NCBI GenBank assembly: GCA_965213625.1
Contig: CBDBZU010000004.1
Location: forward strand, 2,976,001-3,040,000
DNA length: 64,000 nucleotides
Source: a bacterium
Lineage (GTDB): Bacteria > UBA8248
Direction: 5' to 3'
The notes beneath the pieces were generated by a model. That model saw only the letters and a list, made by a program, of their open reading frames with translations, did not search any database and was not told the DNA's origin. This document shows, in pieces, positions 1 to 64,000 of the stretch (the first letter of the stretch is position 1; each line of letters starts with the position of its first letter). The translations under genes and the position numbers were made by a program.

Positions 1-931
1 GCGCTTCGTAGGCTCTGAGCTTCTCTGTCACCTCTTCCGGTGTGCCGAACAGCAGGTTGTGATGGAGCATCTTCGGATCATACTCGTCCCTGTTCTCCAA
101 CTCCGAGAGTTCAACCGCCCGGGGAAAACCATTGGCGACGTCTCCTAAGTTCTTGAACAGGTTCTCGAACTGGCCGAACTGGCGTATTGCGGCCTTCACC
201 GGCGTCTCCCAATCCTCCTTGCGGTCGTAGACCACCGTGTGGCGCATGGTAGCGAATATCGGCCGCGGCTTGCCGGGGTTGTTAGCGAGCGCGGTCTCCA
301 GACGCCCCTTGTAGAGCTCGACTTCCGACATCGGGCGGGTCAGGGGCCAGGAGAGGATGTTGCACTCATGCTTCACCGCAAAGTCGTAGGAGTCCGGAGA
401 GCGCGCCGCGATCCAGAGCGGTGGATGGGGCTTCTGCAACGGCTTCGGCACGGATGTCGCCGCCGGAAAGGACCAGAATTCGCCCTCGTGCTCGCAGTCG
501 CCCTGCCATAACGCCTTCACCACCGGCAGCATCTCGAACATGTACCGGAATCCATCGTTGCGCTGCAGACCGGGATGCATGCGGTCGAACTCGCGCTGGT
601 AGGCGCCGGAGGCGATGCCGAACTCGAGGCGCCCGCCGCTGTACAGGTCCAGCAGCGCAGCCTCGCCCGCGGCCTTGAGCGGATGCCAGTACGCCGCCAC
701 GACCACAGCCGAGCCGAGCCGGATGCGGGACGTGTGGGCGGCCCACCAGGTCAGGATCTGGAATGGATTGGGCGCAATGGTCATCTCCAGCGCATGGTGC
801 TCGGCGGCCCATGCGATTGCGAAGCCACCCTCGTCCGCCATCTGCACCATCTCAAGCGTATGGCGCTCGACATCTGCCATGTCCTGCTCGGGTGTCATGC
901 GCTCCATGTTGATGGCCAGGTGAAACTTCAT
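1..931 (-). CDS. LLM-class (luciferase-like) flavin-dependent oxidoreductase, 3' end runs off the window
   Basis: Not in ORF track. Manual minus-strand translation from ATG 931: MKFHLAINMERM...WAAEHH...RIRLGSAVVVAAYWHP...LDLYSGGRLEFGIASG...PKPLQKPHPPLWIA, typical LLM motifs. Confidence 0.9.
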   Translation of the reverse strand, partial: MKFHLAINMERMTPEQDMADVERHTLEMVQMADEGGFAIAWAAEHHALEMTIAPNPFQILTWWAAHTSRIRLGSAVVVAAYWHPLKAAGEAALLDLYSGGRLEFGIASGAYQREFDRMHPGLQRNDGFRYMFEMLPVVKALWQGDCEHEGEFWSFPAATSVPKPLQKPHPPLWIAARSPDSYDFAVKHECNILSWPLTRPMSEVELYKGRLETALANNPGKPRPIFATMRHTVVYDRKEDWETPVKAAIRQFGQFENLFKNLGDVANGFPRAVELSELENRDEYDPKMLHHNLLFGTPEEVTEKLRAYEA

Positions 932-985
932 ATTTTCAAGCCCCTCGCTAGGCTCATGGCGTATGGATTACCGATGAGTCACGTA

Positions 986-1705
986 TCAGGCGTTCTGCGG
1001 CGGCCAGATGCGGCTTGCCGCCAGCGGAGAGCCGGGTGGATGGATGAGATACCCGTGCACGCGCTTCGTCCCCTCGGTCTCCTCGAGCGCGATGTAGTTC
1101 GCTTCCCGCGCCTCTAAAGATGTGTACTCATAGAGCACCGAATGCTTGGGCCAGGCCGTGGCCACCAGGTATTTCCTGGCGCCGATGCAGCCCGGCGTGT
1201 CTGCGACCCTCGCCATGCGCTCCTGGGCGTACCATGCCTGGAGGTCCTCATCGTTGCCCTGCGCATCGTAGCGGCCCATCTGGATGGCGGGCGCCATGAC
1301 GTCGGGCGCTTCCCTCTTCCCTGCGTCCGGGCCTTCCACCCGCCACTCCTCGCAGAGGATGAGCCCTTTGGCCTGAATCCGCATCCCCGTCATTTCGCGG
1401 GTTTCGGCGTTTTGGCGCTCTTTTAGCTGCGCAGGGCTGGGGTCGTAGAAAACGCGGGTGGATTCCCCGCCGAAGAGCGCGATGAACCCCGCGCCCGACG
1501 CAAGCTCTGGATCGTCGGTGCGGTGCAGGCGCGCCGCAATCTTCTCGAACTTCTCTCCGGGGTGCTTCACCTCATAATGCGCAGCCCATGTATAGCCCGG
1601 CCGCGAGAGTTTTTCGGGAATGTGTACGCCGTGAAACCAATCCATGTACTCATCCCGTCCCTCCTCTGGCAAATCATAGATGATCGCCCATACCGCCCTG
1701 TCCAT
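986..1705 (-). CDS. Hypothetical protein, two EthD/DUF4286-like dimeric alpha-beta barrel repeats
   Basis: 239 aa; repeated pattern 'EYMDWFHGVHIPEKLSRPGY' / 'DLQAWYAQERMARVADTPGC'; RBS GGAGG upstream. Confidence 0.65.
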   Translation of the reverse strand: MDRAVWAIIYDLPEEGRDEYMDWFHGVHIPEKLSRPGYTWAAHYEVKHPGEKFEKIAARLHRTDDPELASGAGFIALFGGESTRVFYDPSPAQLKERQNAETREMTGMRIQAKGLILCEEWRVEGPDAGKREAPDVMAPAIQMGRYDAQGNDEDLQAWYAQERMARVADTPGCIGARKYLVATAWPKHSVLYEYTSLEAREANYIALEETEGTKRVHGYLIHPPGSPLAASRIWPPQNA

Positions 1706-1776
1706 ATTTCGCCTCCGGTTACTGATGAATGATTGGCAAATGAAAAGAATTCGAAGGTCGTCGGTATCGCCTCTCC

Positions 1777-2124
1777 CTACACTCCCGACGACTCGGGCTC
1801 ACGAGACGCGGTTTTCAGGTCCTGCTGAGTGAAAAGGAGTTTGCAGACCTTGTCCATGTGCGCCCTGAGCGGCGGATAGGTTGTTAGTTCGTAACTTTTC
1901 ACGTCCACACTGAACGGCAGATTACTCTCATAAAATAGAGTCCAGAGCCTATCGATCTGCTTTTCATTGATGGTGCCGCGCAATACCAGGTCGACGTCCG
2001 AATTTGGACGATATTTACCCGTAGCGCGTGAACCGAACAACTCGACCGAGACGACCTCCTCTGCATAGAGCGAGAGAATCTGTTTCAAAACCATGAGCTG
2101 GCGGTCCGAGAGTCCGTGGTTCAT
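1777..2124 (-). CDS. Minimal nucleotidyltransferase (MNT), HI0073-like
   Basis: LFGSRATG...SDVDL Pol-beta NTase motif; 115 aa; overlaps the HEPN gene by ATGA. Confidence 0.9.
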   Translation of the reverse strand: MNHGLSDRQLMVLKQILSLYAEEVVSVELFGSRATGKYRPNSDVDLVLRGTINEKQIDRLWTLFYESNLPFSVDVKSYELTTYPPLRAHMDKVCKLLFTQQDLKTASREPESSGV

Positions 2125-2546
2125 GGCTGCTCCCCGGTTTTTTCGAGGAATTGCGTGTGCAATGCGTCAAACGCGCGCAGGTAGTTTTTCCTGATCTCTT
2201 CGATGACGGCCTCGAATCTTTTCGGATCATAGTTGTGCGACATCTTATTGCGTGCATCCAGAGCGTCCATCCATGTCTGTCCATCTTCCAGTAAATTCGC
2301 CTCGAAGGCCTTGCGGATGACGGTTCTGGGAGTCACATGCTCAAAGACGAAGTTCTCGCTCTCCAGATAGTCCTTCATGAGGTTCCAGGCAAGTTCAGTC
2401 GTGTACTCGAATCGCTGAATAATCCCTTCTTTTTCAAGCTGACTCGGCTCTCTTTGGTCCATCATTTCGATGGCCTCACGCAGTAAGGAAAAAGCGCGCT
2501 TGTAGTTGTCGAAGCGATATTGCCAGCGTGGGGTGTCGTCGTTCAC
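2121..2546 (-). CDS. HEPN / nucleotidyltransferase substrate-binding protein (HI0074 family)
   Basis: RWQYRFDNY, GIIQRFEYTTELAW, RNKMSHNY (RX4H HEPN motif). Confidence 0.9.
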   Translation of the reverse strand: MNDDTPRWQYRFDNYKRAFSLLREAIEMMDQREPSQLEKEGIIQRFEYTTELAWNLMKDYLESENFVFEHVTPRTVIRKAFEANLLEDGQTWMDALDARNKMSHNYDPKRFEAVIEEIRKNYLRAFDALHTQFLEKTGEQP

Positions 2547-2744
2547 CGGGCTTTCCTCTCACTTGAGCGCTTTCAGGCCTTTCGACTCATATCAAGAATG
2601 TATCCACGACGAAACAACATGCTTCACGGAATGGTGCGCGTCAAGTATATTGATTTTCTAAATTCCGCTATCGCTTAGAACGAGGTTTCCTTCCGACGTT
2701 CGTTGGCCGGGAGCCCTGACATCGACAACCTGGAGCCCATATCC

Positions 2745-3374
2745 ATGATCTATGAAGTTCGCGCTTACACGTTCCCCTCGGGATTCGCCACGGAAGGCGT
2801 GGAGGATTTCGGCAAAATCATCGAAAAAAGAACCGCCATATCCCCGCTCATCGGTTTTTTCATCTCCGCCATCGGGGGGTTGAACAGGATTTTGCATATC
2901 TGGGAGTATGAAAACTCCGCCCACCGGGAGGCGGCTCGCGCCGAAGCCCTCGCCCAGCCGTGGTGGCCGCCGCTCCAAGTGGACAAAATCCTCTACCAGC
3001 AGACGCGCATCATGCGGGCCGCTCCGTTTTGTCCCAAACCAAGGGCGGGCGAGATGGGGAGCGTATACGAAATCAGGAGCGACGTGATCATCACGGGCAA
3101 GATGAGGGACATCAGCGCGGCGTGGGAGAAGAATCTGCCAGAAAGGGAGCGCCTCTCGCCCCTGGCGGCGGCGTTCGCCAACCCGGCGGGCGAGTTCGAG
3201 TCCGGCATCCTGAACGAGTTCCTGCACATCTGGCCCTACCGGGATATGAACCACTGGGCCGAAGTGCAAAAGGAGGCGGAAAATCTCCCCGCCTGGGATG
3301 CGGGTTATAAACCTTATCTCAGGAGCGAGACTTCTGAAATCTGGTATCCGGTGGCGTATTCACCCATGAAATAG
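2745..3374 (+). CDS. NIPSNAP family protein (two domains)
   Basis: MIYEVRAY...IGGLNRILHIWEY and VYEIRS...LNEFLHIWPY repeats, ends PVAYSPMK; GGAG upstream of ATG 2745. Confidence 0.85.
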   Translation: MIYEVRAYTFPSGFATEGVEDFGKIIEKRTAISPLIGFFISAIGGLNRILHIWEYENSAHREAARAEALAQPWWPPLQVDKILYQQTRIMRAAPFCPKPRAGEMGSVYEIRSDVIITGKMRDISAAWEKNLPERERLSPLAAAFANPAGEFESGILNEFLHIWPYRDMNHWAEVQKEAENLPAWDAGYKPYLRSETSEIWYPVAYSPMK

Positions 3375-3403
3375 CGGGGACCGCATTTGGCGATCCCCGC
3401 TTT
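3373..3403. terminator. Hairpin terminator between convergent NIPSNAP gene and tRNA-Gly
   Basis: AGCGGGGA / TCCCCGCT stem followed by TT. Confidence 0.6.
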
Positions 3404-3415
3404 GTCATAGGTAAA

Positions 3416-3490
3416 TGGAGCGGGAAACGGGATTTGAACCCGCGACCCCAACGTTGGCAACGTTGTGCTCTACCACTGAGCTATTCCCGC
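3416..3490 (-). tRNA. tRNA-Gly (GCC)
   Basis: Reverse complement GCGGGAATAGCTCAGTGGTAGAGCACAACGTTGCCAACGTTGGGGTCGCGGGTTCAAATCCCGTTTCCCGCTCCA: full cloverleaf, GCC anticodon, encoded CCA. Confidence 0.97.
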
Positions 3491-3568
3491 AAAAAACAAC
3501 TCAAAAAGTTTACCCGACTGGCATCGAGAGTCAAGAGTCGTACGACTTTTTGAATTCATCTTTCCCGT

Positions 3569-4654
3569 TCAACCCACCTCCAGTTTCTCCGCTAGCCAGT
3601 CCGCCGCGAGGGGACGCCACAAGAAAGGAATGTTGTTGCACACGTGGACGCCTTCCTCGTACACCACGAGTTCGCACGCATCGCCCGCCTCCGCCGCTAT
3701 CTTGCGGGCTTGCTCTACGGGGCACAGCCTGTCGCGCGCGCCGTGAATGATCAGCAAGGGTCGATCCAGCCCGCTCAGGCAACCGCGCAGGGAGATCTCC
3801 TGCGACTTGAGCGCGCCTTGCTCTTCATTTTCCGTCTGAAAGGAGACGCAAACCCCCTGGCGCGTCAGCATGGGCAAACCCTCCCAAATCTCCACCATGT
3901 CGTATGGTCCGCATACGCCGACCCCTGCCTTGAGGCGGGGTTCCAGGGCGAGGCTACGCGGCGCGTAGTAGCCGCCCAGGCTCACCCCCAGGGCGCCGAT
4001 GCGGGATGAGTCCAGGCGCTCATCTTCCACCAGATGATCCATGACGACCGAGACCACACCCTCGAAATCGGGACGCATCTGCATGTCGGCGTTTTCCCCT
4101 TGCGCCGGGCCGTCGAAGGCGAAAGTCGCCATCCCCCGGCTGTGGAGAACTTCTTCGAGCGTATAAAATTCCTCTTTTGTGGAATCGAGGCCCGCGACCA
4201 GGACAACGCACGGTGCTCCGCCCTCCCCTTTCGCCCCCTCGGGGACCCGCAGAATACCCGGCAAACCCCTCCCTCCCGGCCAGGGGATTTCCACCCGCTC
4301 GGCAGGCGGGTCCAGGTGCGGAGCGGCGCGCATGTAGGCAGCCACCTTTCTCTTTTGCGCCTCCGCCTTGAGTTCCAGGTCCTCATGGTAGACGAACTGG
4401 GCGAAATGATAAGCGAGAGAAGCCCGCACGTAGGCTTCGGCGGCGCTCAACATCCTGCCCGCCTGTTCCATCTCGCGGGCTTCGCGTTCTCGAACCGCCG
4501 CGCGCTCCATCCAGAGACGGCACCACGCATGCCAGGAACTTACCTTGGGTATGACTTCCGAGGCGTCGAAATAGGAGATGCCATTCGCCAGAAGGCGGAC
4601 GTACCAGTGCGAGAGGGCTTCTTGCGTGAGGGCATCTGCGGAAGACTCACTCAA
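3569..4654 (-). CDS. Alpha/beta hydrolase, FrsA / 2,6-dihydroxypseudooxynicotine hydrolase-like
   Basis: GLDSTKEE, FDGPAQGE, GVSLGGYY nucleophile, HGARD, GVHVCNN. Confidence 0.85.
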   Translation of the reverse strand: MSESSADALTQEALSHWYVRLLANGISYFDASEVIPKVSSWHAWCRLWMERAAVREREAREMEQAGRMLSAAEAYVRASLAYHFAQFVYHEDLELKAEAQKRKVAAYMRAAPHLDPPAERVEIPWPGGRGLPGILRVPEGAKGEGGAPCVVLVAGLDSTKEEFYTLEEVLHSRGMATFAFDGPAQGENADMQMRPDFEGVVSVVMDHLVEDERLDSSRIGALGVSLGGYYAPRSLALEPRLKAGVGVCGPYDMVEIWEGLPMLTRQGVCVSFQTENEEQGALKSQEISLRGCLSGLDRPLLIIHGARDRLCPVEQARKIAAEAGDACELVVYEEGVHVCNNIPFLWRPLAADWLAEKLEVG

Positions 4655-5415
4655 TTTACTTCTCCTAAAGCGGCCTTGCGGGCATGAATGCGAACCGACA
4701 CCACCGGTCGAAACGGAGCGTGGCCGGATATATCAATATCACAAAACCCGGCGCCCGCCAGCAATGATTCCCATTCGGTCTGCTCGCAAACCCCGCCGAG
4801 CGAGGCGTTCCACGCCTGGGGGTCCTGGGCGATCTCATCGGGCAAAGCACCCTCGCGTATCAGTTCACGGACGACGAGACGCCCGCCCGGCTTCAATATC
4901 CTGTGCGCCTCGGCGAGCGCCTTTTCCTTGTCCACCGTGAGGTTGAACGAGGCGTTGGCCAGCACGACGTCGGCGACACCATCAGCGAGGGGGACCTTCT
5001 CCATGTCCCCGGCCAGCAGATTCAGTTGCGCGCCACCAATGGCTCCCCTGAACGCCTCGCGCGCCCGATGAAGCATTTGAATCGCAAAATCCACGGCGTA
5101 CAGACTGGCGCCGACATCGAGTCTTTCGCTCAAGAGGCGCGCGTCCAATCCTGCGCCGCATCCCAATTCGACGGCCGTACGCACGCCTCTCAGATCGACC
5201 CCATCGAGCAGGTATCCGCAACCGCAATAAGAACCCGAAACCCGTTCGGGCAGACCGTCGATGAAGCGGGCGGGATAACCCGCACCCCGCGCCCTGTCCG
5301 TCCCGCCCTCCGGGAACGCATCCGCCTCGGCCAGATGGGCGTAGCGCTTTCTGACGAAGGATTTTACCTGCTCCTCCCACGCTTTCGGCTTCGCGCCATC
5401 TACGGTTACGGGCAT
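4651..5415 (-). CDS. ArsM-like class I SAM-dependent methyltransferase (atypical Cys pattern)
   Basis: SYCGCG, VELGCGAGLD, PLADGVADVVLANASFNL, EAHRILKPGGRL; start moved to ATG 5415. Confidence 0.8.
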   Translation of the reverse strand: MPVTVDGAKPKAWEEQVKSFVRKRYAHLAEADAFPEGGTDRARGAGYPARFIDGLPERVSGSYCGCGYLLDGVDLRGVRTAVELGCGAGLDARLLSERLDVGASLYAVDFAIQMLHRAREAFRGAIGGAQLNLLAGDMEKVPLADGVADVVLANASFNLTVDKEKALAEAHRILKPGGRLVVRELIREGALPDEIAQDPQAWNASLGGVCEQTEWESLLAGAGFCDIDISGHAPFRPVVSVRIHARKAALGEVN

Positions 5416-5422
5416 GGTCGGC

Positions 5423-6175
5423 CTAATGCGGCATGTGGGCCGGGTTCCAGAACTCCCCGGTCCGCACCATTTTGGCGATTCGTTCGCCGTGAGGCATCCA
5501 GCCGTTCTCGTTTTTCTTCGCCTGCGTTTCGCAGTCGTACGCCACGCGCTTGGTCTCAACGCGCCACTCGCCATCGCCCAGATATTCCACGACCGAATAG
5601 GCGGGGCGGTAGTCGCCGTCCCAGTTCATTCCGACTGCGGCGGTGCAGACCAGGGTCTGTCCGTCCACTTCGCGGACGTAGGGGCCGTGCACGTGGCCGA
5701 AGGCCATGATCTCCGCATCCGTTCCCTTGATCTTCTCCTTCACCTCCTCGTCCGTGAACCTCAGGGGAATCGCGTCTTCGATGTCGTCCGGTGTAGCGTG
5801 GAAGATGAAGAAATCATGCCCCTTCTCGGGCGTGATCGTCATCGACCACATGAGGCCGTCGAGATAGTCGATCTGCTCGGCGGAGAGGCGCTCGCGCGTC
5901 TTCTTCACCATCTCGTAGAGCCATACATGGTGTTCGTTCTTGGGCGGGTCCGTCTCGTCTTTTCGCTTCGACACCCACCAGTCCAGGTTTCCGGCGAGGA
6001 CGTCCACGTCCTTGCGCCCCATGAAGCGCTCCACCACCTCGGTGGGCTCGGGGCCGAGCATCACCAGATCGCCGATGACGATCTCACGGTCCGCGTTTTC
6101 TTTGGCCACTGCTTCCTGCACGGCATCCAGAGGCGCAAGCTGCGCGTGGATGTCGGAATACAAAATAATTTTCAC
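5423..6175 (-). CDS. Metallophosphoesterase (calcineurin-like)
   Basis: SDIH, GDLV, GNLD, FHATP, FGHVH motifs. Confidence 0.9.
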   Translation of the reverse strand: MKIILYSDIHAQLAPLDAVQEAVAKENADREIVIGDLVMLGPEPTEVVERFMGRKDVDVLAGNLDWWVSKRKDETDPPKNEHHVWLYEMVKKTRERLSAEQIDYLDGLMWSMTITPEKGHDFFIFHATPDDIEDAIPLRFTDEEVKEKIKGTDAEIMAFGHVHGPYVREVDGQTLVCTAAVGMNWDGDYRPAYSVVEYLGDGEWRVETKRVAYDCETQAKKNENGWMPHGERIAKMVRTGEFWNPAHMPH

Positions 6176-6207
6176 GTTGCTATTCCCTTTCCGTTATCAA
6201 AAGAACA

Positions 6208-6238
6208 GGGCCGCCGCACCCGAAGAGCGCGGCGGCCC
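6208..6238 (-). terminator. GC hairpin after the ABC substrate-binding gene
   Basis: GGGCCGCCGC / GCGGCGGCCC perfect 10-bp stem, followed on the minus strand by TGTTCTTTT. Confidence 0.65.
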
Positions 6239-6259
6239 GTAATCATACTTGTTGAAAAT

Positions 6260-7273
6260 CTAAATTTTGCCTGCCTTGGCCAAGGCCGCTTTCGTCACGC
6301 TGGTGTCGACGATGTCCTCATAAGAGGGAACCTTGCCCTTGATCTTCCCGAGGCGCTTCATGTAGTCCGCCGTGAAGGCAACCGAGGCTTTGGGGATGCC
6401 GTTGTTCACACCCCAGATCTTCTCCGCCACGAAAATGTCATACGTCTTCGACATGATCTCGGGGTTTTTCTTGTAAACGGGGCGCACCCATTTGTTCGCC
6501 GATTTAAGATACCCCGCCTTGTCCTTGTAGATGGATCGGTTGGACTGCATCATCGCCATGGCGAAGCGCACGTAGGCATCCTTGTTCGAGTTGATCTTCG
6601 AAGACGGTGCGATGAACGCCCCGTAGAAGAAGTTCGGCATCGCCTTCCACAGGTCCATCAGCTTGTTGAAGTTGGGCTTTCTCTTCTTGACGACGAGAAC
6701 CTGCTCGACGTGAATCACCACGGCGTCGGCCTTGCCCTTGAGCAGGAACGGAACGCGCGCCGGCGGCGGGGTCTTGATGTATTTGACATCCTTGTCCGTC
6801 AGGCCTGCGGTCGACAGTACGGCGAGTGCGCCCAGGTGGCTGTATCCGCCGCGCCCCTCGATACCGATGGTCTTGCCCTTGAGGTCGGACGGCTTTTTCA
6901 CCTGGTCGTTCCCGGCCATCTGCGCTTCGTTCAGGTAAGCCATGGAGTGGAAGAACTTCATGCCGCTACCCTTGGTGATGCCCACCATCGCTATCGGGGC
7001 CGGCACCCAGGCGGCGTCCAGACCGCTCTTCTTGCTCGTTATCGCCCGGTGCGTGGCGACACCGCCCCGGAAGAATTTGATCTCCACGTCCAGGCCGTGT
7101 TTCTTGAAGATATCGTTGTCCAGCGCGTAAAACACCGGCAGGTGCACCATGACCGGCGGCCGCACGGGCATGCCGAGCACGATCTTGTCTGCGGCAACGG
7201 ACTGCGCCGGCGCGCTCCACATCGTTGCGGCGAGAACGAACGCCGCGACCAAAACCATCCACATCTTTTTCAT
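6260..7273 (-). CDS. ABC transporter substrate-binding protein, NitT/TauT (NMT1/SsuA) family
   Basis: Signal peptide MKKMWMVLVAAFVLA; FKKHGLDVE, DLKGKTIGI; AAGGAG RBS. Confidence 0.9.
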   Translation of the reverse strand: MKKMWMVLVAAFVLAATMWSAPAQSVAADKIVLGMPVRPPVMVHLPVFYALDNDIFKKHGLDVEIKFFRGGVATHRAITSKKSGLDAAWVPAPIAMVGITKGSGMKFFHSMAYLNEAQMAGNDQVKKPSDLKGKTIGIEGRGGYSHLGALAVLSTAGLTDKDVKYIKTPPPARVPFLLKGKADAVVIHVEQVLVVKKRKPNFNKLMDLWKAMPNFFYGAFIAPSSKINSNKDAYVRFAMAMMQSNRSIYKDKAGYLKSANKWVRPVYKKNPEIMSKTYDIFVAEKIWGVNNGIPKASVAFTADYMKRLGKIKGKVPSYEDIVDTSVTKAALAKAGKI

Positions 7274-7328
7274 TTCAAACTCCTTAAAAAGAATAGAAAA
7301 TTCATGCCTCGACAAGACGCCCACTCAA

Positions 7329-8153
7329 TCAGGACTCTTGCCGAACCCTCCAGGAAGAGAACTTCGTTTCACAGATGTTCACCACTTTCGTTAAAGCTAT
7401 ACCGACTGCCATCAACAAGACAACAGGCGCCAGGCCTTTGTCCAGTTCCAAGTCCCCGATGTAGTCCTGACTCAACGCGCCGAGCCCCGAGATGCTCATC
7501 AGAAACTCCGCGACGACCATGCCCACCAGCGCGCGCCCGCACGCGAGCCCCAGCCCCGCGACGAGATAAGGGACTACGCTCGGGAAAATCAGGTCCCGCC
7601 ATCGCTGGCTCTCCGTGGAGCAGAACGAGCGCGTCACTTCCAAGAGCGAGAGGTCCACGTTCCGCACCCCGTGATAGACGTTCACGATGATAGGCATGAT
7701 GGCGAAGAATACGACGATGGTCGTCTTGCCCACGAAATCCACGCCCAGCACCATGGCTATCGGGAACGCCAGCGCGACCACCGGCGTGGCGTAGAGCGCG
7801 AACACGTAGGTGTCCACGGCGTATTCGAATATCTGGAAGCGCCCCATGAGAATCCCTAAAACGATGCCCATGGGAATCGCGATGAGCAGTCCCGCCACCA
7901 GGATTTGCGAACTCTCATAGGCGGCGGCCGTCATCTGGCCGCTGGCGATCAGGTCCCAGAACGCGACGGATATGGCGCTCGGGTAGCTGAAGGTGACCGG
8001 ATCGATGTTTCCGGTCAGCCCCATCAACTCCCACCCGCCGATGACGACCACAAGCGATATCAAGCGCACGTATACGGCGGGGTCCTTGATGCGCTCCCAG
8101 GATGCTTTTTCTGCCGTCGATACACCTGCTGCCGTCGGGGCGTCGGTAGCCAA
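7329..8153 (-). CDS. ABC transporter permease, NitT/TauT family
   Basis: Multiple TM helices, EAA-like loop, GMVVAEF. Confidence 0.9.
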   Translation of the reverse strand: MATDAPTAAGVSTAEKASWERIKDPAVYVRLISLVVVIGGWELMGLTGNIDPVTFSYPSAISVAFWDLIASGQMTAAAYESSQILVAGLLIAIPMGIVLGILMGRFQIFEYAVDTYVFALYATPVVALAFPIAMVLGVDFVGKTTIVVFFAIMPIIVNVYHGVRNVDLSLLEVTRSFCSTESQRWRDLIFPSVVPYLVAGLGLACGRALVGMVVAEFLMSISGLGALSQDYIGDLELDKGLAPVVLLMAVGIALTKVVNICETKFSSWRVRQES

Positions 8154-8167
8154 AGGTCTGGTGCCTC

Positions 8168-8977
8168 CTATTCAGCGATAAGTTCGGGTATGGGCTCGGG
8201 CTCTTCGTCGGGGTTGCGCAAGGCTTCCCAGAGGTAATGGCGCAGCGCCTGAAAGCGCTTGCCGCCACGGAGTTCTTCTAGGTTCCTGCCGCGGCCGAAG
8301 CCGGTTTCGAACTCAAAGCGTATTCTCCCGGGCCTGGGCGTCATCACCAGAACGCGGTCTCCGAGCAGGAGCGCCTCGTCGATGCTGTGGGTGATGAAAA
8401 TCATCGCCTTGGGCTCCGCTTCGTTGATGCGCAGCAATTCCTCCTGCAGGGTTTCGCGCGTGAGGGCATCGAGAGCGCCGAAGGGCTCATCCATCAGCAG
8501 GACGTCGGGCTGCGCGGCGAGCGCCCTCGCAAGGCCCGCTCTTTGCTGCATCCCGCCCGATAGCTGCGAGGGGTAGTTCGCCTCGAAACCGCCCAGACCC
8601 ACCAGCTCCGTGTAGTGGCTCACCAGGCTGTCGATTTCACTCTTATCCTTGCCCTGTATCCTGAGCGCGTAGCCGATATTCTGATCCAGGCGCTTCCAGG
8701 GGAAAAGCCCGAAATTCTGAAAAACCATGGCCATCTCGGGCCTCGGACCGTCCACCACCTCGCCCTTGAAGGACACCTCGCCCCTCTCGCAGAGAATGAG
8801 TCCGTTCACGATGCGAAGGAGCGTCGTCTTCCCGCACCCGCTGGGCCCCAGCACCGTCAGGATTTCCTGGGTCTTCACGTCGATGTCGATGTCATCGAGC
8901 ACATGGAGGGACCCGAACCATTTCCCGACGCCTTGAAGGCGCAGTGTCGGATTCGTGCCGTTGTCGGATGAAGACAT
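8168..8977 (-). CDS. ABC transporter ATP-binding protein, NitT/TauT family
   Basis: GPSGCGKT, LSGGMQQR, LLMDEPFGALD, FITHS. Confidence 0.95.
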   Translation of the reverse strand: MSSSDNGTNPTLRLQGVGKWFGSLHVLDDIDIDVKTQEILTVLGPSGCGKTTLLRIVNGLILCERGEVSFKGEVVDGPRPEMAMVFQNFGLFPWKRLDQNIGYALRIQGKDKSEIDSLVSHYTELVGLGGFEANYPSQLSGGMQQRAGLARALAAQPDVLLMDEPFGALDALTRETLQEELLRINEAEPKAMIFITHSIDEALLLGDRVLVMTPRPGRIRFEFETGFGRGRNLEELRGGKRFQALRHYLWEALRNPDEEPEPIPELIAE

Positions 8978-9191
8978 GAATAAGAGAATTCCTGTAGAGA
9001 AAAAGCGGCTTTATATGTTTCCTTCGGATGGGGAGATGATTCGCCACGCAACTCAAACCGTGGACTGATAGAACACTTATGAAAAAAGGCGATGCCTGCT
9101 CGCCATCCAGAGCCGTTAAAAATAATTGTGGGAGATTAGCATCCTTTAAATGAGGCGGCAAACACGGGGTTTCGCTCCCGCTGCCCCTTCC

Positions 9192-9584
9192 CTATTCCTC
9201 GCCGATGACGGCGACGGCCTGTATTTCCACCATCATTTCCGGCTTTGCGAAACCCGCCACCGTGATCAAGGCGCTGCCGGGATATCCATCCGGGAAATAC
9301 TGCTTTCTGAGATCGACGAACCGATCCCCATACTGGACGTTCAGAGTGAAGACGGTCATCGTCACGATGTCCTGAAGTTTTCCGCCCGCCCGCTCCAGGG
9401 TTCGCTCAATCTGGCGAAACGTGGCGTGCACCTGCGCGTCGAAATCTCCCGCCAGCACGTTTCCCCGCTCATCGCGCCACATCCCTACGCCGGCAAGCCA
9501 GATGTGCTCGCCTCCTTTCGTCTTCACCGCAGGCGAAAAGGAACGATCCTCCTGCCAGGTGCCCTTGAAATACTCGCGCGCCAT
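9192..9584 (-). CDS. RidA/YjgF family protein
   Basis: FSPAVK, AGGKLQDIV, PGSALITV, MVEIQAVA; start set to ATG 9584. Confidence 0.85.
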   Translation of the reverse strand: MAREYFKGTWQEDRSFSPAVKTKGGEHIWLAGVGMWRDERGNVLAGDFDAQVHATFRQIERTLERAGGKLQDIVTMTVFTLNVQYGDRFVDLRKQYFPDGYPGSALITVAGFAKPEMMVEIQAVAVIGEE

Positions 9585-10810
9585 TATGTTGCCTCCCCGG
9601 GTTTTGATGTTTCCGTTTTTTTGCCTCTTAACTGCACCGATGCCGAAACGGCCAGCCAGCTCATGATCGCAAAACAAAAATAGCTCGCATCCAGATTCAC
9701 CTGCTCGGCGAGCCACCCGCCCAGCAATGGGGCGAGGAAACTCAAGCCGTGGCAGGTATAAATGAATCCGACGGATGAAGCGAGAATATCCTTTTCCGAG
9801 AAATCAGCCGCCGCGGTGAGGATAATCGGGCTCACGAACCCGACGACACCCGTCAATGCCGAAAGAATATAAAACCCCGTTTCCCACCCCATGAACGGCA
9901 GGGCGAAAACGAATACTCCCAGCAGCGTCAAGGGCCAGAACAAAGCGGCCCGCGCCCCCCAGCGGTTATACAGGACTCCCATCAATGGTTTGGCCAACAT
10001 GCCGAACCCGAAATGGAGCGATACGGCCACGCCGATTTGCGCCGTGTTCATCCCCAGGTTCGAGGTCGCCAGAAGGGGGAGAAAACCTATCATTCCCTTG
10101 GTGCACATGCCGCGCAAAGTGTAGGTCGCCGCCAGCCACACCGTGTTTTTGTTCTCGACGACCCGCCTGATGATGGAGAAGACTTTCAGGTCCGCCGTTT
10201 TTCCCGCTTCGCGAATGGAGCGATTTCTCCCTTCGCTGAACCGTGCGTTCACCAGAGGGAGGAGCGCTATGGCGGGGGCCGCGCATGCGCCGACCGCCGC
10301 GCGCCATCCGGCTACCGCCGCCAGCGCCGCCTGGGCCAGCGGGAGGATGCTGGTTCCCAGATTGCCGCCCAGGCTGTGCCACGAAATGGCGAATGCGCGG
10401 TCGCGCTCGAAGCGATTCGCCGTCAGCGCCGTTCCGCACGGGTGGTAAACGGAATTGCCCGCGCCCGCCAGAAACGCCAGGGCGCACATAGGCAAGAACC
10501 GGCTCACCCAAATCATCGCCATGAAAGAGGCGGCGGAGAGGCCCATGCCCATCAGCAGGATTCGTTTTCTGGCGCCCGTGCTGTCCGCCAGTATGGAGAG
10601 GGGGTATTGGAAGATCATCTGCCCCAGACTGAAAGTGCTGAGGAGGACTCCCACTTCGAAGGGAGAGAGGTCGAGATCCACGACGATGAGCGCGAGAACG
10701 GGAACGAGCATGTTGGAGAACCCGTCACTCAGCCCGTGGGTAAAACCGATGACGCTCAGATCGAAATAATCACCGAGCCTCCAAGCCGGTTTTTGCGCTT
10801 GTGTGGTCAC
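9584..10810 (-). CDS. MFS transporter (Fsr-like)
   Basis: About 12 TM helices, AGAGNSVYHP, HSLGGNLG; GTG start overlapping the upstream stop (start approximate). Confidence 0.85.
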   Translation of the reverse strand: MTTQAQKPAWRLGDYFDLSVIGFTHGLSDGFSNMLVPVLALIVVDLDLSPFEVGVLLSTFSLGQMIFQYPLSILADSTGARKRILLMGMGLSAASFMAMIWVSRFLPMCALAFLAGAGNSVYHPCGTALTANRFERDRAFAISWHSLGGNLGTSILPLAQAALAAVAGWRAAVGACAAPAIALLPLVNARFSEGRNRSIREAGKTADLKVFSIIRRVVENKNTVWLAATYTLRGMCTKGMIGFLPLLATSNLGMNTAQIGVAVSLHFGFGMLAKPLMGVLYNRWGARAALFWPLTLLGVFVFALPFMGWETGFYILSALTGVVGFVSPIILTAAADFSEKDILASSVGFIYTCHGLSFLAPLLGGWLAEQVNLDASYFCFAIMSWLAVSASVQLRGKKTETSKPGEAT

Positions 10811-11802
10811 TACGATGCGGGAAGATCGCGCCAGGCGGGAACGATGCCTCCGCCGTCGGCTTCCATGACCGCGCGGCAAATCGCGTGGCCGACAGCCTTG
10901 ATGGCGGCTGCGCCTACGACGTCGAGCGCCGCCTCTCGCTCCCCGTGAGAGAGCGCGAACACCATGTCTCCATCCACCGTCGTATAGGAGGGGCGGACAG
11001 TCCGAATGAGTCCGTTCGTCGCCAATTGGGCGAGTTTGTGGGTTTCTGTTTTCGTCAGGCGGGCATTCGTCGCCACGGCGACCAGCGTCGTGTTCTGGGA
11101 AGTGTTGGAAAACCCCTCAAAAGGTCGTCCGTGGATTCTCAGGTGTTCTTCCGTATCCACGATCCCCTGCTCGGGGGGCATCGCCCTGGGTCCGGCAACC
11201 GGTTTTCCCGTCTCCGGGTCGTACACGCCGCCGAAGGCGTTCACCGCGGCAATCGCGCCAACGACACCACCCCCCGGCAGCGCAACGCTCGCCGTACCGA
11301 CGCCGCCCTTCATGGCTCGTTCCTGGCCGAACAGTTTCCCGATCGTGGCGCCCGCGCCTGCGCCCACGCTCCCCTGGGGGCCTTCGGCGTTCGAAGCCGC
11401 ATCGCATGCGGCGCGCCCCATCGCAGCGTTCGGACGGACTCTGCCGTCACCGAAATGCAGATCGAACAACACACCTGCTGCGACCGTGGGCACGTTGAAT
11501 AGCCCGGTTGGAAACCCCCTGCCCTGCTCCTCGAGAAAGGCCATGACACCGTCGGCAGAAGCCAGGCCGAACGCGCTGCCTCCCGTCAAGACGATCGCGT
11601 CCACGCCGCCGACCAGATGCTCGGCGCGCAGCGCATCCATGCCGCGCGTCGCCGTCGCCGTGCCTCGTAATTCGCACGCCCCGACGGTCCCTGGAGGGCA
11701 TAGCACCACGGAGACGCCCGTCCTGGCTTCTTCATCGTGCGCGTGGCCGAGGTAAAAGCCCGGCACGTCGGTTATGCAGCCTGTGAGGTCAGAGAGATTC
11801 AG
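10810..11802 (-). CDS. P1/S58 (DmpA-like) peptidase
   Basis: ITDVPGFYLGH, LTGGSAFGL, GSVGAGAGAT, NTTLVAVATNA, DGDMVFAL; start uncertain (CTG 11802 after GAGGAG, or GTG 11865). Confidence 0.88.
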   Translation of the reverse strand: MNLSDLTGCITDVPGFYLGHAHDEEARTGVSVVLCPPGTVGACELRGTATATRGMDALRAEHLVGGVDAIVLTGGSAFGLASADGVMAFLEEQGRGFPTGLFNVPTVAAGVLFDLHFGDGRVRPNAAMGRAACDAASNAEGPQGSVGAGAGATIGKLFGQERAMKGGVGTASVALPGGGVVGAIAAVNAFGGVYDPETGKPVAGPRAMPPEQGIVDTEEHLRIHGRPFEGFSNTSQNTTLVAVATNARLTKTETHKLAQLATNGLIRTVRPSYTTVDGDMVFALSHGEREAALDVVGAAAIKAVGHAICRAVMEADGGGIVPAWRDLPAS

Positions 11803-11842
11803 AAGAGAGACTCCTCGTTTCCTCGGGCATCGATCGATCCGC

Positions 11843-12499
11843 CTAGTCCGCGACGGGCAATTCACCGGACGACGGGCCGGGCAGCTCGCCGGTTTCGAGG
11901 ATGCTGTCGATGACGTATTTGTATTGTTCCGCCGGCACCGCGCCGACCATGACCGCTTGGTCGTTCACGACGACGGAGGGGATGCCCGTTATCCCTAAAT
12001 TCGTGGCTTCCATGTATTCCTTGACGGCCTTTTCCTTCAAACCCCCGCTTTCGAGTGTGTCACGGTACCTGTCCATATCCAGACCGCTTTTCTCCGCCAC
12101 GTCGCTCACCACTTCGGGGTTCGATATGTTCCTGTTTTCCGTGAAGAAGGCGGCCAGAAGATTATCGTGGAATTTTTCCCACTCTTCGGGGCCCTGGAAC
12201 CTCGCCGCCAGCCCGGCTTCCGCTGAGGGCATCGAGCAGTTCGGGAATTCCTCCTCGCTCTCCCACAAGGTGAAATCGCCGGAATCTGGCTGTGAATCCG
12301 CGTTCGTCCAGTGGTTTTTCCGGTAATCGTTGAACACCGCCGTGGGGTCCGGCTCGGGCCTCAGCATGAATACCCTGTACTGGATTTCGACTTTATCTCC
12401 GTATTCTTCTTTAATCTTCTTCAGGCGCACGGCCGAGTTGAAGCACCAGGGTCACAAAAAATCGCTGTAAACCGTGAACCGTACAGGGGCGTTCTCCAT
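11843..12499 (-). CDS. DsbA/FrnE-like thioredoxin-fold protein, probable selenoprotein (UPWC)
   Basis: ATG 12499 reads MENAPVRFTVYSDFL-TGA(12452-12454)-PWCF..., in frame with ORF 11843..12430; cis-Pro motif GITGIPS. Confidence 0.88.
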
Positions 12500-12555
12500 T
12501 TCTCTCTCCTTTGGCTCCGGGCGAATGACGCCGGCGCAGACTGATGAACGGCAAA

Positions 12556-13443
12556 CTATAGTCTCATGTGCCTCATATGCACCTTCACTTTCTCGCCGAT
12601 GCCCGTTTCCAGAAACTGGGCGGCATTTCCTTCGGGCACGAATATCTCCAGCCGAGTCCAGCTGTTGAACTGCGCGCCGAGATCACCCGTCTTCACCGCC
12701 TGATAGAATTCGCTCACTCCGTTAATCACGTGGCCGCCAATTTCGATGATCGGCAAATGCGCGACATCGTCTTCTCCATACTCGAAACGCCAGAAAGTCG
12801 TGGTGTCGATGTTCGTCACGAGGTTACCGTAATGATCGACGTAGATGACCTCGCCGGAGATGGTATCGGAGTCCTCGAATTCCACTGCCGGGAAATCGAA
12901 GCGCACCGGATCGGTGATGATGGATCCGAAATCCTCCGGTGGAGCTCCGTAGGAGAGATGCCCCGCGACGGGCGCGAAAATATCCCTGCCGTGGAAGGTG
13001 GAACTCACCTCGTCCAGGAAAAACGCATCTTCTTCGAGCTCTCTCGTCCACATATAGAGGGGGTCGTCATACACGCAGGAAAACATGCCGTTGTCCGGCC
13101 CCACGAAGTAATAGTTTTCCGTGGCGGCTATAACCCCCCTTCGGCTGCTTCCCACGCCGGGGTCCACGACCGCCAAATGAATCGTACCGCGCGGAAAGTA
13201 ATGCGCCGAGGACCCCAGAATCAACGACGCCGCCTTGACGTCGTAAGGCGCTACGGAGTGGGTGATGTCCACAAGCCGGGCCATCGGGTTGATAGCCAGG
13301 ACGACGCCCTTCATCACTCCCACATAGTGTTCATCGCTACCGAAATCCGTGAGGAGCGTGACGATCGGCTGCGCGCCGCTTTCCTCTTCGTAATCGGGTG
13401 CGCCCTCGTGAAAAGGATTTGGACGCGATTGATCGTCCGTCAT
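12556..13443 (-). CDS. SAM hydroxide adenosyltransferase / chlorinase-fluorinase family (DUF62)
   Basis: VTLLTDFG, LAVVDPGVG, VGPDNG, STFHGRDIFAP, YVDHYGN. Confidence 0.92.
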   Translation of the reverse strand: MTDDQSRPNPFHEGAPDYEEESGAQPIVTLLTDFGSDEHYVGVMKGVVLAINPMARLVDITHSVAPYDVKAASLILGSSAHYFPRGTIHLAVVDPGVGSSRRGVIAATENYYFVGPDNGMFSCVYDDPLYMWTRELEEDAFFLDEVSSTFHGRDIFAPVAGHLSYGAPPEDFGSIITDPVRFDFPAVEFEDSDTISGEVIYVDHYGNLVTNIDTTTFWRFEYGEDDVAHLPIIEIGGHVINGVSEFYQAVKTGDLGAQFNSWTRLEIFVPEGNAAQFLETGIGEKVKVHMRHMRL

Positions 13444-14831
13444 GGCGCTAACTCCCCCCATAAGGCATCCGACCTTGCGGCGATGCGGGAAAATCCATTC
13501 TTCGCGGGTAAAGATGCGAGCCGCACCGGAACCGTGCGCCCTATCCATTCATCAGGACCGGACGCCAGCACGCGGATGTAATTGTCCGACAAGCCGGTGA
13601 GAAGGCCGTCTTCAGTACGTTTGCTCTCGATCAACACGTCCGTTTCCTCCCCGGTTTGCGAGGAGACGAACGCCGCCCATTTCCTGCGGCCCAATTCCTG
13701 TAAGGCGCGCGCGCGGGCTTTCTGCTCGGCCTTTGGAATCTGCTCCGGCATTTCGATAGCCGCCGTCCCCTCGCGCGGCGAATACGGGAAAACGTGCAGA
13801 TACGCCAATGGCGATTCCCGCACCCATTCCATGGTCCGCTCGAACGCCTCCTTGCTCTCACCGGGAAAGCCGACGATGAAATCTCCGCCGAGGCAAGCCC
13901 CGTCTATTTTTCTTGCGATTTCATCGAACCGGCGCGCGCAGCGCTCGGCGGTATAGTTACGGTTCATCGCCGCGAGCGTTTCATCGTCCCCGCTCTGGAC
14001 GGGTATGTGGAAATGGCGGCAAATGTATCTTCCCCCATTCGACCTGGCAGGACTATACGCCTCGCCCGCCACGACGCGTATCAGTTCTCGCGTGAATTCC
14101 CCCGGCTCCACGGAGGAGAGCCTGAGGCGGAAATTTTTTTCAATCTCAAGCAATCGGCTCACCAGACGGCTCAGGGTGCTGCGCGGCTTGATGTCCCTGC
14201 CGTATGCGCCGAGGTGAATGCCGGTGAGCACCAGTTCCTCGTGCCCTCCAGTTAGCAGGGTACCGGCATGCGCAGCGCACGATTCCATTTCCAGCGAGCG
14301 GCTCGCCCCGCGCGCGATGGTCGTCGCGCAAAATGTGCAGGAAAAGTTGCACCCGTCCTGAACCTTGAGGTACGCCCGCGTCCTGCTGCCGAATTGAGGC
14401 AGGACGACGCTCTCGATATCGAGGCTTTCCTCGATGGGAGAAACCCGCATTTCGGGCTTCTCACCTCCAAGGAGCGGTATCGCCAGTTCATCGGGGAGCC
14501 TCAGTTTCTCCCTGTTTCCGAGCAGGAGGTCGACTTCCGGGATCAGCATATTCTCCGCGTTTGCCTGGGCGGAGCATCCCGCAATGACGACCTTGGCGTC
14601 CGGGCCGCCCGTCCGCCGCGCCTTGCGCGCCAGTCGCCTGCCCTCGCGGTCGGCTTCGGCCGTGACCGTGCAGCTGTTGACGACGTAGACGTCCGCTTCC
14701 TCTCCAAACGGAACCAACTCGAAACCAGCCCCCGCAGAGAGGTGCTTCATGGCTTCACCCTCGGCGTGGTTGAGCTTGCAGCCCAGATTGGCCAGGGCGA
14801 GGCGCAGGGGTTTCGCGCTTGCGCTCTTCAT
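13440..14831 (-). CDS. mtaB: tRNA t6A methylthiotransferase MtaB
   Basis: LGCKLN, VNSCTVT, AGCSAQ UPF0004 Cys; radical SAM CNFSCTFC; HVFPYSPREGT; TRAM-like C-terminus. Confidence 0.92.
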   Translation of the reverse strand: MKSASAKPLRLALANLGCKLNHAEGEAMKHLSAGAGFELVPFGEEADVYVVNSCTVTAEADREGRRLARKARRTGGPDAKVVIAGCSAQANAENMLIPEVDLLLGNREKLRLPDELAIPLLGGEKPEMRVSPIEESLDIESVVLPQFGSRTRAYLKVQDGCNFSCTFCATTIARGASRSLEMESCAAHAGTLLTGGHEELVLTGIHLGAYGRDIKPRSTLSRLVSRLLEIEKNFRLRLSSVEPGEFTRELIRVVAGEAYSPARSNGGRYICRHFHIPVQSGDDETLAAMNRNYTAERCARRFDEIARKIDGACLGGDFIVGFPGESKEAFERTMEWVRESPLAYLHVFPYSPREGTAAIEMPEQIPKAEQKARARALQELGRRKWAAFVSSQTGEETDVLIESKRTEDGLLTGLSDNYIRVLASGPDEWIGRTVPVRLASLPAKNGFSRIAARSDALWGELAP

Positions 14832-14937
14832 GGCTTAACTCACCTCGTTCATGCCGACTACCTTCAACTGTTGAAAAATGCTACTTTTACAGCGAATCTT
14901 ACGCTTAGCGCAAATTGGCCCGCAAGGGCTGTTTCGC

Positions 14938-14967
14938 TTGACGAGAAAGAGCGGCAGTTGGTAGGGT
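14938..14967 (+). promoter_or_regulatory. Putative sigma70 promoter for the coxMSDE-like operon
   Basis: TTGACG, 18 nt spacer ending TGn, then TAGGGT. Confidence 0.4.
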
Positions 14968-15151
14968 AGCTCCGCCCGTAAGAGAGTGATAACGATTTGT
15001 TCGGCCAGTTCATCGGGGGACGCAGGCTGGCTATGTCACTCTGAGCGTTTTTCTTGTCCCCTTCTGTCGAATATGATTCGGCTTCGTTTTCAGTTTTCAT
15101 TGCAGGCATTGGTTGATTCTATTTCAGTAGATTTGAGGAGAGTTTCCGTCT

Positions 15152-16018
15152 ATGCGTGGTTTTGACTTCGTGGCGCCGACGACCATATCGGCCACCCTAA
15201 AAGCGGCAAAAGGCAGAAGCACAAAGTACATCGCCGGAGGCACCAATTTCCTGCCCGATCTCAGGCACCAGCACGACGGCCCGGCGAAAGTCGTCATCGA
15301 CCTGATGAGAGTCTCTGCGCTACAGGGGATTTCCTCATCCAAGGGCCAGATTAAGCTGGGCGCCCTCGCGACCATGACGGACTTGTTGACCAACAAGACC
15401 ATTCTCAAGGAAGCGCCCATCCTGGCGGCGATGTCGGAGAAATTCGCAGGCCCGATCATCCGCAACCGCGCCACGGTGGCCGGCAACATCGTCGACGGCG
15501 GCCCCGCTGCCGACGCCGTTCCTCCCCTCCTCGCTCTGAAGGCGAAGGTGAGACTCGCCAGCGAAAAAGGAAGGCGGACGGTCGATCTCGACAAATTCCT
15601 CACCGGATACCGCCAGACGGCAATCCGGTCCAATGAATTGATCACCGCCGTAACCTTCCCCTCCCCCGGTAGAAACCACAAATGGGGCTATTACAAACTC
15701 GCTCGCAGGAACGCCATGGCCATCACCGTGGTGGGCGTGGCGGTCGTGTTGAAGGTGAGGCGCAAGAAGGTGGAAGAAGCGGGTATTTCGCTGGGCTCCG
15801 TGACGGCGGCTCCCATCCGCTGCTATGAGGCCGAGAAAATTCTCGAAGGCAACGTGGTGAATCTTGAACTGGCCCAAAAAGCCGCGGAAGCCTGCGCCGC
15901 CGTGGCGGCGCCAATCGACGACATTCGCGCATCGGCAGAATACCGCAAGCTGATGTGCGAAGTTCTGCCGCGTCGTCTCATCTGCCAGGCGCTGGATATT
16001 TCACAGGACAACGAATAG
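15152..16018 (+). CDS. Molybdenum hydroxylase FAD-binding subunit (CoxM/CutM-like)
   Basis: YIAGGTN, IRNRATVAGN, PIDDIRASAEYR. Confidence 0.92.
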   Translation: MRGFDFVAPTTISATLKAAKGRSTKYIAGGTNFLPDLRHQHDGPAKVVIDLMRVSALQGISSSKGQIKLGALATMTDLLTNKTILKEAPILAAMSEKFAGPIIRNRATVAGNIVDGGPAADAVPPLLALKAKVRLASEKGRRTVDLDKFLTGYRQTAIRSNELITAVTFPSPGRNHKWGYYKLARRNAMAITVVGVAVVLKVRRKKVEEAGISLGSVTAAPIRCYEAEKILEGNVVNLELAQKAAEACAAVAAPIDDIRASAEYRKLMCEVLPRRLICQALDISQDNE

Positions 16019-16057
16019 AAGACTTCATCGTCTCTTGAGAATTTCATTGGAGAACAC

Positions 16058-16612
16058 TTGAAGATGGCTACAGCAAGCAAATCTAAACGAACCAAAAAAT
16101 CGAGCGCTCCCGCATACGTGCCGCCCAAGAAACTGCCCATTTCATTCACGGTGAACGGCCAGGAAGTCAGCGCCGAAGCGCCCGCGCACACCACTTTGCT
16201 GTATCTGCTGCGCGACCTGGGCTTCACCGAGGTGAAAAACGGCTGCGAGGCGGGCGATTGCGGCGCGTGCACGATTCTTCTGGATGGTCTGGCGATGAAC
16301 GCTTGCTGCGCGCTCGGCGTCCAGGCCGAAGGGCGTGAGATCACCACCGTCAAGGGCATCGGCACGGTGGACAACCTCCATCCCATACAAGAAAAATTCA
16401 TCGAGCACGGCGCCATCCAGTGCGGTTTTTGCACGCCTGGAATGATAGTCGCCGCGAAGGAGTTGCTCGACAACACCCCGAATCCCAGCCGACACGAAAT
16501 CAAGGCCGGCATTGCGGGTAATCTATGTCGCTGCACAGGCTACGTGAAGATTATCGACGCTATCGAGGCCGCGGCTGAAGAACTTTCCTCGAAGAAAGGA
16601 AAAGGTAAATGA
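16058..16612 (+). CDS. Molybdenum hydroxylase 2x[2Fe-2S] small subunit (CoxS-like)
   Basis: GCEAGDCGAC, QCGFCTPG, GNLCRCTGY. Confidence 0.95.
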   Translation: MKMATASKSKRTKKSSAPAYVPPKKLPISFTVNGQEVSAEAPAHTTLLYLLRDLGFTEVKNGCEAGDCGACTILLDGLAMNACCALGVQAEGREITTVKGIGTVDNLHPIQEKFIEHGAIQCGFCTPGMIVAAKELLDNTPNPSRHEIKAGIAGNLCRCTGYVKIIDAIEAAAEELSSKKGKGK

Positions 16613-17559
16613 GCGTGACTGCCTCATCGAATTCCACCAAGAAGAAAAAGGCTTCTGAAGAGGGATTCTCGAACGTCGATGACGTTCAAGAGTCGTTCAG
16701 AAAACTCGATTACATCTCCGACCGTACCCTGGCGACCACCCTCTTCCTGGCCACGAAGCTCGAAAAGCCCCTCTTCCTTGAAGGAGAAGCAGGCGTAGGT
16801 AAAACGGAACTCGCCAAGGTGCTCGCCAGCGCGATGGATACCGAGCTCATCCGCCTGCAATGCTACGAGGGTCTCGACGCGAACTCGGCTCTTTACGAGT
16901 GGAACTATGCGAAACAACTCCTCCACATCAAGATGGAGGAAGGTAAGGATTCGGACGCGAAGTCGATTGAAAAAGACATCTTCAGCGAAGAATACCTGAT
17001 AGAACGGCCGCTTCTTCGCGCGCTTTTGCATTCGAAAGAAAAGCCGGTGGTCCTCCTCATCGACGAAATCGACCGCTCAGACGAGGAGTTCGAAGCATTC
17101 CTGCTGGAAATCCTCTCGGACTACCAGATCACGATTCCCGAGATGGGGACCGTAAAGGCGGCCAGCAAGCCTCTGGTGGTGCTCACCAGCAACCGGACGC
17201 GCGAAATCCACGATGCCCTCAAACGCCGTTGCCTGTATCTGTGGGTCGACTACCCCTCCTTCGAGAAAGAAGTGGAGATCATCACGACGAAGGTGCCTGG
17301 AATCAGCGATCGGCTGGCGGAGCAAATCTCGCGCTTCATGACGCAGGCGAGGCAGATGGATTTCTACAAACGCCCCGGCGTGGCCGAATCCCTCGACTGG
17401 GCGCAGGCGCTCCTCGCTCTGCACCGCAATGAGTTAGACGCCGATGCCGTGCGGGAGACCATCGGCTGCATTCTGAAATATCAGGATGACATCAAGCGGG
17501 TGGAAAGGGATGGTCTCGACAGCATGGTAGCGACTGCGCAACTCGCGCCCGACGCTTAA
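16609..17559 (+). CDS. MoxR-family AAA+ ATPase (CoxD-like)
   Basis: GEAGVGKT, RLQCYEG, LLIDEIDR, LTSNRTRE. Confidence 0.93.
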   Translation: MSVTASSNSTKKKKASEEGFSNVDDVQESFRKLDYISDRTLATTLFLATKLEKPLFLEGEAGVGKTELAKVLASAMDTELIRLQCYEGLDANSALYEWNYAKQLLHIKMEEGKDSDAKSIEKDIFSEEYLIERPLLRALLHSKEKPVVLLIDEIDRSDEEFEAFLLEILSDYQITIPEMGTVKAASKPLVVLTSNRTREIHDALKRRCLYLWVDYPSFEKEVEIITTKVPGISDRLAEQISRFMTQARQMDFYKRPGVAESLDWAQALLALHRNELDADAVRETIGCILKYQDDIKRVERDGLDSMVATAQLAPDA

Positions 17560-17572
17560 TCCGGACTACTTC

Positions 17573-18838
17573 ATGGCAACCTCCATTCGTCCCATCGTGC
17601 AAGGCACTCTGCCCAAGCGCAAAATACGCGTAAAGGGACGGGGTCTGAAAGGCGAGATGATCGGCTTTTGCCGAATCCTCAGGCGCGCGGGCCTCAAGAT
17701 AACCTCCGGCCGCATCATCGACGTGTTCCGCTGCTTTGATTCGCTCGAAGCCACGAATCTCGACAACATCTACGTCGCCAGCAAGTCGAATCTCATCTCC
17801 AGCCAGGATGAGAGCATGATCTTCGACGCCGTATTCCGGCAATACTGGTTCGATGAGGAAGGAAATCCTTACACGGGCGACGAATCGGTGCAGGTCGACA
17901 CGCAATTCGAAGAAGAAGGCGAAGGACAGGCCAGCGAAGGGGGCGGCTCTTCGGAAGAAGGTGAATCGGACGCCGAGGGCGAAGGGCAGGAAAACCCGGG
18001 CCTCCCGTCGGAAGACGACGTGGAAAGCGCCGCCGAACCCGGCGAGCAGGGAGACGACGACGAGGGAATACCCTCATACAGCCCCGCCGAAGTCATTTCG
18101 GACAAAGATTTTTCCGCGCTGAACATGGACCAGGTTGCCGAACTCAGGCGCCTCATTGCGAAACTCGTTCCCAAGCTCGCCACTAAAATCAGCCGCCGCA
18201 AACGCCCAGACATGCGCTCTCCCGAAATCGACATGAGACGAAGCGTGAAGAGAAGCGTTCGCTCGGGCGGCGAGGTGCTGAAACTCTTCCGCCGCAGAAG
18301 AAAGATACAAAAAACCCAGATCGTGCTCATCTGTGACGTATCGGGGTCGATGGACAGCTACAGCCAGTTTTTGATTCAGTTCCTCTACAGTCTGCAAAAC
18401 GAGATCAAGTCGCTGCGCACGTTCGTCTTCAGCACGCGTCTTTCGGACGCCACGCCGTATCTGCGCCACAAGGACGTGAACACTGCTCTCAAGCGACTCT
18501 CCATGGAGGTGCACGACTGGAGCGGCGGCACGCAAATCGGCAACTGTCTCAAGACTTTCAACTATGAATTCGGAAGAACCATCCTGAACAGCCGCACCAT
18601 CGTAATCATCATATCGGACGGCTGGGACCGGGGCGATACGGACACGCTGGCGGAGGAAATGAACCGCCTCAAGAAGATCTGCTACAAACTCTTCTGGCTC
18701 AATCCCTTGCTGGGCAGCCCCGGCTACCGCCCGATCGACAGGGGAATGAGAACGGCCCTTCCCTATTGCGATGAATTCCTGGCGGCCCACAATCTCGATA
18801 GCCTGGTCGACATGACGAACAAGATCGCGCGCATATAA
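17573..18838 (+). CDS. VWA-domain protein (CoxE-like)
   Basis: DVSGSM MIDAS, WSGGTQIG, ISDGWDRG, WLNPL; acidic linker. Confidence 0.92.
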   Translation: MATSIRPIVQGTLPKRKIRVKGRGLKGEMIGFCRILRRAGLKITSGRIIDVFRCFDSLEATNLDNIYVASKSNLISSQDESMIFDAVFRQYWFDEEGNPYTGDESVQVDTQFEEEGEGQASEGGGSSEEGESDAEGEGQENPGLPSEDDVESAAEPGEQGDDDEGIPSYSPAEVISDKDFSALNMDQVAELRRLIAKLVPKLATKISRRKRPDMRSPEIDMRRSVKRSVRSGGEVLKLFRRRRKIQKTQIVLICDVSGSMDSYSQFLIQFLYSLQNEIKSLRTFVFSTRLSDATPYLRHKDVNTALKRLSMEVHDWSGGTQIGNCLKTFNYEFGRTILNSRTIVIIISDGWDRGDTDTLAEEMNRLKKICYKLFWLNPLLGSPGYRPIDRGMRTALPYCDEFLAAHNLDSLVDMTNKIARI

Positions 18839-18905
18839 AACCACCGCTTTTCTTCACGCAATTCTGTTGGTATGAATACGCAATTATCAATTCATCACTC
18901 AGGAA

Positions 18906-19580
18906 TTGAGAACGGAATTGGCAAATCTACTGATTTACACGGCAGACAACGGATTCGCGGACGCGCTAGGGCGCGCTCTGAGGCGTGAAGGCCATTTTTG
19001 CAAAATGGTGCAGGATGAAACCACGGCTTTGCAGGAAGTACGCTCAAGGGGCCTGGCCCTCATCTTGCTTGATGACGCCCCTGCGCTGCCAAAAGTCGAA
19101 GAAATGCGGAACTGGACCACGCTGCCGATCCTCCTGCTACTCGAACCGGACCGACTGGCCGTAGTTCGCACGCCCACCGAGGCCGACGACATTCTCGTAA
19201 AACCCGTACGGGAAGAGGAGCTTTTGTATCGCGTCCGAAATCTGTGTCATCGCTCGGGGCAGGAATCCGAAGGTGCGCGAACGCTCAAGAGCAAGGGGCT
19301 GACGCTGGATGAGAGTCGTTACGAGATCAGGCTCGATGGCGAGTTGATTGACTTGACCTACCGTGAATTCGAGCTTTTGAAGCACCTCATCAACAATCCC
19401 GAACGCGTCTTCGACAGAGAACAGCTTCTGAACCTCGTCTGGGGAATTGACTACCTCGGAGGCCCGCGGACGGTCGACGTTCACATTCGCCGCATTCGCG
19501 CGAAAATCGAGGTCAGGGGATATTCGTTCATTTCCACCGTGCGGGGAGTCGGCTACAAGTTTATTGGAGAATCGTCGTGA
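18906..19580 (+). CDS. OmpR-family orphan response regulator, GlnR-like
   Basis: Degenerate receiver domain (no N-terminal acidic pair); wHTH DLTYREFELL...VWGIDYLGGPRTVDVHIRRIRAK; directly upstream of glnA. Confidence 0.85.
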   Translation: MRTELANLLIYTADNGFADALGRALRREGHFCKMVQDETTALQEVRSRGLALILLDDAPALPKVEEMRNWTTLPILLLLEPDRLAVVRTPTEADDILVKPVREEELLYRVRNLCHRSGQESEGARTLKSKGLTLDESRYEIRLDGELIDLTYREFELLKHLINNPERVFDREQLLNLVWGIDYLGGPRTVDVHIRRIRAKIEVRGYSFISTVRGVGYKFIGESS

Positions 19581-19627
19581 CGCCTGGTTTCTTTCGCATT
19601 TTCGTTTCGATCAAAAACCGGCGATTT

Positions 19628-19643
19628 GAAACCGGCACGAAAC
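19628..19643 (+). promoter_or_regulatory. Putative GlnR-box-like direct repeat
   Basis: GAAAC-cggcac-GAAAC (11-bp period), 58 nt upstream of the glnA ATG. Confidence 0.5.
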
Positions 19644-19701
19644 ATACAGGATATAGGCTGAATTGCTTTGCCGGGAAAAATCGGCTCATCTGGAGTTCAT
19701 A

Positions 19702-21048
19702 ATGTCTGACGCTTTCGATGATAAAGATCGCGAATTCGTAATCAACCAAGCCCGCGAACTCGGCGTGCGCTTTATCCGCATGTGGTTCACCGACATCCTG
19801 GGCTTCCTCAAGAGTTTCGCCATCACCATCGAAGAGCTCGAAAACGCGCTCTACGAGGGGCATCTTTTCGATGGAGCCGCCATCGAGGGCTTCGCGCGCA
19901 TCGAAGAGAGCGACATGTTCGCCCACCCCGACCCCACGACGTTCTGCGTGCTGCCATGGCGTCCGCAGGATGGCGGGGCCGTCGCAAGAATGTTCTGCGA
20001 CATCAAAGACCCGGACGGCAATCCCTATGAGAGCGACCCTCGCTACGTGCTCAGGCGAACCCTCCAGAGTGCGGCGCAAAAGGGATTCACGTTTTACGCG
20101 GGCATAGAGTATGAACACTACTACTTCAAATCTCATGAACAGCCGATTGAAACACTCGACCGGGGTGGGTATTTCGATCTCACACCCTTGGATATCGCAA
20201 GTGATCTAAGACGCGAGACGGTGCTCAATCTCGAAAAAATGGGAATCGGCGTCGAATACAGCCATCACGAGGTCGGGCCCAGCCAGCACGAAATAGACTT
20301 GCGCTACGGCGATGCGCTCACCATGGCGGACAACGCAATGACTTACCGACTCGTCGTGAAAGAAGTCGCCATGCGCCATGGCGTCTACGCCACTTTCATG
20401 CCCAAGCCTTTATCCCAAGAAAACGGAAATGGAATGCACACCCATCTTTCTCTGTTCCAGGGTTTGGAGAACGTGTTCCACAACCCGGATAAGCCCGGCG
20501 GCCTATCGGATACGTGCCAGGCGTTTATCTCCGGGCTCTTGAAATACGTCCCCGAGATGACGCTCGTCCTCAACCAATGGGTGAACAGCTACAAGCGCCT
20601 CGTCCCCGGTTTCGAGGCGCCCGCCTACGTCACTTGGGCGCACAAGAGCCGCAGCGATCTGATTCGCATCCCCAGCACGCGCAAGGGCATGGAATCCGAT
20701 ACGCGAATCGAGTTGCGCTCGCCGGACTCGGCGTGCAATCCCTATCTGGCGTTCGCCTGCATGCTGGCGGCAGGGATGGCGGGAATCGAAGAGGGCCTGC
20801 CGCCCGTACCTGCCGTGGAAGAAAACGTATTTGAAATGAGTGAGAAAAAACGTCGGGATCAAGGTATTAAAAGCTTGCCCGGAAACTTGCGGGAAGCCAC
20901 GGTGCTGGCAGAGCAGAGCGATTTCCTGAGAAACGTGTTCGGAAACCAGTTATTCGAGAAATTCATCGAGAACAAAAAACTCGAATGGGCGCCCTATCGC
21001 GCCCACGTCTCGGATTTCGAACTCAACAAATATCTTTCGATTCTCTAA
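19702..21048 (+). CDS. glnA: Glutamine synthetase type I (short, GSI-alpha/GlnA2-like)
   Basis: WFTDILG, FDGAAIEGF, HHEVGPSQHE, ATFMPKP, NGMHTHLS, NSYKRLVPGFEAP, RIELRSPD; 448 aa from ATG 19702. Confidence 0.93.
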   Translation: MSDAFDDKDREFVINQARELGVRFIRMWFTDILGFLKSFAITIEELENALYEGHLFDGAAIEGFARIEESDMFAHPDPTTFCVLPWRPQDGGAVARMFCDIKDPDGNPYESDPRYVLRRTLQSAAQKGFTFYAGIEYEHYYFKSHEQPIETLDRGGYFDLTPLDIASDLRRETVLNLEKMGIGVEYSHHEVGPSQHEIDLRYGDALTMADNAMTYRLVVKEVAMRHGVYATFMPKPLSQENGNGMHTHLSLFQGLENVFHNPDKPGGLSDTCQAFISGLLKYVPEMTLVLNQWVNSYKRLVPGFEAPAYVTWAHKSRSDLIRIPSTRKGMESDTRIELRSPDSACNPYLAFACMLAAGMAGIEEGLPPVPAVEENVFEMSEKKRRDQGIKSLPGNLREATVLAEQSDFLRNVFGNQLFEKFIENKKLEWAPYRAHVSDFELNKYLSIL

Positions 21049-21095
21049 AATCAGACTGCTTGCTCAGGAAGTATGAGGCGAGGAATTTAGTCGCT

Positions 21096-21425
21096 CTAGT
21101 CAGCACAACTCTCGGCCAACCATTCGAGGTAGGACGCACTCCCCTTATTAACCGCAATCGCCAGCATCTCCGGCACATCATAGCTGTGGATTTCCGCCAG
21201 ATGATCGGAGAGGGCCTGCAATTTTTCCTGCGTGGTTTTTATGATGAGCAGGACTTCCGCATCATCCTGAACCGCCCCCTCCCACCGATAGAAGCTGCGG
21301 ATTTTCGGGACCAGATTGACGCAGGCGCACAGCTTCCGCTCGACCAACGATTTCGCAACCCGCACTCCCTCTTCCTCGGAACCCGCTGTGCTCAACACGA
21401 TCCGGAACGCTCGCCCATCTTTCAT
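21096..21425 (-). CDS. cutA: Divalent-cation tolerance protein CutA
   Basis: LCACVN, SFYRWEG, HSYDVPE, YLEWL. Confidence 0.92.
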   Translation of the reverse strand: MKDGRAFRIVLSTAGSEEEGVRVAKSLVERKLCACVNLVPKIRSFYRWEGAVQDDAEVLLIIKTTQEKLQALSDHLAEIHSYDVPEMLAIAVNKGSASYLEWLAESCAD

Positions 21426-21435
21426 GGCTTTCTCC

Positions 21436-22392
21436 TCATGCGCCCAGTATCTTCTCGGCCGCGCTGTAGGGGTCCACTCTTCGCGCGGCGATGGCGTCCA
21501 GAAGATCATCCAGCTCCCGCCCGCCTTTCGCGCCGTCTCCCATGCGCTCCACGGCGAGTTCTTTCATCACTTCCGCGAGTGTGATGCGGGCGCGCTCTCG
21601 CCCGAGACGCCCTGCCTCTTCGGGGTGTTCTTGCAAAAAGGCCATACGCGCCTCGACCTGCGCGGCCAATTCTTCCGTTCCCTCGCCCGTGAGCGCTTCT
21701 GTCTTCAGCACGGGGGGCCTCCAGATACTCGCCTCGCCGGGATGAAACTTGAAATCCAGCATTTCCTCGATTTCCTTCACTGTCCTGTCCGCGCCGTCTC
21801 GCTTTGCCTTATTCACCACGAAAATATCGCCGATCTCCAGTATTCCCGCCTTCGCCGCCTGAATATGGTCCCCGCCGCCGGGCGTCTGGAGCAAAACAAC
21901 CACGTCCGCGCACTGCATGATGTTCACCTCACCCTGCCCCACGCCTACGGTCTCGACGATCACGACGTCCCAGCCCATGGCGTCCATGACGCAGAGCGCA
22001 TCCCCTGTCGCGCGAGCGAGTCCGCCCAGATTGCCGCGTGTCGCCATGCTGCGGATAAAGACTTTCGGGTCCGTACTGTGCCTGCCCATCCGGATGCGAT
22101 CGCCCAGAATGGCGCCGCCCGTGAATGGACTCGTCGGGTCCACCGCGATGACGCACACCCTTTTCTCCTGAGCGCGATAATGGGCGATCAACTGGTCGGA
22201 AAGCGTGCTCTTGCCCGCTCCGGGGGGGCCGGTGATGCCGATGACCAGGCCTTTCCCGCCTTTCAAATACAACTCCTGCAAAATGGGTTTCGCACGCGGG
22301 TCGTTGTCTTCCACCAGCGTGATGAGCTTGGCGGCTGGTCGTACCATCCCGTCCAGTATCTGAGAGATTTGTATTTTACTTCTATCATTCAT
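21436..22392 (-). CDS. meaB: Methylmalonyl-CoA mutase-associated GTPase MeaB/ArgK
   Basis: GITGPPGAGKST, AVDPTSPFTGGAILGDRIRM, ETVGVGQ, NKA. Confidence 0.93.
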   Translation of the reverse strand: MNDRSKIQISQILDGMVRPAAKLITLVEDNDPRAKPILQELYLKGGKGLVIGITGPPGAGKSTLSDQLIAHYRAQEKRVCVIAVDPTSPFTGGAILGDRIRMGRHSTDPKVFIRSMATRGNLGGLARATGDALCVMDAMGWDVVIVETVGVGQGEVNIMQCADVVVLLQTPGGGDHIQAAKAGILEIGDIFVVNKAKRDGADRTVKEIEEMLDFKFHPGEASIWRPPVLKTEALTGEGTEELAAQVEARMAFLQEHPEEAGRLGRERARITLAEVMKELAVERMGDGAKGGRELDDLLDAIAARRVDPYSAAEKILGA

Positions 22393-22450
22393 ATTTATTT
22401 ATCAGTATGTTGTGGGCGTATCATTATGTTGTTTCTAGGGTATTTTGCTT

Positions 22451-23596
22451 TCAGGAATCGAATAGATGCCGGCACACGAGATCACGATGCACCTCGCTCG
22501 TGCCTTCTCCGAGGGTGAACACCCGGGCGTCGCGCCAGAACATCCCCGCAGGCGTTTCTGCGATGTAGCCATACCCGCCATGAATCTGTATCCCTCTATC
22601 GCATACGCGAAGACAGGCCTCCGAGGCGAAAAGTTTCGCCATGGCTACCTCCTCCCTGTTGTCTCCTCCCGCGTCACGGATTCTTGCTGCAGCGACAACC
22701 ATCTCGCGAGAAGTAGCGATATCTATGGCGCTATCGGCCATCATGCCCCGCAGACCGGCAAAATCAGAGACAGGCTTTCCGAATGCTTCGCGCTTCTTGG
22801 CATGGGATGCCGCAGCTTCTAGTGACGCCTGCGCTATACCGACGCACATCGCACCCAGGACGACTCTCCCGTCGTTCAGTACCTGCATCGCCTGTCGCAG
22901 GCCATCCCCTTCTTCTCCGATCAGGCGTTCCGCCGGAATCTCGCAGTTTTCAAAGTAGATTTCCGCCGTGCCTGCTGAGCGCATCCCGAGAGTCTCTGCA
23001 AGTGGGACGCTTCTACACCCCCCATCGCCATTTTCTATCAAAAATGCGCTGATACCGTCTTTTCCCTCGGATGAGCGTGCAAAGATAACCATGCTTTCAA
23101 AATTCATTCCTTGTGTAACGAACATTTTCGCGCCGTTGATGATATAGGCATCCCCATGTCGCCTTGCTTCACACTCGAGAGCCGATGCATGACTGCCCGC
23201 GACACGCTCGGTAATCACCCATGCGCCTATCGCTCCTCTCGTAAGTGGGGGAATCCAACTATTTTTCTGCGCGTCCGATCCATGGTGGAGCAAATGCCCC
23301 CCGCAAAGGCCCGCCGAGACGCTGATAGTGAGCGCGAAACTCGGATCGCCACCGGCCAGTTCCTCCATAATGAGGCATTCGTCAAACAAACCGAGGCCGC
23401 GTCCGACCTGGCTTTCGGGTATTTTAACGCCGATGAATCCCGCTTCGGCCGCCTCTTCGTATAACTCGCAGGAGAAAGTGCCCGCCAGGTCGCGATCCAA
23501 AGCGCCGTGTGCAAGTCGCTTTTGGGCGAATTCCCGGGCCTCTGCCTGGAGGGCCGATTCTTCTTGCGTTATTTCCGTGTGTGTGACGAAAGACAA
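22451..23596 (-). CDS. Acyl-CoA dehydrogenase family protein
   Basis: INGAKMFVT, LGMRSAGT, MAKLFASE, QIHGGYGY, LGEGTSE. Confidence 0.92.
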   Translation of the reverse strand: MSFVTHTEITQEESALQAEAREFAQKRLAHGALDRDLAGTFSCELYEEAAEAGFIGVKIPESQVGRGLGLFDECLIMEELAGGDPSFALTISVSAGLCGGHLLHHGSDAQKNSWIPPLTRGAIGAWVITERVAGSHASALECEARRHGDAYIINGAKMFVTQGMNFESMVIFARSSEGKDGISAFLIENGDGGCRSVPLAETLGMRSAGTAEIYFENCEIPAERLIGEEGDGLRQAMQVLNDGRVVLGAMCVGIAQASLEAAASHAKKREAFGKPVSDFAGLRGMMADSAIDIATSREMVVAAARIRDAGGDNREEVAMAKLFASEACLRVCDRGIQIHGGYGYIAETPAGMFWRDARVFTLGEGTSEVHRDLVCRHLFDS

Positions 23597-23601
23597 GCTC
23601 G

Positions 23602-24591
23602 TTATCCTCCACCCGCTTGAAGCGCCGGTATGATTTCTTCGCCCAGAAGTGTCAACCTATGAGGATTCAGGTCCAGATCGGGAATGGTAATCAGAATGTG
23701 GTTCACCCCAGCTTTCGGGTATTCCTTCAGACGCGCAACGCAATCTTTGGGAGTTCCATAGACGCTACCTGATTCCGGGATGACGCTCAGCTTCTCGCGT
23801 GCCGCCCTGGCCACGGCCCTGTCTTTTTCTGGTATCACCATAACCATGAGAGACGCCCTCACCGCATCGGGGTCTCTCCCCCCTCTTTTGCACTCGGCCT
23901 CAATGGCGGGTCTTTTATCCAGAAACTGCTCAGGCGTCCACCAGCGGCAGTTGTAGCCATCCGCCTGGCGGGCAGAAACCCCCAGTAGTTTTGGACCCTC
24001 GCCTCCCGTCCAGATTGGCGGGTGCGGTTTTTGAACAGGGTGCGGATCGCAAACGCCGTTTCGGATTTGAAAATATCCGCCATCGAAATGGGGAGTAGAT
24101 TCGGTCCACATCGCGCGTATCAACCGAATGGCTTCTTCTAATTGCTCAATACGCACGGAGGCGTTCGGATAGGGATAACCGAAAGAATGATATTCATTTT
24201 CTATCCAGCCCGCCCCGATCCCGAAATCAACCCGGCCCTTGCTGATAACGTCGACCGTGGCCGCCATCTTCGCCAGCATGGCCGGCGGACGGTATCCAAC
24301 ACAAGTCACCAGCGTGCCCAGGCGTAAGGTTTCGGTGTCTCGCGCGAGGGCGGCGAGGGTCGTCCAGGGCTCTAGAATCGCGGTATCGCCGGATTGTTCT
24401 TTCTCGTCCTGGGCGCCGAAGCCCGTCTGGCTCCCGTAGGAAGCGGGATCGAGCGTCACGAAATGATCGCAATGCCACAAAGAATCGATGCCCAGTCTTT
24501 CCGCCTCCTGGGCGATTTCTCTCAGCTTATCGTAGTCGCCGATATAAGTGCCCTTGAGCGTCAGCGCCACGATGACTCCGAATTCCAGCAT
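23602..24591 (-). CDS. LLM-class oxidoreductase
   Basis: WHCDHF, LEPWTTLAALA, LGTLVT, LAKMAATVDVISKGR, GIGAGW, PVQKPHPPIW. Confidence 0.9.
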   Translation of the reverse strand: MLEFGVIVALTLKGTYIGDYDKLREIAQEAERLGIDSLWHCDHFVTLDPASYGSQTGFGAQDEKEQSGDTAILEPWTTLAALARDTETLRLGTLVTCVGYRPPAMLAKMAATVDVISKGRVDFGIGAGWIENEYHSFGYPYPNASVRIEQLEEAIRLIRAMWTESTPHFDGGYFQIRNGVCDPHPVQKPHPPIWTGGEGPKLLGVSARQADGYNCRWWTPEQFLDKRPAIEAECKRGGRDPDAVRASLMVMVIPEKDRAVARAAREKLSVIPESGSVYGTPKDCVARLKEYPKAGVNHILITIPDLDLNPHRLTLLGEEIIPALQAGGG

Positions 24592-24712
24592 GATGCTCCT
24601 CTCACACACGCGTATACAGGGAACCGTTTCGTTCCTTCACTTTATCAGCAATATGAACGAGAAACGAGAGGTAGCACATTCTCCTAATTGTATCGTTCAG
24701 CGAATGGGAACC

Positions 24713-25594
24713 CTATTTACCCAAGACGACTCCGGCGGCGCCAATGACGGACAAGAGGCCGCCGATGACGACGCGCAAGGTTACCGCTTCCTGTTTTCTG
24801 AAAAACAGCCATGACAGAAAAATGATAAGCAGAACCGAGAGGCGATTGATGGGTATAATTTGAACGATCTCCCCCGTTTTTATGGATGACCAGAAGAAAA
24901 AGGCGGCCACGGCGTTCAGGCAAGCGCCGCCCAAAACGGCCAGGAGTCCTTTTTTGTCCCAGGTTTTGGGCGCTCTCCCCTCTGCGGAAAAAGGCAGGAC
25001 GGCCATCATGAGGCAAAGTGCGGTCGTACTGCCGACGGACATGCCGAAGGAGGCGGATTTGATCACCAACAGCCCGAATTTTCCGAACAGGTGCGTCATC
25101 GCAAACAAAACGGCCGTGCCCAGAGGGAAAAGATAGAAATACAGAGGTATACGCCTTTGAACCTCGCCTTTTTCATAAACCAGCAGAATCGACCCTGCCA
25201 GAATGGCCAAAGTCCCGATTGCAATAAGTCCAGTCATCTGTTCGCCCGCGAAAACCACCGCAAACAAAGAAGCCCATACGAGGCTGGTCTGGGTCACGAT
25301 CGAAGAGCGCGCTAAGCCGACAAGCTTCATACCGATGAGACTCAGATAACGGCCGATGAACGAGCCGGAAACGCCCATAGCGGCGAACCAGACGACTCCC
25401 TCGATCGGCCAAGCCTCCACGCCACCCTCCAGAAAATAAAAAGCGGCTCCGAAAGACATCTGCACGATGGACATGAGAATGTTCATCACAAACGGACTCA
25501 GGCGCGCCACGCCGGCGCGGTATAGAGTGCGTGCGGAGGCGATGAAACAAGCAGCGATAAGAGCCAGAATGTTGGGGTGTATGAAGTCGAGCAA
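24713..25594 (-). CDS. EamA/DMT family transporter
   Basis: About 10 TM helices with two EamA repeats. Confidence 0.85.
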   Translation of the reverse strand: MLDFIHPNILALIAACFIASARTLYRAGVARLSPFVMNILMSIVQMSFGAAFYFLEGGVEAWPIEGVVWFAAMGVSGSFIGRYLSLIGMKLVGLARSSIVTQTSLVWASLFAVVFAGEQMTGLIAIGTLAILAGSILLVYEKGEVQRRIPLYFYLFPLGTAVLFAMTHLFGKFGLLVIKSASFGMSVGSTTALCLMMAVLPFSAEGRAPKTWDKKGLLAVLGGACLNAVAAFFFWSSIKTGEIVQIIPINRLSVLLIIFLSWLFFRKQEAVTLRVVIGGLLSVIGAAGVVLGK

Positions 25595-25597
25595 CGC

Positions 25598-26485
25598 TTA
25601 TCTTCCCGTCACGATGGCGAATGCACCCGCAAGCGCGACCATTGCGCCCAGGACGACGCGCCACGTCACGTTTTCCTGCTTCCGGAACAACAACCATGAG
25701 AGAAATATGATCAATAAAACGGACAGGCGGGTTAAGGGGATGACGCGGGTAATCTCGCCGAGCTTCACCGCGGACCAGAAGAAGAAAATACCGCACCCTT
25801 GCAGCGCGGCTCCCAGGAGAAGTACGAATAACCCTTTGTTGTCGCCACTTGAGCGCGGGTCGCCTTGGCTTTGTGCGAAGGGCGCCAATCCCAGAAGGAG
25901 CGTGAGCGAGGTCGTATTCGCGACCGCCATACCGAAAGCGGATGAGGAAATCCACTCGAACGCGAATTTTCCCACTAGATGCGCGAATGCGTACATCAGC
26001 GCAGACGCAACCGGTATCGCATAGTAATGAAACGGTATCCTGCGACCGGCGTCCCCCTTGGGTTTGTAGACGAGCAGGCTCGCCCCGCACATAACGCCCA
26101 GAATCCCGGTCGCTTTTTGAAGCGACATACTTTCGCCCAATATGAAAACAGCCAGAATCGACGCCCAGATCAGCACGGTCTGGCTCATCACCGCCGCGCG
26201 CGCCAACCCCGTGTAACGAATAGCGACAAAATTAATGTATCTCCCCAAAAAACTCCCGAAAAATCCCATCGCCATGAACCAGAAAACGCCTTGGTAGGGT
26301 ATTTGGTCGAGCGCTCCCTCCATCCAGTAGAAAAACCAACCAAGAGTAGTCGTCACGCATGCCATCACCAGATTTGCCGTATGCATTTTCATGCGCGGAA
26401 TCGCATAGCGCTGCGAAACGCGAGCGAAGGCGATGAGCGCAGCGCAACAGAGCGCTAGAATGTTGGGATGTATGGCATCAAGCAA
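25598..26485 (-). CDS. EamA/DMT family transporter (tandem paralog)
   Basis: Shares MLDxIHPNILAL start and RLSVLLIIFLSWLxFRKQE with its neighbour. Confidence 0.85.
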   Translation of the reverse strand: MLDAIHPNILALCCAALIAFARVSQRYAIPRMKMHTANLVMACVTTTLGWFFYWMEGALDQIPYQGVFWFMAMGFFGSFLGRYINFVAIRYTGLARAAVMSQTVLIWASILAVFILGESMSLQKATGILGVMCGASLLVYKPKGDAGRRIPFHYYAIPVASALMYAFAHLVGKFAFEWISSSAFGMAVANTTSLTLLLGLAPFAQSQGDPRSSGDNKGLFVLLLGAALQGCGIFFFWSAVKLGEITRVIPLTRLSVLLIIFLSWLLFRKQENVTWRVVLGAMVALAGAFAIVTGR

Positions 26486-26839
26486 AGCGTCGACCTTTTA
26501 GGAACAACTTACCTTCTATCCATGCACATAAGACCTGGGATGCGCGCACATCGTCGCTAATTCGCCGCAAAAGACGCTTTTTTGCGAAGAAATAACCACG
26601 GGAAGCGAAGAAAATGGCTTGCGGCGACTCGAAATGCGACCCAAGGGCTCGGTTCAAGAAAATTCCCAACAGGCAGAATATGAAGGGCCGATTATGGCAC
26701 GGAAAGCGTCTTTCTGGATAGCTTTGGGCGTCTCGAAACGTACGAAATACGTAGGTTTACTTTGTGATGAGGGAAACTATGAATATCTGCCGCATAGCCC
26801 GCTGAATACTACACTGAATCGAACCTTCGGAGGATGGAG

Positions 26840-27322
26840 CTACATCTCGTCCAGACTCTTTTCGACGACTTTGGGGCCCCGATAGCCCGGCAAATTCTCG
26901 ACGTAGGGACAATCCTCTGGCAAAGCTCCCATTTCGATGATTTCAGGCCCTATCGGAAGGCACATCGGCTCTATATCGAAGCGCTCCGAATATACACGGC
27001 AACGGTTGGTCTCGATCTCGAGTTGCGGGCATGCGCTCGTCAGCAAGAGCAGCCTGTCGCCCTCCCACACCTTGTCATAACAACACTTCCCGCAGCCGGT
27101 GCAAAGCGCCTCCCACTCGGGCGTGCCCTCGGGAGGCAGATTTTTATCCATCCACCTCTGAATTTCATCGAGTCGGCGCTCTTTTTTCGTCTTGTACATG
27201 GGAATGACTTGTGGAGCGTCGTGTTCGAGGCGCTTCTGCTCGGGCGTCTTCCAGATGCGATGGCTGCGTTTGCCTTTTGGTGGCTTGCTCCGTTTCCTGG
27301 AATCAGCCTTCGGGCCGGGCAT
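26840..27322 (-). CDS. YcgN/YkgJ-like cysteine-cluster protein
   Basis: WEALCTGCGKCC, ACPQL, CRVYSER, LPEDCPY. Confidence 0.8.
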   Translation of the reverse strand: MPGPKADSRKRSKPPKGKRSHRIWKTPEQKRLEHDAPQVIPMYKTKKERRLDEIQRWMDKNLPPEGTPEWEALCTGCGKCCYDKVWEGDRLLLLTSACPQLEIETNRCRVYSERFDIEPMCLPIGPEIIEMGALPEDCPYVENLPGYRGPKVVEKSLDEM

Positions 27323-28104
27323 CAGCGATCCTGAAAGTCGGCGGTGCGTTTTTCGATGAATGCGTTTAGGCCTTCCTGTGAATCTTCCGTGCTGTTCACC
27401 AGACCGAATTTCTCTGTTTCGAGCGTCAGACCTGCCTCGAGGCCGCCCTCGATGCCACCGTGAACGGCTTGTAAAATCAATTCGATAGCGGGTTTGCTCT
27501 TAGACGCCAGTTTGTGCGCCAGCGCTTTCGCTTCATCCATCAGAGCGTCCTGCTCGCATACCTTGTTCACTAGCCCTATTCTGTGAGCTTCCTCTGCATT
27601 TACCGGATCTCCCGTCATGAGGATTTCCAGCGCGCGGCCTTCTCCGACGAGGCGAGGAAGGCGCTGGGTGCCGCCGTAGCCGGGAATGATCCCCAGATTA
27701 ATCTCCGGCTGGCCGAAGAGCGCGTTCGTGGACGCCAGCCTGATAGAACACGCCATAGCCACCTCGCACCCGCCTCCCAGGGCGAACCCGTTCACCGCCG
27801 CAATCGAAGGTTTTCCAATGGTTTCCAGGTCTCTCAGTATTTTCGTTCCATGCTCAGAGAGCCACCTTGCGCTGAGGGGAGAGCGCCCCACCATGCCCTT
27901 GATGTCCGCCCCCGCGATGAATGCCCTATCGCCTGAACCCGTTAATATCAATACTTTCAGCTCGTTATCTTCCTTGAAATTAGATACCACGTGAGCAAGC
28001 TCATCCATCGTCTCTGTATTCAAGGCATTTAACGCTTTAGGACGATTAAATGTGCAGATGGCGATCGGCCCATCAATTTCATATATCAAATTGTTATAAT
28101 TCAA
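27322..28104 (-). CDS. Enoyl-CoA hydratase (crotonase)
   Basis: NRPKALNAL, AFIAGADI, NGFALGGGCE, GQPEINLGIIPGYGGTQRLPR. Confidence 0.95.
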   Translation of the reverse strand: MNYNNLIYEIDGPIAICTFNRPKALNALNTETMDELAHVVSNFKEDNELKVLILTGSGDRAFIAGADIKGMVGRSPLSARWLSEHGTKILRDLETIGKPSIAAVNGFALGGGCEVAMACSIRLASTNALFGQPEINLGIIPGYGGTQRLPRLVGEGRALEILMTGDPVNAEEAHRIGLVNKVCEQDALMDEAKALAHKLASKSKPAIELILQAVHGGIEGGLEAGLTLETEKFGLVNSTEDSQEGLNAFIEKRTADFQDR

Positions 28105-28208
28105 TAGTTTAGCACCTTATTCCTAAAGTCTGTTATCCATAAATTCAATTTATCGAAAAACCCTGTTAATTTATCTGAATTTATCGATATTTTCGGATTA
28201 AATTACGT

Positions 28209-28260
28209 CCCAAAAACCGTCATGACTACGTTTACCCAAAAACCGTCATGACTACGTTTA
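28209..28260. repeat. Perfect 26-bp tandem duplication
   Basis: CCCAAAAACCGTCATGACTACGTTTA x2 (28209-28234, 28235-28260). Confidence 0.9.
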
Positions 28261-28347
28261 AAGGCAAGGTAAGTGAAACGGGGGTTTCTTCCTATGATAC
28301 TCCCCACTCACCTCCGCTGACACTGGAACGCTCCGTGCATGAAATTT

Positions 28348-29538
28348 CTAATCCCCATACGCCTCGACGATCACCGAAAGCCCCATGCCGCCGCCGATGC
28401 AGGCGCCCGCCAAGCCGTATTTCCCGCCCCGGCGTCTCAGCTCGTGCAGTATCGTGAGGGTGAGCCGCGCGCCGCTCGCGCCCACGGGGTGGCCGATGGC
28501 GATGGCGCCGCCGTTCACGTTCGTTTTATCGCGATCCAGGCCGAGTTCCTTCTCCACCGCCAGATACTGCGCCGAGAACGCCTCGTTTATCTCGATCAAG
28601 TCCATGTCGTCGAGCTGGAGGCCCGCTTTTTTGAGGGCGATGCGGCTGCTCTCCGCAGGCCCGATGCCCATGATCTTCGGATCGCACCCCGAAACGCCCC
28701 AGGATACGAGCCGCCCGATGGGTTTTCGGCCCAGACGCTCCGCCGCCGCTCTCGAAGATATGACGAGCGCCGCCGCCCCGTCGTTGATGCCGCTCGCGTT
28801 GCCCGCCGTCACCACGCCGTCTTCCTTGAATGCGGGCCTGAGCCGCGCGAGCGATTCCTCGTTCGAATCCGCCCGGGGATGCTCGTCGCGGTCGAACGTA
28901 ATCGTCTTTCTGCGCTCTTTCACCTCGACCGCGAAGCATTCTTCCGCCAGACGACCGCTCTCCCAGGCATCGTGCGCGCGCGCCTGTGAAAGTGCTGCGA
29001 ACTCATCCACTCCCTCACGGTGCAGGTCGTATTTATCAGCCAGATTCTCCGCCGTGATGCCCATCGGCACGTTCGCCATCGTGTCGGTGAGCGCCGTGTA
29101 GAGGCCGTCTTCCATCGGGGCCTGGAAAAGCTTCATGCCGGTTCTCGAGTTTCTGATGATGTGCGGTGTCAGGCTCATGTTCTCAGCCCCTACGGCGAGC
29201 ACCACGTCGGCGTCTTCGGTCATGATTTCCTTCGCCCCGCTCACCACGGCCTGGAAGCCGGACGCGCACATGCGGTTCACGCAGTAGCCGGGCCGCTCCA
29301 GCGGAACGCCCGCCGCCAGCGCGACGTGCCTGCCGATGTAGACGCCGTCCGAGTTCGACTGGATGACGTTGCCCACCACGGTGTGGTCGATGTCCTCGGG
29401 CGTCACGCCCGAGCGCGTCATCGCCTCTTTCGCCGCCAGCGAGCCGAGCTCGGTGGCCGACTTCTCCTTCAAGGTTCCCAGAAACGCGCCGAACGGCGTC
29501 CGTGCTCCGCCCAGAAAAACGATATCCTTATCCGACAT
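28348..29538 (-). CDS. Acetyl-CoA acyltransferase (thiolase)
   Basis: NRMCASG, TAGNASGINDGAA, NEAF, GHPVGASG, CIGGG. Confidence 0.95.
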   Translation of the reverse strand: MSDKDIVFLGGARTPFGAFLGTLKEKSATELGSLAAKEAMTRSGVTPEDIDHTVVGNVIQSNSDGVYIGRHVALAAGVPLERPGYCVNRMCASGFQAVVSGAKEIMTEDADVVLAVGAENMSLTPHIIRNSRTGMKLFQAPMEDGLYTALTDTMANVPMGITAENLADKYDLHREGVDEFAALSQARAHDAWESGRLAEECFAVEVKERRKTITFDRDEHPRADSNEESLARLRPAFKEDGVVTAGNASGINDGAAALVISSRAAAERLGRKPIGRLVSWGVSGCDPKIMGIGPAESSRIALKKAGLQLDDMDLIEINEAFSAQYLAVEKELGLDRDKTNVNGGAIAIGHPVGASGARLTLTILHELRRRGGKYGLAGACIGGGMGLSVIVEAYGD

Positions 29539-29850
29539 TCCCCAATTCCTCCTGCTTCAGTGTTGTAACGTAAGAAAATTTTCCGTTTTTTATCCTGCCA
29601 TTTTGTGTTCTCACCATAACGCCAAGGCGAAGCGATGCGCAAGGGTAGTACGTGCAGGCGGGTACGGTGGAATTGTTTCCGCTAGCTCAGTTGCTCTTGC
29701 GGCACCCGGAAGACTCCTTTGATGTTGGAGGTATTGCATACGCAAATCCGGATATGCGTTTTCGCGCGGAAACCGGCTCCCTCATGGGGGTATTGAATAA
29801 GTCCCGATAAGGAGGGCTTGACCCGACCGATCAAAGAGAACAGTACACTC

Positions 29851-29989
29851 CCCCCTTGAGGGGGAGTCGAAGAGGCCGAGCCTTGGCGAAGGTCGATTCG
29901 GTGGGGGGACATGCCACATAAAAAACTCCCCCCACCGGTTCGGTTTCGGGCAAAACCCCCCTCACCTCACCGACTCCCCCTCAAGGGGG
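29851..29989. repeat. REP/MITE-like palindromic element
   Basis: Perfect 19-bp inverted repeat CCCCCTTGAGGGGGAGTCG / CGACTCCCCCTCAAGGGGG with nested CGGTGGGGGGA / TCCCCCCACCG. Confidence 0.8.
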
Positions 29990-30127
29990 AAATGAACTTC
30001 AAAAGCGTGCGCGCAAACCATAATCACTTCTCGTGGGCTTTCATAAAAACCGGCCCGGAAACAGGCGCGTTTGATGCTTCCTCATTTTTCATGCCAAACC
30101 CTTTTCATTTCTGGTCACCGTATCCGC

Positions 30128-30252
30128 CTCACCCTGAGTAGCGGCGAAGCCGCGTATCGAAGGGCTATCTTGAGCCTGACGAAGGTAACGCTCCCTTAGA
30201 TACGCCCCGGATATCTGCAATACGGCGCGCGAGCGCGACTACTCGGGACGAG
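30128..30252. repeat. Second, unrelated REP-like palindromic element
   Basis: CTCACCCTGAGTAG / CTACTCGGGACGAG (11/14) and GCGTATCGAAGGG / CCCTTAGATACGC (12/13) nested inverted repeats. Confidence 0.7.
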
Positions 30253-30473
30253 GGGGTATACTGCGCAAGGGATTCAGCTGTAGCCAACTACCCAATAGCG
30301 TATAGCACAATTGGAGATGACTAATTTCCGTTAGACAGCTTCGGAGATGGGGTGTTAAAGATGTTCTGGCAGATGACTTGTGATGCAGGTGCCGTATAGC
30401 AAAAAAGATGAAGATTAATTTCCTGCATGGCAATCAAGAAATAAACAGATTTTGAGGGGAGCATAAGAGCTTC

Positions 30474-32350
30474 ATGATACACATAGAACTCAAGCAACCA
30501 TACCTTTCAATAAAGAACCTCAACAGCGTCGAATTACCCGATTTTACACTTTTGATCGGCCGAAATGGTGTTGGGAAGACTCAATTACTCGAAGCAATAG
30601 CTGAGGGCCATATTTCTGTCTCGGGCATCTCAAATTCAAGAACTGAAAAATACGATATCGATTCTTTTCGGCCAAGTGATTCTGGGCAAGCAAATTGGGA
30701 GAGTTCTAGTTTTGCTGAAACAGCGGTGGAGAAATATTTCAAAGGTGAATCCGGTTTGGCTGAAACAAGGGTGGAGATATATCTCAAAGGTGAATCCGGT
30801 TTGGCTGCAGCAACAATTTTTCGGAATATTTATCGGAAAACAACTGAGGATTTTGAGCTAGATGATGGCACCGAATATCGCCTCCAATTCGAAGAAGAAG
30901 CAAGGGATACAATTGCCGAAATGTTATCCTCTAGCCAACCAATGCGCACATTGGCTGAATCAACAGATGCGATAAAATATTACTTGGAACAAATCGGAAA
31001 ACTCATCTTTTCATGGCCTCTAGAAGATATAGATGCGGATCTCGCAAATCAGATGTGCCATCTTATCCATTCAGCAATTATATCGAATAGAAAGTTACCG
31101 CATGAAATAACTCGAGGCGATATTCTACGAGCTGCAAATTCTGCAGTAAAAACAATCGGTAATTCGCTGAGTCAAGTTTTCACGAGATATAAAGTCGAAC
31201 AGTTCTCATGGGCACACAAGGAAGCGGAAGCGGGTCCCGAGAATTTTGAACATCTGATGTCGAGTTATCTAGAGACAAATCCCCCGCCATGGATCACGTT
31301 GCACGAAAACCTGGAAAAGATGCGCGAGGCACCGGGATATCCGGATCTTTTTAATTTTGAATTTTCTGACCCGAGAGACGACAAAATCACTTTTGCGAAT
31401 CATCGAGAATACTCATTTGAAACAAAGTTTACCAACAGAGCTACCGGTGAAAGCTATCCAGTCGAAAGCCTTTCATCAGGAGAGAAAATACTGATGTCAT
31501 TATGTTTGGCCTCATTCAATCAAAAGTTGGGTCGCCAACCGCCCAGCCTCATATTACTGGACGAACTCGACTCCGTACTACACCCTTCCATGATTTCTGC
31601 TCTTATAGCTAGCATCAAGACTCTGTTTATCGACAAAGGAACGAAAGTCATCATGGCTACGCATTCTGTAACGACCGCAGCCCTCTTCGATGAAGATAAA
31701 ATTTACCGCATGAGAAGGAACAACAACAAAATTACTATTCGACCTATTACAATATCCGAGGCGGTTTCAGAACTATCAGAGGGTCTGGCGACGATAGATA
31801 CTGGATTGAGGATTGCGGGAGCTGATGCTAAACCAATTACTATACTGACTGAAGGCAAGAACTTGCTACACATGAAAAAGTGGGCAAGCTTATATTATCC
31901 TGAAGAAGTAGATGTATTTGATGCTTTGCCAGAAAAAACAGGCAAGGATCAGCTAAAAACCTACGGTGATCTTCTCTCGAAAGTAAACACGAATTCTCAC
32001 TTTCTTATTGTTTGGGATTGTGATGCAAAAAGTATCGCTAAAAATTGGCGGATGAACTCCCTAAAGCAGCGAATGTAACAGCATTTGCATTCTCAAAGCG
32101 ACAAAATACAATCGCTCCGAAAGGTATTGAGAACAAATACGATGAAAAGGACTTGGAACCGTTTTCAAATCGGACGACGAAGATGTTGACTGGCGAGGTA
32201 CTTCGCATTTCGTTTGACAACGACGAAAAGACTAAATTTGCAGAACATATCTTCGCGAATGGAACAAAAGAAGACTTTCGATATTTTGATGACCTGAATG
32301 CGGTTGTATGTGGAGTTCTGGAACGGCTATCAACACAACAATGCCAATAA
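30474..32350 (+). pseudogene. OLD-family-like ABC ATPase + TOPRIM nuclease, split by a 1-nt frameshift (real or assembly error)
   Basis: GRNGVGKT, LSSGEK, LLDELD, ATHS; TOPRIM ILTEG...WDCD; A5 run 32040-32044 separates it from ORF 32045..32350 carrying GIENKY; AT-rich. Confidence 0.75.
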
Positions 32351-32470
32351 ATCATATTTCGTAATATTTTTACTTTTTCGAAAAGGTTTACCGACGAGAA
32401 GCCGCTCGGTCACGGACTCGTCGCATCCGTGATACCCGAGCACGAAAGTCGTCGCTAGACGGTGCAATTT

Positions 32471-32668
32471 CTACCTGAATCGTTCGGTGAGTTGTCCGTC
32501 GGGCGTGTGGATCCCCAATTTTTGGAGGGCTTTTTGTGCGGTTTCCTTGGATTTTGTAACTTTCTTGAGATATTTCTTGCACGCAATCGAAAATCTATCG
32601 GCGTCGGCTTGATTCAACACCCCTGGCCGCACAACTACGACTTTTTGTTCCGTCTTTTTCTTACCCAT
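32471..32668 (-). CDS. Small basic hypothetical protein (65 aa)
   Basis: MGKKKTEQK...LQKLGIHTPDGQLTERFR; purine-rich GGAAGGA upstream. Confidence 0.55.
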   Translation of the reverse strand: MGKKKTEQKVVVVRPGVLNQADADRFSIACKKYLKKVTKSKETAQKALQKLGIHTPDGQLTERFR

Positions 32669-32826
32669 TGCGTCACCATTCCTTCCTGAAAGGTGAATAC
32701 GACGAGGTGGTAAGCATGGGTCCGATATCAACTCGTGGGGTTCGATAGTATTTATTTATCGTTCGTTCAATTATAAAGATCTACTCCTGATCGCGCCTTG
32801 TCAATTTCAGGCCTCTCAGGGCTCCC

Positions 32827-33864
32827 CTACATCCACGAGAGCGGCGTGGCGGCGTCTCCCCGGAGTCTTCTGGCGGCGTCTTTGGCGAAGTAGGTGAGGA
32901 TGATGTCCGCCCCCGCGCGCTTGATCGAGATGAGCATTTCCATGAACGCGCGCTCGGGGTCGAGCCACCCGTTGCGGCACGCCGCCGCCAGCATGGCGAA
33001 CTCGCCCGAGACGTTATAAGCGGCGACTGGCAAGTCCATGATACTCCGCGCGCGGGCGATGACGTCGAGATAGACGAGTGCGGGCTTCACCATCACGATG
33101 TCCGCCCCCTCCTCGATATCGAAAGCTATCTCGCGCATGGCCTCGCGCGCATTCGCCGGGTCCATCTGGTAGGAACTCCTGTCGCCGAAGGCGGGGGCGC
33201 TCTCCGCCGCCTCTCGGAAGGGCCCGTAGTAGGCGCTCGAAAATTTCGCCGAATAAGCCATGATGGGCGTCTGGGCGAACCCGCTTTCGTCCAGCGCCAT
33301 GCGAATCGAGCCGACGCGGCCATCCATCATGTCAGACGGCGCGATGATGTCGGCCCCCGCCTCGGCGTGGCTCATCGCCGTCTGGTCGATGAGTTCGAGC
33401 GTGGGGTCGTTCAGTATCTTCTCGCCCTCGATGATGCCGCAGTGGCCGTGGTCCATGTACTCGCAAAGACAAACGTCCGTGATGACGCACAGGTCGGGGT
33501 ATGCCTCCTTGAGTGCGCGCACCGCGTTCTGCACGACGCCGTCTTCCGCATAGGCCCCGCTCGCGATGTCGTCCTTGTGATCCGGAATGCCGAACAGGAT
33601 GACGCCGGGGATGTCGAGAGCGGTAATTTCCTCACAATCGGCCACCAGACGGTCGACGGAGAGTTGGTATTGCCCGGGCATGGAGGAGATTTCCTGCTTT
33701 ACGTTCTCACCCTCGACCACGAACATCGGGTAGATGAGGTTATCCACGGAAAGTCTCGTCTCGCGCACCATGCGCCGCATAGCGGCCGTCTCCCGCGTGC
33801 GCCTCGTGCGATTTTGCACATCCCCTGCAAGAGCCGAAAGAATCAGATTGTCATCAGGCATCAT
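32827..33864 (-). CDS. hemB: Porphobilinogen synthase
   Basis: [14 protein letters not shown] (Zn-type), [19 protein letters not shown]. Confidence 0.97.
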
Positions 33865-34721
33865 GAAATATCACCCTCCATTTTCGGCGTTACGTTCGCC
33901 GTTTCCAGTTCCCGGTAAAAAGAGACGATGGCACTCGCCATGCCGGGAATCGTCGATTCGGCGGCCTCGACGTCCGGTTCGACGCCCCACTTACGCGCCG
34001 TGGCGGTGGTCGCAGGCCCGATAGAGGCCACGCGCGCTTGCGCCACCCATCCTTTCACCCTCTCCTCCCCCGCCGCTCTCATGAAGCCATCGAGCGCCGA
34101 GGAACTCGTGAATGTAAGCATATCAATTTTTCCGTCTTCAAGCTCTCCCCAGACATCGCGAAGCGCTTCGCGTCCCAGAGGCGTCGTCCGGTAGACGGCC
34201 ACGTCATCCAGCAACGCTCCCATTCCCACAAGCGCTTTGGGAATGGCGTCTCTCCCCTCTTTCGCCCGGGCCAGCAAAACACGCGCCCCGGCCAAATCTT
34301 CGTTCTCGAAAAGCGCGACGACGCCCTCGGCCACATATTTGCCGGCCACTTTTTGGGGCGTTCTTCCCAAATGCTTTTCCACCGCTGCGGCCGTGGCGGG
34401 TCCTACAGTCAGAATCGATGTTTCCGCTGGAATCGTATCGGGAGCTACGCCGAGAGCGACAAACCTTTTCGCCAGATATTTCGGCCCGTTCGCGCTCGTG
34501 AAGAGTATCCATTGATATTTGTCCAGCGCGCGAACCGCCGCATCCACTGGCGCCCAGTCTTCAGGCTCCGTGATCCGTATCATGGGCGCGACGCGCACGC
34601 ATGCGCCCAGGTCTGAGAGCATATCGCCCATACGCGATGCCCCCTCCTCTGGGCGCGTGACGAGGATTGTTTTGGCCGCGAGCGGACGCTCGCCCGAGTC
34701 TTCGTTTTCAGCTTGACTCAT
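33861..34721 (-). CDS. hemD: Uroporphyrinogen-III synthase
   Basis: ILVTRP, FTSANG, VYRT, FTSSS, SIGPAT; position in hem operon. Confidence 0.92.
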
Positions 34722-35638
34722 CGCGCGTCTCTCAATATTTCCGCCCCGCCATGTGCGAGAACGTCCTCGGCCACCTCATCGGCCATTCTCGTAGCGTCAT
34801 CGGGTGTCCCCGTTCGTTCTCGCTCCACCATCCGCTTCCCGTCGACACTCGCTAAACGGGCTTTAATGATAAACCCGCTTTTTCGAATCTCAGCGAAAAT
34901 GCCCAATGGCAATAGACACCCACCCTCCAAGCGCGCCATTACGACGCGCTCTGCCATCACGGCGCGTTTCGTCTCCTGGTGATTCAAGCCTTCCATCAGG
35001 CGGCGCGTGCCCGCATCATTCTCCCTCGTCTCGATGGCGAGCGCGCCCTGGCCCGCGGCCGGCAGCATGAGTTCGGGCGCGAGTGACTCGGTCGCTCGCT
35101 CCTCCATCCCCAGACGCTTCAGGCCCGCCAGGGCGAGAATTGCGCCTTCCACCTCCCCCGCCGCCACTTTTTCGAGGCGCGTATCCACGTTTCCGCGCAA
35201 CTCCACAATTTCCAGATCGCGCCGGTAGCGCCTGATCTGCGCGATTCGCCTTAAACTGCTCGTGCCGATTCTGCTGCCGGGCGCGAGTCCGCGGATCGAT
35301 TCCCCGCCCCGTGAGACAAGAGCGTCCCAGGGTTCTTCTCTTTCCGGAATCGAGGCGAGGATGAGGCCTTCGGGCAGTTCACTCGGCAGGTCTTTCAGGC
35401 TATGGACGGCGGCATCGATTTTACCTTGTAGAAGAGCGTCTTCGATTTCCTTTACGAAAAGACCCTTGCCCCCCAGTTCATGAATGGGGGAGCCGAGCAT
35501 GGCGTCCCCCCGCGTGCGGACGATAATTTCCTCCACGGCAAGTCCCGGATTCAGTTCCTTCAACTGTGCGGCCACCAGAGCCGTCTGCGCGCGCGCCAGC
35601 GCGCTGCCCCGCGTGCCGAGGCGTAGCGTGTCATTCAT
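34718..35638 (-). CDS. hemC: Hydroxymethylbilane synthase
   Basis: GTRGSALA, GKGLFVKE, VHSLKD, GTSSLRR, RGNVDTRL, LEGGC. Confidence 0.97.
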   Translation of the reverse strand: MNDTLRLGTRGSALARAQTALVAAQLKELNPGLAVEEIIVRTRGDAMLGSPIHELGGKGLFVKEIEDALLQGKIDAAVHSLKDLPSELPEGLILASIPEREEPWDALVSRGGESIRGLAPGSRIGTSSLRRIAQIRRYRRDLEIVELRGNVDTRLEKVAAGEVEGAILALAGLKRLGMEERATESLAPELMLPAAGQGALAIETRENDAGTRRLMEGLNHQETKRAVMAERVVMARLEGGCLLPLGIFAEIRKSGFIIKARLASVDGKRMVERERTGTPDDATRMADEVAEDVLAHGGAEILRDAR

Positions 35639-35641
35639 GTA

Positions 35642-36949
35642 TCAGTCCGATTCATCCGGTGGCTCGGGCGGTCTTTCATCGCTTTCGGGTTCCACACCGA
35701 AGAGTTTCTGGACGGATTCGACGGAAATGCCCTCCACGTCTTCTTCCGCCATCTGGCGCAGGACGGCGAAGGGATGGTGGAGCAGCTTGTTGACCAGCGC
35801 CTTCGTCATGGCGTCAAGGGCATCGCGACCGTCTTCTCCCAGCTCGGGAAGACGCGGGATGGTTTTTTCGATTTCCGACTGGCGCATCGATTCGGCGAAG
35901 AAGCGAATGGCCGCAAAGGTATGCCTGAGTTCCTCTGCCTTCTGGCGTGCAAGGTAGGTCTCCACCTCGCTATCCAGGATCGCGCGCGCGTCGCGGGCCA
36001 CCTCTTCGCGGTCACGCAGGTTGTCCGCCGCGACGGACTGTAGATCGTCCACGTCATAGAGATAGGCGTCTTCGAGATCGTTCACGTCTGGCGCAACGTT
36101 TCTCGGCACGGCGATGTCGATGAGGAATACCGGCGCGTCGCGGCGGCGTTCCAATGCAGCGGCCACGGTCGGTTTGTCGAGGACAAACTCCTTCGCGGCC
36201 GTAGATGCGATGACGACGTCGGCTTCGATGAGCGCCCCTTCCAGATTATCGAAACCTACAGCGCTTCCCCCGAGCCTGGAAGCCAACTCTTGCGCACGCG
36301 CGAACGTCCTGTTCGCCACGCGGAGGGTGTCGGCCCCGCTCGCTTTGAGATGCCTTGCTGCCGCTTCGCCCATTTCGCCCGCGCCTAGCAGGAGCACGTT
36401 CTTGCTTTCGAGTGAGCCGAATATTCTTTTCGCCAGATCCACGGCGACCGAACTTACCGACACAGGCGACTCGCCAATCGGCGTTTGCTCGCGGATTTTC
36501 TTCGCCACGCGAAACGCGCGGGAGAAGAGGTTCGTGAGGGCCTTTCCGGCGTGGCCCGAGGCCTGGGCGACCCGGTAGGCTTCTTTCACCTGCCCCAAAA
36601 TCTGCGGTTCGCCCACCACCATGGAATCGAGGCTCGCCGCCACGGTGAACAGATGCCGGGTGGCTTCGGCCTCGCGGTGAACGTAAAGATGAGCATTCAA
36701 CTCCTCTACGCCGATGTCGCGCGATTCGAGGAAAAAACGATGGATCGCGTCGAGACCCTGCTCGTAATCCTCCGCCGCGCTGTAGACTTCCACCCGGTTG
36801 CACGTCGAGAGGATGAGCCGCTCCTCCAGCCCGTGGTAGCCCGCCAGACGGTCGAGCCACTCGTCCATATTGCTTTCGGGGAAATAGAGGCGCTCACGAA
36901 CGCTGAGCGGCGTATTGTGGTGGCTCACGCCGGCGAGAATGATGGACAT
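35642..36949 (-). CDS. hemA: Glutamyl-tRNA reductase
   Basis: STCNRVE, SLDSMVVGEPQILGQ, GAGEMG, DIAVPR. Confidence 0.97.
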   Translation of the reverse strand: MSIILAGVSHHNTPLSVRERLYFPESNMDEWLDRLAGYHGLEERLILSTCNRVEVYSAAEDYEQGLDAIHRFFLESRDIGVEELNAHLYVHREAEATRHLFTVAASLDSMVVGEPQILGQVKEAYRVAQASGHAGKALTNLFSRAFRVAKKIREQTPIGESPVSVSSVAVDLAKRIFGSLESKNVLLLGAGEMGEAAARHLKASGADTLRVANRTFARAQELASRLGGSAVGFDNLEGALIEADVVIASTAAKEFVLDKPTVAAALERRRDAPVFLIDIAVPRNVAPDVNDLEDAYLYDVDDLQSVAADNLRDREEVARDARAILDSEVETYLARQKAEELRHTFAAIRFFAESMRQSEIEKTIPRLPELGEDGRDALDAMTKALVNKLLHHPFAVLRQMAEEDVEGISVESVQKLFGVEPESDERPPEPPDESD

Positions 36950-36952
36950 CTT

Positions 36953-37732
36953 CTAGCCCGCCCCCTGGAAATGGACGACCAGCGCGAGGAGCGCGGCGAA
37001 AAAGGCCACCATCGAGAAAACGGCGGAGCGCTTTCCCTTCCAGCTTCTGGTGAGCCGACAGATGAGCAGGAGACCGTACGCCCCCCAGATGAGTATCAAC
37101 GGCCAGGTCCGCACCGGGTCGAGGCTCCAGTAGGCGCCGTGGCGCGACTTCGCCCACATCGACCCGAGCAGCAGGCTCGCCGTGAGGAACGCGAAGCCGA
37201 AATAGAGAATCTTGTGGTTCAAATCGTCCAGGATATCGAGCGAAGGCAGACGGTGCAGCCAGGCGCTTGGTCTTCTGGATTTTAGCTGCTGGGATTGCAC
37301 GAGGTACATCAGCGCCGAGGCGAAGAGCAGAAAGAACGCGCCCCAGCTCAGCAGCGCGAGCACGGCGTGACCTTTCAGCAGATAGCCCTGCACGGCGATC
37401 GAACCCGCGCCCCACACGCCGGGGAAAGCGGCGGCATATCCCTCGAGGATGAAGGCCGCCGGTACGGCGAAACCGCCCAGAGCGATGTCGCGGTAGCGCG
37501 CGTAGACGATCAGGTACATCAGGATGATTACCCACGCCATGCCGCTAAGCCACGGTCCCCAGCCCTCGGGCGTGCCGGAGGCGAAGCTCACCCCCAGCAT
37601 GAGGGTGTGGAGCGCGAACCCCGCGAGCAGCGCGCCAATCCCGTAGACTACGCCCGCCGTCCTGCCCGTGCAGAGCAGATACAGGTGCGTGAGCGCAGCC
37701 ACGAGATAGCAGCCGATCAATATGGCGACCAA
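36953..37732 (-). CDS. ccsA: Cytochrome c biogenesis CcsA-like protein
   Basis: TM-rich, LPSLDILD, GSMWA...YWSLDP; immediately upstream of hemA. Confidence 0.8.
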   Translation of the reverse strand: MVAILIGCYLVAALTHLYLLCTGRTAGVVYGIGALLAGFALHTLMLGVSFASGTPEGWGPWLSGMAWVIILMYLIVYARYRDIALGGFAVPAAFILEGYAAAFPGVWGAGSIAVQGYLLKGHAVLALLSWGAFFLLFASALMYLVQSQQLKSRRPSAWLHRLPSLDILDDLNHKILYFGFAFLTASLLLGSMWAKSRHGAYWSLDPVRTWPLILIWGAYGLLLICRLTRSWKGKRSAVFSMVAFFAALLALVVHFQGAG

Positions 37733-37985
37733 GGTATTTTCCCTCTCAGCGCAAGGCGGCGCCTCGCGACAAATAATACAGCCCTATCCATCTCTATCCA
37801 TACCAAAGGGCGAGCAAAGCTATTTAGACCACCATTTCGGGCATTTTGCAATTATCCGTTGCACCACGCGGACTCGGAGCGCGGATTCTGCCCATTTCAC
37901 GTTGGCTTGAGGCGCTCATTCCCACTATACTCCATTCACCAAGCCCGTCCGCCCGTATCCTCCGCCTCGGGAGGGGCAGCAGACC

Positions 37986-38921
37986 GTGATTCCGCTCCCC
38001 AAGATCGACCCGCCCCTTATCAACGCCAGCGGCATTCTGAGCTATCCGGAAGTGTTCGCCGCCTTCGAGAGCGCGGGCGCGTGCCTGGGCGGCTACGTCA
38101 CGAAATCGGTCGGCCCCCGCGAGAAGCCGGGCAACAACAACCCCGTGGTCGTATACCCCCCGGAAGGCGCTGTGCTCAACTCCCTCGCCCTGCCGACGCA
38201 AAGCGCAGAGGACTGGGAGCGCGACCTGGAAGAGATAAAGCTGAAGAAAGCGAAGCTCATCGTCTCGGTCTATGGCGGAGACACCCGGGAGTTCGCCGAC
38301 GTCACAAAACGTATGTCGAGGTTCGGCGACGCCATCGAGGTGAACCTGGGATGCCCAAACAAGGAGCCGGGCGAGCAGACCATCATGGAGAGCATCGGAC
38401 AGAACCCCGCCCTCTCCGCCGAGGTCATCGAGCGCGTGCGAGACGAGACGGACAAGCCCGTCATCGCCAAGCTCTCGCCCAACAGCGACTACCTCGCCGT
38501 GGCAGATTCATGCATGAGCGCGGGCGCGGACGCTCTTGGCTGCGGGAACACCCTGGGGCCGGGTCTTGCGGTGGACATCCAGAGCCGGGCGGCAATTCTC
38601 GCAGGCACGACGGGCGGCATCAGCGGCCCCGCGCTCAAGCCCATCAATTTGCGCATGACGTATGAGTCCTATGCGCGTTTTCGGTGTCCCATCGTCGCAT
38701 ACGGGGGTATCGAAACCTGGGAGGATGCCGTGGAATACATTCTGGCGGGAGCGAGCGTCTTGGGGATAGGCACCGCCTTCATGAGAAAGAGCACGCATGA
38801 GGCCGCCGCACTCACCCGGGATATCTGGGAGGGAATTCAGGAATATCTGGACGGAGAACCCATGTCCGGGCTCATCGGCGCGGTGCACCGCTCGGCGAAT
38901 GGGAGCGAATCGAATGCGTAG
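37986..38921 (+). CDS. pyrD: Dihydroorotate dehydrogenase family 1B catalytic subunit
   Basis: NASG, TKS, NLGCPN, AKLSPN, GGISGPALKP. Confidence 0.88.
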   Translation: MIPLPKIDPPLINASGILSYPEVFAAFESAGACLGGYVTKSVGPREKPGNNNPVVVYPPEGAVLNSLALPTQSAEDWERDLEEIKLKKAKLIVSVYGGDTREFADVTKRMSRFGDAIEVNLGCPNKEPGEQTIMESIGQNPALSAEVIERVRDETDKPVIAKLSPNSDYLAVADSCMSAGADALGCGNTLGPGLAVDIQSRAAILAGTTGGISGPALKPINLRMTYESYARFRCPIVAYGGIETWEDAVEYILAGASVLGIGTAFMRKSTHEAAALTRDIWEGIQEYLDGEPMSGLIGAVHRSANGSESNA

Positions 38922-39639
38922 CGTCTTCAAGGTCGTGGAAAATCGCCGGGAAAGCGAATGGACGCACACGATTTTCTTTGACCGGGAAATAGAGTCTCAG
39001 CCCGGCCAGTTCATGATGGTCTGGCTGCCGCGCCTGGGCGAAAAACCCTTCACCCTCTCATATCCCAACGCCGTCACCGTGAAAAAAGCGGGCGCGTTCA
39101 CCGAGAAACTGGCCGCCGTGGAGCCGGGAGACGAGATAGGGCTGCGCGGCCCTTTGGGACAAGGCTACCCGTCCCTCAAGCGGCCCGCACTCATCGGCGG
39201 CGGGGTGGGAATCGCGGAATTGAGGCTTCTTGCCCTCGCCGCAGAAGCGCCCAGTTTCGTCCTTGGGGGACGCACGGCGGATGAGATTCTCTTCTATGAA
39301 GAATTCAAGGAACTCGGCCCCATTCACGTCGCCACCGAAGACGGCGCGTTGGGCCATAAGGGTCTCGTGACCGAACTGCTGCCCGTCGAGGCGGACAGCT
39401 ACGCCGTCTGTGGTCCTGAGCGGATGATGGCCGCGTGCCTGCCGAAACTCCCCGCCGATCGGACGTATTTCGCGGTCGAGCGGTACATGAAATGCGCAGT
39501 CGGCCTGTGCGGCCAGTGTACCTGCTCGGGCTGGCGTGTATGCACGGACGGCCCCATATTCCCCGCCGCCACCGTCGCGCAGATGGATGATTTCGGAAAA
39601 CGCAGGCGCTCCAAGAGTGGCAAATGGGAAAAAGTCTAG
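38914..39639 (+). CDS. pyrK: Dihydroorotate dehydrogenase electron-transfer subunit
   Basis: PGQFMMVW, RGPLGQG, GGGVGIA, CGPERMM, MKCAVGLCGQC...VCTDGP; ATG 38914. Confidence 0.9.
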   Translation: MRSVFKVVENRRESEWTHTIFFDREIESQPGQFMMVWLPRLGEKPFTLSYPNAVTVKKAGAFTEKLAAVEPGDEIGLRGPLGQGYPSLKRPALIGGGVGIAELRLLALAAEAPSFVLGGRTADEILFYEEFKELGPIHVATEDGALGHKGLVTELLPVEADSYAVCGPERMMAACLPKLPADRTYFAVERYMKCAVGLCGQCTCSGWRVCTDGPIFPAATVAQMDDFGKRRRSKSGKWEKV

Positions 39640-39737
39640 AAAAAAGATATCTTTCCAAGACGTTTCTGCTGTGCCTATAATCGGGCGGCTAGCGAAAGAC
39701 TTTTCACCTTCACGAGGCTTCAGGCGGAGGACAAGCC

Positions 39738-40499
39738 ATCCAATTCCGTGTGTTGGGCTGCGCAGGCGGCAAAGCCCCCGGATGTCAGTTGACCTCTTTT
39801 CTCATCAACGATGAGTTGCTGCTGGATGGCGGTTCGGCCGCTTCTGGCCTTAGCATCGAGGAGCAGGCGCGGCTCAGCGGCATCGTAGTCTCCCACGCGC
39901 ATCTGGATCATATCGCGGAACTGCCCTACCTCGCCGACAACATCTTCGGTCTTCGGGATGATTCGCTGAAAATCATCGGCGCTCGAGACGTTCTGGAAGT
40001 GATTCAGAATTCCATCTTCAACAACGCCGTCTGGCCGGATTTTTGCGAGATATGCCACGAAGATACGCCGATACTCGACTTCTCCGCCATCGAGGAGAAG
40101 GAAACACGCTCCTTGGGCGGAATACGGATTACCCCATACGCGGTCGACCACAAGGGGACCACCTTCGGTTTCATCATTCAGGACGCGGATAGCGCGCTGC
40201 TCTACACCAGCGATACGGGCCCCACGGAGACCATCTGGCGAGGCGCTTCCGAGACGAAAAACCTTCGAGCCATCATCACCGAGGTGTCGTTTCCGAACAA
40301 AATGGAAGAACTTGCGCGTATGTCCAGGCACTTGACCCCCGCCATGCTCCATGCGGAAATAAAAAAAATGCCGCCCGATGTTCCCGTCTACATATTCCAC
40401 ATCAAGGCGCAGTACGGCGATGAGACGAAGGCGGAAATCGAGGCGCTGAGCGAACCGAGAATCCAGATACTCGAAGAGGGTAAGACGTATCACCTGTAG
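39738..40499 (+). CDS. Class II 3',5'-cyclic-nucleotide phosphodiesterase (MBL fold)
   Basis: RVLGCAGG, SHAHLDH, FNNAVWPDF, SDTGPT, EVSFPN, HLTP, FHIK; start ATC 39738 or GTG 39750. Confidence 0.85.
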   Translation: MQFRVLGCAGGKAPGCQLTSFLINDELLLDGGSAASGLSIEEQARLSGIVVSHAHLDHIAELPYLADNIFGLRDDSLKIIGARDVLEVIQNSIFNNAVWPDFCEICHEDTPILDFSAIEEKETRSLGGIRITPYAVDHKGTTFGFIIQDADSALLYTSDTGPTETIWRGASETKNLRAIITEVSFPNKMEELARMSRHLTPAMLHAEIKKMPPDVPVYIFHIKAQYGDETKAEIEALSEPRIQILEEGKTYHL

Positions 40500-40572
40500 G
40501 CTTTCATAACGCCTCATCTTCTGCTATGAGCAGGAGAGTCTTGAAAGACGAGAAAAAGCGGCGATTCCAGGG

Positions 40573-40884
40573 ATGACAAGAAGCCATCCGGCGGATCGCC
40601 TCCCTGAAAATCACAGAAAAGGATGGGGAGACGCTTTCGTGGAAGACATCGAAGCGAAAAGAAAATACAGCCGCATCATGGCCGAGCGCATCAGCGGCAT
40701 TCTGGCCGGCGAGATCGAGGGCGTCGATGCCGACATCCGCTACAGCTACAAGGACAAGAGCTTCAGGCTCTGGTGGGGAGAACGGGGAGACCCCGATACC
40801 ATGGCCCTCATCACTTTCGAGCAAATCGCGTCGCTGAACGACGAGGAGTTGCGCCAGATTATACGCTCATCCGTCATCGGCTAG
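40573..40884 (+). CDS. Hypothetical protein
   Basis: GC3-biased codons from GTG 40639 onward; start uncertain. Confidence 0.55.
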   Translation: MTRSHPADRLPENHRKGWGDAFVEDIEAKRKYSRIMAERISGILAGEIEGVDADIRYSYKDKSFRLWWGERGDPDTMALITFEQIASLNDEELRQIIRSSVIG

Positions 40885-41774
40885 GCGATATTGGCCAACT
40901 CCTGATAAATCCGGAAGATCGAGCTTCCATCCTCATGCTGCCTGCCTTTGCTGCGCTGGGCCATGAAGAAGTGCTCCAGCAACCCGCCGAGCGGCACGGG
41001 CACGTCGAGGTCCTTGGCGGAGTCGATGGCGCATTCCAGGTCCTTCAGCACTATCCATATCGGGCCGGATTCCGGGAAATTACCGGCCAGCATGTCCTTG
41101 CCGCGCACGTCGAGCACGTTCGAACCCGCAGCGCCGGAACAGAGAGTCTCGAGCATGACGTCTTTGGGGATTCCCGCCTTGAGGCCCAGCGTGAGGCCCT
41201 CGCAAGCCCCAGCCATGTTGATGAATAGCACGAGATTCACCACCAGCTTTAACTGGGCGGCGAGCCCGTTTATCTCGCTAACGTAAATCGTCTTCTTGCC
41301 GATGGCGTCGAAGGCGGGCTTGGCCTTCTCATATGCGTCCCTGGGCCCCGCCGACATCACCACCAGGTCCTTCACGGCGGCCTGCTTGCCCACGCCGCTC
41401 ACCGGGCAATCCAGCCAGCTTACACCCTTCTCGCCCGCTAATTCCGCCATTTCTTTCGAGAATCTAGGCGGAACCGTACTCATATCGGCGATGATGCCGC
41501 CCGAAGAGATTCCTTCGAGAATACCACCCTCACCCGTCACCGCCTCTCCAACGACCTTGTAGTTCGGAAGCGAGGTCATCACCAGGTCGGCTCCGCTTGC
41601 GGCGTCCGCGGGCGAAGATGCCCGGCGCAGGTTCTTGCCCTCGAATTTCTCGTACATCGCGTCCACCGGGTCGAATCCCGCCACTTCCATGCCGGCGTCC
41701 AGCATGTGGCCCGAAAAAGCACCCCCCATGACGCCCAAACCCACGACTCCCACTTTAATACTCACGGCTCTCAA
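40881..41774 (-). CDS. 3-hydroxyisobutyrate dehydrogenase-family NAD(P)-dependent oxidoreductase
   Basis: GLGVMG, DMSTV, DCPVSG, KLVVN, KDL. Confidence 0.92.
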   Translation of the reverse strand: MRAVSIKVGVVGLGVMGGAFSGHMLDAGMEVAGFDPVDAMYEKFEGKNLRRASSPADAASGADLVMTSLPNYKVVGEAVTGEGGILEGISSGGIIADMSTVPPRFSKEMAELAGEKGVSWLDCPVSGVGKQAAVKDLVVMSAGPRDAYEKAKPAFDAIGKKTIYVSEINGLAAQLKLVVNLVLFINMAGACEGLTLGLKAGIPKDVMLETLCSGAAGSNVLDVRGKDMLAGNFPESGPIWIVLKDLECAIDSAKDLDVPVPLGGLLEHFFMAQRSKGRQHEDGSSIFRIYQELANIA

Positions 41775-41850
41775 GCTCCTTTTGTATTCGGCGGAGGGTA
41801 GGCCTCACCCCGCCGGTGTTGAATACGAAGAGGTTATAGTCCTTAGATGA

Positions 41851-42609
41851 TCAATGAATGATGTAGCCGCCGTCCACCACGAGGTTGTGCCCGTGCACGA
41901 AGGAGGCATCCTCTGAGGCGAGATACATGACGGCGTCCGCAATCTCGGTCGGCTCGCCAAAACGCCCCATCGGTATGTTCTCGAGGCGCTCGGCGCGTTC
42001 TTCGGGTGTTTTGTAGGCGAATTTCTTCAAGTATTCCGTCGCCGTAGGCCCGGGGCTTACGGCGTTCACCAGAATGTTCTCCCCGGCGAGTTCGAGCGCC
42101 ATCGAGCGCGTGAGCTGTATCAGCGCCGCCTTCGTCGTGCTGTAGAGCGCGGTATTAAGCGCCGCCACAGAGCCCAGTTGACTCGCGATGTGGACGATCC
42201 GTCCGCCGCCCGCTTCTCGCATAAGCGGTAGCACGGCCTGGCTCGCGAAAAATGGAGCGCGCAGGTTCACCGCGACGACACGGCCAAAATCCTCATACGA
42301 GAACGTGCCGAACGGTTGGCTCGCCCTGATCCCTGCGTTGTTCACGAGAACGTCCACGCCGCCAAGAACGTCCGCAGCGGCATCCACCATGCGCTCGGCG
42401 GCGCCCTCCGCGCTCAGATCGAAGACCCCGTAAGAAGCTGCCCCTCCGGCCGCCTCGCACTTGCGCACGACGTTTTCCAGCTCGGCTTGCGTTCCATCGG
42501 CGGCCAGATACAGGCGCGCGCCTTCAGCTGCAAAGCGAAGCGCCACGCATTCGCCGATTCCGCGCGATGCGCCCGTTATGAGCGCCCTTTTTCCATCCAA
42601 ACGGCTCAA
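41851..42609 (-). CDS. SDR family oxidoreductase
   Basis: TGASRGIG, NNAG, YSTTK, NAVSPG, VDGG. Confidence 0.93.
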   Translation of the reverse strand: MSRLDGKRALITGASRGIGECVALRFAAEGARLYLAADGTQAELENVVRKCEAAGGAASYGVFDLSAEGAAERMVDAAADVLGGVDVLVNNAGIRASQPFGTFSYEDFGRVVAVNLRAPFFASQAVLPLMREAGGGRIVHIASQLGSVAALNTALYSTTKAALIQLTRSMALELAGENILVNAVSPGPTATEYLKKFAYKTPEERAERLENIPMGRFGEPTEIADAVMYLASEDASFVHGHNLVVDGGYIIH

Positions 42610-42704
42610 CCTGTATTTCTCCTACGGATAAGTTGCGCTAGTATTGACTCCAGCGCGACGATGCGCGCTCTGGGTGGCCTAAGACAGACAAGGAGAATCG
42701 CACG

Positions 42705-43307
42705 ATGCCCCGACCGGAAGCTTCATTTGAAGAACTGCAACATGTAGCCATCAAGGTATCGAACATCGAAGAATCCTTGAAGTTCTACACCGAGATTCTC
42801 GGCTTCTCACTTTCGGAGCGGCACGATCCCGTCGAACACCCGACCCTCAATGCGGGTCTTTGCTTCCTGCGCTGCAGCGCGTTTCATCACGATTTGAACC
42901 TAGTATACCACACCGGCGAGCAGCCCGCGCTGGAGGAGTTCAAAGTGGACGATCAAGGCCCCGTGAAGGATCTGGGGTTGCATCATTTCGCATTTCGGGT
43001 AAAAGACCGCTCCGAGTTCTTCGCCTGGAAAGACTGGCTCGAGGAATGCGGCGTCAAAATCGTGCGTGGTCCCGTGGTCCACAGCCCCACCCATCCCGAG
43101 GGTGACGGCACGTGGGGAGAGAACCGGGCCATGTACTTCTGTGACCCCGACGGCCACCGGATAGAAATCTTTTGCGACCTGGCCCGGATGGACGAGGCCA
43201 ACGGCATTGAAAAGGAATGGTATGAAGACAGGCTTCACCGGGAGGGAATCGACCCTGCCCCGCATCCGCCCGTCGGCCCTCATCCGACAGGGGCCATCAC
43301 ACGCTGA
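42705..43307 (+). CDS. VOC (glyoxalase / extradiol dioxygenase-like) protein
   Basis: LQHVAI, HHDL, LHHFAF, YFCDPDGHRIE. Confidence 0.88.
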   Translation: MPRPEASFEELQHVAIKVSNIEESLKFYTEILGFSLSERHDPVEHPTLNAGLCFLRCSAFHHDLNLVYHTGEQPALEEFKVDDQGPVKDLGLHHFAFRVKDRSEFFAWKDWLEECGVKIVRGPVVHSPTHPEGDGTWGENRAMYFCDPDGHRIEIFCDLARMDEANGIEKEWYEDRLHREGIDPAPHPPVGPHPTGAITR

Positions 43308-43346
43308 ACCATCGCCCCGGGAACGCTTCACCATGAGCAAGACGTC

Positions 43347-45110
43347 GTGAGCTGGAAAAACTTCCGCATACGCCTTCTCGGCTGGCTGCTCCACTTCGAT
43401 TTCTCAGACGACGGCATCTTCTACTTCACGACCATCATCGTGGGAGCGTTGGCCGGCTTCGTCGCCGTGTGCTTTCACGTCGCGCTGGGCTGGGCGCATT
43501 ACGTTCTCTTCGGCTCCCACGATCTGTCCCTCATCGAACGCGCCTGGTATTGGGTGGCGCTCATCCCTGCAGGGGGTGCATTTCTCTCGGCGCTACTTCT
43601 CCAGTATTTCGCTCCCGAAGCCCGTGGCAGCGGCATACCCCAGACGAAAATCGCATACGTCGCCCACAACGGCCACATCGACAAGCGCGTGTGGATAAGC
43701 AAGTTCCTCATCGGGGTCCTCAACATCGGCTCGGGTTCTAGCCTGGGCCGCGAAGGCCCCACCGTGCAGATATGCTCGGGCGCCGCTAGCTGGATAGGCG
43801 AGACTTTTTCGCTGAAAAGACGCCGCGTGCAGGCGCTCGTCCCCGTGGGCTGCGCCGCCGCCCTGGCCGCCGCGTTCAACACGCCGATCGCCGCCGTCAC
43901 CTTCACGCTCGAAGAACTCGTGGGCGATCTGAACGCACGCGTGCTCGGCTCCATCGTGTTCGCGGCGGTTTCCGCCTCGGTCGTCTCGCGCGCCATGCTC
44001 GGCAACGAACCCGTGTTCTCAGTACCCGCCTATGCTCTGGACAGTTCTCTCGAACTGTTCCTCTACGCCTTCGTAGGCGTCGTCTGCGCGCTCGTCGCCG
44101 TGGCGTTCATCAAGGGGCTGCTCTTCATACGCTCGCAGTGGAAGCGTCTGCGAGGGTTCCGTGGCGTTCTCGCCACGGGCCTCGGCGGCCTGTTCGTGGG
44201 CGTCATCGGCATCTGGTTCCCCGAGGTGTTTGCCGTGGGCTATCCCGCCGTGAGCAAGGCGCTCACGCACAGCTACACACTGCCTTTTCTTTTGTGCCTG
44301 CTCGTATTAAAGCTCATCGCCACCGCTGTTTCCTATGGTACCGGCTCACTGGGCGGCATCTTCGCGCCGACACTGTTCATGGGCGCGATGGCGGGGGGCG
44401 CCGTGGCCTCTCTCGCCGAACTCGTCTTTCCCGGCTTCGTGGCCCACCCGGGCGGATACGCCCTGGTCGGCATGGGCGCGGCATTCGCGGCTGTTATTCG
44501 CGCGCCCTTGACGTCGGTGCTCATCATCTTCGAGCTCACGCAGGATTACCACATCATCCTCGCGCTCATGGTGGCCAACGCCATATCATTGGCCCTGGCG
44601 CGATACTGGCACCCCGAGCCCATTTACAGCGCGCTATCCTCACAGGACGGGGTTGCGTTGCCAGACTATGAGACCGAGCATCTCCTGCACGAGATTCATG
44701 TATCGGACGCCATGATCGGCAACGTCGTCACCCTGCCCGAGGACATCACGATCCAGGATGCCATCGAGAGAACAAGGGGAAGCGCCATCACCGGATATCC
44801 CGTCCTGGGCCCGAGCGGGAAACTCTCCGGCATGGCGAGCAACTACGATTTCAGCCAGGCGCAGGCAGCGGGCATCCTGCAAAAGCCTCTGAGCGAGATT
44901 GCGAAGAAAAAATACATCATGCACGCGCACCCGGACCAATCGCTCGATTCGGTGATGGCCAAACTCGGCGACAGGCGCATCTCGCGCCTGCCCGTTGTGA
45001 GCCGCGAGGACCCGACAGAGCTTCTGGGTATCATCACCGCCGAGGACGTGATTCACGCTTTCGGCAAGGTCTGGCGCGAACAGGAACACCACAGGCACGA
45101 TTCCGACTAG
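43347..45110 (+). CDS. ClC Cl-/H+ antiporter with CBS pair
   Basis: GSGIP, GREGP, FTLEE, GIFAP, C-terminal CBS domains. Confidence 0.93.
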   Translation: MSWKNFRIRLLGWLLHFDFSDDGIFYFTTIIVGALAGFVAVCFHVALGWAHYVLFGSHDLSLIERAWYWVALIPAGGAFLSALLLQYFAPEARGSGIPQTKIAYVAHNGHIDKRVWISKFLIGVLNIGSGSSLGREGPTVQICSGAASWIGETFSLKRRRVQALVPVGCAAALAAAFNTPIAAVTFTLEELVGDLNARVLGSIVFAAVSASVVSRAMLGNEPVFSVPAYALDSSLELFLYAFVGVVCALVAVAFIKGLLFIRSQWKRLRGFRGVLATGLGGLFVGVIGIWFPEVFAVGYPAVSKALTHSYTLPFLLCLLVLKLIATAVSYGTGSLGGIFAPTLFMGAMAGGAVASLAELVFPGFVAHPGGYALVGMGAAFAAVIRAPLTSVLIIFELTQDYHIILALMVANAISLALARYWHPEPIYSALSSQDGVALPDYETEHLLHEIHVSDAMIGNVVTLPEDITIQDAIERTRGSAITGYPVLGPSGKLSGMASNYDFSQAQAAGILQKPLSEIAKKKYIMHAHPDQSLDSVMAKLGDRRISRLPVVSREDPTELLGIITAEDVIHAFGKVWREQEHHRHDSD

Positions 45111-45246
45111 AGCCGGCATCCCGAATACTTTGCAGAGAGCGCGAAGATTTTCATATGATGAATAAAATCGAGCGAGTTCTTCATCATTACGAAGTTCGCT
45201 ATTCATTGAAGGCAGAATCCGGCATCAGAATAACGGAACCACGAAT

Positions 45247-45903
45247 ATGAACGCGCAACTTCCAACCACTCTGCCACCGAGCGGCCAGCCGACCTGGCTG
45301 AAAAAAATTTTCCAGGCGGGTCTCAGGCTCGCCTACGGCGGAGTCGATGTCCTAGGCATGCACAACGTCCCGCCCGACGGCCCGTTAATCGTCGCCTCGA
45401 ACCACCGAAGCTACCTCGACCCCATGATCCTAGCCTCTTTCCTCCCGAGACGGGTGTACCACATGGCCAAGCGGGAATTGTTCCGCAACCCCCTGTTCGC
45501 GAAGCTCATCACTAACTACGGCGCCTTTCCCGTGGATAGGGAGGGAACCGCGCGCGCCAGCACTTTCCGGATGGCGCTCAGGCTCCTGAGCTTAAACGGC
45601 GCGGTGGTGATTTTTCCCGAGGGCGGTATCGTGAATTCGACGGCCGAGGTGGAAGTGAAAGAAGGCGTCGCCACCCTCGCCGCCATGAGCCGCGCACCCG
45701 TTCTTCCGGTCTTTATCTCAGGGTCGAATACGCTCATCAGCCCGAGGGGAATCTTGAACCCCTGGCTCGTCATTCGCGTGGGAGAGGTCATCCCTCCGGC
45801 GCAAGGAAGGGGCCGGGAATACCGCAGGGAATTCGCTCAAAACATCGTGGATGCGATCCTGAAACTCGAGTCGGATTATCTGGCGGCAAAAAGAGAAAGC
45901 TAG
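45247..45903 (+). CDS. plsC: 1-acyl-sn-glycerol-3-phosphate acyltransferase family
   Basis: NHRSYLD, FPVDR, FPEG. Confidence 0.88.
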   Translation: MNAQLPTTLPPSGQPTWLKKIFQAGLRLAYGGVDVLGMHNVPPDGPLIVASNHRSYLDPMILASFLPRRVYHMAKRELFRNPLFAKLITNYGAFPVDREGTARASTFRMALRLLSLNGAVVIFPEGGIVNSTAEVEVKEGVATLAAMSRAPVLPVFISGSNTLISPRGILNPWLVIRVGEVIPPAQGRGREYRREFAQNIVDAILKLESDYLAAKRES

Positions 45904-45991
45904 AAACAGAGTCCTGGGGTGGATAACGCCTGGAGAGTATTCCGCCGTCATTTCGCAAAACAGGCGCATTTAGCCGAGCACGGACAAAATA

Positions 45992-46029
45992 AAGCCCCGC
46001 CACCTGTGCAGGGTGACGGGGCTTCTTTT
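45992..46029. terminator. Bidirectional intrinsic terminator
   Basis: AAGCCCCG / CGGGGCTT stem, A-rich upstream and T-rich downstream, between convergent genes. Confidence 0.75.
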
Positions 46030-46076
46030 AAACGCACTTCATTTATACGGGGACTCTACAATCCTCGGACGAGCCC

Positions 46077-47390
46077 CTAGAAACTATACACAAACCCCAG
46101 TTGCAGGCGCGTCGCGTCGCCTTCCTCGCCGCCGTTCGTCTCGCGCCAGCCTTTGATGAGTTCCGCGCCTACCCTCACTTTGGGTGCGGGAGACCACCAG
46201 ACGGTGGCGTGCACTGTTTGGAGTGATTGGCTGAGGTTCGGGTACATCGCCATGTCAGCATCTTCAAAATCGTTCTCCACCCAGCCGTAATACAGGCCCG
46301 AACTCACGGAGCCGCTCCAGTTATGCGTGAGGCCCACGAAACCACCCATCGAGTCGAGAGCTTCCAGTTCGTTGTTTGCACTCAAGATAGCAGCGGCGGG
46401 CGCTCCCAGCATGGATTTATCCAATCCACCTTGGCCGACGTTGAACGTACCCCATAGGCGGGTGTTTGCTCCCAAGCCGAAGTTTGCACCGAGGTGGAGG
46501 GCGGAGATGGTCAGGCTCTCTTCAACTGCGCCATCTTCATAGAGTACCTGCCCCAGAAGACCCGACACGTTAATGGCGCCCCAACTCGTTTTCATTCGCA
46601 GAGCCGCCACAAAGTTCGGAATCCGCTCTTGAGAGGAGGTGCTTCCGCCGGCCATCAGGATAGTCGGGGCGTCTGGATCCTCCAGCGCGATCTGGGCGGT
46701 GAGGTTCTTTCCCATCGCCTGGCTGTAGCGCAACTGGGGCCGACGCGTGGCGACCACGCCCACAGGGCCTTCGAAATCAATCGTGTCGGCGTAGGTATTT
46801 TCATCCATCAATGTCGTCCAGGTCTGACCAGCCAGCACCCCGCCAAAAGTGGCGTAGGCGTGGCGAAGGCGCAGGGCGTTGCCTCCGCCGTAGAAATCCG
46901 TCTCGATTCTCGTCTTGAGGTTGCCTCTACTCGTCGGCGTCAGGCTGTCGAAACGCAGGCGCGTCTGCCTCGCGTGCAGAGAGGCTTTGCGCTGGCCGCT
47001 GTCATCGCCATCCAGGAGAATGCCGCTCGCGCCGCCTCCCCAGTCATAGCCGAAAAAGGAATCGCCCAGATCCTGGTCGAGGTCGTAGATGGCGTCGAGC
47101 TTGACGTAGCCGCTGAAGGAAACCGACGTGTTGCTCCCCGGCATCTTCCACGAACCCGGGAAATCGCCCGTAGCCACGGCCTTTTTCTGGGCGGCTGCCG
47201 CAGCGGCCTTCATGTCTGCCTTCATCATCTTCTCTCGGGCTTCGAGGCCTTCGAGTCGTTTCATGAGCGCCTTTATCTGCGCCTTCAGATCGTCTATTTC
47301 ACCTCCGGCAGCCGGTGCGACGAATAACGCCAAGGCTGTCACGCATCCAAGAAGCGCCAGGCCGAAACGATTCGTCCGTTTTCTCTTCAT
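46077..47390 (-). CDS. DcaP-family outer-membrane porin
   Basis: Signal peptide, coiled coil, FSGYVKLD, ARQTRL, IETDF, RLRHAY, GQTWT, C-terminal YSF. Confidence 0.85.
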   Translation of the reverse strand: MKRKRTNRFGLALLGCVTALALFVAPAAGGEIDDLKAQIKALMKRLEGLEAREKMMKADMKAAAAAAQKKAVATGDFPGSWKMPGSNTSVSFSGYVKLDAIYDLDQDLGDSFFGYDWGGGASGILLDGDDSGQRKASLHARQTRLRFDSLTPTSRGNLKTRIETDFYGGGNALRLRHAYATFGGVLAGQTWTTLMDENTYADTIDFEGPVGVVATRRPQLRYSQAMGKNLTAQIALEDPDAPTILMAGGSTSSQERIPNFVAALRMKTSWGAINVSGLLGQVLYEDGAVEESLTISALHLGANFGLGANTRLWGTFNVGQGGLDKSMLGAPAAAILSANNELEALDSMGGFVGLTHNWSGSVSSGLYYGWVENDFEDADMAMYPNLSQSLQTVHATVWWSPAPKVRVGAELIKGWRETNGGEEGDATRLQLGFVYSF

Positions 47391-47641
47391 ATCTCTGTCC
47401 CCCCGTGAGAAGTTCGGCAAAAAGTACACTTCACATGAAGAGGTGGTTGCATGAACAACGACCTCTTCCAGATTTATGTCTCCCCTGCAGAGCGAACAAT
47501 CGGTCGGATGTCTCGCTCATCCTCGCTAAAGCATATGAATTCCCACTTCCTGCTCTTCAGAATATCGTATGTACACCTACTACGTTTCCATGGTGTTACA
47601 TGGACTCCGAAAATACAAGAAAAAAGAACGAAGCCGGAAAG

Positions 47642-48508
47642 TCAGGACGCGCCTAACGCCTTCAGAATAGTTCTGCGGATCAGGACGGGCGCAACCTGAC
47701 GTCTGTAGTCGGCGCTCGCGCGGATGTCGGTCAAGGGATCGAGGTCATCGAGCGCGCCTGCGAGTACGGCGTCGATATTCTCCTGGTTGAGCTCCTTGCC
47801 CTGGAGGCCTTCTTCCACCGCCGTGAGGCGCCTGAACACGGCTTCCACGCCGCCCAGGCCGATTCTCACCTCTTTGGCCGTGTTGCCGTCTTCTTCGGTG
47901 AGAACAGCCGTGGAAATGGAGACGCACGGCTTATCCTCTTTGGAACGCGTTGTGAAGCGCGTGCACGCCGTCCGGAAACCATCGAGCAGCGGGTCGACCT
48001 CAATCGAGCACAGCAACTCATCCTCATCCAGTGCGCACTCGTAATATCCCGTCCAGAACTCCGTCGCCGGAATCACGCGTTCCGTTCCGTTCGCCTTCCT
48101 GGTGTTCATGCGGGCCTCAAGAGCCAGGAAAGCGCCCGGCGGGTCCGAGGCCGGTTCCGCAAAACACAGGTTGCCGCCTATCGTACCCTGGTTACGGATG
48201 CGTATGGTCGCCACGTTGTGAAAAATTTCCCCGAGAAGCGGGAAGCGCTCCTGGACCAGAGGAGAAGTCTCTATTTTGCGGTGCACCGTCTTCGCCCCGA
48301 TGCGGACCCCGCCGTTTTCGGTCTCCTCGATGAAATCCAGATCGCCCGCGCCCGCAATGTCGATTAACACGTCTGGTTCGTACACACCCGATTTCATGAG
48401 AATCGAGAGGGCGACGCCGCCGGCGAACACTTTCCCGTCCTCGCCATGCTCCTTCATGGCGGCGAGCGTTTCCTCCGCGCTGTTCGCGGGTAAATGCCGA
48501 AAAGCCAT
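47642..48508 (-). CDS. Molybdenum hydroxylase FAD-binding subunit
   Basis: FAGG, IRNQGTIGGN, TDIRASADYR. Confidence 0.92.
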   Translation of the reverse strand: MAFRHLPANSAEETLAAMKEHGEDGKVFAGGVALSILMKSGVYEPDVLIDIAGAGDLDFIEETENGGVRIGAKTVHRKIETSPLVQERFPLLGEIFHNVATIRIRNQGTIGGNLCFAEPASDPPGAFLALEARMNTRKANGTERVIPATEFWTGYYECALDEDELLCSIEVDPLLDGFRTACTRFTTRSKEDKPCVSISTAVLTEEDGNTAKEVRIGLGGVEAVFRRLTAVEEGLQGKELNQENIDAVLAGALDDLDPLTDIRASADYRRQVAPVLIRRTILKALGAS

Positions 48509-48527
48509 TTTTTCTCCCCTCTCCTCG

Positions 48528-50813
48528 TTAGTCGCCGTTTTTCTCGTTCAACGCGGCCAGCACCTTCTCCGGCGTAATCGGCAGCGACGTGATACGCACG
48601 CCCACGGCGTTATAAATTGCGTTGCCAATCGCAGCCGAGGTCCCCAACTGCGCCATCTCGCCCAATCCTTTCGCTCCATAGGGCCCCGTGGGGTTTTCCG
48701 TCTCGATGAGAACGGATTCGAGTTCGGGCAAATCCTGGGTGGTGGGCAACTTGTAATCGAGCCAGTTCGCGTTCACCGGTTGGCCGTCTTCGACCTCGAA
48801 ATCTTCCATCATGGCGTAGCCCACGCCCATGAGCGCACCGCCGTCCAATTGTCCCTGCGCGCCAGCCGGGTTCACTATGGTTCCGCAGTCGTTCGTGCTG
48901 ATCACGCGCAACACTTCGAACGCGCCGGTCTCTGTGTCGACTTCCACCTCCGCCACCTTAGCGCCGTAGGCGTAGGCGGCTGACCAGTTCCCATAACCCG
49001 TCACGGGGTCCGGCGTCTCGCTAGGCGAGTCATAAGAAGATGCCGTGTAGACGGCCTCGCTGCCCTCTTTTTCGTATAATTTCATATAGGCTTCGCTGTG
49101 AGTCACCTGCCTCTCGGGAGAACTGGTGACGAATATTTTGCCTTCGCGCGCGTCTAGGTCGTTCGGGTCGCACTCGAGCAGTTCCGCCGCTCCCTTGAAG
49201 AGCATGTTCTTCGCCTGAACAGACGCCAGGCGCGTAGCTTCGCCGTCGATGGTGGTCGTGCGGCTTCCGCGAACGCCCCACCCGTAGGGGTTCACCGCTG
49301 TATCGCCGTTGATGATCCGCACGTCCTCCACGCGTATGCCTATCGCATCGGCGCAAATCTGCGCGAGCGTGGTGTCCGAGCCGTTACCCATTTCGATCGT
49401 GCCCGAGAGCAACTGCACCGTGCCGTCCTTGTTCATCTTGATGAACGCGCCCGCCGTCTCCGGCCCCATCGCGCGCGCGCCTGTGAAGTGGACCGCCGCG
49501 GCCAACCCGAAGCCGCGCTTTTTGCCGTTGCTGCTCGGCTGCTCCTCCCGCCAGGGCACGCGTTTGACCGCCTCCTGCACGCATTCGGAAACACCGCAAC
49601 TCGTAATTTTCGCGCCGATGATTGTAGTGTCGCCCTTTCTCACGAAGTTCCTGATGCGAAACTCCGCCGGGTCCATTCCGATTTCCTCGGCGTGCTTCTC
49701 CATCGCAAGTTCCGAGCCGAATGAATAGCCGCCGTTGCCTATTCCGCGCATCGCGCCGCCGGGCGGTACGTTCGTACAGACGACGTCGGCGTGGTGGCGA
49801 TAGGCCTTGTAGTTGTAGATGCTCCCGCCCATGTGCGCCGTGATGCCGCCGACCGCCGGGCTGTAATCCGAATAACCACCGTTTTCCACCACCATCTTGG
49901 TGTCGCGCGCGAGCAGCATACCGTTTTTGTCGGTGGCAATGCGCCAGACGTGGAACTGCTTCGTCCGGTGCGTGCCGAGGAGAAACTCCTCTTCTCGCGT
50001 GTAGTAGAATTTTACGGGGAGGTCCAGTTTTTTCGCCGCGATGATGGAGAGGAAATCGATGTTGAACTTGCTCGTCGCCTTTCCGCCGAAACCCCCGCCC
50101 ACGTAATTCGTGACAACACGAATCTGGGCTTCGGGAATCTTGAGCAGTTTGGCGAAATACTGGCTCGAAAGACTCGGGCATTGCGAGGAGTTGTAGACGG
50201 TTACGTCGCCCTTCTGCGACCACTCGGCGATAGAGACGTGCGCCTCCAGGGAGCCGTGCATCTGGCGCGAGGACGAGGTGGCCAGTTCACTCACGTGATG
50301 GGCTTCGTCGAACATGCGGTCCACGTCGCCGAATTCCATGTGCTTGGTGAAGGCGATGTTGTCCGGGTACCTGTCGTGGATGACGGGGGCGCCCTCTTGC
50401 ATCGCCTCGTGCGGGTCGAAGACGGCCGGAAGCTCCTCGTAGTCCACGTCTATCAAATCAAGCGCTTCTACCGCGATATCTTCAGATGTCGCGATGACGG
50501 CGGCCACCGAATCGCCCACGTGACGCACCTTGTCAGAGGCGAGGGGACGCTGATCGTAGCAAACGGGCACGACGCCCCATTCCACTTCCTCGGGGATGTC
50601 CCCGGACGTCAATATGAGCTTGACGCCGGGGAGCTTCTCGGCGCGGCTGGTGTCGATGTTCTTGATTCGCGCGTGCGGCAGGGGACTTCCCAGCAGCCTT
50701 CCGTGAAGCATTTTGGGCAACTGAAGGTCGAGGGTAAACATGGCCCGGCCCGTCACCTTTTCCGGCCCATCGACGCGAGGCACGCTTTTTCCGACGTATG
50801 AGAGTTCAGCCAT
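48528..50813 (-). CDS. Xanthine-dehydrogenase-family molybdopterin-binding subunit
   Basis: RVDGPEKVTG, VGGGFGGK, GAMRGIG, GSRTT, GQLDGG, GAKGLGE. Confidence 0.93.
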   Translation of the reverse strand: MAELSYVGKSVPRVDGPEKVTGRAMFTLDLQLPKMLHGRLLGSPLPHARIKNIDTSRAEKLPGVKLILTSGDIPEEVEWGVVPVCYDQRPLASDKVRHVGDSVAAVIATSEDIAVEALDLIDVDYEELPAVFDPHEAMQEGAPVIHDRYPDNIAFTKHMEFGDVDRMFDEAHHVSELATSSSRQMHGSLEAHVSIAEWSQKGDVTVYNSSQCPSLSSQYFAKLLKIPEAQIRVVTNYVGGGFGGKATSKFNIDFLSIIAAKKLDLPVKFYYTREEEFLLGTHRTKQFHVWRIATDKNGMLLARDTKMVVENGGYSDYSPAVGGITAHMGGSIYNYKAYRHHADVVCTNVPPGGAMRGIGNGGYSFGSELAMEKHAEEIGMDPAEFRIRNFVRKGDTTIIGAKITSCGVSECVQEAVKRVPWREEQPSSNGKKRGFGLAAAVHFTGARAMGPETAGAFIKMNKDGTVQLLSGTIEMGNGSDTTLAQICADAIGIRVEDVRIINGDTAVNPYGWGVRGSRTTTIDGEATRLASVQAKNMLFKGAAELLECDPNDLDAREGKIFVTSSPERQVTHSEAYMKLYEKEGSEAVYTASSYDSPSETPDPVTGYGNWSAAYAYGAKVAEVEVDTETGAFEVLRVISTNDCGTIVNPAGAQGQLDGGALMGVGYAMMEDFEVEDGQPVNANWLDYKLPTTQDLPELESVLIETENPTGPYGAKGLGEMAQLGTSAAIGNAIYNAVGVRITSLPITPEKVLAALNEKNGD

Positions 50814-51159
50814 CACAACCTCCACTCGTTCGCGGCATAAAAGCGCATACCGCAGGGCGATTTATATTCTTAATCCTTAACATGAAAATTGGATAGGTAT
50901 ACTGCTTCGAGCACATCGCAATCCCTTCGGGACCCGATAGAATGCGATGGTGTTTCGCTTGCATTCGATGAAGCTATCATAACAACTCAATGAGCAAAAT
51001 AAAACCCCAAAAATCGGCGTATGAGAACCCCTTTCGGCATTTCAGGAAATGGCAGCCTTCCACTTTCTCCTCTACGTTTTGTGGTGTATCATCCGCCGTT
51101 ACGAGAAGCTCAAGACGGACATTCCGTTCATCACAAAACACCAGAACTGGAGTAGCGCA

Positions 51160-51906
51160 ATGCCCATTCGTTTTGATTTTCAGGGCCGCAAGGTCATCCT
51201 CACGGGCGCGGCGGGCGCGATGGGAAGCCGTATTCTGCAAGGATACATCGAGGCCGGCGCCAGGGTTTTCGCCACCGACAGGGAAGGCGAGGCCTTTGAC
51301 GCGATCGATGGCCCATCCGATCAACTCTTCAAGCTGCCCTGCGATCTGGCCGACGTGGACGCAATCCGCACCACCATGCGCTCTGCGCTCGAATGGCTGG
51401 GCGGCTGCGACGTGCTGGCGAACGTGGCCGGCTACATGCCGATTCGCCCGCCTCTCGAACTCGAAGAAGAAGACTGGAACGTCGTACTGAACGTGAACCT
51501 GCTGGCTCCCTACTTCTGCATCCAGGAAACCATCGAGGCGCTCAAGGCCTCGGGCACGGGGCGCATCATCAGCTTCGCGTCCATCGCGGGTAAAATGGGG
51601 GGTATCGGCCCCAACCTCACCTATTCCGCCGCCAAGGCGGGCCTGCTCGCCATGACGTTCAACCTGGCGCGTGAACTCGCCAAGACGGGCGTGACGATCA
51701 ACACCATACAGCCGGGACCCGCCGATACGGGCCTTCACTTCCAGTCCCCGCCAGATATGCTCGTGAACGCCGCAAACGCCCATCCCATGGGCAGGCTCAC
51801 GACTCCTGAGGACGTGTGGCACACCGTCTTGTTCCTCTCGAGCGAGGAGGCTGCCCACATCAACGGCGAGGCGGTGGACGTGAACGGCGGCTTCTGGACG
51901 GATTAG
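51160..51906 (+). CDS. SDR family oxidoreductase
   Basis: TGAAGAMG, NVAG, YSAAK, VNGG; GGAG upstream of ATG 51160. Confidence 0.92.
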   Translation: MPIRFDFQGRKVILTGAAGAMGSRILQGYIEAGARVFATDREGEAFDAIDGPSDQLFKLPCDLADVDAIRTTMRSALEWLGGCDVLANVAGYMPIRPPLELEEEDWNVVLNVNLLAPYFCIQETIEALKASGTGRIISFASIAGKMGGIGPNLTYSAAKAGLLAMTFNLARELAKTGVTINTIQPGPADTGLHFQSPPDMLVNAANAHPMGRLTTPEDVWHTVLFLSSEEAAHINGEAVDVNGGFWTD

Positions 51907-51922
51907 CCCGAAGGAGAACACC

Positions 51923-52759
51923 ATGTCGAGCGACAACCCGAAAGGCTATGCGAACCCCGACCTGCTCTGGTCGGTCGAACAACTCAATGTGCGCATGGAC
52001 GACCCTGGCTTAAGAATCATCGACACGCGCCCCGGCGAGCGCTACACAATGGGCCACATTCCCGGCGCGCGGCATTTCGACGTCTACGGCGTGAACAGCG
52101 ATGACTCCGACGAGGCGCCGCTCAGGAATTTTTTCTCCATGTGGGCGTTCTTGCTGGGAAACCGGGGGGTATCCTTCGAGAACACCATCATCTTCTACGA
52201 CGATTTCGTCGGCAACACGAGCGTGCGCGGCTTCTGGATGCTGGAGCTTTTCGGCCACAAGGACGTCCACGTGCTGGACGGCGGCTACGGCGCATGGGAG
52301 CGGGCGGGCTATGAGACGACGCGCGACGCCGAGGTGCCCAAAGCCGCTTCTTTCCAGATGGCGTTCGAGCCGCACCGCCTCGCCACGCGCGAGGACGTAC
52401 TGACGGCCATCGAGGATGACAACCACATGCTCCTCGACACGCGCTCGATTGAGGAGTGGGAGGGACGGGGCAAGAGGGCCAAACGGGACGGAATCATCCC
52501 CGGAGCGGTCTGGCAGGAATGGCTCCAGCACCTGACGCCCGAGGGCGAGATGAAGCCCGCGGATGAGCTTCGCGCGCAGTTCGAGGCCATCGGAATCACT
52601 CCCGAGAAAGAAGTGACCGCCTACTGACAGACGGGCTACCGTGCGGCGCACGGTTATTTCGCTCTCCGTCTTCTGGATTATCCAAAGGTGAGAAACTACA
52701 TGAGCTCCTGGAAAGAATGGGGGAACCGGGAGGATACGCCCATCGTGCAGGCGCAATAG
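51923..52759 (+). CDS. Tandem-rhodanese sulfurtransferase (SseA/CysA-like), probable selenoprotein
   Basis: GHIPGA, LDGG, DTRS, IPGA; EVTAY-TGA(52625-52627)-QTGYRAAH...[10 protein letters not shown] to TAG 52759. Confidence 0.9.
52638..52654 (+). promoter_or_regulatory. Putative bacterial SECIS element
   Basis: ACCGTGC-GGC-GCACGGT perfect 7-bp hairpin after a 10-nt spacer from the in-frame TGA. Confidence 0.75.
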
Positions 52760-52898
52760 CGCAGACGCAGCGGTAAATTGAAGGCGCTTGCCTCTATCAT
52801 TCTAATAGTCGATACAGGTTCACGAAATAAACTATCACGGCCACGACATCTTCTGGATGGGGCCATTATCTATCATCATGGACTCTTGGAGGTTTACC

Positions 52899-53914
52899 AT
52901 GAAGAGTAATTTCGTTCGTAATATCCTTGCCGTTGCGCTCGTTTATGCGCTCTCGCCGGCGGGACTCGCCTCGGCTGCGCCCACGCTCAAGCTCGGCGCT
53001 GCCAGCAACACCGGCGGCATGATTGTCTTTGTCGGTGTCGACAAGGGTTTCTTTGCCAAAAACGGGCTGGACGGGAAAGTCGTCGTACGCAACACGGGCG
53101 CCCAGCTCACCAAATCGCTCAAGGCCGGGCAGATCGACTTCGCTCCCGCCGCTTTCACCAACCTGCCGGCGGCTCTGGAGCGCGGCATCAAGGTGCGCGG
53201 CGTAGTAGGCTATGTTGGCGGCTCGTACACGAAATCCACCACGGATGAGATGGTGGGCATCGCCGTGCGCCCCGGAACGGGCGTAAAGAGCATCAAGGAC
53301 TTGAAAGGCAAGAAAATCGGGGCCACCTTCGGCTCCACCGGCGACCTCTACCTCCGCACCCTGCTGGAGAGAAACGGCATCGGCGTGGGCGGCGTGCGCC
53401 GCATCAACGTGCGTCCGCCGAGTCTCGTCTCGCTGTTCGATTCGGGGGCGTGGACGCCATGGTCGCGTGGGAGCCCTACCTCACACGCATGACCGACAAG
53501 GTGAAAGGCTCCTCCATCGTGTCGCGCGGCGGCGACTACGTGTGCTTCTGCGCGGGTATGCACGGCGTGCCGGATCGCGTCTACAAAGACAAAAAGGCGA
53601 CCCAGGCGTTCGTGAACGGCATGTCCGAGGCGGCCGCTTATGTGCGCGACCCCAAGAACATAGACGAGATCTCGAAAATCGGCGCGCGCTACGTCCGCGG
53701 CATGGACGCCGCCCTCATCAAGCGCACCATCAAGTGGTGGACGTATGACACGCGTCTGGGCGAGAACACGCTCAAGGCCTTCAACTTCTCGGTGAAGCAG
53801 CTTATCGCCCAGAAGAAGATGAAGCGCCCCTACGACCCCAAGAAATACTTCGACTTCCAGTTCATCAACCGGACCATGAAGGAACATCCCGAGTGGTTCA
53901 AGGATCTCAAATAG
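52899..53914 (+). pseudogene. NitT/TauT ABC substrate-binding protein split by a 1-nt frameshift (possibly assembly error)
   Basis: Signal peptide from ATG 52899; adding one G to the G5 run 53444-53448 gives ...DSGGVDAMVAWEPY. Confidence 0.8.
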
Positions 53915-53929
53915 TCGAATACGCCTGAC

Positions 53930-53963
53930 ATCCGCGCTCCGCGCCATCCGCCGGGGCGCGGAT
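53930..53963 (+). terminator. GC hairpin after the substrate-binding gene
   Basis: ATCCGCGCTCC / GGGGCGCGGAT stem. Confidence 0.5.
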
Positions 53964-53989
53964 TGCGCTTTGAAAGGAAACGGTGAGAA

Positions 53990-54778
53990 ATGCCGGCGAA
54001 ACTGGTCGTAGACAGACTATCGCACCACTATCCGGACGAATACACGGGAGAGGACGTTCACGCGCTCGATCAGGTGAGCCTATCGGTGGAGGACGGCGAG
54101 TTTTCCGCCGTCGTCGGACCGAGCGGCTGCGGCAAGACCACACTGCTCAACATTCTCGCGGGGCTACTTCCCCACACCGAGGGCAGCGTAAAGGTGGACG
54201 ACAAGGAGGTGCAGGGACCGGGACCGGACCGGGGAGTCGTGTTTCAGGAACACGCCATTCTCCCCTGGCGCACCGTGGCAAGAAACATCGGCCACGGCCT
54301 GGAGATTCAGGGCATCGCCAGGAGCGAGCGGGAGCAAAGGGTGCAGGAGTTCGTGGACCTGGTCGGCCTGTCGGGCTTTGAGGATCGCTATCCGCACGAA
54401 CTCTCGGGCGGCATGAAGCAACGCTGCGCCCTCGCGCGGACGCTGTGCGCGAACCCGGTGGTGATGCTCATGGACGAGCCCTTCGCCGCCGTGGACGCAC
54501 AGACGAGAATCACCTTGCAGGAAGAGCTGAATCGCATCGCCATCGCGACGAAGAAGACCATTCTCTTCATCACGCACAACGTGGATGAGGCCGCGTTCCT
54601 GGGCGATCGGTGCTTCATCTTCTCGCGCCGCCCTGGGAAGCTCAAGGCCACTGTCAAGATCAACGTTCCGCGCGAGAATCGCATCTGGAAGGACTTGCTC
54701 TCCGAGAAAACCTACACCGACCCGCGCGATGAAATTCTCCGCCTCGTGCGCGAGGAGGTGTTCGATGACGAGGAGTAG
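53990..54778 (+). CDS. ABC ATP-binding protein, NitT/TauT family
   Basis: GPSGCGKT, LSGGMKQR, MDEPF, FITHN. Confidence 0.95.
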   Translation: MPAKLVVDRLSHHYPDEYTGEDVHALDQVSLSVEDGEFSAVVGPSGCGKTTLLNILAGLLPHTEGSVKVDDKEVQGPGPDRGVVFQEHAILPWRTVARNIGHGLEIQGIARSEREQRVQEFVDLVGLSGFEDRYPHELSGGMKQRCALARTLCANPVVMLMDEPFAAVDAQTRITLQEELNRIAIATKKTILFITHNVDEAAFLGDRCFIFSRRPGKLKATVKINVPRENRIWKDLLSEKTYTDPRDEILRLVREEVFDDEE

Positions 54779-55589
54779 CGAGACGGCTCCAAGAGGAAAA
54801 GTACGATCGAGGCGCTGGAGGAGTTTCATCAAGGGAGGCGGCATCGAACTCGTGCTCCTCATCGCGGGGATTCTCGTCTTGTGGAGCGTTATTTCCGAGA
54901 ACATCCCCAACCCGAGCCGCTACCTCCCCTCTCCCCTTTCGGTCGTCCTGTCTTCTACCGACGTCATCTGGAAGGGTTTATTGCCAAACTACATCGGCCA
55001 GACGCTCTGGCGGCTCGTCATCGGCAGCGCCATCGGCCTGTTGCTCGGCATCCCGTTCGGCATCGCCCTGGGGCTGAACCGCACCGTTTCGGACATGTTC
55101 TATCCCATCATGAATTTCTTTCAGTCCATATCGGGTATCGCCATTCTTCCGATCATCGTCGTCTGGTGGGGCAACAGCGAGAAGACGGTGTTCGTCGTCA
55201 TTCTATATACCTGCTTTTTCCCGATAGCCTTCAACGTCCTGACGGGCGTTCGCAGCACCCCGATGATTCTGGTGAACGCCCTGAGAACACTCGGGGCTTC
55301 GCGCCTGAGAATCGTAAAGGACGTACTGATACCAAGCGCCATGCCCCACATCGCCACAGGCGCCCGGCTGGGGATCGGTTACGCATGGCGGGCCGTCATC
55401 GCGGGCGAAATGCTCGCCGGCAGGCGCGGTCTGGGGTGGATGATCTTCACCTCGCAGGATGCGGACCTCACCGCCCAGGTCATCCTCGGCATGGTGATGA
55501 TCGGCGTCATCTGGATCATGATCGATCGCTTCGCCCTGCGTCCCATCGAGGCGGACACCATTCAAAGGTGGGGGCTCGTTCAACGATGA
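54765..55589 (+). CDS. ABC permease, NitT/TauT family
   Basis: TM helices, RTLGAS, AWRAVIAGEM; GAGGAGG upstream of ATG 54765. Confidence 0.9.
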   Translation: MTRSSETAPRGKVRSRRWRSFIKGGGIELVLLIAGILVLWSVISENIPNPSRYLPSPLSVVLSSTDVIWKGLLPNYIGQTLWRLVIGSAIGLLLGIPFGIALGLNRTVSDMFYPIMNFFQSISGIAILPIIVVWWGNSEKTVFVVILYTCFFPIAFNVLTGVRSTPMILVNALRTLGASRLRIVKDVLIPSAMPHIATGARLGIGYAWRAVIAGEMLAGRRGLGWMIFTSQDADLTAQVILGMVMIGVIWIMIDRFALRPIEADTIQRWGLVQR

Positions 55590-56446
55590 GTGTACTCCAG
55601 ACGGCCGCCATCGGCATTCAAAAACGCTTCGGCCGCCAGCGGCTGCGGAGAATCATGCTGGGGAGCATCCCCTTCGTCGTGCTGCTGGCCTTCTGGCAGA
55701 TGAACACCTCGATGGAATGGCTCCCGCCTGTCTTCATCCCGCCCATCGGCACCATTTGGGAGGCGATTTACACGCTTTCAGATGGTTGTACAGGGGCGAG
55801 CGCGGTGCTCTCGATGCAGTACGAGTGCATGTTCACCAACCACATTCTCTCGAGCCTGGGCCGCGTGGGGCTGAGCCTCGTCATCGGCATTCCATCGGGA
55901 ATCGCCCTCGGCGTGCTGGCGGGCATGAGCCGCCGCTTCGCCCATGCGCTCGAGCCCATCGGCGTGTTCGCGAACGCCATATCGGGCATCGCATGGGTGC
56001 CGCTCGCCATCGTGTGGTTCGGAACCGGCTGGCTGACGACGCTCTTCATCCTGTTGAACACCGTATTCTGGCTTATCTTCTTCAACACGCTTTTGGGCGT
56101 GCGGGGCGTGCCCCGGGTGTATGAGAACTCCGTCATGACGATGGGCGGCGGGCGGTGGGCCATCATCACCCAGGTTTATATTCCCGGCGCCCTTCCCAGT
56201 ATCGTCACCGGCGTGCGCATGAGCATGGGCTTCGGCTGGCGCGCGCTCATCGCCGCGGAGATGATAGGCGGCGACAGCGGCCTGGGCTTCATGATCTTCG
56301 TCTCCGCGGCAGAATACAAGATTGAAGAGGTGTTCCTTGGCGTGCTCGTCATCGCCATCATGTGGATGATCACCGACAGGCTGCTTCTCATCCCGCTCGA
56401 GAGATGGACCATTCAGAGGTGGGGCATGGTCTGGAGGCCGGACTAA
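55586..56446 (+). CDS. Second ABC permease, NitT/TauT family
   Basis: ATGA overlap; IAWVPL, GWRALIAAEMIG. Confidence 0.9.
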   Translation: MSVLQTAAIGIQKRFGRQRLRRIMLGSIPFVVLLAFWQMNTSMEWLPPVFIPPIGTIWEAIYTLSDGCTGASAVLSMQYECMFTNHILSSLGRVGLSLVIGIPSGIALGVLAGMSRRFAHALEPIGVFANAISGIAWVPLAIVWFGTGWLTTLFILLNTVFWLIFFNTLLGVRGVPRVYENSVMTMGGGRWAIITQVYIPGALPSIVTGVRMSMGFGWRALIAAEMIGGDSGLGFMIFVSAAEYKIEEVFLGVLVIAIMWMITDRLLLIPLERWTIQRWGMVWRPD

Positions 56447-56449
56447 AAG

Positions 56450-56815
56450 ATGGACGATTCCGCAACCACTCCCAAGAGCGACCAAAGCGAACGCCGCTGG
56501 ACGCAGCATCCCACCGTGCGCTTCCTGGCGGCCGCGGCGCTTCTGTTCGCCCTCTATTACGGATACGGCTACGCGACGGCCCCCTCGCGCCTCACGCCCG
56601 CGCTTAAGGCGCACCTTGCGACCGGCCCCGAAAGGCTCGCACTACTCGTCACGGCGAAATTCCCGCCCGAGGAGTTCCACATCCGCATCTACCAGAACCT
56701 AGGCAGCATGCGCGGCGTGAAAGGCTCCACGGCCGAGCTCGTCTCCGTCACGCCCTCAGGCCTGAGCACGCTTTCGCAGTATTACTGGATCGAGAAGATT
56801 GACTTGAAGAAATAA
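56450..56815 (+). CDS. Hypothetical single-TM membrane-anchored protein
   Basis: 3 nt after the permease stop; TM FLAAAALLFALYYGYGY, then FPPEEFH...YYWIEKID. Confidence 0.7.
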   Translation: MDDSATTPKSDQSERRWTQHPTVRFLAAAALLFALYYGYGYATAPSRLTPALKAHLATGPERLALLVTAKFPPEEFHIRIYQNLGSMRGVKGSTAELVSVTPSGLSTLSQYYWIEKIDLKK

Positions 56816-56871
56816 CGGGAGAGCTAGGCGCGCTCCCCATACGCATCAAACTCTTGCACGTCTGAGTCGGT

Positions 56872-57297
56872 CTACACCTGCCTCGGGTGCAGTTCTTCGT
56901 ATTTTCCGTGGTCCGTGTCGATATCCGCCATGTGGCGGAAAATCTCTTCATACCCCGGCGGTGAAAATATCCACAGGAGTTTCAGAGGAACGTCGCCGGT
57001 GTTTCTTAAGCCGTGTGTTACCCCCACAGGCAGAAACGCAGTCATGCCCGCCTTGACTTGATAAACCTCGCCGTCAACTTCCACATCGGCCTCGCCTTCG
57101 TGGAAGAACAGGATTTCTTCTTCTTTTTCATGCAGATGAACGGGGATTCCGCCGCCGACGGGGATGTCCTGATTCCCCATGCTGAGTTTTCGGGAGTTCG
57201 TGTTCCGGGGGTCGATGAGGATACGCCATCCCCGGGGAAGTTCTATGTCCACCATCTCGATCTTTTCGCCGTCGTCCCAATCGAACACGTATGACAT
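56872..57297 (-). CDS. Cupin-domain protein
   Basis: PVHLHEKEEE...GVTHGLRN; ATG 57297 after GGAGGG. Confidence 0.88.
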   Translation of the reverse strand: MSYVFDWDDGEKIEMVDIELPRGWRILIDPRNTNSRKLSMGNQDIPVGGGIPVHLHEKEEEILFFHEGEADVEVDGEVYQVKAGMTAFLPVGVTHGLRNTGDVPLKLLWIFSPPGYEEIFRHMADIDTDHGKYEELHPRQV

Positions 57298-57358
57298 TTT
57301 GAAACCCTCCCCAGCCTTGCGCGCGCGAAGGCGTGGGCCGCGCCGACTGAGCGGCGCG

Positions 57359-58396
57359 TCAGGCCATCGCGGGCGCGACCTCATTGGCGAATCTTTCCAA
57401 AAGTTTGAGAGACTCCTCGTGCTTCATCCCGTCGCCGTAAACGCCGAGAATCACGTGGTTCAGACCAAAATCATCCCTCAACCGATAAAGCTCCTGAATG
57501 TTTTCTTCTGCTGAGCCGATAACCCCGCCTCCGTTCAGGAACTCGCGCACGTCGAGCTTGTAGCTCCAGTTGCGCTGGAGGTGCCTGCCCTCCTCGTCCG
57601 TAAACTCCACCTCGTTCACCCTGGCGCGGTATTCGAGGTAGGAAGAAAGGCCTCGCTCGAAGTTGTTTAGATAATCGGTCTGCTCGCCCTCCTCACAGAC
57701 GTAGAAGCGATGCGTCATGGTGTAGTCGACCTCGGACAGGTCGCCCCCGACCTTCGCCACGGCTTCCTCGTAGAGTTTCATCTTCTCGCGGTAGACCTGT
57801 GGACCCTTGAAGCCGGCCGAGGCCATGATCTTGAAGCCGTTCTCGCCTGCGTAAGTGTATGTCTCGGGACTCGTGCCGGCCAGCCAGATGGGCGGCCTAG
57901 GTTTCTGGAGGGGTTTGGGAAAGATTTCAACATTCTTGCACTGATAAAACTCGCCCTCGAAGGTTACCTGCTCACCTTCCAGGAGCCTCGAGATTATCTC
58001 CATGCCCTCGACGAGCCGCTTTCTGCTCTCTGAAGGCTTCGCGCCGAACGTCTTGAACTCCTTGGGCTGGGAACCACGACCCACGCCGAGTTCGAGCCTT
58101 CCGCCGCTCAGGAGATCTACCACCGCCGCCTGCTCGGCCAGACGCACCGGATTGTGGAAGGGCAAAATGGAAATCGCCGTCCCCAGGCGGATGGTCTTCG
58201 TCTTTTGCGCAAGCGCCGCGCACCAGAGCAAGGGGTCCGGGCACATACCGACCTTCGAAAAGTGATGCTCCGCGAACCAGGCGCAATGGTAACCGAGTTC
58301 ATCCGCCGCCTGGCATTGCTCCATCACCTTCTGATAGGCGTCGGCTTCCGATTCGTCCCCCTCGGGACAGATCACGTAAAAAATCGAGAATTTCAC
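57359..58396 (-). CDS. LLM-class flavin-dependent oxidoreductase
   Basis: WFAEHHF, LGTAISILPFHNP, DLLSGGRLELGVGRG, PKPLQKP. Confidence 0.93.
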   Translation of the reverse strand: MKFSIFYVICPEGDESEADAYQKVMEQCQAADELGYHCAWFAEHHFSKVGMCPDPLLWCAALAQKTKTIRLGTAISILPFHNPVRLAEQAAVVDLLSGGRLELGVGRGSQPKEFKTFGAKPSESRKRLVEGMEIISRLLEGEQVTFEGEFYQCKNVEIFPKPLQKPRPPIWLAGTSPETYTYAGENGFKIMASAGFKGPQVYREKMKLYEEAVAKVGGDLSEVDYTMTHRFYVCEEGEQTDYLNNFERGLSSYLEYRARVNEVEFTDEEGRHLQRNWSYKLDVREFLNGGGVIGSAEENIQELYRLRDDFGLNHVILGVYGDGMKHEESLKLLERFANEVAPAMA

Positions 58397-58585
58397 GTCA
58401 CTTCATCCTTCGTCTTCTTTTTTCATTCGTGGAATCGACATCGTCCCCCCCTTCTCGGGCGATTTCGTCTATTGAGCTGAATCATTAAATTAGCATCTTC
58501 TTCAGGGTCTGAGAAGCGTTCCAGCCTTGGGCGACAATTTTTTCGACCTGGGCTAGGATGCGGCATTATCCAAAGGAGGAAAGTC

Positions 58586-59335
58586 ATGCGTTTCGAGAAT
58601 AAGACCATCATCATCACGGGCGCGGGCGGGGGTATCGGACGGGCAAGCGCGCTCAGGCTCGCGCGAGAGGGCGCGCACGTCGTCTGCATGGACATCGCCG
58701 AATCTCGCGAGGAAACCGTCAAGCTCATCAAAGAAGACGACGGGGGCGACGCGAGCTCAGTGGCCTATGACGCATTGAACTCAGAAGGCGTGAAGGAAGT
58801 CTTCCGGGAGACGATTTCAACGCACGGACCCATCGACTGCCTCGTGAACTGCGTCGGGGCGGGTCTTCCTCTTTCAGCGCTTGAGATCGACGAAGAGGCC
58901 TTCGACAAGATGTTCGACATGAACGTCAAGACCACCTACCGCGCCTGCTGGGCGGTGCTGCCCCACATGCAGGAGAGAAGGAGCGGCAGAATCATCAATT
59001 TCTCCTCCGTCGCGGGCCGCTCCGCCAGCGTGCTCCAGGGACCGCATTATTCGAGCGCCAAGGCCGCCGTTATCGGCCTGACGCGCCACCTGGCGCGCGA
59101 GTTCGGCCCCCACAACATCAACGTGAACGCGATTGCGCCCGGCGTCATCGGCACCGATCGAATCCTCGAACAAATGAGCGACTCACAAAGGCAAAGAACC
59201 GAAGGCGCCACGCCCCTGGGGCGCATCGGCAGCCCTGATGATATCGCGGGCGTCGTCGCCTTTCTCGCCTCCGAGGATGCGCGCCACGTCACCGGCGTCA
59301 CCATCGACGTGAACGGCGGATTCTTTTTGGCTTAG
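58586..59335 (+). CDS. SDR family oxidoreductase
   Basis: TGAGGGIG, YSSAK, NAIAPG, VNGG. Confidence 0.93.
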   Translation: MRFENKTIIITGAGGGIGRASALRLAREGAHVVCMDIAESREETVKLIKEDDGGDASSVAYDALNSEGVKEVFRETISTHGPIDCLVNCVGAGLPLSALEIDEEAFDKMFDMNVKTTYRACWAVLPHMQERRSGRIINFSSVAGRSASVLQGPHYSSAKAAVIGLTRHLAREFGPHNINVNAIAPGVIGTDRILEQMSDSQRQRTEGATPLGRIGSPDDIAGVVAFLASEDARHVTGVTIDVNGGFFLA

Positions 59336-59365
59336 TCGGCAAGGATTTTGTCAGGCGACACAAGG

Positions 59366-59526
59366 GGGGTTGTTGAAAACCTCCCTGAAGGAGCGCGCTA
59401 AATTTCACACCCCCTTGAGTGGCTGTAGAAAAACCCCCTGAGAGGGTAAAGGCAACTCCATTGAAAGGGAAGCCCCATAAAGGCACCCCCCCCTACCCCC
59501 TAAAAGCGGACTTTTACAACAACCCC
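59366..59526. mobile_element. Possible MITE / IS-end remnant
   Basis: Terminal inverted repeats GGGGTTGTTGAAAA / TTTTACAACAACCCC, internal GGCTGTAGAAAAA; no transposase. Confidence 0.45.
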
Positions 59527-59531
59527 AAATG

Positions 59532-61655
59532 CTAACCCTCGGGAGACTCCGCCTCAAATGGCACGGGGGTCACGAAATCCTTTGGCCGCATGAGCTGCAT
59601 GACGACCGAGACGATCAGCAGCGCAAGCCCCGTCGTCTTGTACCACATGCCGTTCCAGAACAGGGCTACACCGGCTACACCCATGAGGACGCGGTCGAAC
59701 ACCGTCAGGATGCGCAGGAAATAGCCTTCCAGAGCCGCAGAGGTGCATATGAAGCCAAGGGCAGCGCTCACCCACACCAGGATTACCTGATCCCAGGGCC
59801 CGTTGATCAGGATCGGCGTGTAAGCCATCAAGAGCGGGACGACGTAGAGCGGCTTCGCCAGCTTGAGCGAAATGAAGCCCGTCCGCATGGGGTCGCACTG
59901 CGCGACGCCCGCCGCCACGAAGGCGCCGAGAGCGAAGGGCGGCGTCAGGGCCGCGTCCTGACTCAGCCAGAGGATGATCATGTGCGCGGCGAACATCGAG
60001 AGACCGAAGTCCATCAGCGCGGGTCCGGCCAGTATGGCGATGAGGATGTAGCTCGCCGTGATCGTCATCCCCATGCCCAGGATGTAGCTGGCGAGCGCCA
60101 CCAGAGCCACCGCCAGCCAGAGCATGTTGTTCGAATAGGAGAGGATGATGGCCGTCATCTTCTGGGCCAGATCGGGATGCGTGACGCCCGTGAGCACGAG
60201 GCCCATGACGCCCGCCGTCGCGCCGATGACGAGCGAATTCACAGAACCCGTAACGAACGCGTCCCCAATTTCGGACATGATGCGCCGCGCCTCCTGATGC
60301 CGCCACGACAGGAAGCATGCGATCAGCACGTAGAAATACACCGCGTCGCCGCCGTAAATGATGCTGGCGAAGAATACAGCCGCCTGCAGCCCCAGGAGAT
60401 ACCAGCATTTCTGCTTGAACGTACTCACCACCACGGAGGCGACGATGGCCCAGAAGCCCGCGAAAAACGGTGAAAACTGAAGGATGAGGAGCATGATGAG
60501 GAGCACGATGGGGATGAGCAATATCCCGTCTTTTTTCATCACGCCCCAGAAATCGGGCAACTCATCCTTGGTAAGACCTTGTAAGTTGTTCTTGCTCGCG
60601 TAGTAGTGGACCGACATGAAGACGGAGAGATAATAGAGCAGCGCGGGCACGAGGCTCACGAGCGCGACCTTGTAGTAGGGCGTCTCGGTCATCGCGGCGA
60701 GGATGAAGGCGGCGGACGCCATGATGGGCGGCATGAGGTGGCCGCCGATGCTGGCCACCGCCTCTGTCGCCGCGGCGTAAGTGGCCTTGAATCCCGCGCG
60801 CTTCATGAGGGGGATAGTAAACGTGCCGGTGATGACGATGTTCGCCGCCCCGCTTCCTACGATAGAGCCAACGAGGCCGCTCGACACAACGGACGCCTTC
60901 GCCGCCCCGCCCTTGAAACGGCCCACGAGCGCGAAGGCGAGATCGACGAACACGTCCCCCACCCTCGTGGCCTGGAGCAGCGCGCCGAATATCAGGAAGA
61001 GGAACACAACTTGCGCGTAGACGCGGGTGATGACCCCGTAGATACCCGACTGGCTGTAGAGGTAGCCCATCACGTAGCCGAACTCCGCACCCTTGTGCGA
61101 GAGCAGACCGGGAAACATCGGTCCCGCCCAGTCGTAGAACAGGAATACGATGGCGACTATCGGCAAAACCAGACCAAGCACGCGGCGGCACGTTTCCCAG
61201 ACGAGACATGCGGCGGCGAAGCCGAACACCACGTCGTTCCATTCCACGATGCCCGCCCGTGCGCCCCGATCGTCGTAGTAATACATGAACTCGCACATCA
61301 CGACGAAGCTGAGTACGCACCAGAGCAAGTCGAAACCAGAGGGCCTGTCTTTAGGCGAACTCGCCCTGCAAGGGTACAGCATAAAAGTAAGAACGGATGT
61401 AAAGCAGATGAAGATGGGAAGAGAGAACTGTTCGCCGTAATACGGTATGTAGGGAAATTCGAGTTGCATCAGTTTCAATGCTCTGGGGCCGAAGACCGTA
61501 AAACTTCCGTTCACCGCGCCGAAGAGAAAATATACGGCGAAGATGAAACCCAGCACGCGCAGCGCCCAGAGGGAATTACCGCTCAGCGTCCTCGTCGTGG
61601 AGAGACCCGCCCCGAGGAAGCTGCCGATTTTGTCCAAAACGCCGCGAAAACCCAA
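59532..61655 (-). CDS. TRAP transporter 4TM/12TM fused permease
   Basis: GGAAKASVVSS, TGTFTIPLMK, LMPPIM, ILGMGM, LTPP; start TTG 61655 or 61670. Confidence 0.92.
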   Translation of the reverse strand: MGFRGVLDKIGSFLGAGLSTTRTLSGNSLWALRVLGFIFAVYFLFGAVNGSFTVFGPRALKLMQLEFPYIPYYGEQFSLPIFICFTSVLTFMLYPCRASSPKDRPSGFDLLWCVLSFVVMCEFMYYYDDRGARAGIVEWNDVVFGFAAACLVWETCRRVLGLVLPIVAIVFLFYDWAGPMFPGLLSHKGAEFGYVMGYLYSQSGIYGVITRVYAQVVFLFLIFGALLQATRVGDVFVDLAFALVGRFKGGAAKASVVSSGLVGSIVGSGAANIVITGTFTIPLMKRAGFKATYAAATEAVASIGGHLMPPIMASAAFILAAMTETPYYKVALVSLVPALLYYLSVFMSVHYYASKNNLQGLTKDELPDFWGVMKKDGILLIPIVLLIMLLILQFSPFFAGFWAIVASVVVSTFKQKCWYLLGLQAAVFFASIIYGGDAVYFYVLIACFLSWRHQEARRIMSEIGDAFVTGSVNSLVIGATAGVMGLVLTGVTHPDLAQKMTAIILSYSNNMLWLAVALVALASYILGMGMTITASYILIAILAGPALMDFGLSMFAAHMIILWLSQDAALTPPFALGAFVAAGVAQCDPMRTGFISLKLAKPLYVVPLLMAYTPILINGPWDQVILVWVSAALGFICTSAALEGYFLRILTVFDRVLMGVAGVALFWNGMWYKTTGLALLIVSVVMQLMRPKDFVTPVPFEAESPEG

Positions 61656-61729
61656 TACGTGACCCCCCAAGAACGATGCCGCATTTCCGGCAAGGCTCCA
61701 TCAACGAGAAGAAATGCCTCGCTGGAAAT

Positions 61730-61760
61730 ACCGGCCGGGAGATTGCCTCCCCCGGCCGGT
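61730..61760 (-). terminator. GC hairpin after the TAXI gene
   Basis: ACCGGCCGGG / CCCGGCCGGT perfect 10-bp stem. Confidence 0.55.
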
Positions 61761-61777
61761 GAGATGCGCGAGTTCTT

Positions 61778-62758
61778 CTATTTCATCGGCAGCTTGTTGC
61801 CGACATCTTTCCAGTAACGCGCCGCACCCGGGTGCACCTTCAGGTTGATGGCGGCCATCCCTTTCAGATCCGGAGCCGTTACGAAGCCCGAAGCCCAGCC
61901 CTTGTGCACTTTCAGCAGGAACTCACGGCCCTTCTTCGAGAAGTTGATGCGTGCGACTTCATACACGACATCGTTGGGCACGTTGCAGCCTACGATGGTC
62001 CACGCGGCGTAGCCGATGGTGGGCACCGGCTTGTCGACGCCGTTGTAGGCATTCTTGACGATGGTTGTATTGAAATAAGCCGCATTCGACTTGAGTAGGC
62101 CTTCGCCCACTTTCCCGTCCACCGGAACGAGGGTGATGGGCAGCGAGGTCGCCAGCTTCAAGACGGCCGGCGAGGGCACGGGGTTCGGGATGGTGAAGGC
62201 GTCCAGACGACCGTCCTTGATGGCGTCGGCCGCCACGTTCCAGTTCAGGTTCTCCTCGCGCACCTTGATGCCGGCGAGCGACACAATGGTGCGCGTCATG
62301 AAGTGCGTGCTGCTGCCCCGGCGGGCGAAGCTGACGCGCTTGCCGTTCAGATCGGCGACAGTCTTGATGCCCGAGTCCTTCCGCACGGCGATGTGGAACT
62401 GCGAGACCGTGCCGGGTCCAAAACCGCACACATTTTTGTAGGGCTTTTTGAACATCTTCTTGCCCTTAAGCGCCAAATCCACGAGCGTGGCCACGCCCAG
62501 AGCAAACTCGGCTTTACCGTTTTCGACCAGCCGGATGTCTTCCACCGCGCCGCGCGTGGTGAGGTTGCTCATTTCGACGGTCTTCGATTCCTTGGAAACC
62601 AAAGCCGCGAGACCGCCCCAGATCACGTAGGCGGCGGCGCCCGGCGCAGCGCCGGCGACAGAGGTCTTGATGCGGGCGGCTTCGGCGCTCGAGAACGACA
62701 GGCCGACCGCCAGCGTGAACGCGACTGCTGCAATCGCAGCGTTTTTCAGATACTTCAT
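61778..62758 (-). CDS. TAXI-family TRAP solute-binding protein
   Basis: Signal peptide; TRGAVED, DLNGKRVS, DGRLDA, VHPGAARYW. Confidence 0.9.
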   Translation of the reverse strand: MKYLKNAAIAAVAFTLAVGLSFSSAEAARIKTSVAGAAPGAAAYVIWGGLAALVSKESKTVEMSNLTTRGAVEDIRLVENGKAEFALGVATLVDLALKGKKMFKKPYKNVCGFGPGTVSQFHIAVRKDSGIKTVADLNGKRVSFARRGSSTHFMTRTIVSLAGIKVREENLNWNVAADAIKDGRLDAFTIPNPVPSPAVLKLATSLPITLVPVDGKVGEGLLKSNAAYFNTTIVKNAYNGVDKPVPTIGYAAWTIVGCNVPNDVVYEVARINFSKKGREFLLKVHKGWASGFVTAPDLKGMAAINLKVHPGAARYWKDVGNKLPMK

Positions 62759-62833
62759 CTGTTTCTCCTCCTTGGTGAATAGTGTGTTGCAAGAAATAAA
62801 ACGATTCCCGGGATAATTGCCCAAAAACGAGAA

Positions 62834-63322
62834 TCAGGAACTCTCCTCTTCTTCGCGAAATTCGTCGATATCGCAATAGAGCTCGATGTAGTTTCCATCC
62901 GGGTCGCAGAAATAAAAGGCGCGGTTGCCGCTGCCCTGCTCGAACCCGTCTCCCTCGGGGCCATGGACTAGCGGACCATACTCGATCCTTACACCGCATT
63001 CTTTCAGGTGTCGAAGCGCCTTGAGCCACTCTCCCCGGTTCGGCAGTTCAAAAGCCAGGTGCTGAAACCCCGGCTTGGCTTCCGCCATGGAATTGCCTGA
63101 TTCGGGATAAAGCACCGAGGCATCCTCCGGGGCCTGAAAGAAGACGACCTCATGATGGGTGACATTGCATCGCAAAAATACAGAAGCCCCTCCCGGCACC
63201 ATTGCTCCCGGGCCGCTTCTGCTCGTTACCTTGAAGCCCAGCACGCGGGTGTAGAAATCCTCCATCCGGGCGAGGTCTTTCGTCCAGAATCCAACGTGCC
63301 CTATTTTCGTCGTTTTGAACAT
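62834..63322 (-). CDS. VOC family protein
   Basis: IGHVGF, HHEV, FQHLAF, YFCDPDGNYIE. Confidence 0.88.
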   Translation of the reverse strand: MFKTTKIGHVGFWTKDLARMEDFYTRVLGFKVTSRSGPGAMVPGGASVFLRCNVTHHEVVFFQAPEDASVLYPESGNSMAEAKPGFQHLAFELPNRGEWLKALRHLKECGVRIEYGPLVHGPEGDGFEQGSGNRAFYFCDPDGNYIELYCDIDEFREEEESS

Positions 63323-63521
63323 AAAAAACCGGTTCACTGTCAGCAGAGGCGTCGGAGGGAAAATAAATGGAATAGTCCCGCCTTCTCGTCCTCTCAGCCA
63401 CCTCTTGAAATAAAATATCTGTAAGACAAAATCTTAAACCATACCGGAGAACAAAAAGCAACAAACCTCGTCGTCTTGCGATGAAAATCAAAGCCTGCCA
63501 CGCGATTGTACTGAGGAAGAA

Positions 63522-64000
63522 TCAGCTTCCCGATTCGATTTCTGGAAATTCTGCAATCCAGCCCAGTTCCGCCTCGCACCAGCGGGCGGCGGAGAGTAGA
63601 GCGGCCTCGCCGAAGCGGCGTCCACCCAGTTGAATCCCGATGGGCAGATTCTCATCCCCCTTCCCTACAGGAAGGCTTATGGCCGGAAAACCGATTTGCG
63701 TGAAGGGTTCGTTGAACAGAGCGTTTCCGGTGGATTCCTCGGCGATGGGGGGACGCTCCACATGGGAAGGCAGAATGACGATGTCGAAACCCTGGAAGAA
63801 ATCCTCCATCCGCTGAATGAAGCGTGCGCGAAAGCGCAGGGCGTTCACATAGTGAACAGCAGGCGTCATGAGGCCCGTGGAGATGTTTTTCCGAATATGG
63901 GAAGCATAGGCGTCCTGATTCTCCAGGAACATCTTGTCGTGATAGGCGGCTGACTCCACGCGCATGATGATGCGGTGCGCCGCGTGCATCTCGTCCACAT
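63522..64000 (-). CDS. Amidase-signature family protein, C-terminal part (5' end outside the window)
   Basis: GFPAISLP, LPIGIQLGG, EAALLSAARWCE. Confidence 0.85.
   Translation of the reverse strand, partial: VDEMHAAHRIIMRVESAAYHDKMFLENQDAYASHIRKNISTGLMTPAVHYVNALRFRARFIQRMEDFFQGFDIVILPSHVERPPIAEESTGNALFNEPFTQIGFPAISLPVGKGDENLPIGIQLGGRRFGEAALLSAARWCEAELGWIAEFPEIESGS

Follow-up and report, generated by a model that had tools for sequence, protein, structure and literature searches.

The window, a term used here for the whole 64,000-nucleotide (64-kb) stretch of bacterial DNA that was analyzed, contains a gene for a rhodanese-type sulfurtransferase that is interrupted toward its 3′ end by an in-frame TGA. 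The open reading frame (ORF) 51923-52627 runs from ATG 51923 to TGA 52625-52627 and consists of 234 sense codons. Past this triplet, the same frame is open for another 43 codons, to TAG 52757-52759. A first-pass annotation of this DNA had reported the stop, the 43-codon continuation, and a read-through product of 278 residues, and all three are confirmed on the sequence. The features discussed below are as follows:

51923..52759, forward strand: coding sequence of the predicted selenocysteine (Sec)-rhodanese, 278 codons plus TAG, with two rhodanese domains
51910..51916, forward strand: Shine-Dalgarno-like GAAGGAG, 6 nt 5′ of ATG 51923, by direct reading
52625..52627, forward strand: in-frame TGA, codon 235, at the catalytic position of a U-Q-T-G-Y-R loop, here read as Sec
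52638..52654, forward strand: putative SECIS core hairpin, with a 7-bp stem, a GGC apical loop, and a free energy of -9.7 kcal/mol
52633-52636 with 52661-52664, forward strand: possible 4-bp lower stem around the core hairpin, from the RNAalifold consensus, weakly supported
51049..51906, forward strand: short-chain dehydrogenase/reductase (SDR) gene, with its stop 16 nt 5′ of the rhodanese start
11843-12499, reverse strand: DsbA-like gene (Pfam DSBA, E 2.4e-23) with an in-frame TGA at 12454-12452

The 278-residue read-through translation contains no cysteine, so a product stopping at residue 234 would have no catalytic nucleophile; it would also be devoid of the active-site loop. Public protein sets nevertheless annotate the rhodanese as a 234-aa protein, which is regarded here as a mis-annotation.

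Identification of the read-through protein as a two-domain rhodanese, as originally proposed, is borne out by several kinds of evidence. Pfam PF00581 matches it in two stretches (E 1.5e-32), and an AlphaFold model, for which 23 sequences were used, reaches a mean pLDDT of 89.9. The closest solved structures are the Thermus thermophilus rhodanese 1UAR (E 4.4e-41) and the Azotobacter vinelandii rhodanese RhdA, 1E0C (E 2e-40), with Foldseek TM scores of 0.86 over the whole length and 0.84, respectively. The Foldseek matches are tandem rhodaneses, and Pfam and Foldseek both place two rhodanese domains in one chain. In the model, a strand (residues 230-234) leads into a loop with residue 235, followed by a helix (239-250). 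In alignments, the residue encoded by the TGA falls on the Cys of two known motifs, the H-C-Q-T-H-H-R-S loop in Azotobacter RhdA and Y-C-Q-T-G-Y-R-S in 279-aa Cys-type homologues, in agreement with the earlier claim that the TGA lies at the catalytic Cys. Judging by the model and the alignment, the nucleophile of this otherwise Cys-free protein would be located on the strand-helix loop of the C-terminal domain, with Sec replacing Cys, and the N-terminal domain would be inactive. The UxxG motif is present in this PF00581 protein in the form U-Q-T-G.

Two more specific family assignments were rejected. The best NCBIfam match is NF008557 (SseA), which covers residues 20-277 with 138.9 bits against a cut-off of 250, and the protein is thereby ruled out as a 3-mercaptopyruvate sulfurtransferase SseA equivalog. 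The match to NF041203 (rhodanese_LYCAU, "form 3", CxU) reaches 30.1 bits against a cut-off of 115 and lies outside the active site. Its CxU motif is contradicted by the Y-U-Q-T-G of a protein that has no Cys.

Relatives of the protein fall into short and long versions. Among the 120 matches listed in the protein search, 25 are exactly 234 aa long, with 84% query coverage and 70-93% identity, in line with the suggestion that standard pipelines would call the gene truncated. Many other listed relatives are ~279 aa long and 52-72% identical. In the alignment, the 234-aa relatives all end in ...TAY, and the long relatives continue past the same point with Y-C-Q-T-G-Y-R-S-A-H-A-Y...G-S-W-x-E-W-G-N.

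The basis for this division is apparent in the DNA of 80 relatives' loci (L001-L080) from species-representative genomes. A TGA occupies the aligned codon in 28 of 28 loci that are 73-95% identical to the gene (L001-L028; labeled Nitrospinota, Tectomicrobia, or just "bacterium"), giving 29 of 29 Sec rows with the window included. By comparison, the same codon is TGC or TGT in 21 of 21 loci from Pseudomonadota, Acidobacteriota, and others (L030-L050). These counts leave out L029, which ends before the site, and L051-L080, with 27-41% identity. Loss of the TGA and hairpin from close relatives had been named as an outcome that would count against a selenoprotein. The opposite was seen, with the TGA retained in 28/28 and the full hairpin in 25/28. 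The conservation also bears on whether a TGC or TGT was mistaken for TGA during sequencing or assembly. The next gene of the window does have at least one probable indel error or frameshift, but all 28 of the independent assemblies, which come from different records, show the same TGA, and an error at this codon is exceedingly improbable.

In all 28 TGA loci, down to 73% identity, the frame past the TGA is open for 43-53 codons. In eight of the 28 relatives (L015-L018, L021, L023, L025, and L026), a second TGA ends the same gene, and the first TGA must therefore be decoded differently from the second. A single mRNA from any of these eight loci would carry a Sec-UGA and a stop-UGA ~45-53 codons apart.

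For the 29 Sec-type genes (the window plus L001-L028), selection on the region was gauged by the Nei-Gojobori method from comparisons between pairs, with the following results:

codons 1-232 (upstream): pN/pS 0.24, pS 0.45
codons 236-244 (spacer and hairpin): pN/pS 0 (pN = 0), pS 0.048
codons 245-276 (tail): pN/pS 0.21, pS 0.53

Since the tail value resembles that of the upstream codons, the tail evolves as protein, i.e., under purifying selection, and the frame that continues past the UGA is both open in 28/28 relatives and conserved as protein. It carries a conserved helix and the SWxEWGN signature common to the Cys forms. These observations weigh on the possibility that the TGA is a true stop, such that the gene encodes a truncated 234-aa rhodanese or is a pseudogene, with the open frame as a decaying remnant. 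That view would accommodate the 234-aa public gene calls, the use of TGA as an ordinary stop in this genome, and the lack of any Sec machinery seen within the 64-kb window. A remnant would drift, however, whereas the 43-53-codon tail is open in every one of 28 genomes with a pN/pS of 0.21 at a pS of 0.53 and retains the helix and signature of the Cys forms; moreover, the 234-aa product would be left with neither Cys nor catalytic loop. Termination at this TGA is accordingly considered very unlikely.

The codons directly following the TGA behave differently from the rest of the gene. Third-position identity is 0.963 over codons 236-244 versus 0.666 elsewhere in the gene, and the ten least synonymously diverse 10-codon windows, of 216, start at codons 229-238. 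None of 100000 permutations reached the observed synonymous constraint. A constraint at the RNA level thus overlies the coding sequence at codons 236-244.

The constrained codons contain the hairpin, which is present as previously described: its arms, ACCGTGC (52638-52644) and GCACGGT (52648-52654), pair perfectly around a GGC loop (52645-52647) after a 10-nt spacer (52628-52637), and the TGA-to-loop spacing is 17 nt. According to the Fig. 2 legend of PMC13188914, the bacterial SECIS (bSECIS) model calls for a loop of 3-9 nt with a G within its first two bases, a stem of 4-16 bp, a distance of 16-37 nt from the UGA, and a minimum free energy (MFE) of -7.5 or lower. With its GGC loop, 7 bp, 17-nt spacing, and -9.7 kcal/mol, the rhodanese hairpin lies within every one of these published limits, in keeping with the earlier proposal of a SECIS just downstream of the UGA with a G in the apical loop. 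In 26 of 29 Sec rows, the window included, the hairpin has the same free energy of -9.7 kcal/mol. The three weakened rows are L016 and L017, with a C.A mismatch (-5.8 kcal/mol), and L018, in which the closing pair is lost (-9.1 kcal/mol).

In the Cys forms, the corresponding 17 nt are without the hairpin in 21 of 21 cases (mean -1.5, best -4.7 kcal/mol). This difference has a counterpart in the protein, as the Y-R-S-A-H-A of most Cys forms is Y-R-A-A-H-G in the Sec forms. The hairpin arms exist only because of the change from YRSAHA to YRAAHG, in which the Ser-to-Ala and Ala-to-Gly codons supply paired bases.

Folding statistics for the element are mixed. None of 11 predicted pairs in the RNAalifold consensus shows compensatory changes, and this absence of covariation reflects the fact that the hairpin is almost invariant. 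Free folding of the 45 nt that follow the codon favors an alternative structure, one without the hairpin, in 12 of 29 rows. A 72-nt fold of the window sequence has a z-score of -1.78, and eight of 200 shuffles fold as well. As to chance occurrence, of the 1893 TGA triplets that the window contains on its two strands in any frame, 14 (~0.7%) are followed by a perfect hairpin of at least 7 bp in bSECIS geometry, and two of the 14 are the rhodanese hairpin itself. At such a rate, the hairpin alone is only moderately unusual; it is conservation in relatives that places the feature far beyond chance. For the possible lower stem, two of the four pairs are invariant (19/19 rows), and the other two change from GC to GU in two and six of 19 rows and are broken in two and one of 19, respectively, with no compensatory changes among the 19 rows. 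A search of Rfam with positions 52500-52800 at E values up to 10 returned no relevant match, the one miRNA-family match having an E of 10.

Evidence on Sec decoding in this organism comes from the window and from print. Among the 70 ORFs of the 64-kb window, NCBIfam models detected no selA, selB, or selD, and ARAGORN and Rfam (gathering thresholds) found no tRNA-Sec (selC) in the same window, only tRNA-Gly. TGA ends 16 of the 40 window ORFs that have a family match. It is therefore an ordinary stop, meaning that Sec decoding would be local to the site and that the genetic code is not reassigned. Entries in BSepDB are species scored as having a Sec pathway (PMC13326102). One of them, FO_M_Nitrospinota_01 of GTDB phylum UBA8248, is among the top ten bacteria by number of selenoprotein genes, with 54 (PMC13326102), and is the metagenome-assembled genome (MAG) that gave locus L021. 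The supplement text of BSepDB, in the portion available, mentions no rhodanese, sulfurtransferase, or UBA8248.

The window also has a second candidate selenoprotein gene, whose DsbA-like product is of the thioredoxin fold. Its in-frame TGA replaces the first Cys of a YSDFL-C-PWC motif, producing a UxxC arrangement. In distant DsbA-like homologues, Y-S-D-F-L-C-P-W-C or a close variant is found in 6/6 aligned. The 44 closer relatives (50-92% identical) are all gene calls covering 89% of the query or less, and the six of these that were aligned all start after the TGA point. The stem-loop downstream of this TGA is weak (MFE -7.5; 196 of 200 shuffles fold as well), and on RNA grounds the gene is a candidate only. 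Together, the use of TGA as an ordinary stop, the DsbA-like TGA, and the presence of the L021 MAG in BSepDB lend indirect support to Sec decoding.

A six-frame motif screen of the window yielded only the rhodanese and DsbA-like in-frame TGAs as credible. Other in-frame TGA candidates, at 24717-26231 (reverse) and 21292-22716 (forward) and upstream of an ArsM-like ORF, were rejected, as each has a translation that appears non-coding and matches no family. The ORF in the last case, 4651-5574 (reverse), encodes a SAM methyltransferase that resembles arsenite methyltransferases. NCBIfam ArsM-fusion selenoprotein models also match its methyltransferase domain, all far below cut-off, and no credible in-frame TGA was found upstream of it.

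Stem-loops downstream of stop codons can favor read-through in other systems, which raises the possibility that the UGA is read as Cys, Trp, or Gly through a near-cognate tRNA, a suppressor, or a reassigned code, and that the hairpin only stimulates read-through. The case for Sec is one built on sequence, and no Sec machinery was seen within the 64-kb window, both of which leave room for such decoding. Against it, TGA terminates 16 of 40 family-matched ORFs, which speaks against a reassigned code, and the hairpin geometry fits the SelB-type model. In addition, both of the homology-supported in-frame TGAs replace a redox or catalytic Cys in families with known Sec forms, and a related MAG is in print with a Sec pathway and 54 selenoprotein genes (PMC13326102). 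On balance, insertion of an amino acid other than Sec is improbable.

Sec insertion best explains what was observed: the gene anatomy, the homology, a TGA and a hairpin that are both conserved, and a tail under selection. Positions 51923-52759 are highly likely to encode a sulfurtransferase of the rhodanese type, 278 residues long and with tandem domains, in which Sec, encoded by UGA 52625-52627, serves as the catalytic nucleophile. In the proposed mechanism, the hairpin, with its 7-bp stem and GGC loop and starting 11 nt after the UGA, would act as a bacterial SECIS. SelB carrying Sec-tRNASec would bind it, so that Sec is inserted and termination does not occur. Translation would then run through the last 43 codons, and the helix and strand encoded there would complete the catalytic domain. 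The resulting protein would contain selenium, placed there in a SelB-dependent manner. By analogy with RhdA-type thiosulfate sulfurtransferases, the Sec selenolate may take a sulfane sulfur from a donor; an enzyme-bound Se-S intermediate would replace the usual Cys persulfide, and the sulfur would be passed to an acceptor, as with the Cys enzymes, the substrates likewise being presumed.

The Sec forms appear to share a common origin. In a quick maximum-likelihood tree of 49 rows with a midpoint root, a single branch with an SH-aLRT of 99 separates the 29 Sec forms from the other rows. The tree does not include L029, which is partial, L043, whose C-terminus is broken, or the distant L051-L080. 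This topology is consistent with a single Cys-to-Sec change, which may have taken place in an ancestor of the Nitrospinota/Tectomicrobia-labeled lineage.

Gene neighborhoods, compared by tblastn over L001-L050, also differ between the two forms. All 29 Sec-type loci (L001-L029) have the SDR gene directly upstream of the rhodanese and in the same orientation, versus one of 21 Cys-type loci (L032). In the window, NCBIfam FabG-like matches to the SDR are all below cut-off and start near residue 44; the true start of this gene is probably downstream of 51049. A divergently oriented gene for the large subunit of a xanthine-dehydrogenase-family Mo-hydroxylase is found in 24/29 Sec-type loci (absent from L019-L022 and L028). 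The ABC-transporter ATPase and permease genes that lie downstream occur in 14/29 and were not seen in the other 15, some of which are on contigs that end too early to tell.

The window itself has xanthine-dehydrogenase-family genes for an FAD and a large subunit at 47642-50825 (reverse), divergent from the SDR/Sec-rhodanese pair. On the 3′ side of the rhodanese is an SsuA/TauA-like substrate-binding gene (52857-53914, forward) that is split into ORFs 52857-53492 and 53450-53914, the equivalent being one ORF of 338-380 aa in seven relatives checked. The split is a frameshift, due to either an assembly indel or a pseudogene. A second set of xanthine-dehydrogenase-family Mo-hydroxylase subunit genes at 15152-16612 (forward) precedes genes for a MadB-like AAA ATPase and a MadC-like VWA protein (16609-18838). 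Elsewhere in the window are a heme-precursor operon, hemA, hemC, hemD, and hemB (32827-36949, reverse; glutamyl-tRNA reductase to porphobilinogen synthase), and an adjacent gene pair resembling a HepT/MntA-type nucleotidyltransferase toxin-antitoxin system (1777-2546, reverse), in which the HI0074-family substrate-binding subunit scores above cut-off and the MntA-like match is weak. There is also a 534-aa AAA-type ATPase (30474-32078, forward) with weak matches to the anti-phage effector ATPases PtuA and MAD3, all far below cut-off.

The constant association with the SDR gene invites the speculation, which is more doubtful than not by a wide measure, that Sec-rhodanese and SDR form a dedicated module delivering S or Se to a specific target via a Se-S (or Se-Se) intermediate. 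Were this so, a candidate target would be the terminal sulfido or selenido ligand of the neighboring Mo cofactor, and an alternative would be a small-molecule C-S or C-Se bond, in EanB-like fashion. In that event, the role of the enzyme would go beyond general sulfur transfer from thiosulfate, and selection would have favored the switch to Sec jointly with the SDR partnership in a very selenoprotein-rich lineage.

With respect to its broader meaning, the Sec-rhodanese is very probably an already catalogued sort of hidden selenoprotein that involves no new mechanism, in a lineage already reported to be selenoprotein-rich. Its immediate value lies in annotation, as this gene and at least 25 relative clusters are listed publicly as 234-aa "sulfurtransferases" without a catalytic residue. 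The DsbA-like genes of the neighboring lineage are likewise cut, in their case at the other end. As a consequence of such truncated annotations, metabolic reconstructions of the Nitrospinota/Tectomicrobia-labeled bacteria miss or misread these enzymes. The family would also provide a natural example of a Cys-to-Sec switch that occurred once, of a SECIS that forces two amino-acid replacements beside an active site, and of a sulfurtransferase with a selenolate in place of a thiolate.

Several known systems are available for comparison. The E. coli fdhF-type SECIS is, like the rhodanese hairpin, a stem-loop located in the coding region after the UGA with a G opening a small apical loop. It differs in that the present loop has three bases (GGC) on a perfect 7-bp stem with no bulged U, and the fdhF SECIS has no sequence similarity to the rhodanese hairpin, the putative SelB-binding element. 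Among sulfurtransferases, E. coli SseA (NF008557, PDB 1URH) has the same tandem rhodanese fold. The active-site loop of 3-mercaptopyruvate sulfurtransferases (MSTs) is of the C-G-S-G-V-T type, unlike the U-Q-T-G-Y-R loop found here. RhdA (1E0C) and 1UAR are homologous over the whole length and share the fold, and their C-Q-T-x-x-R loop aligns with U-Q-T-G-Y-R. They differ in having Cys rather than Sec and are ~30-32% identical to the present protein; in vitro, they are known or assumed to act on thiosulfate and cyanide.

COG2897 is the group of tandem-domain sulfurtransferases. Under the name "Rhodanese-related sulfurtransferase", it was described in 2005 as a new selenoprotein family with three sequences from Sargasso Sea data, which are given in Table 1 of that report along with a predicted SECIS in Fig. 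3 (PMC1088965). Global Ocean Sampling (GOS) data subsequently provided eight Sec-rhodanese sequences under cd01449 and one under COG2897 (PMC2398784, Table 2), and a 2026 review distinguishes five rhodanese selenoprotein forms, of which forms 2 and 4 have UxxG (PMC13188914). The first-pass statement that Sec-rhodaneses are known from genome surveys is therefore supported by the listings in these three sources. Their available passages mention neither the SDR partner nor the YRSAHA-to-YRAAHG change, nor any biochemical characterization of a Sec sulfurtransferase (PMC1088965, PMC2398784, PMC13188914). Forms 2 and 4 are likened to the present protein by the description of the UxxG motif, not by sequence. 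As described in those passages, the COG2897/UxxG Sec-rhodaneses are of the same architecture class as the present protein and likewise have the UxxG motif, with Sec at the position of the catalytic Cys and, immediately after it, a SECIS within the coding region. Unlike the members in those published accounts, the present ones are from the Nitrospinota/Tectomicrobia-labeled lineage.
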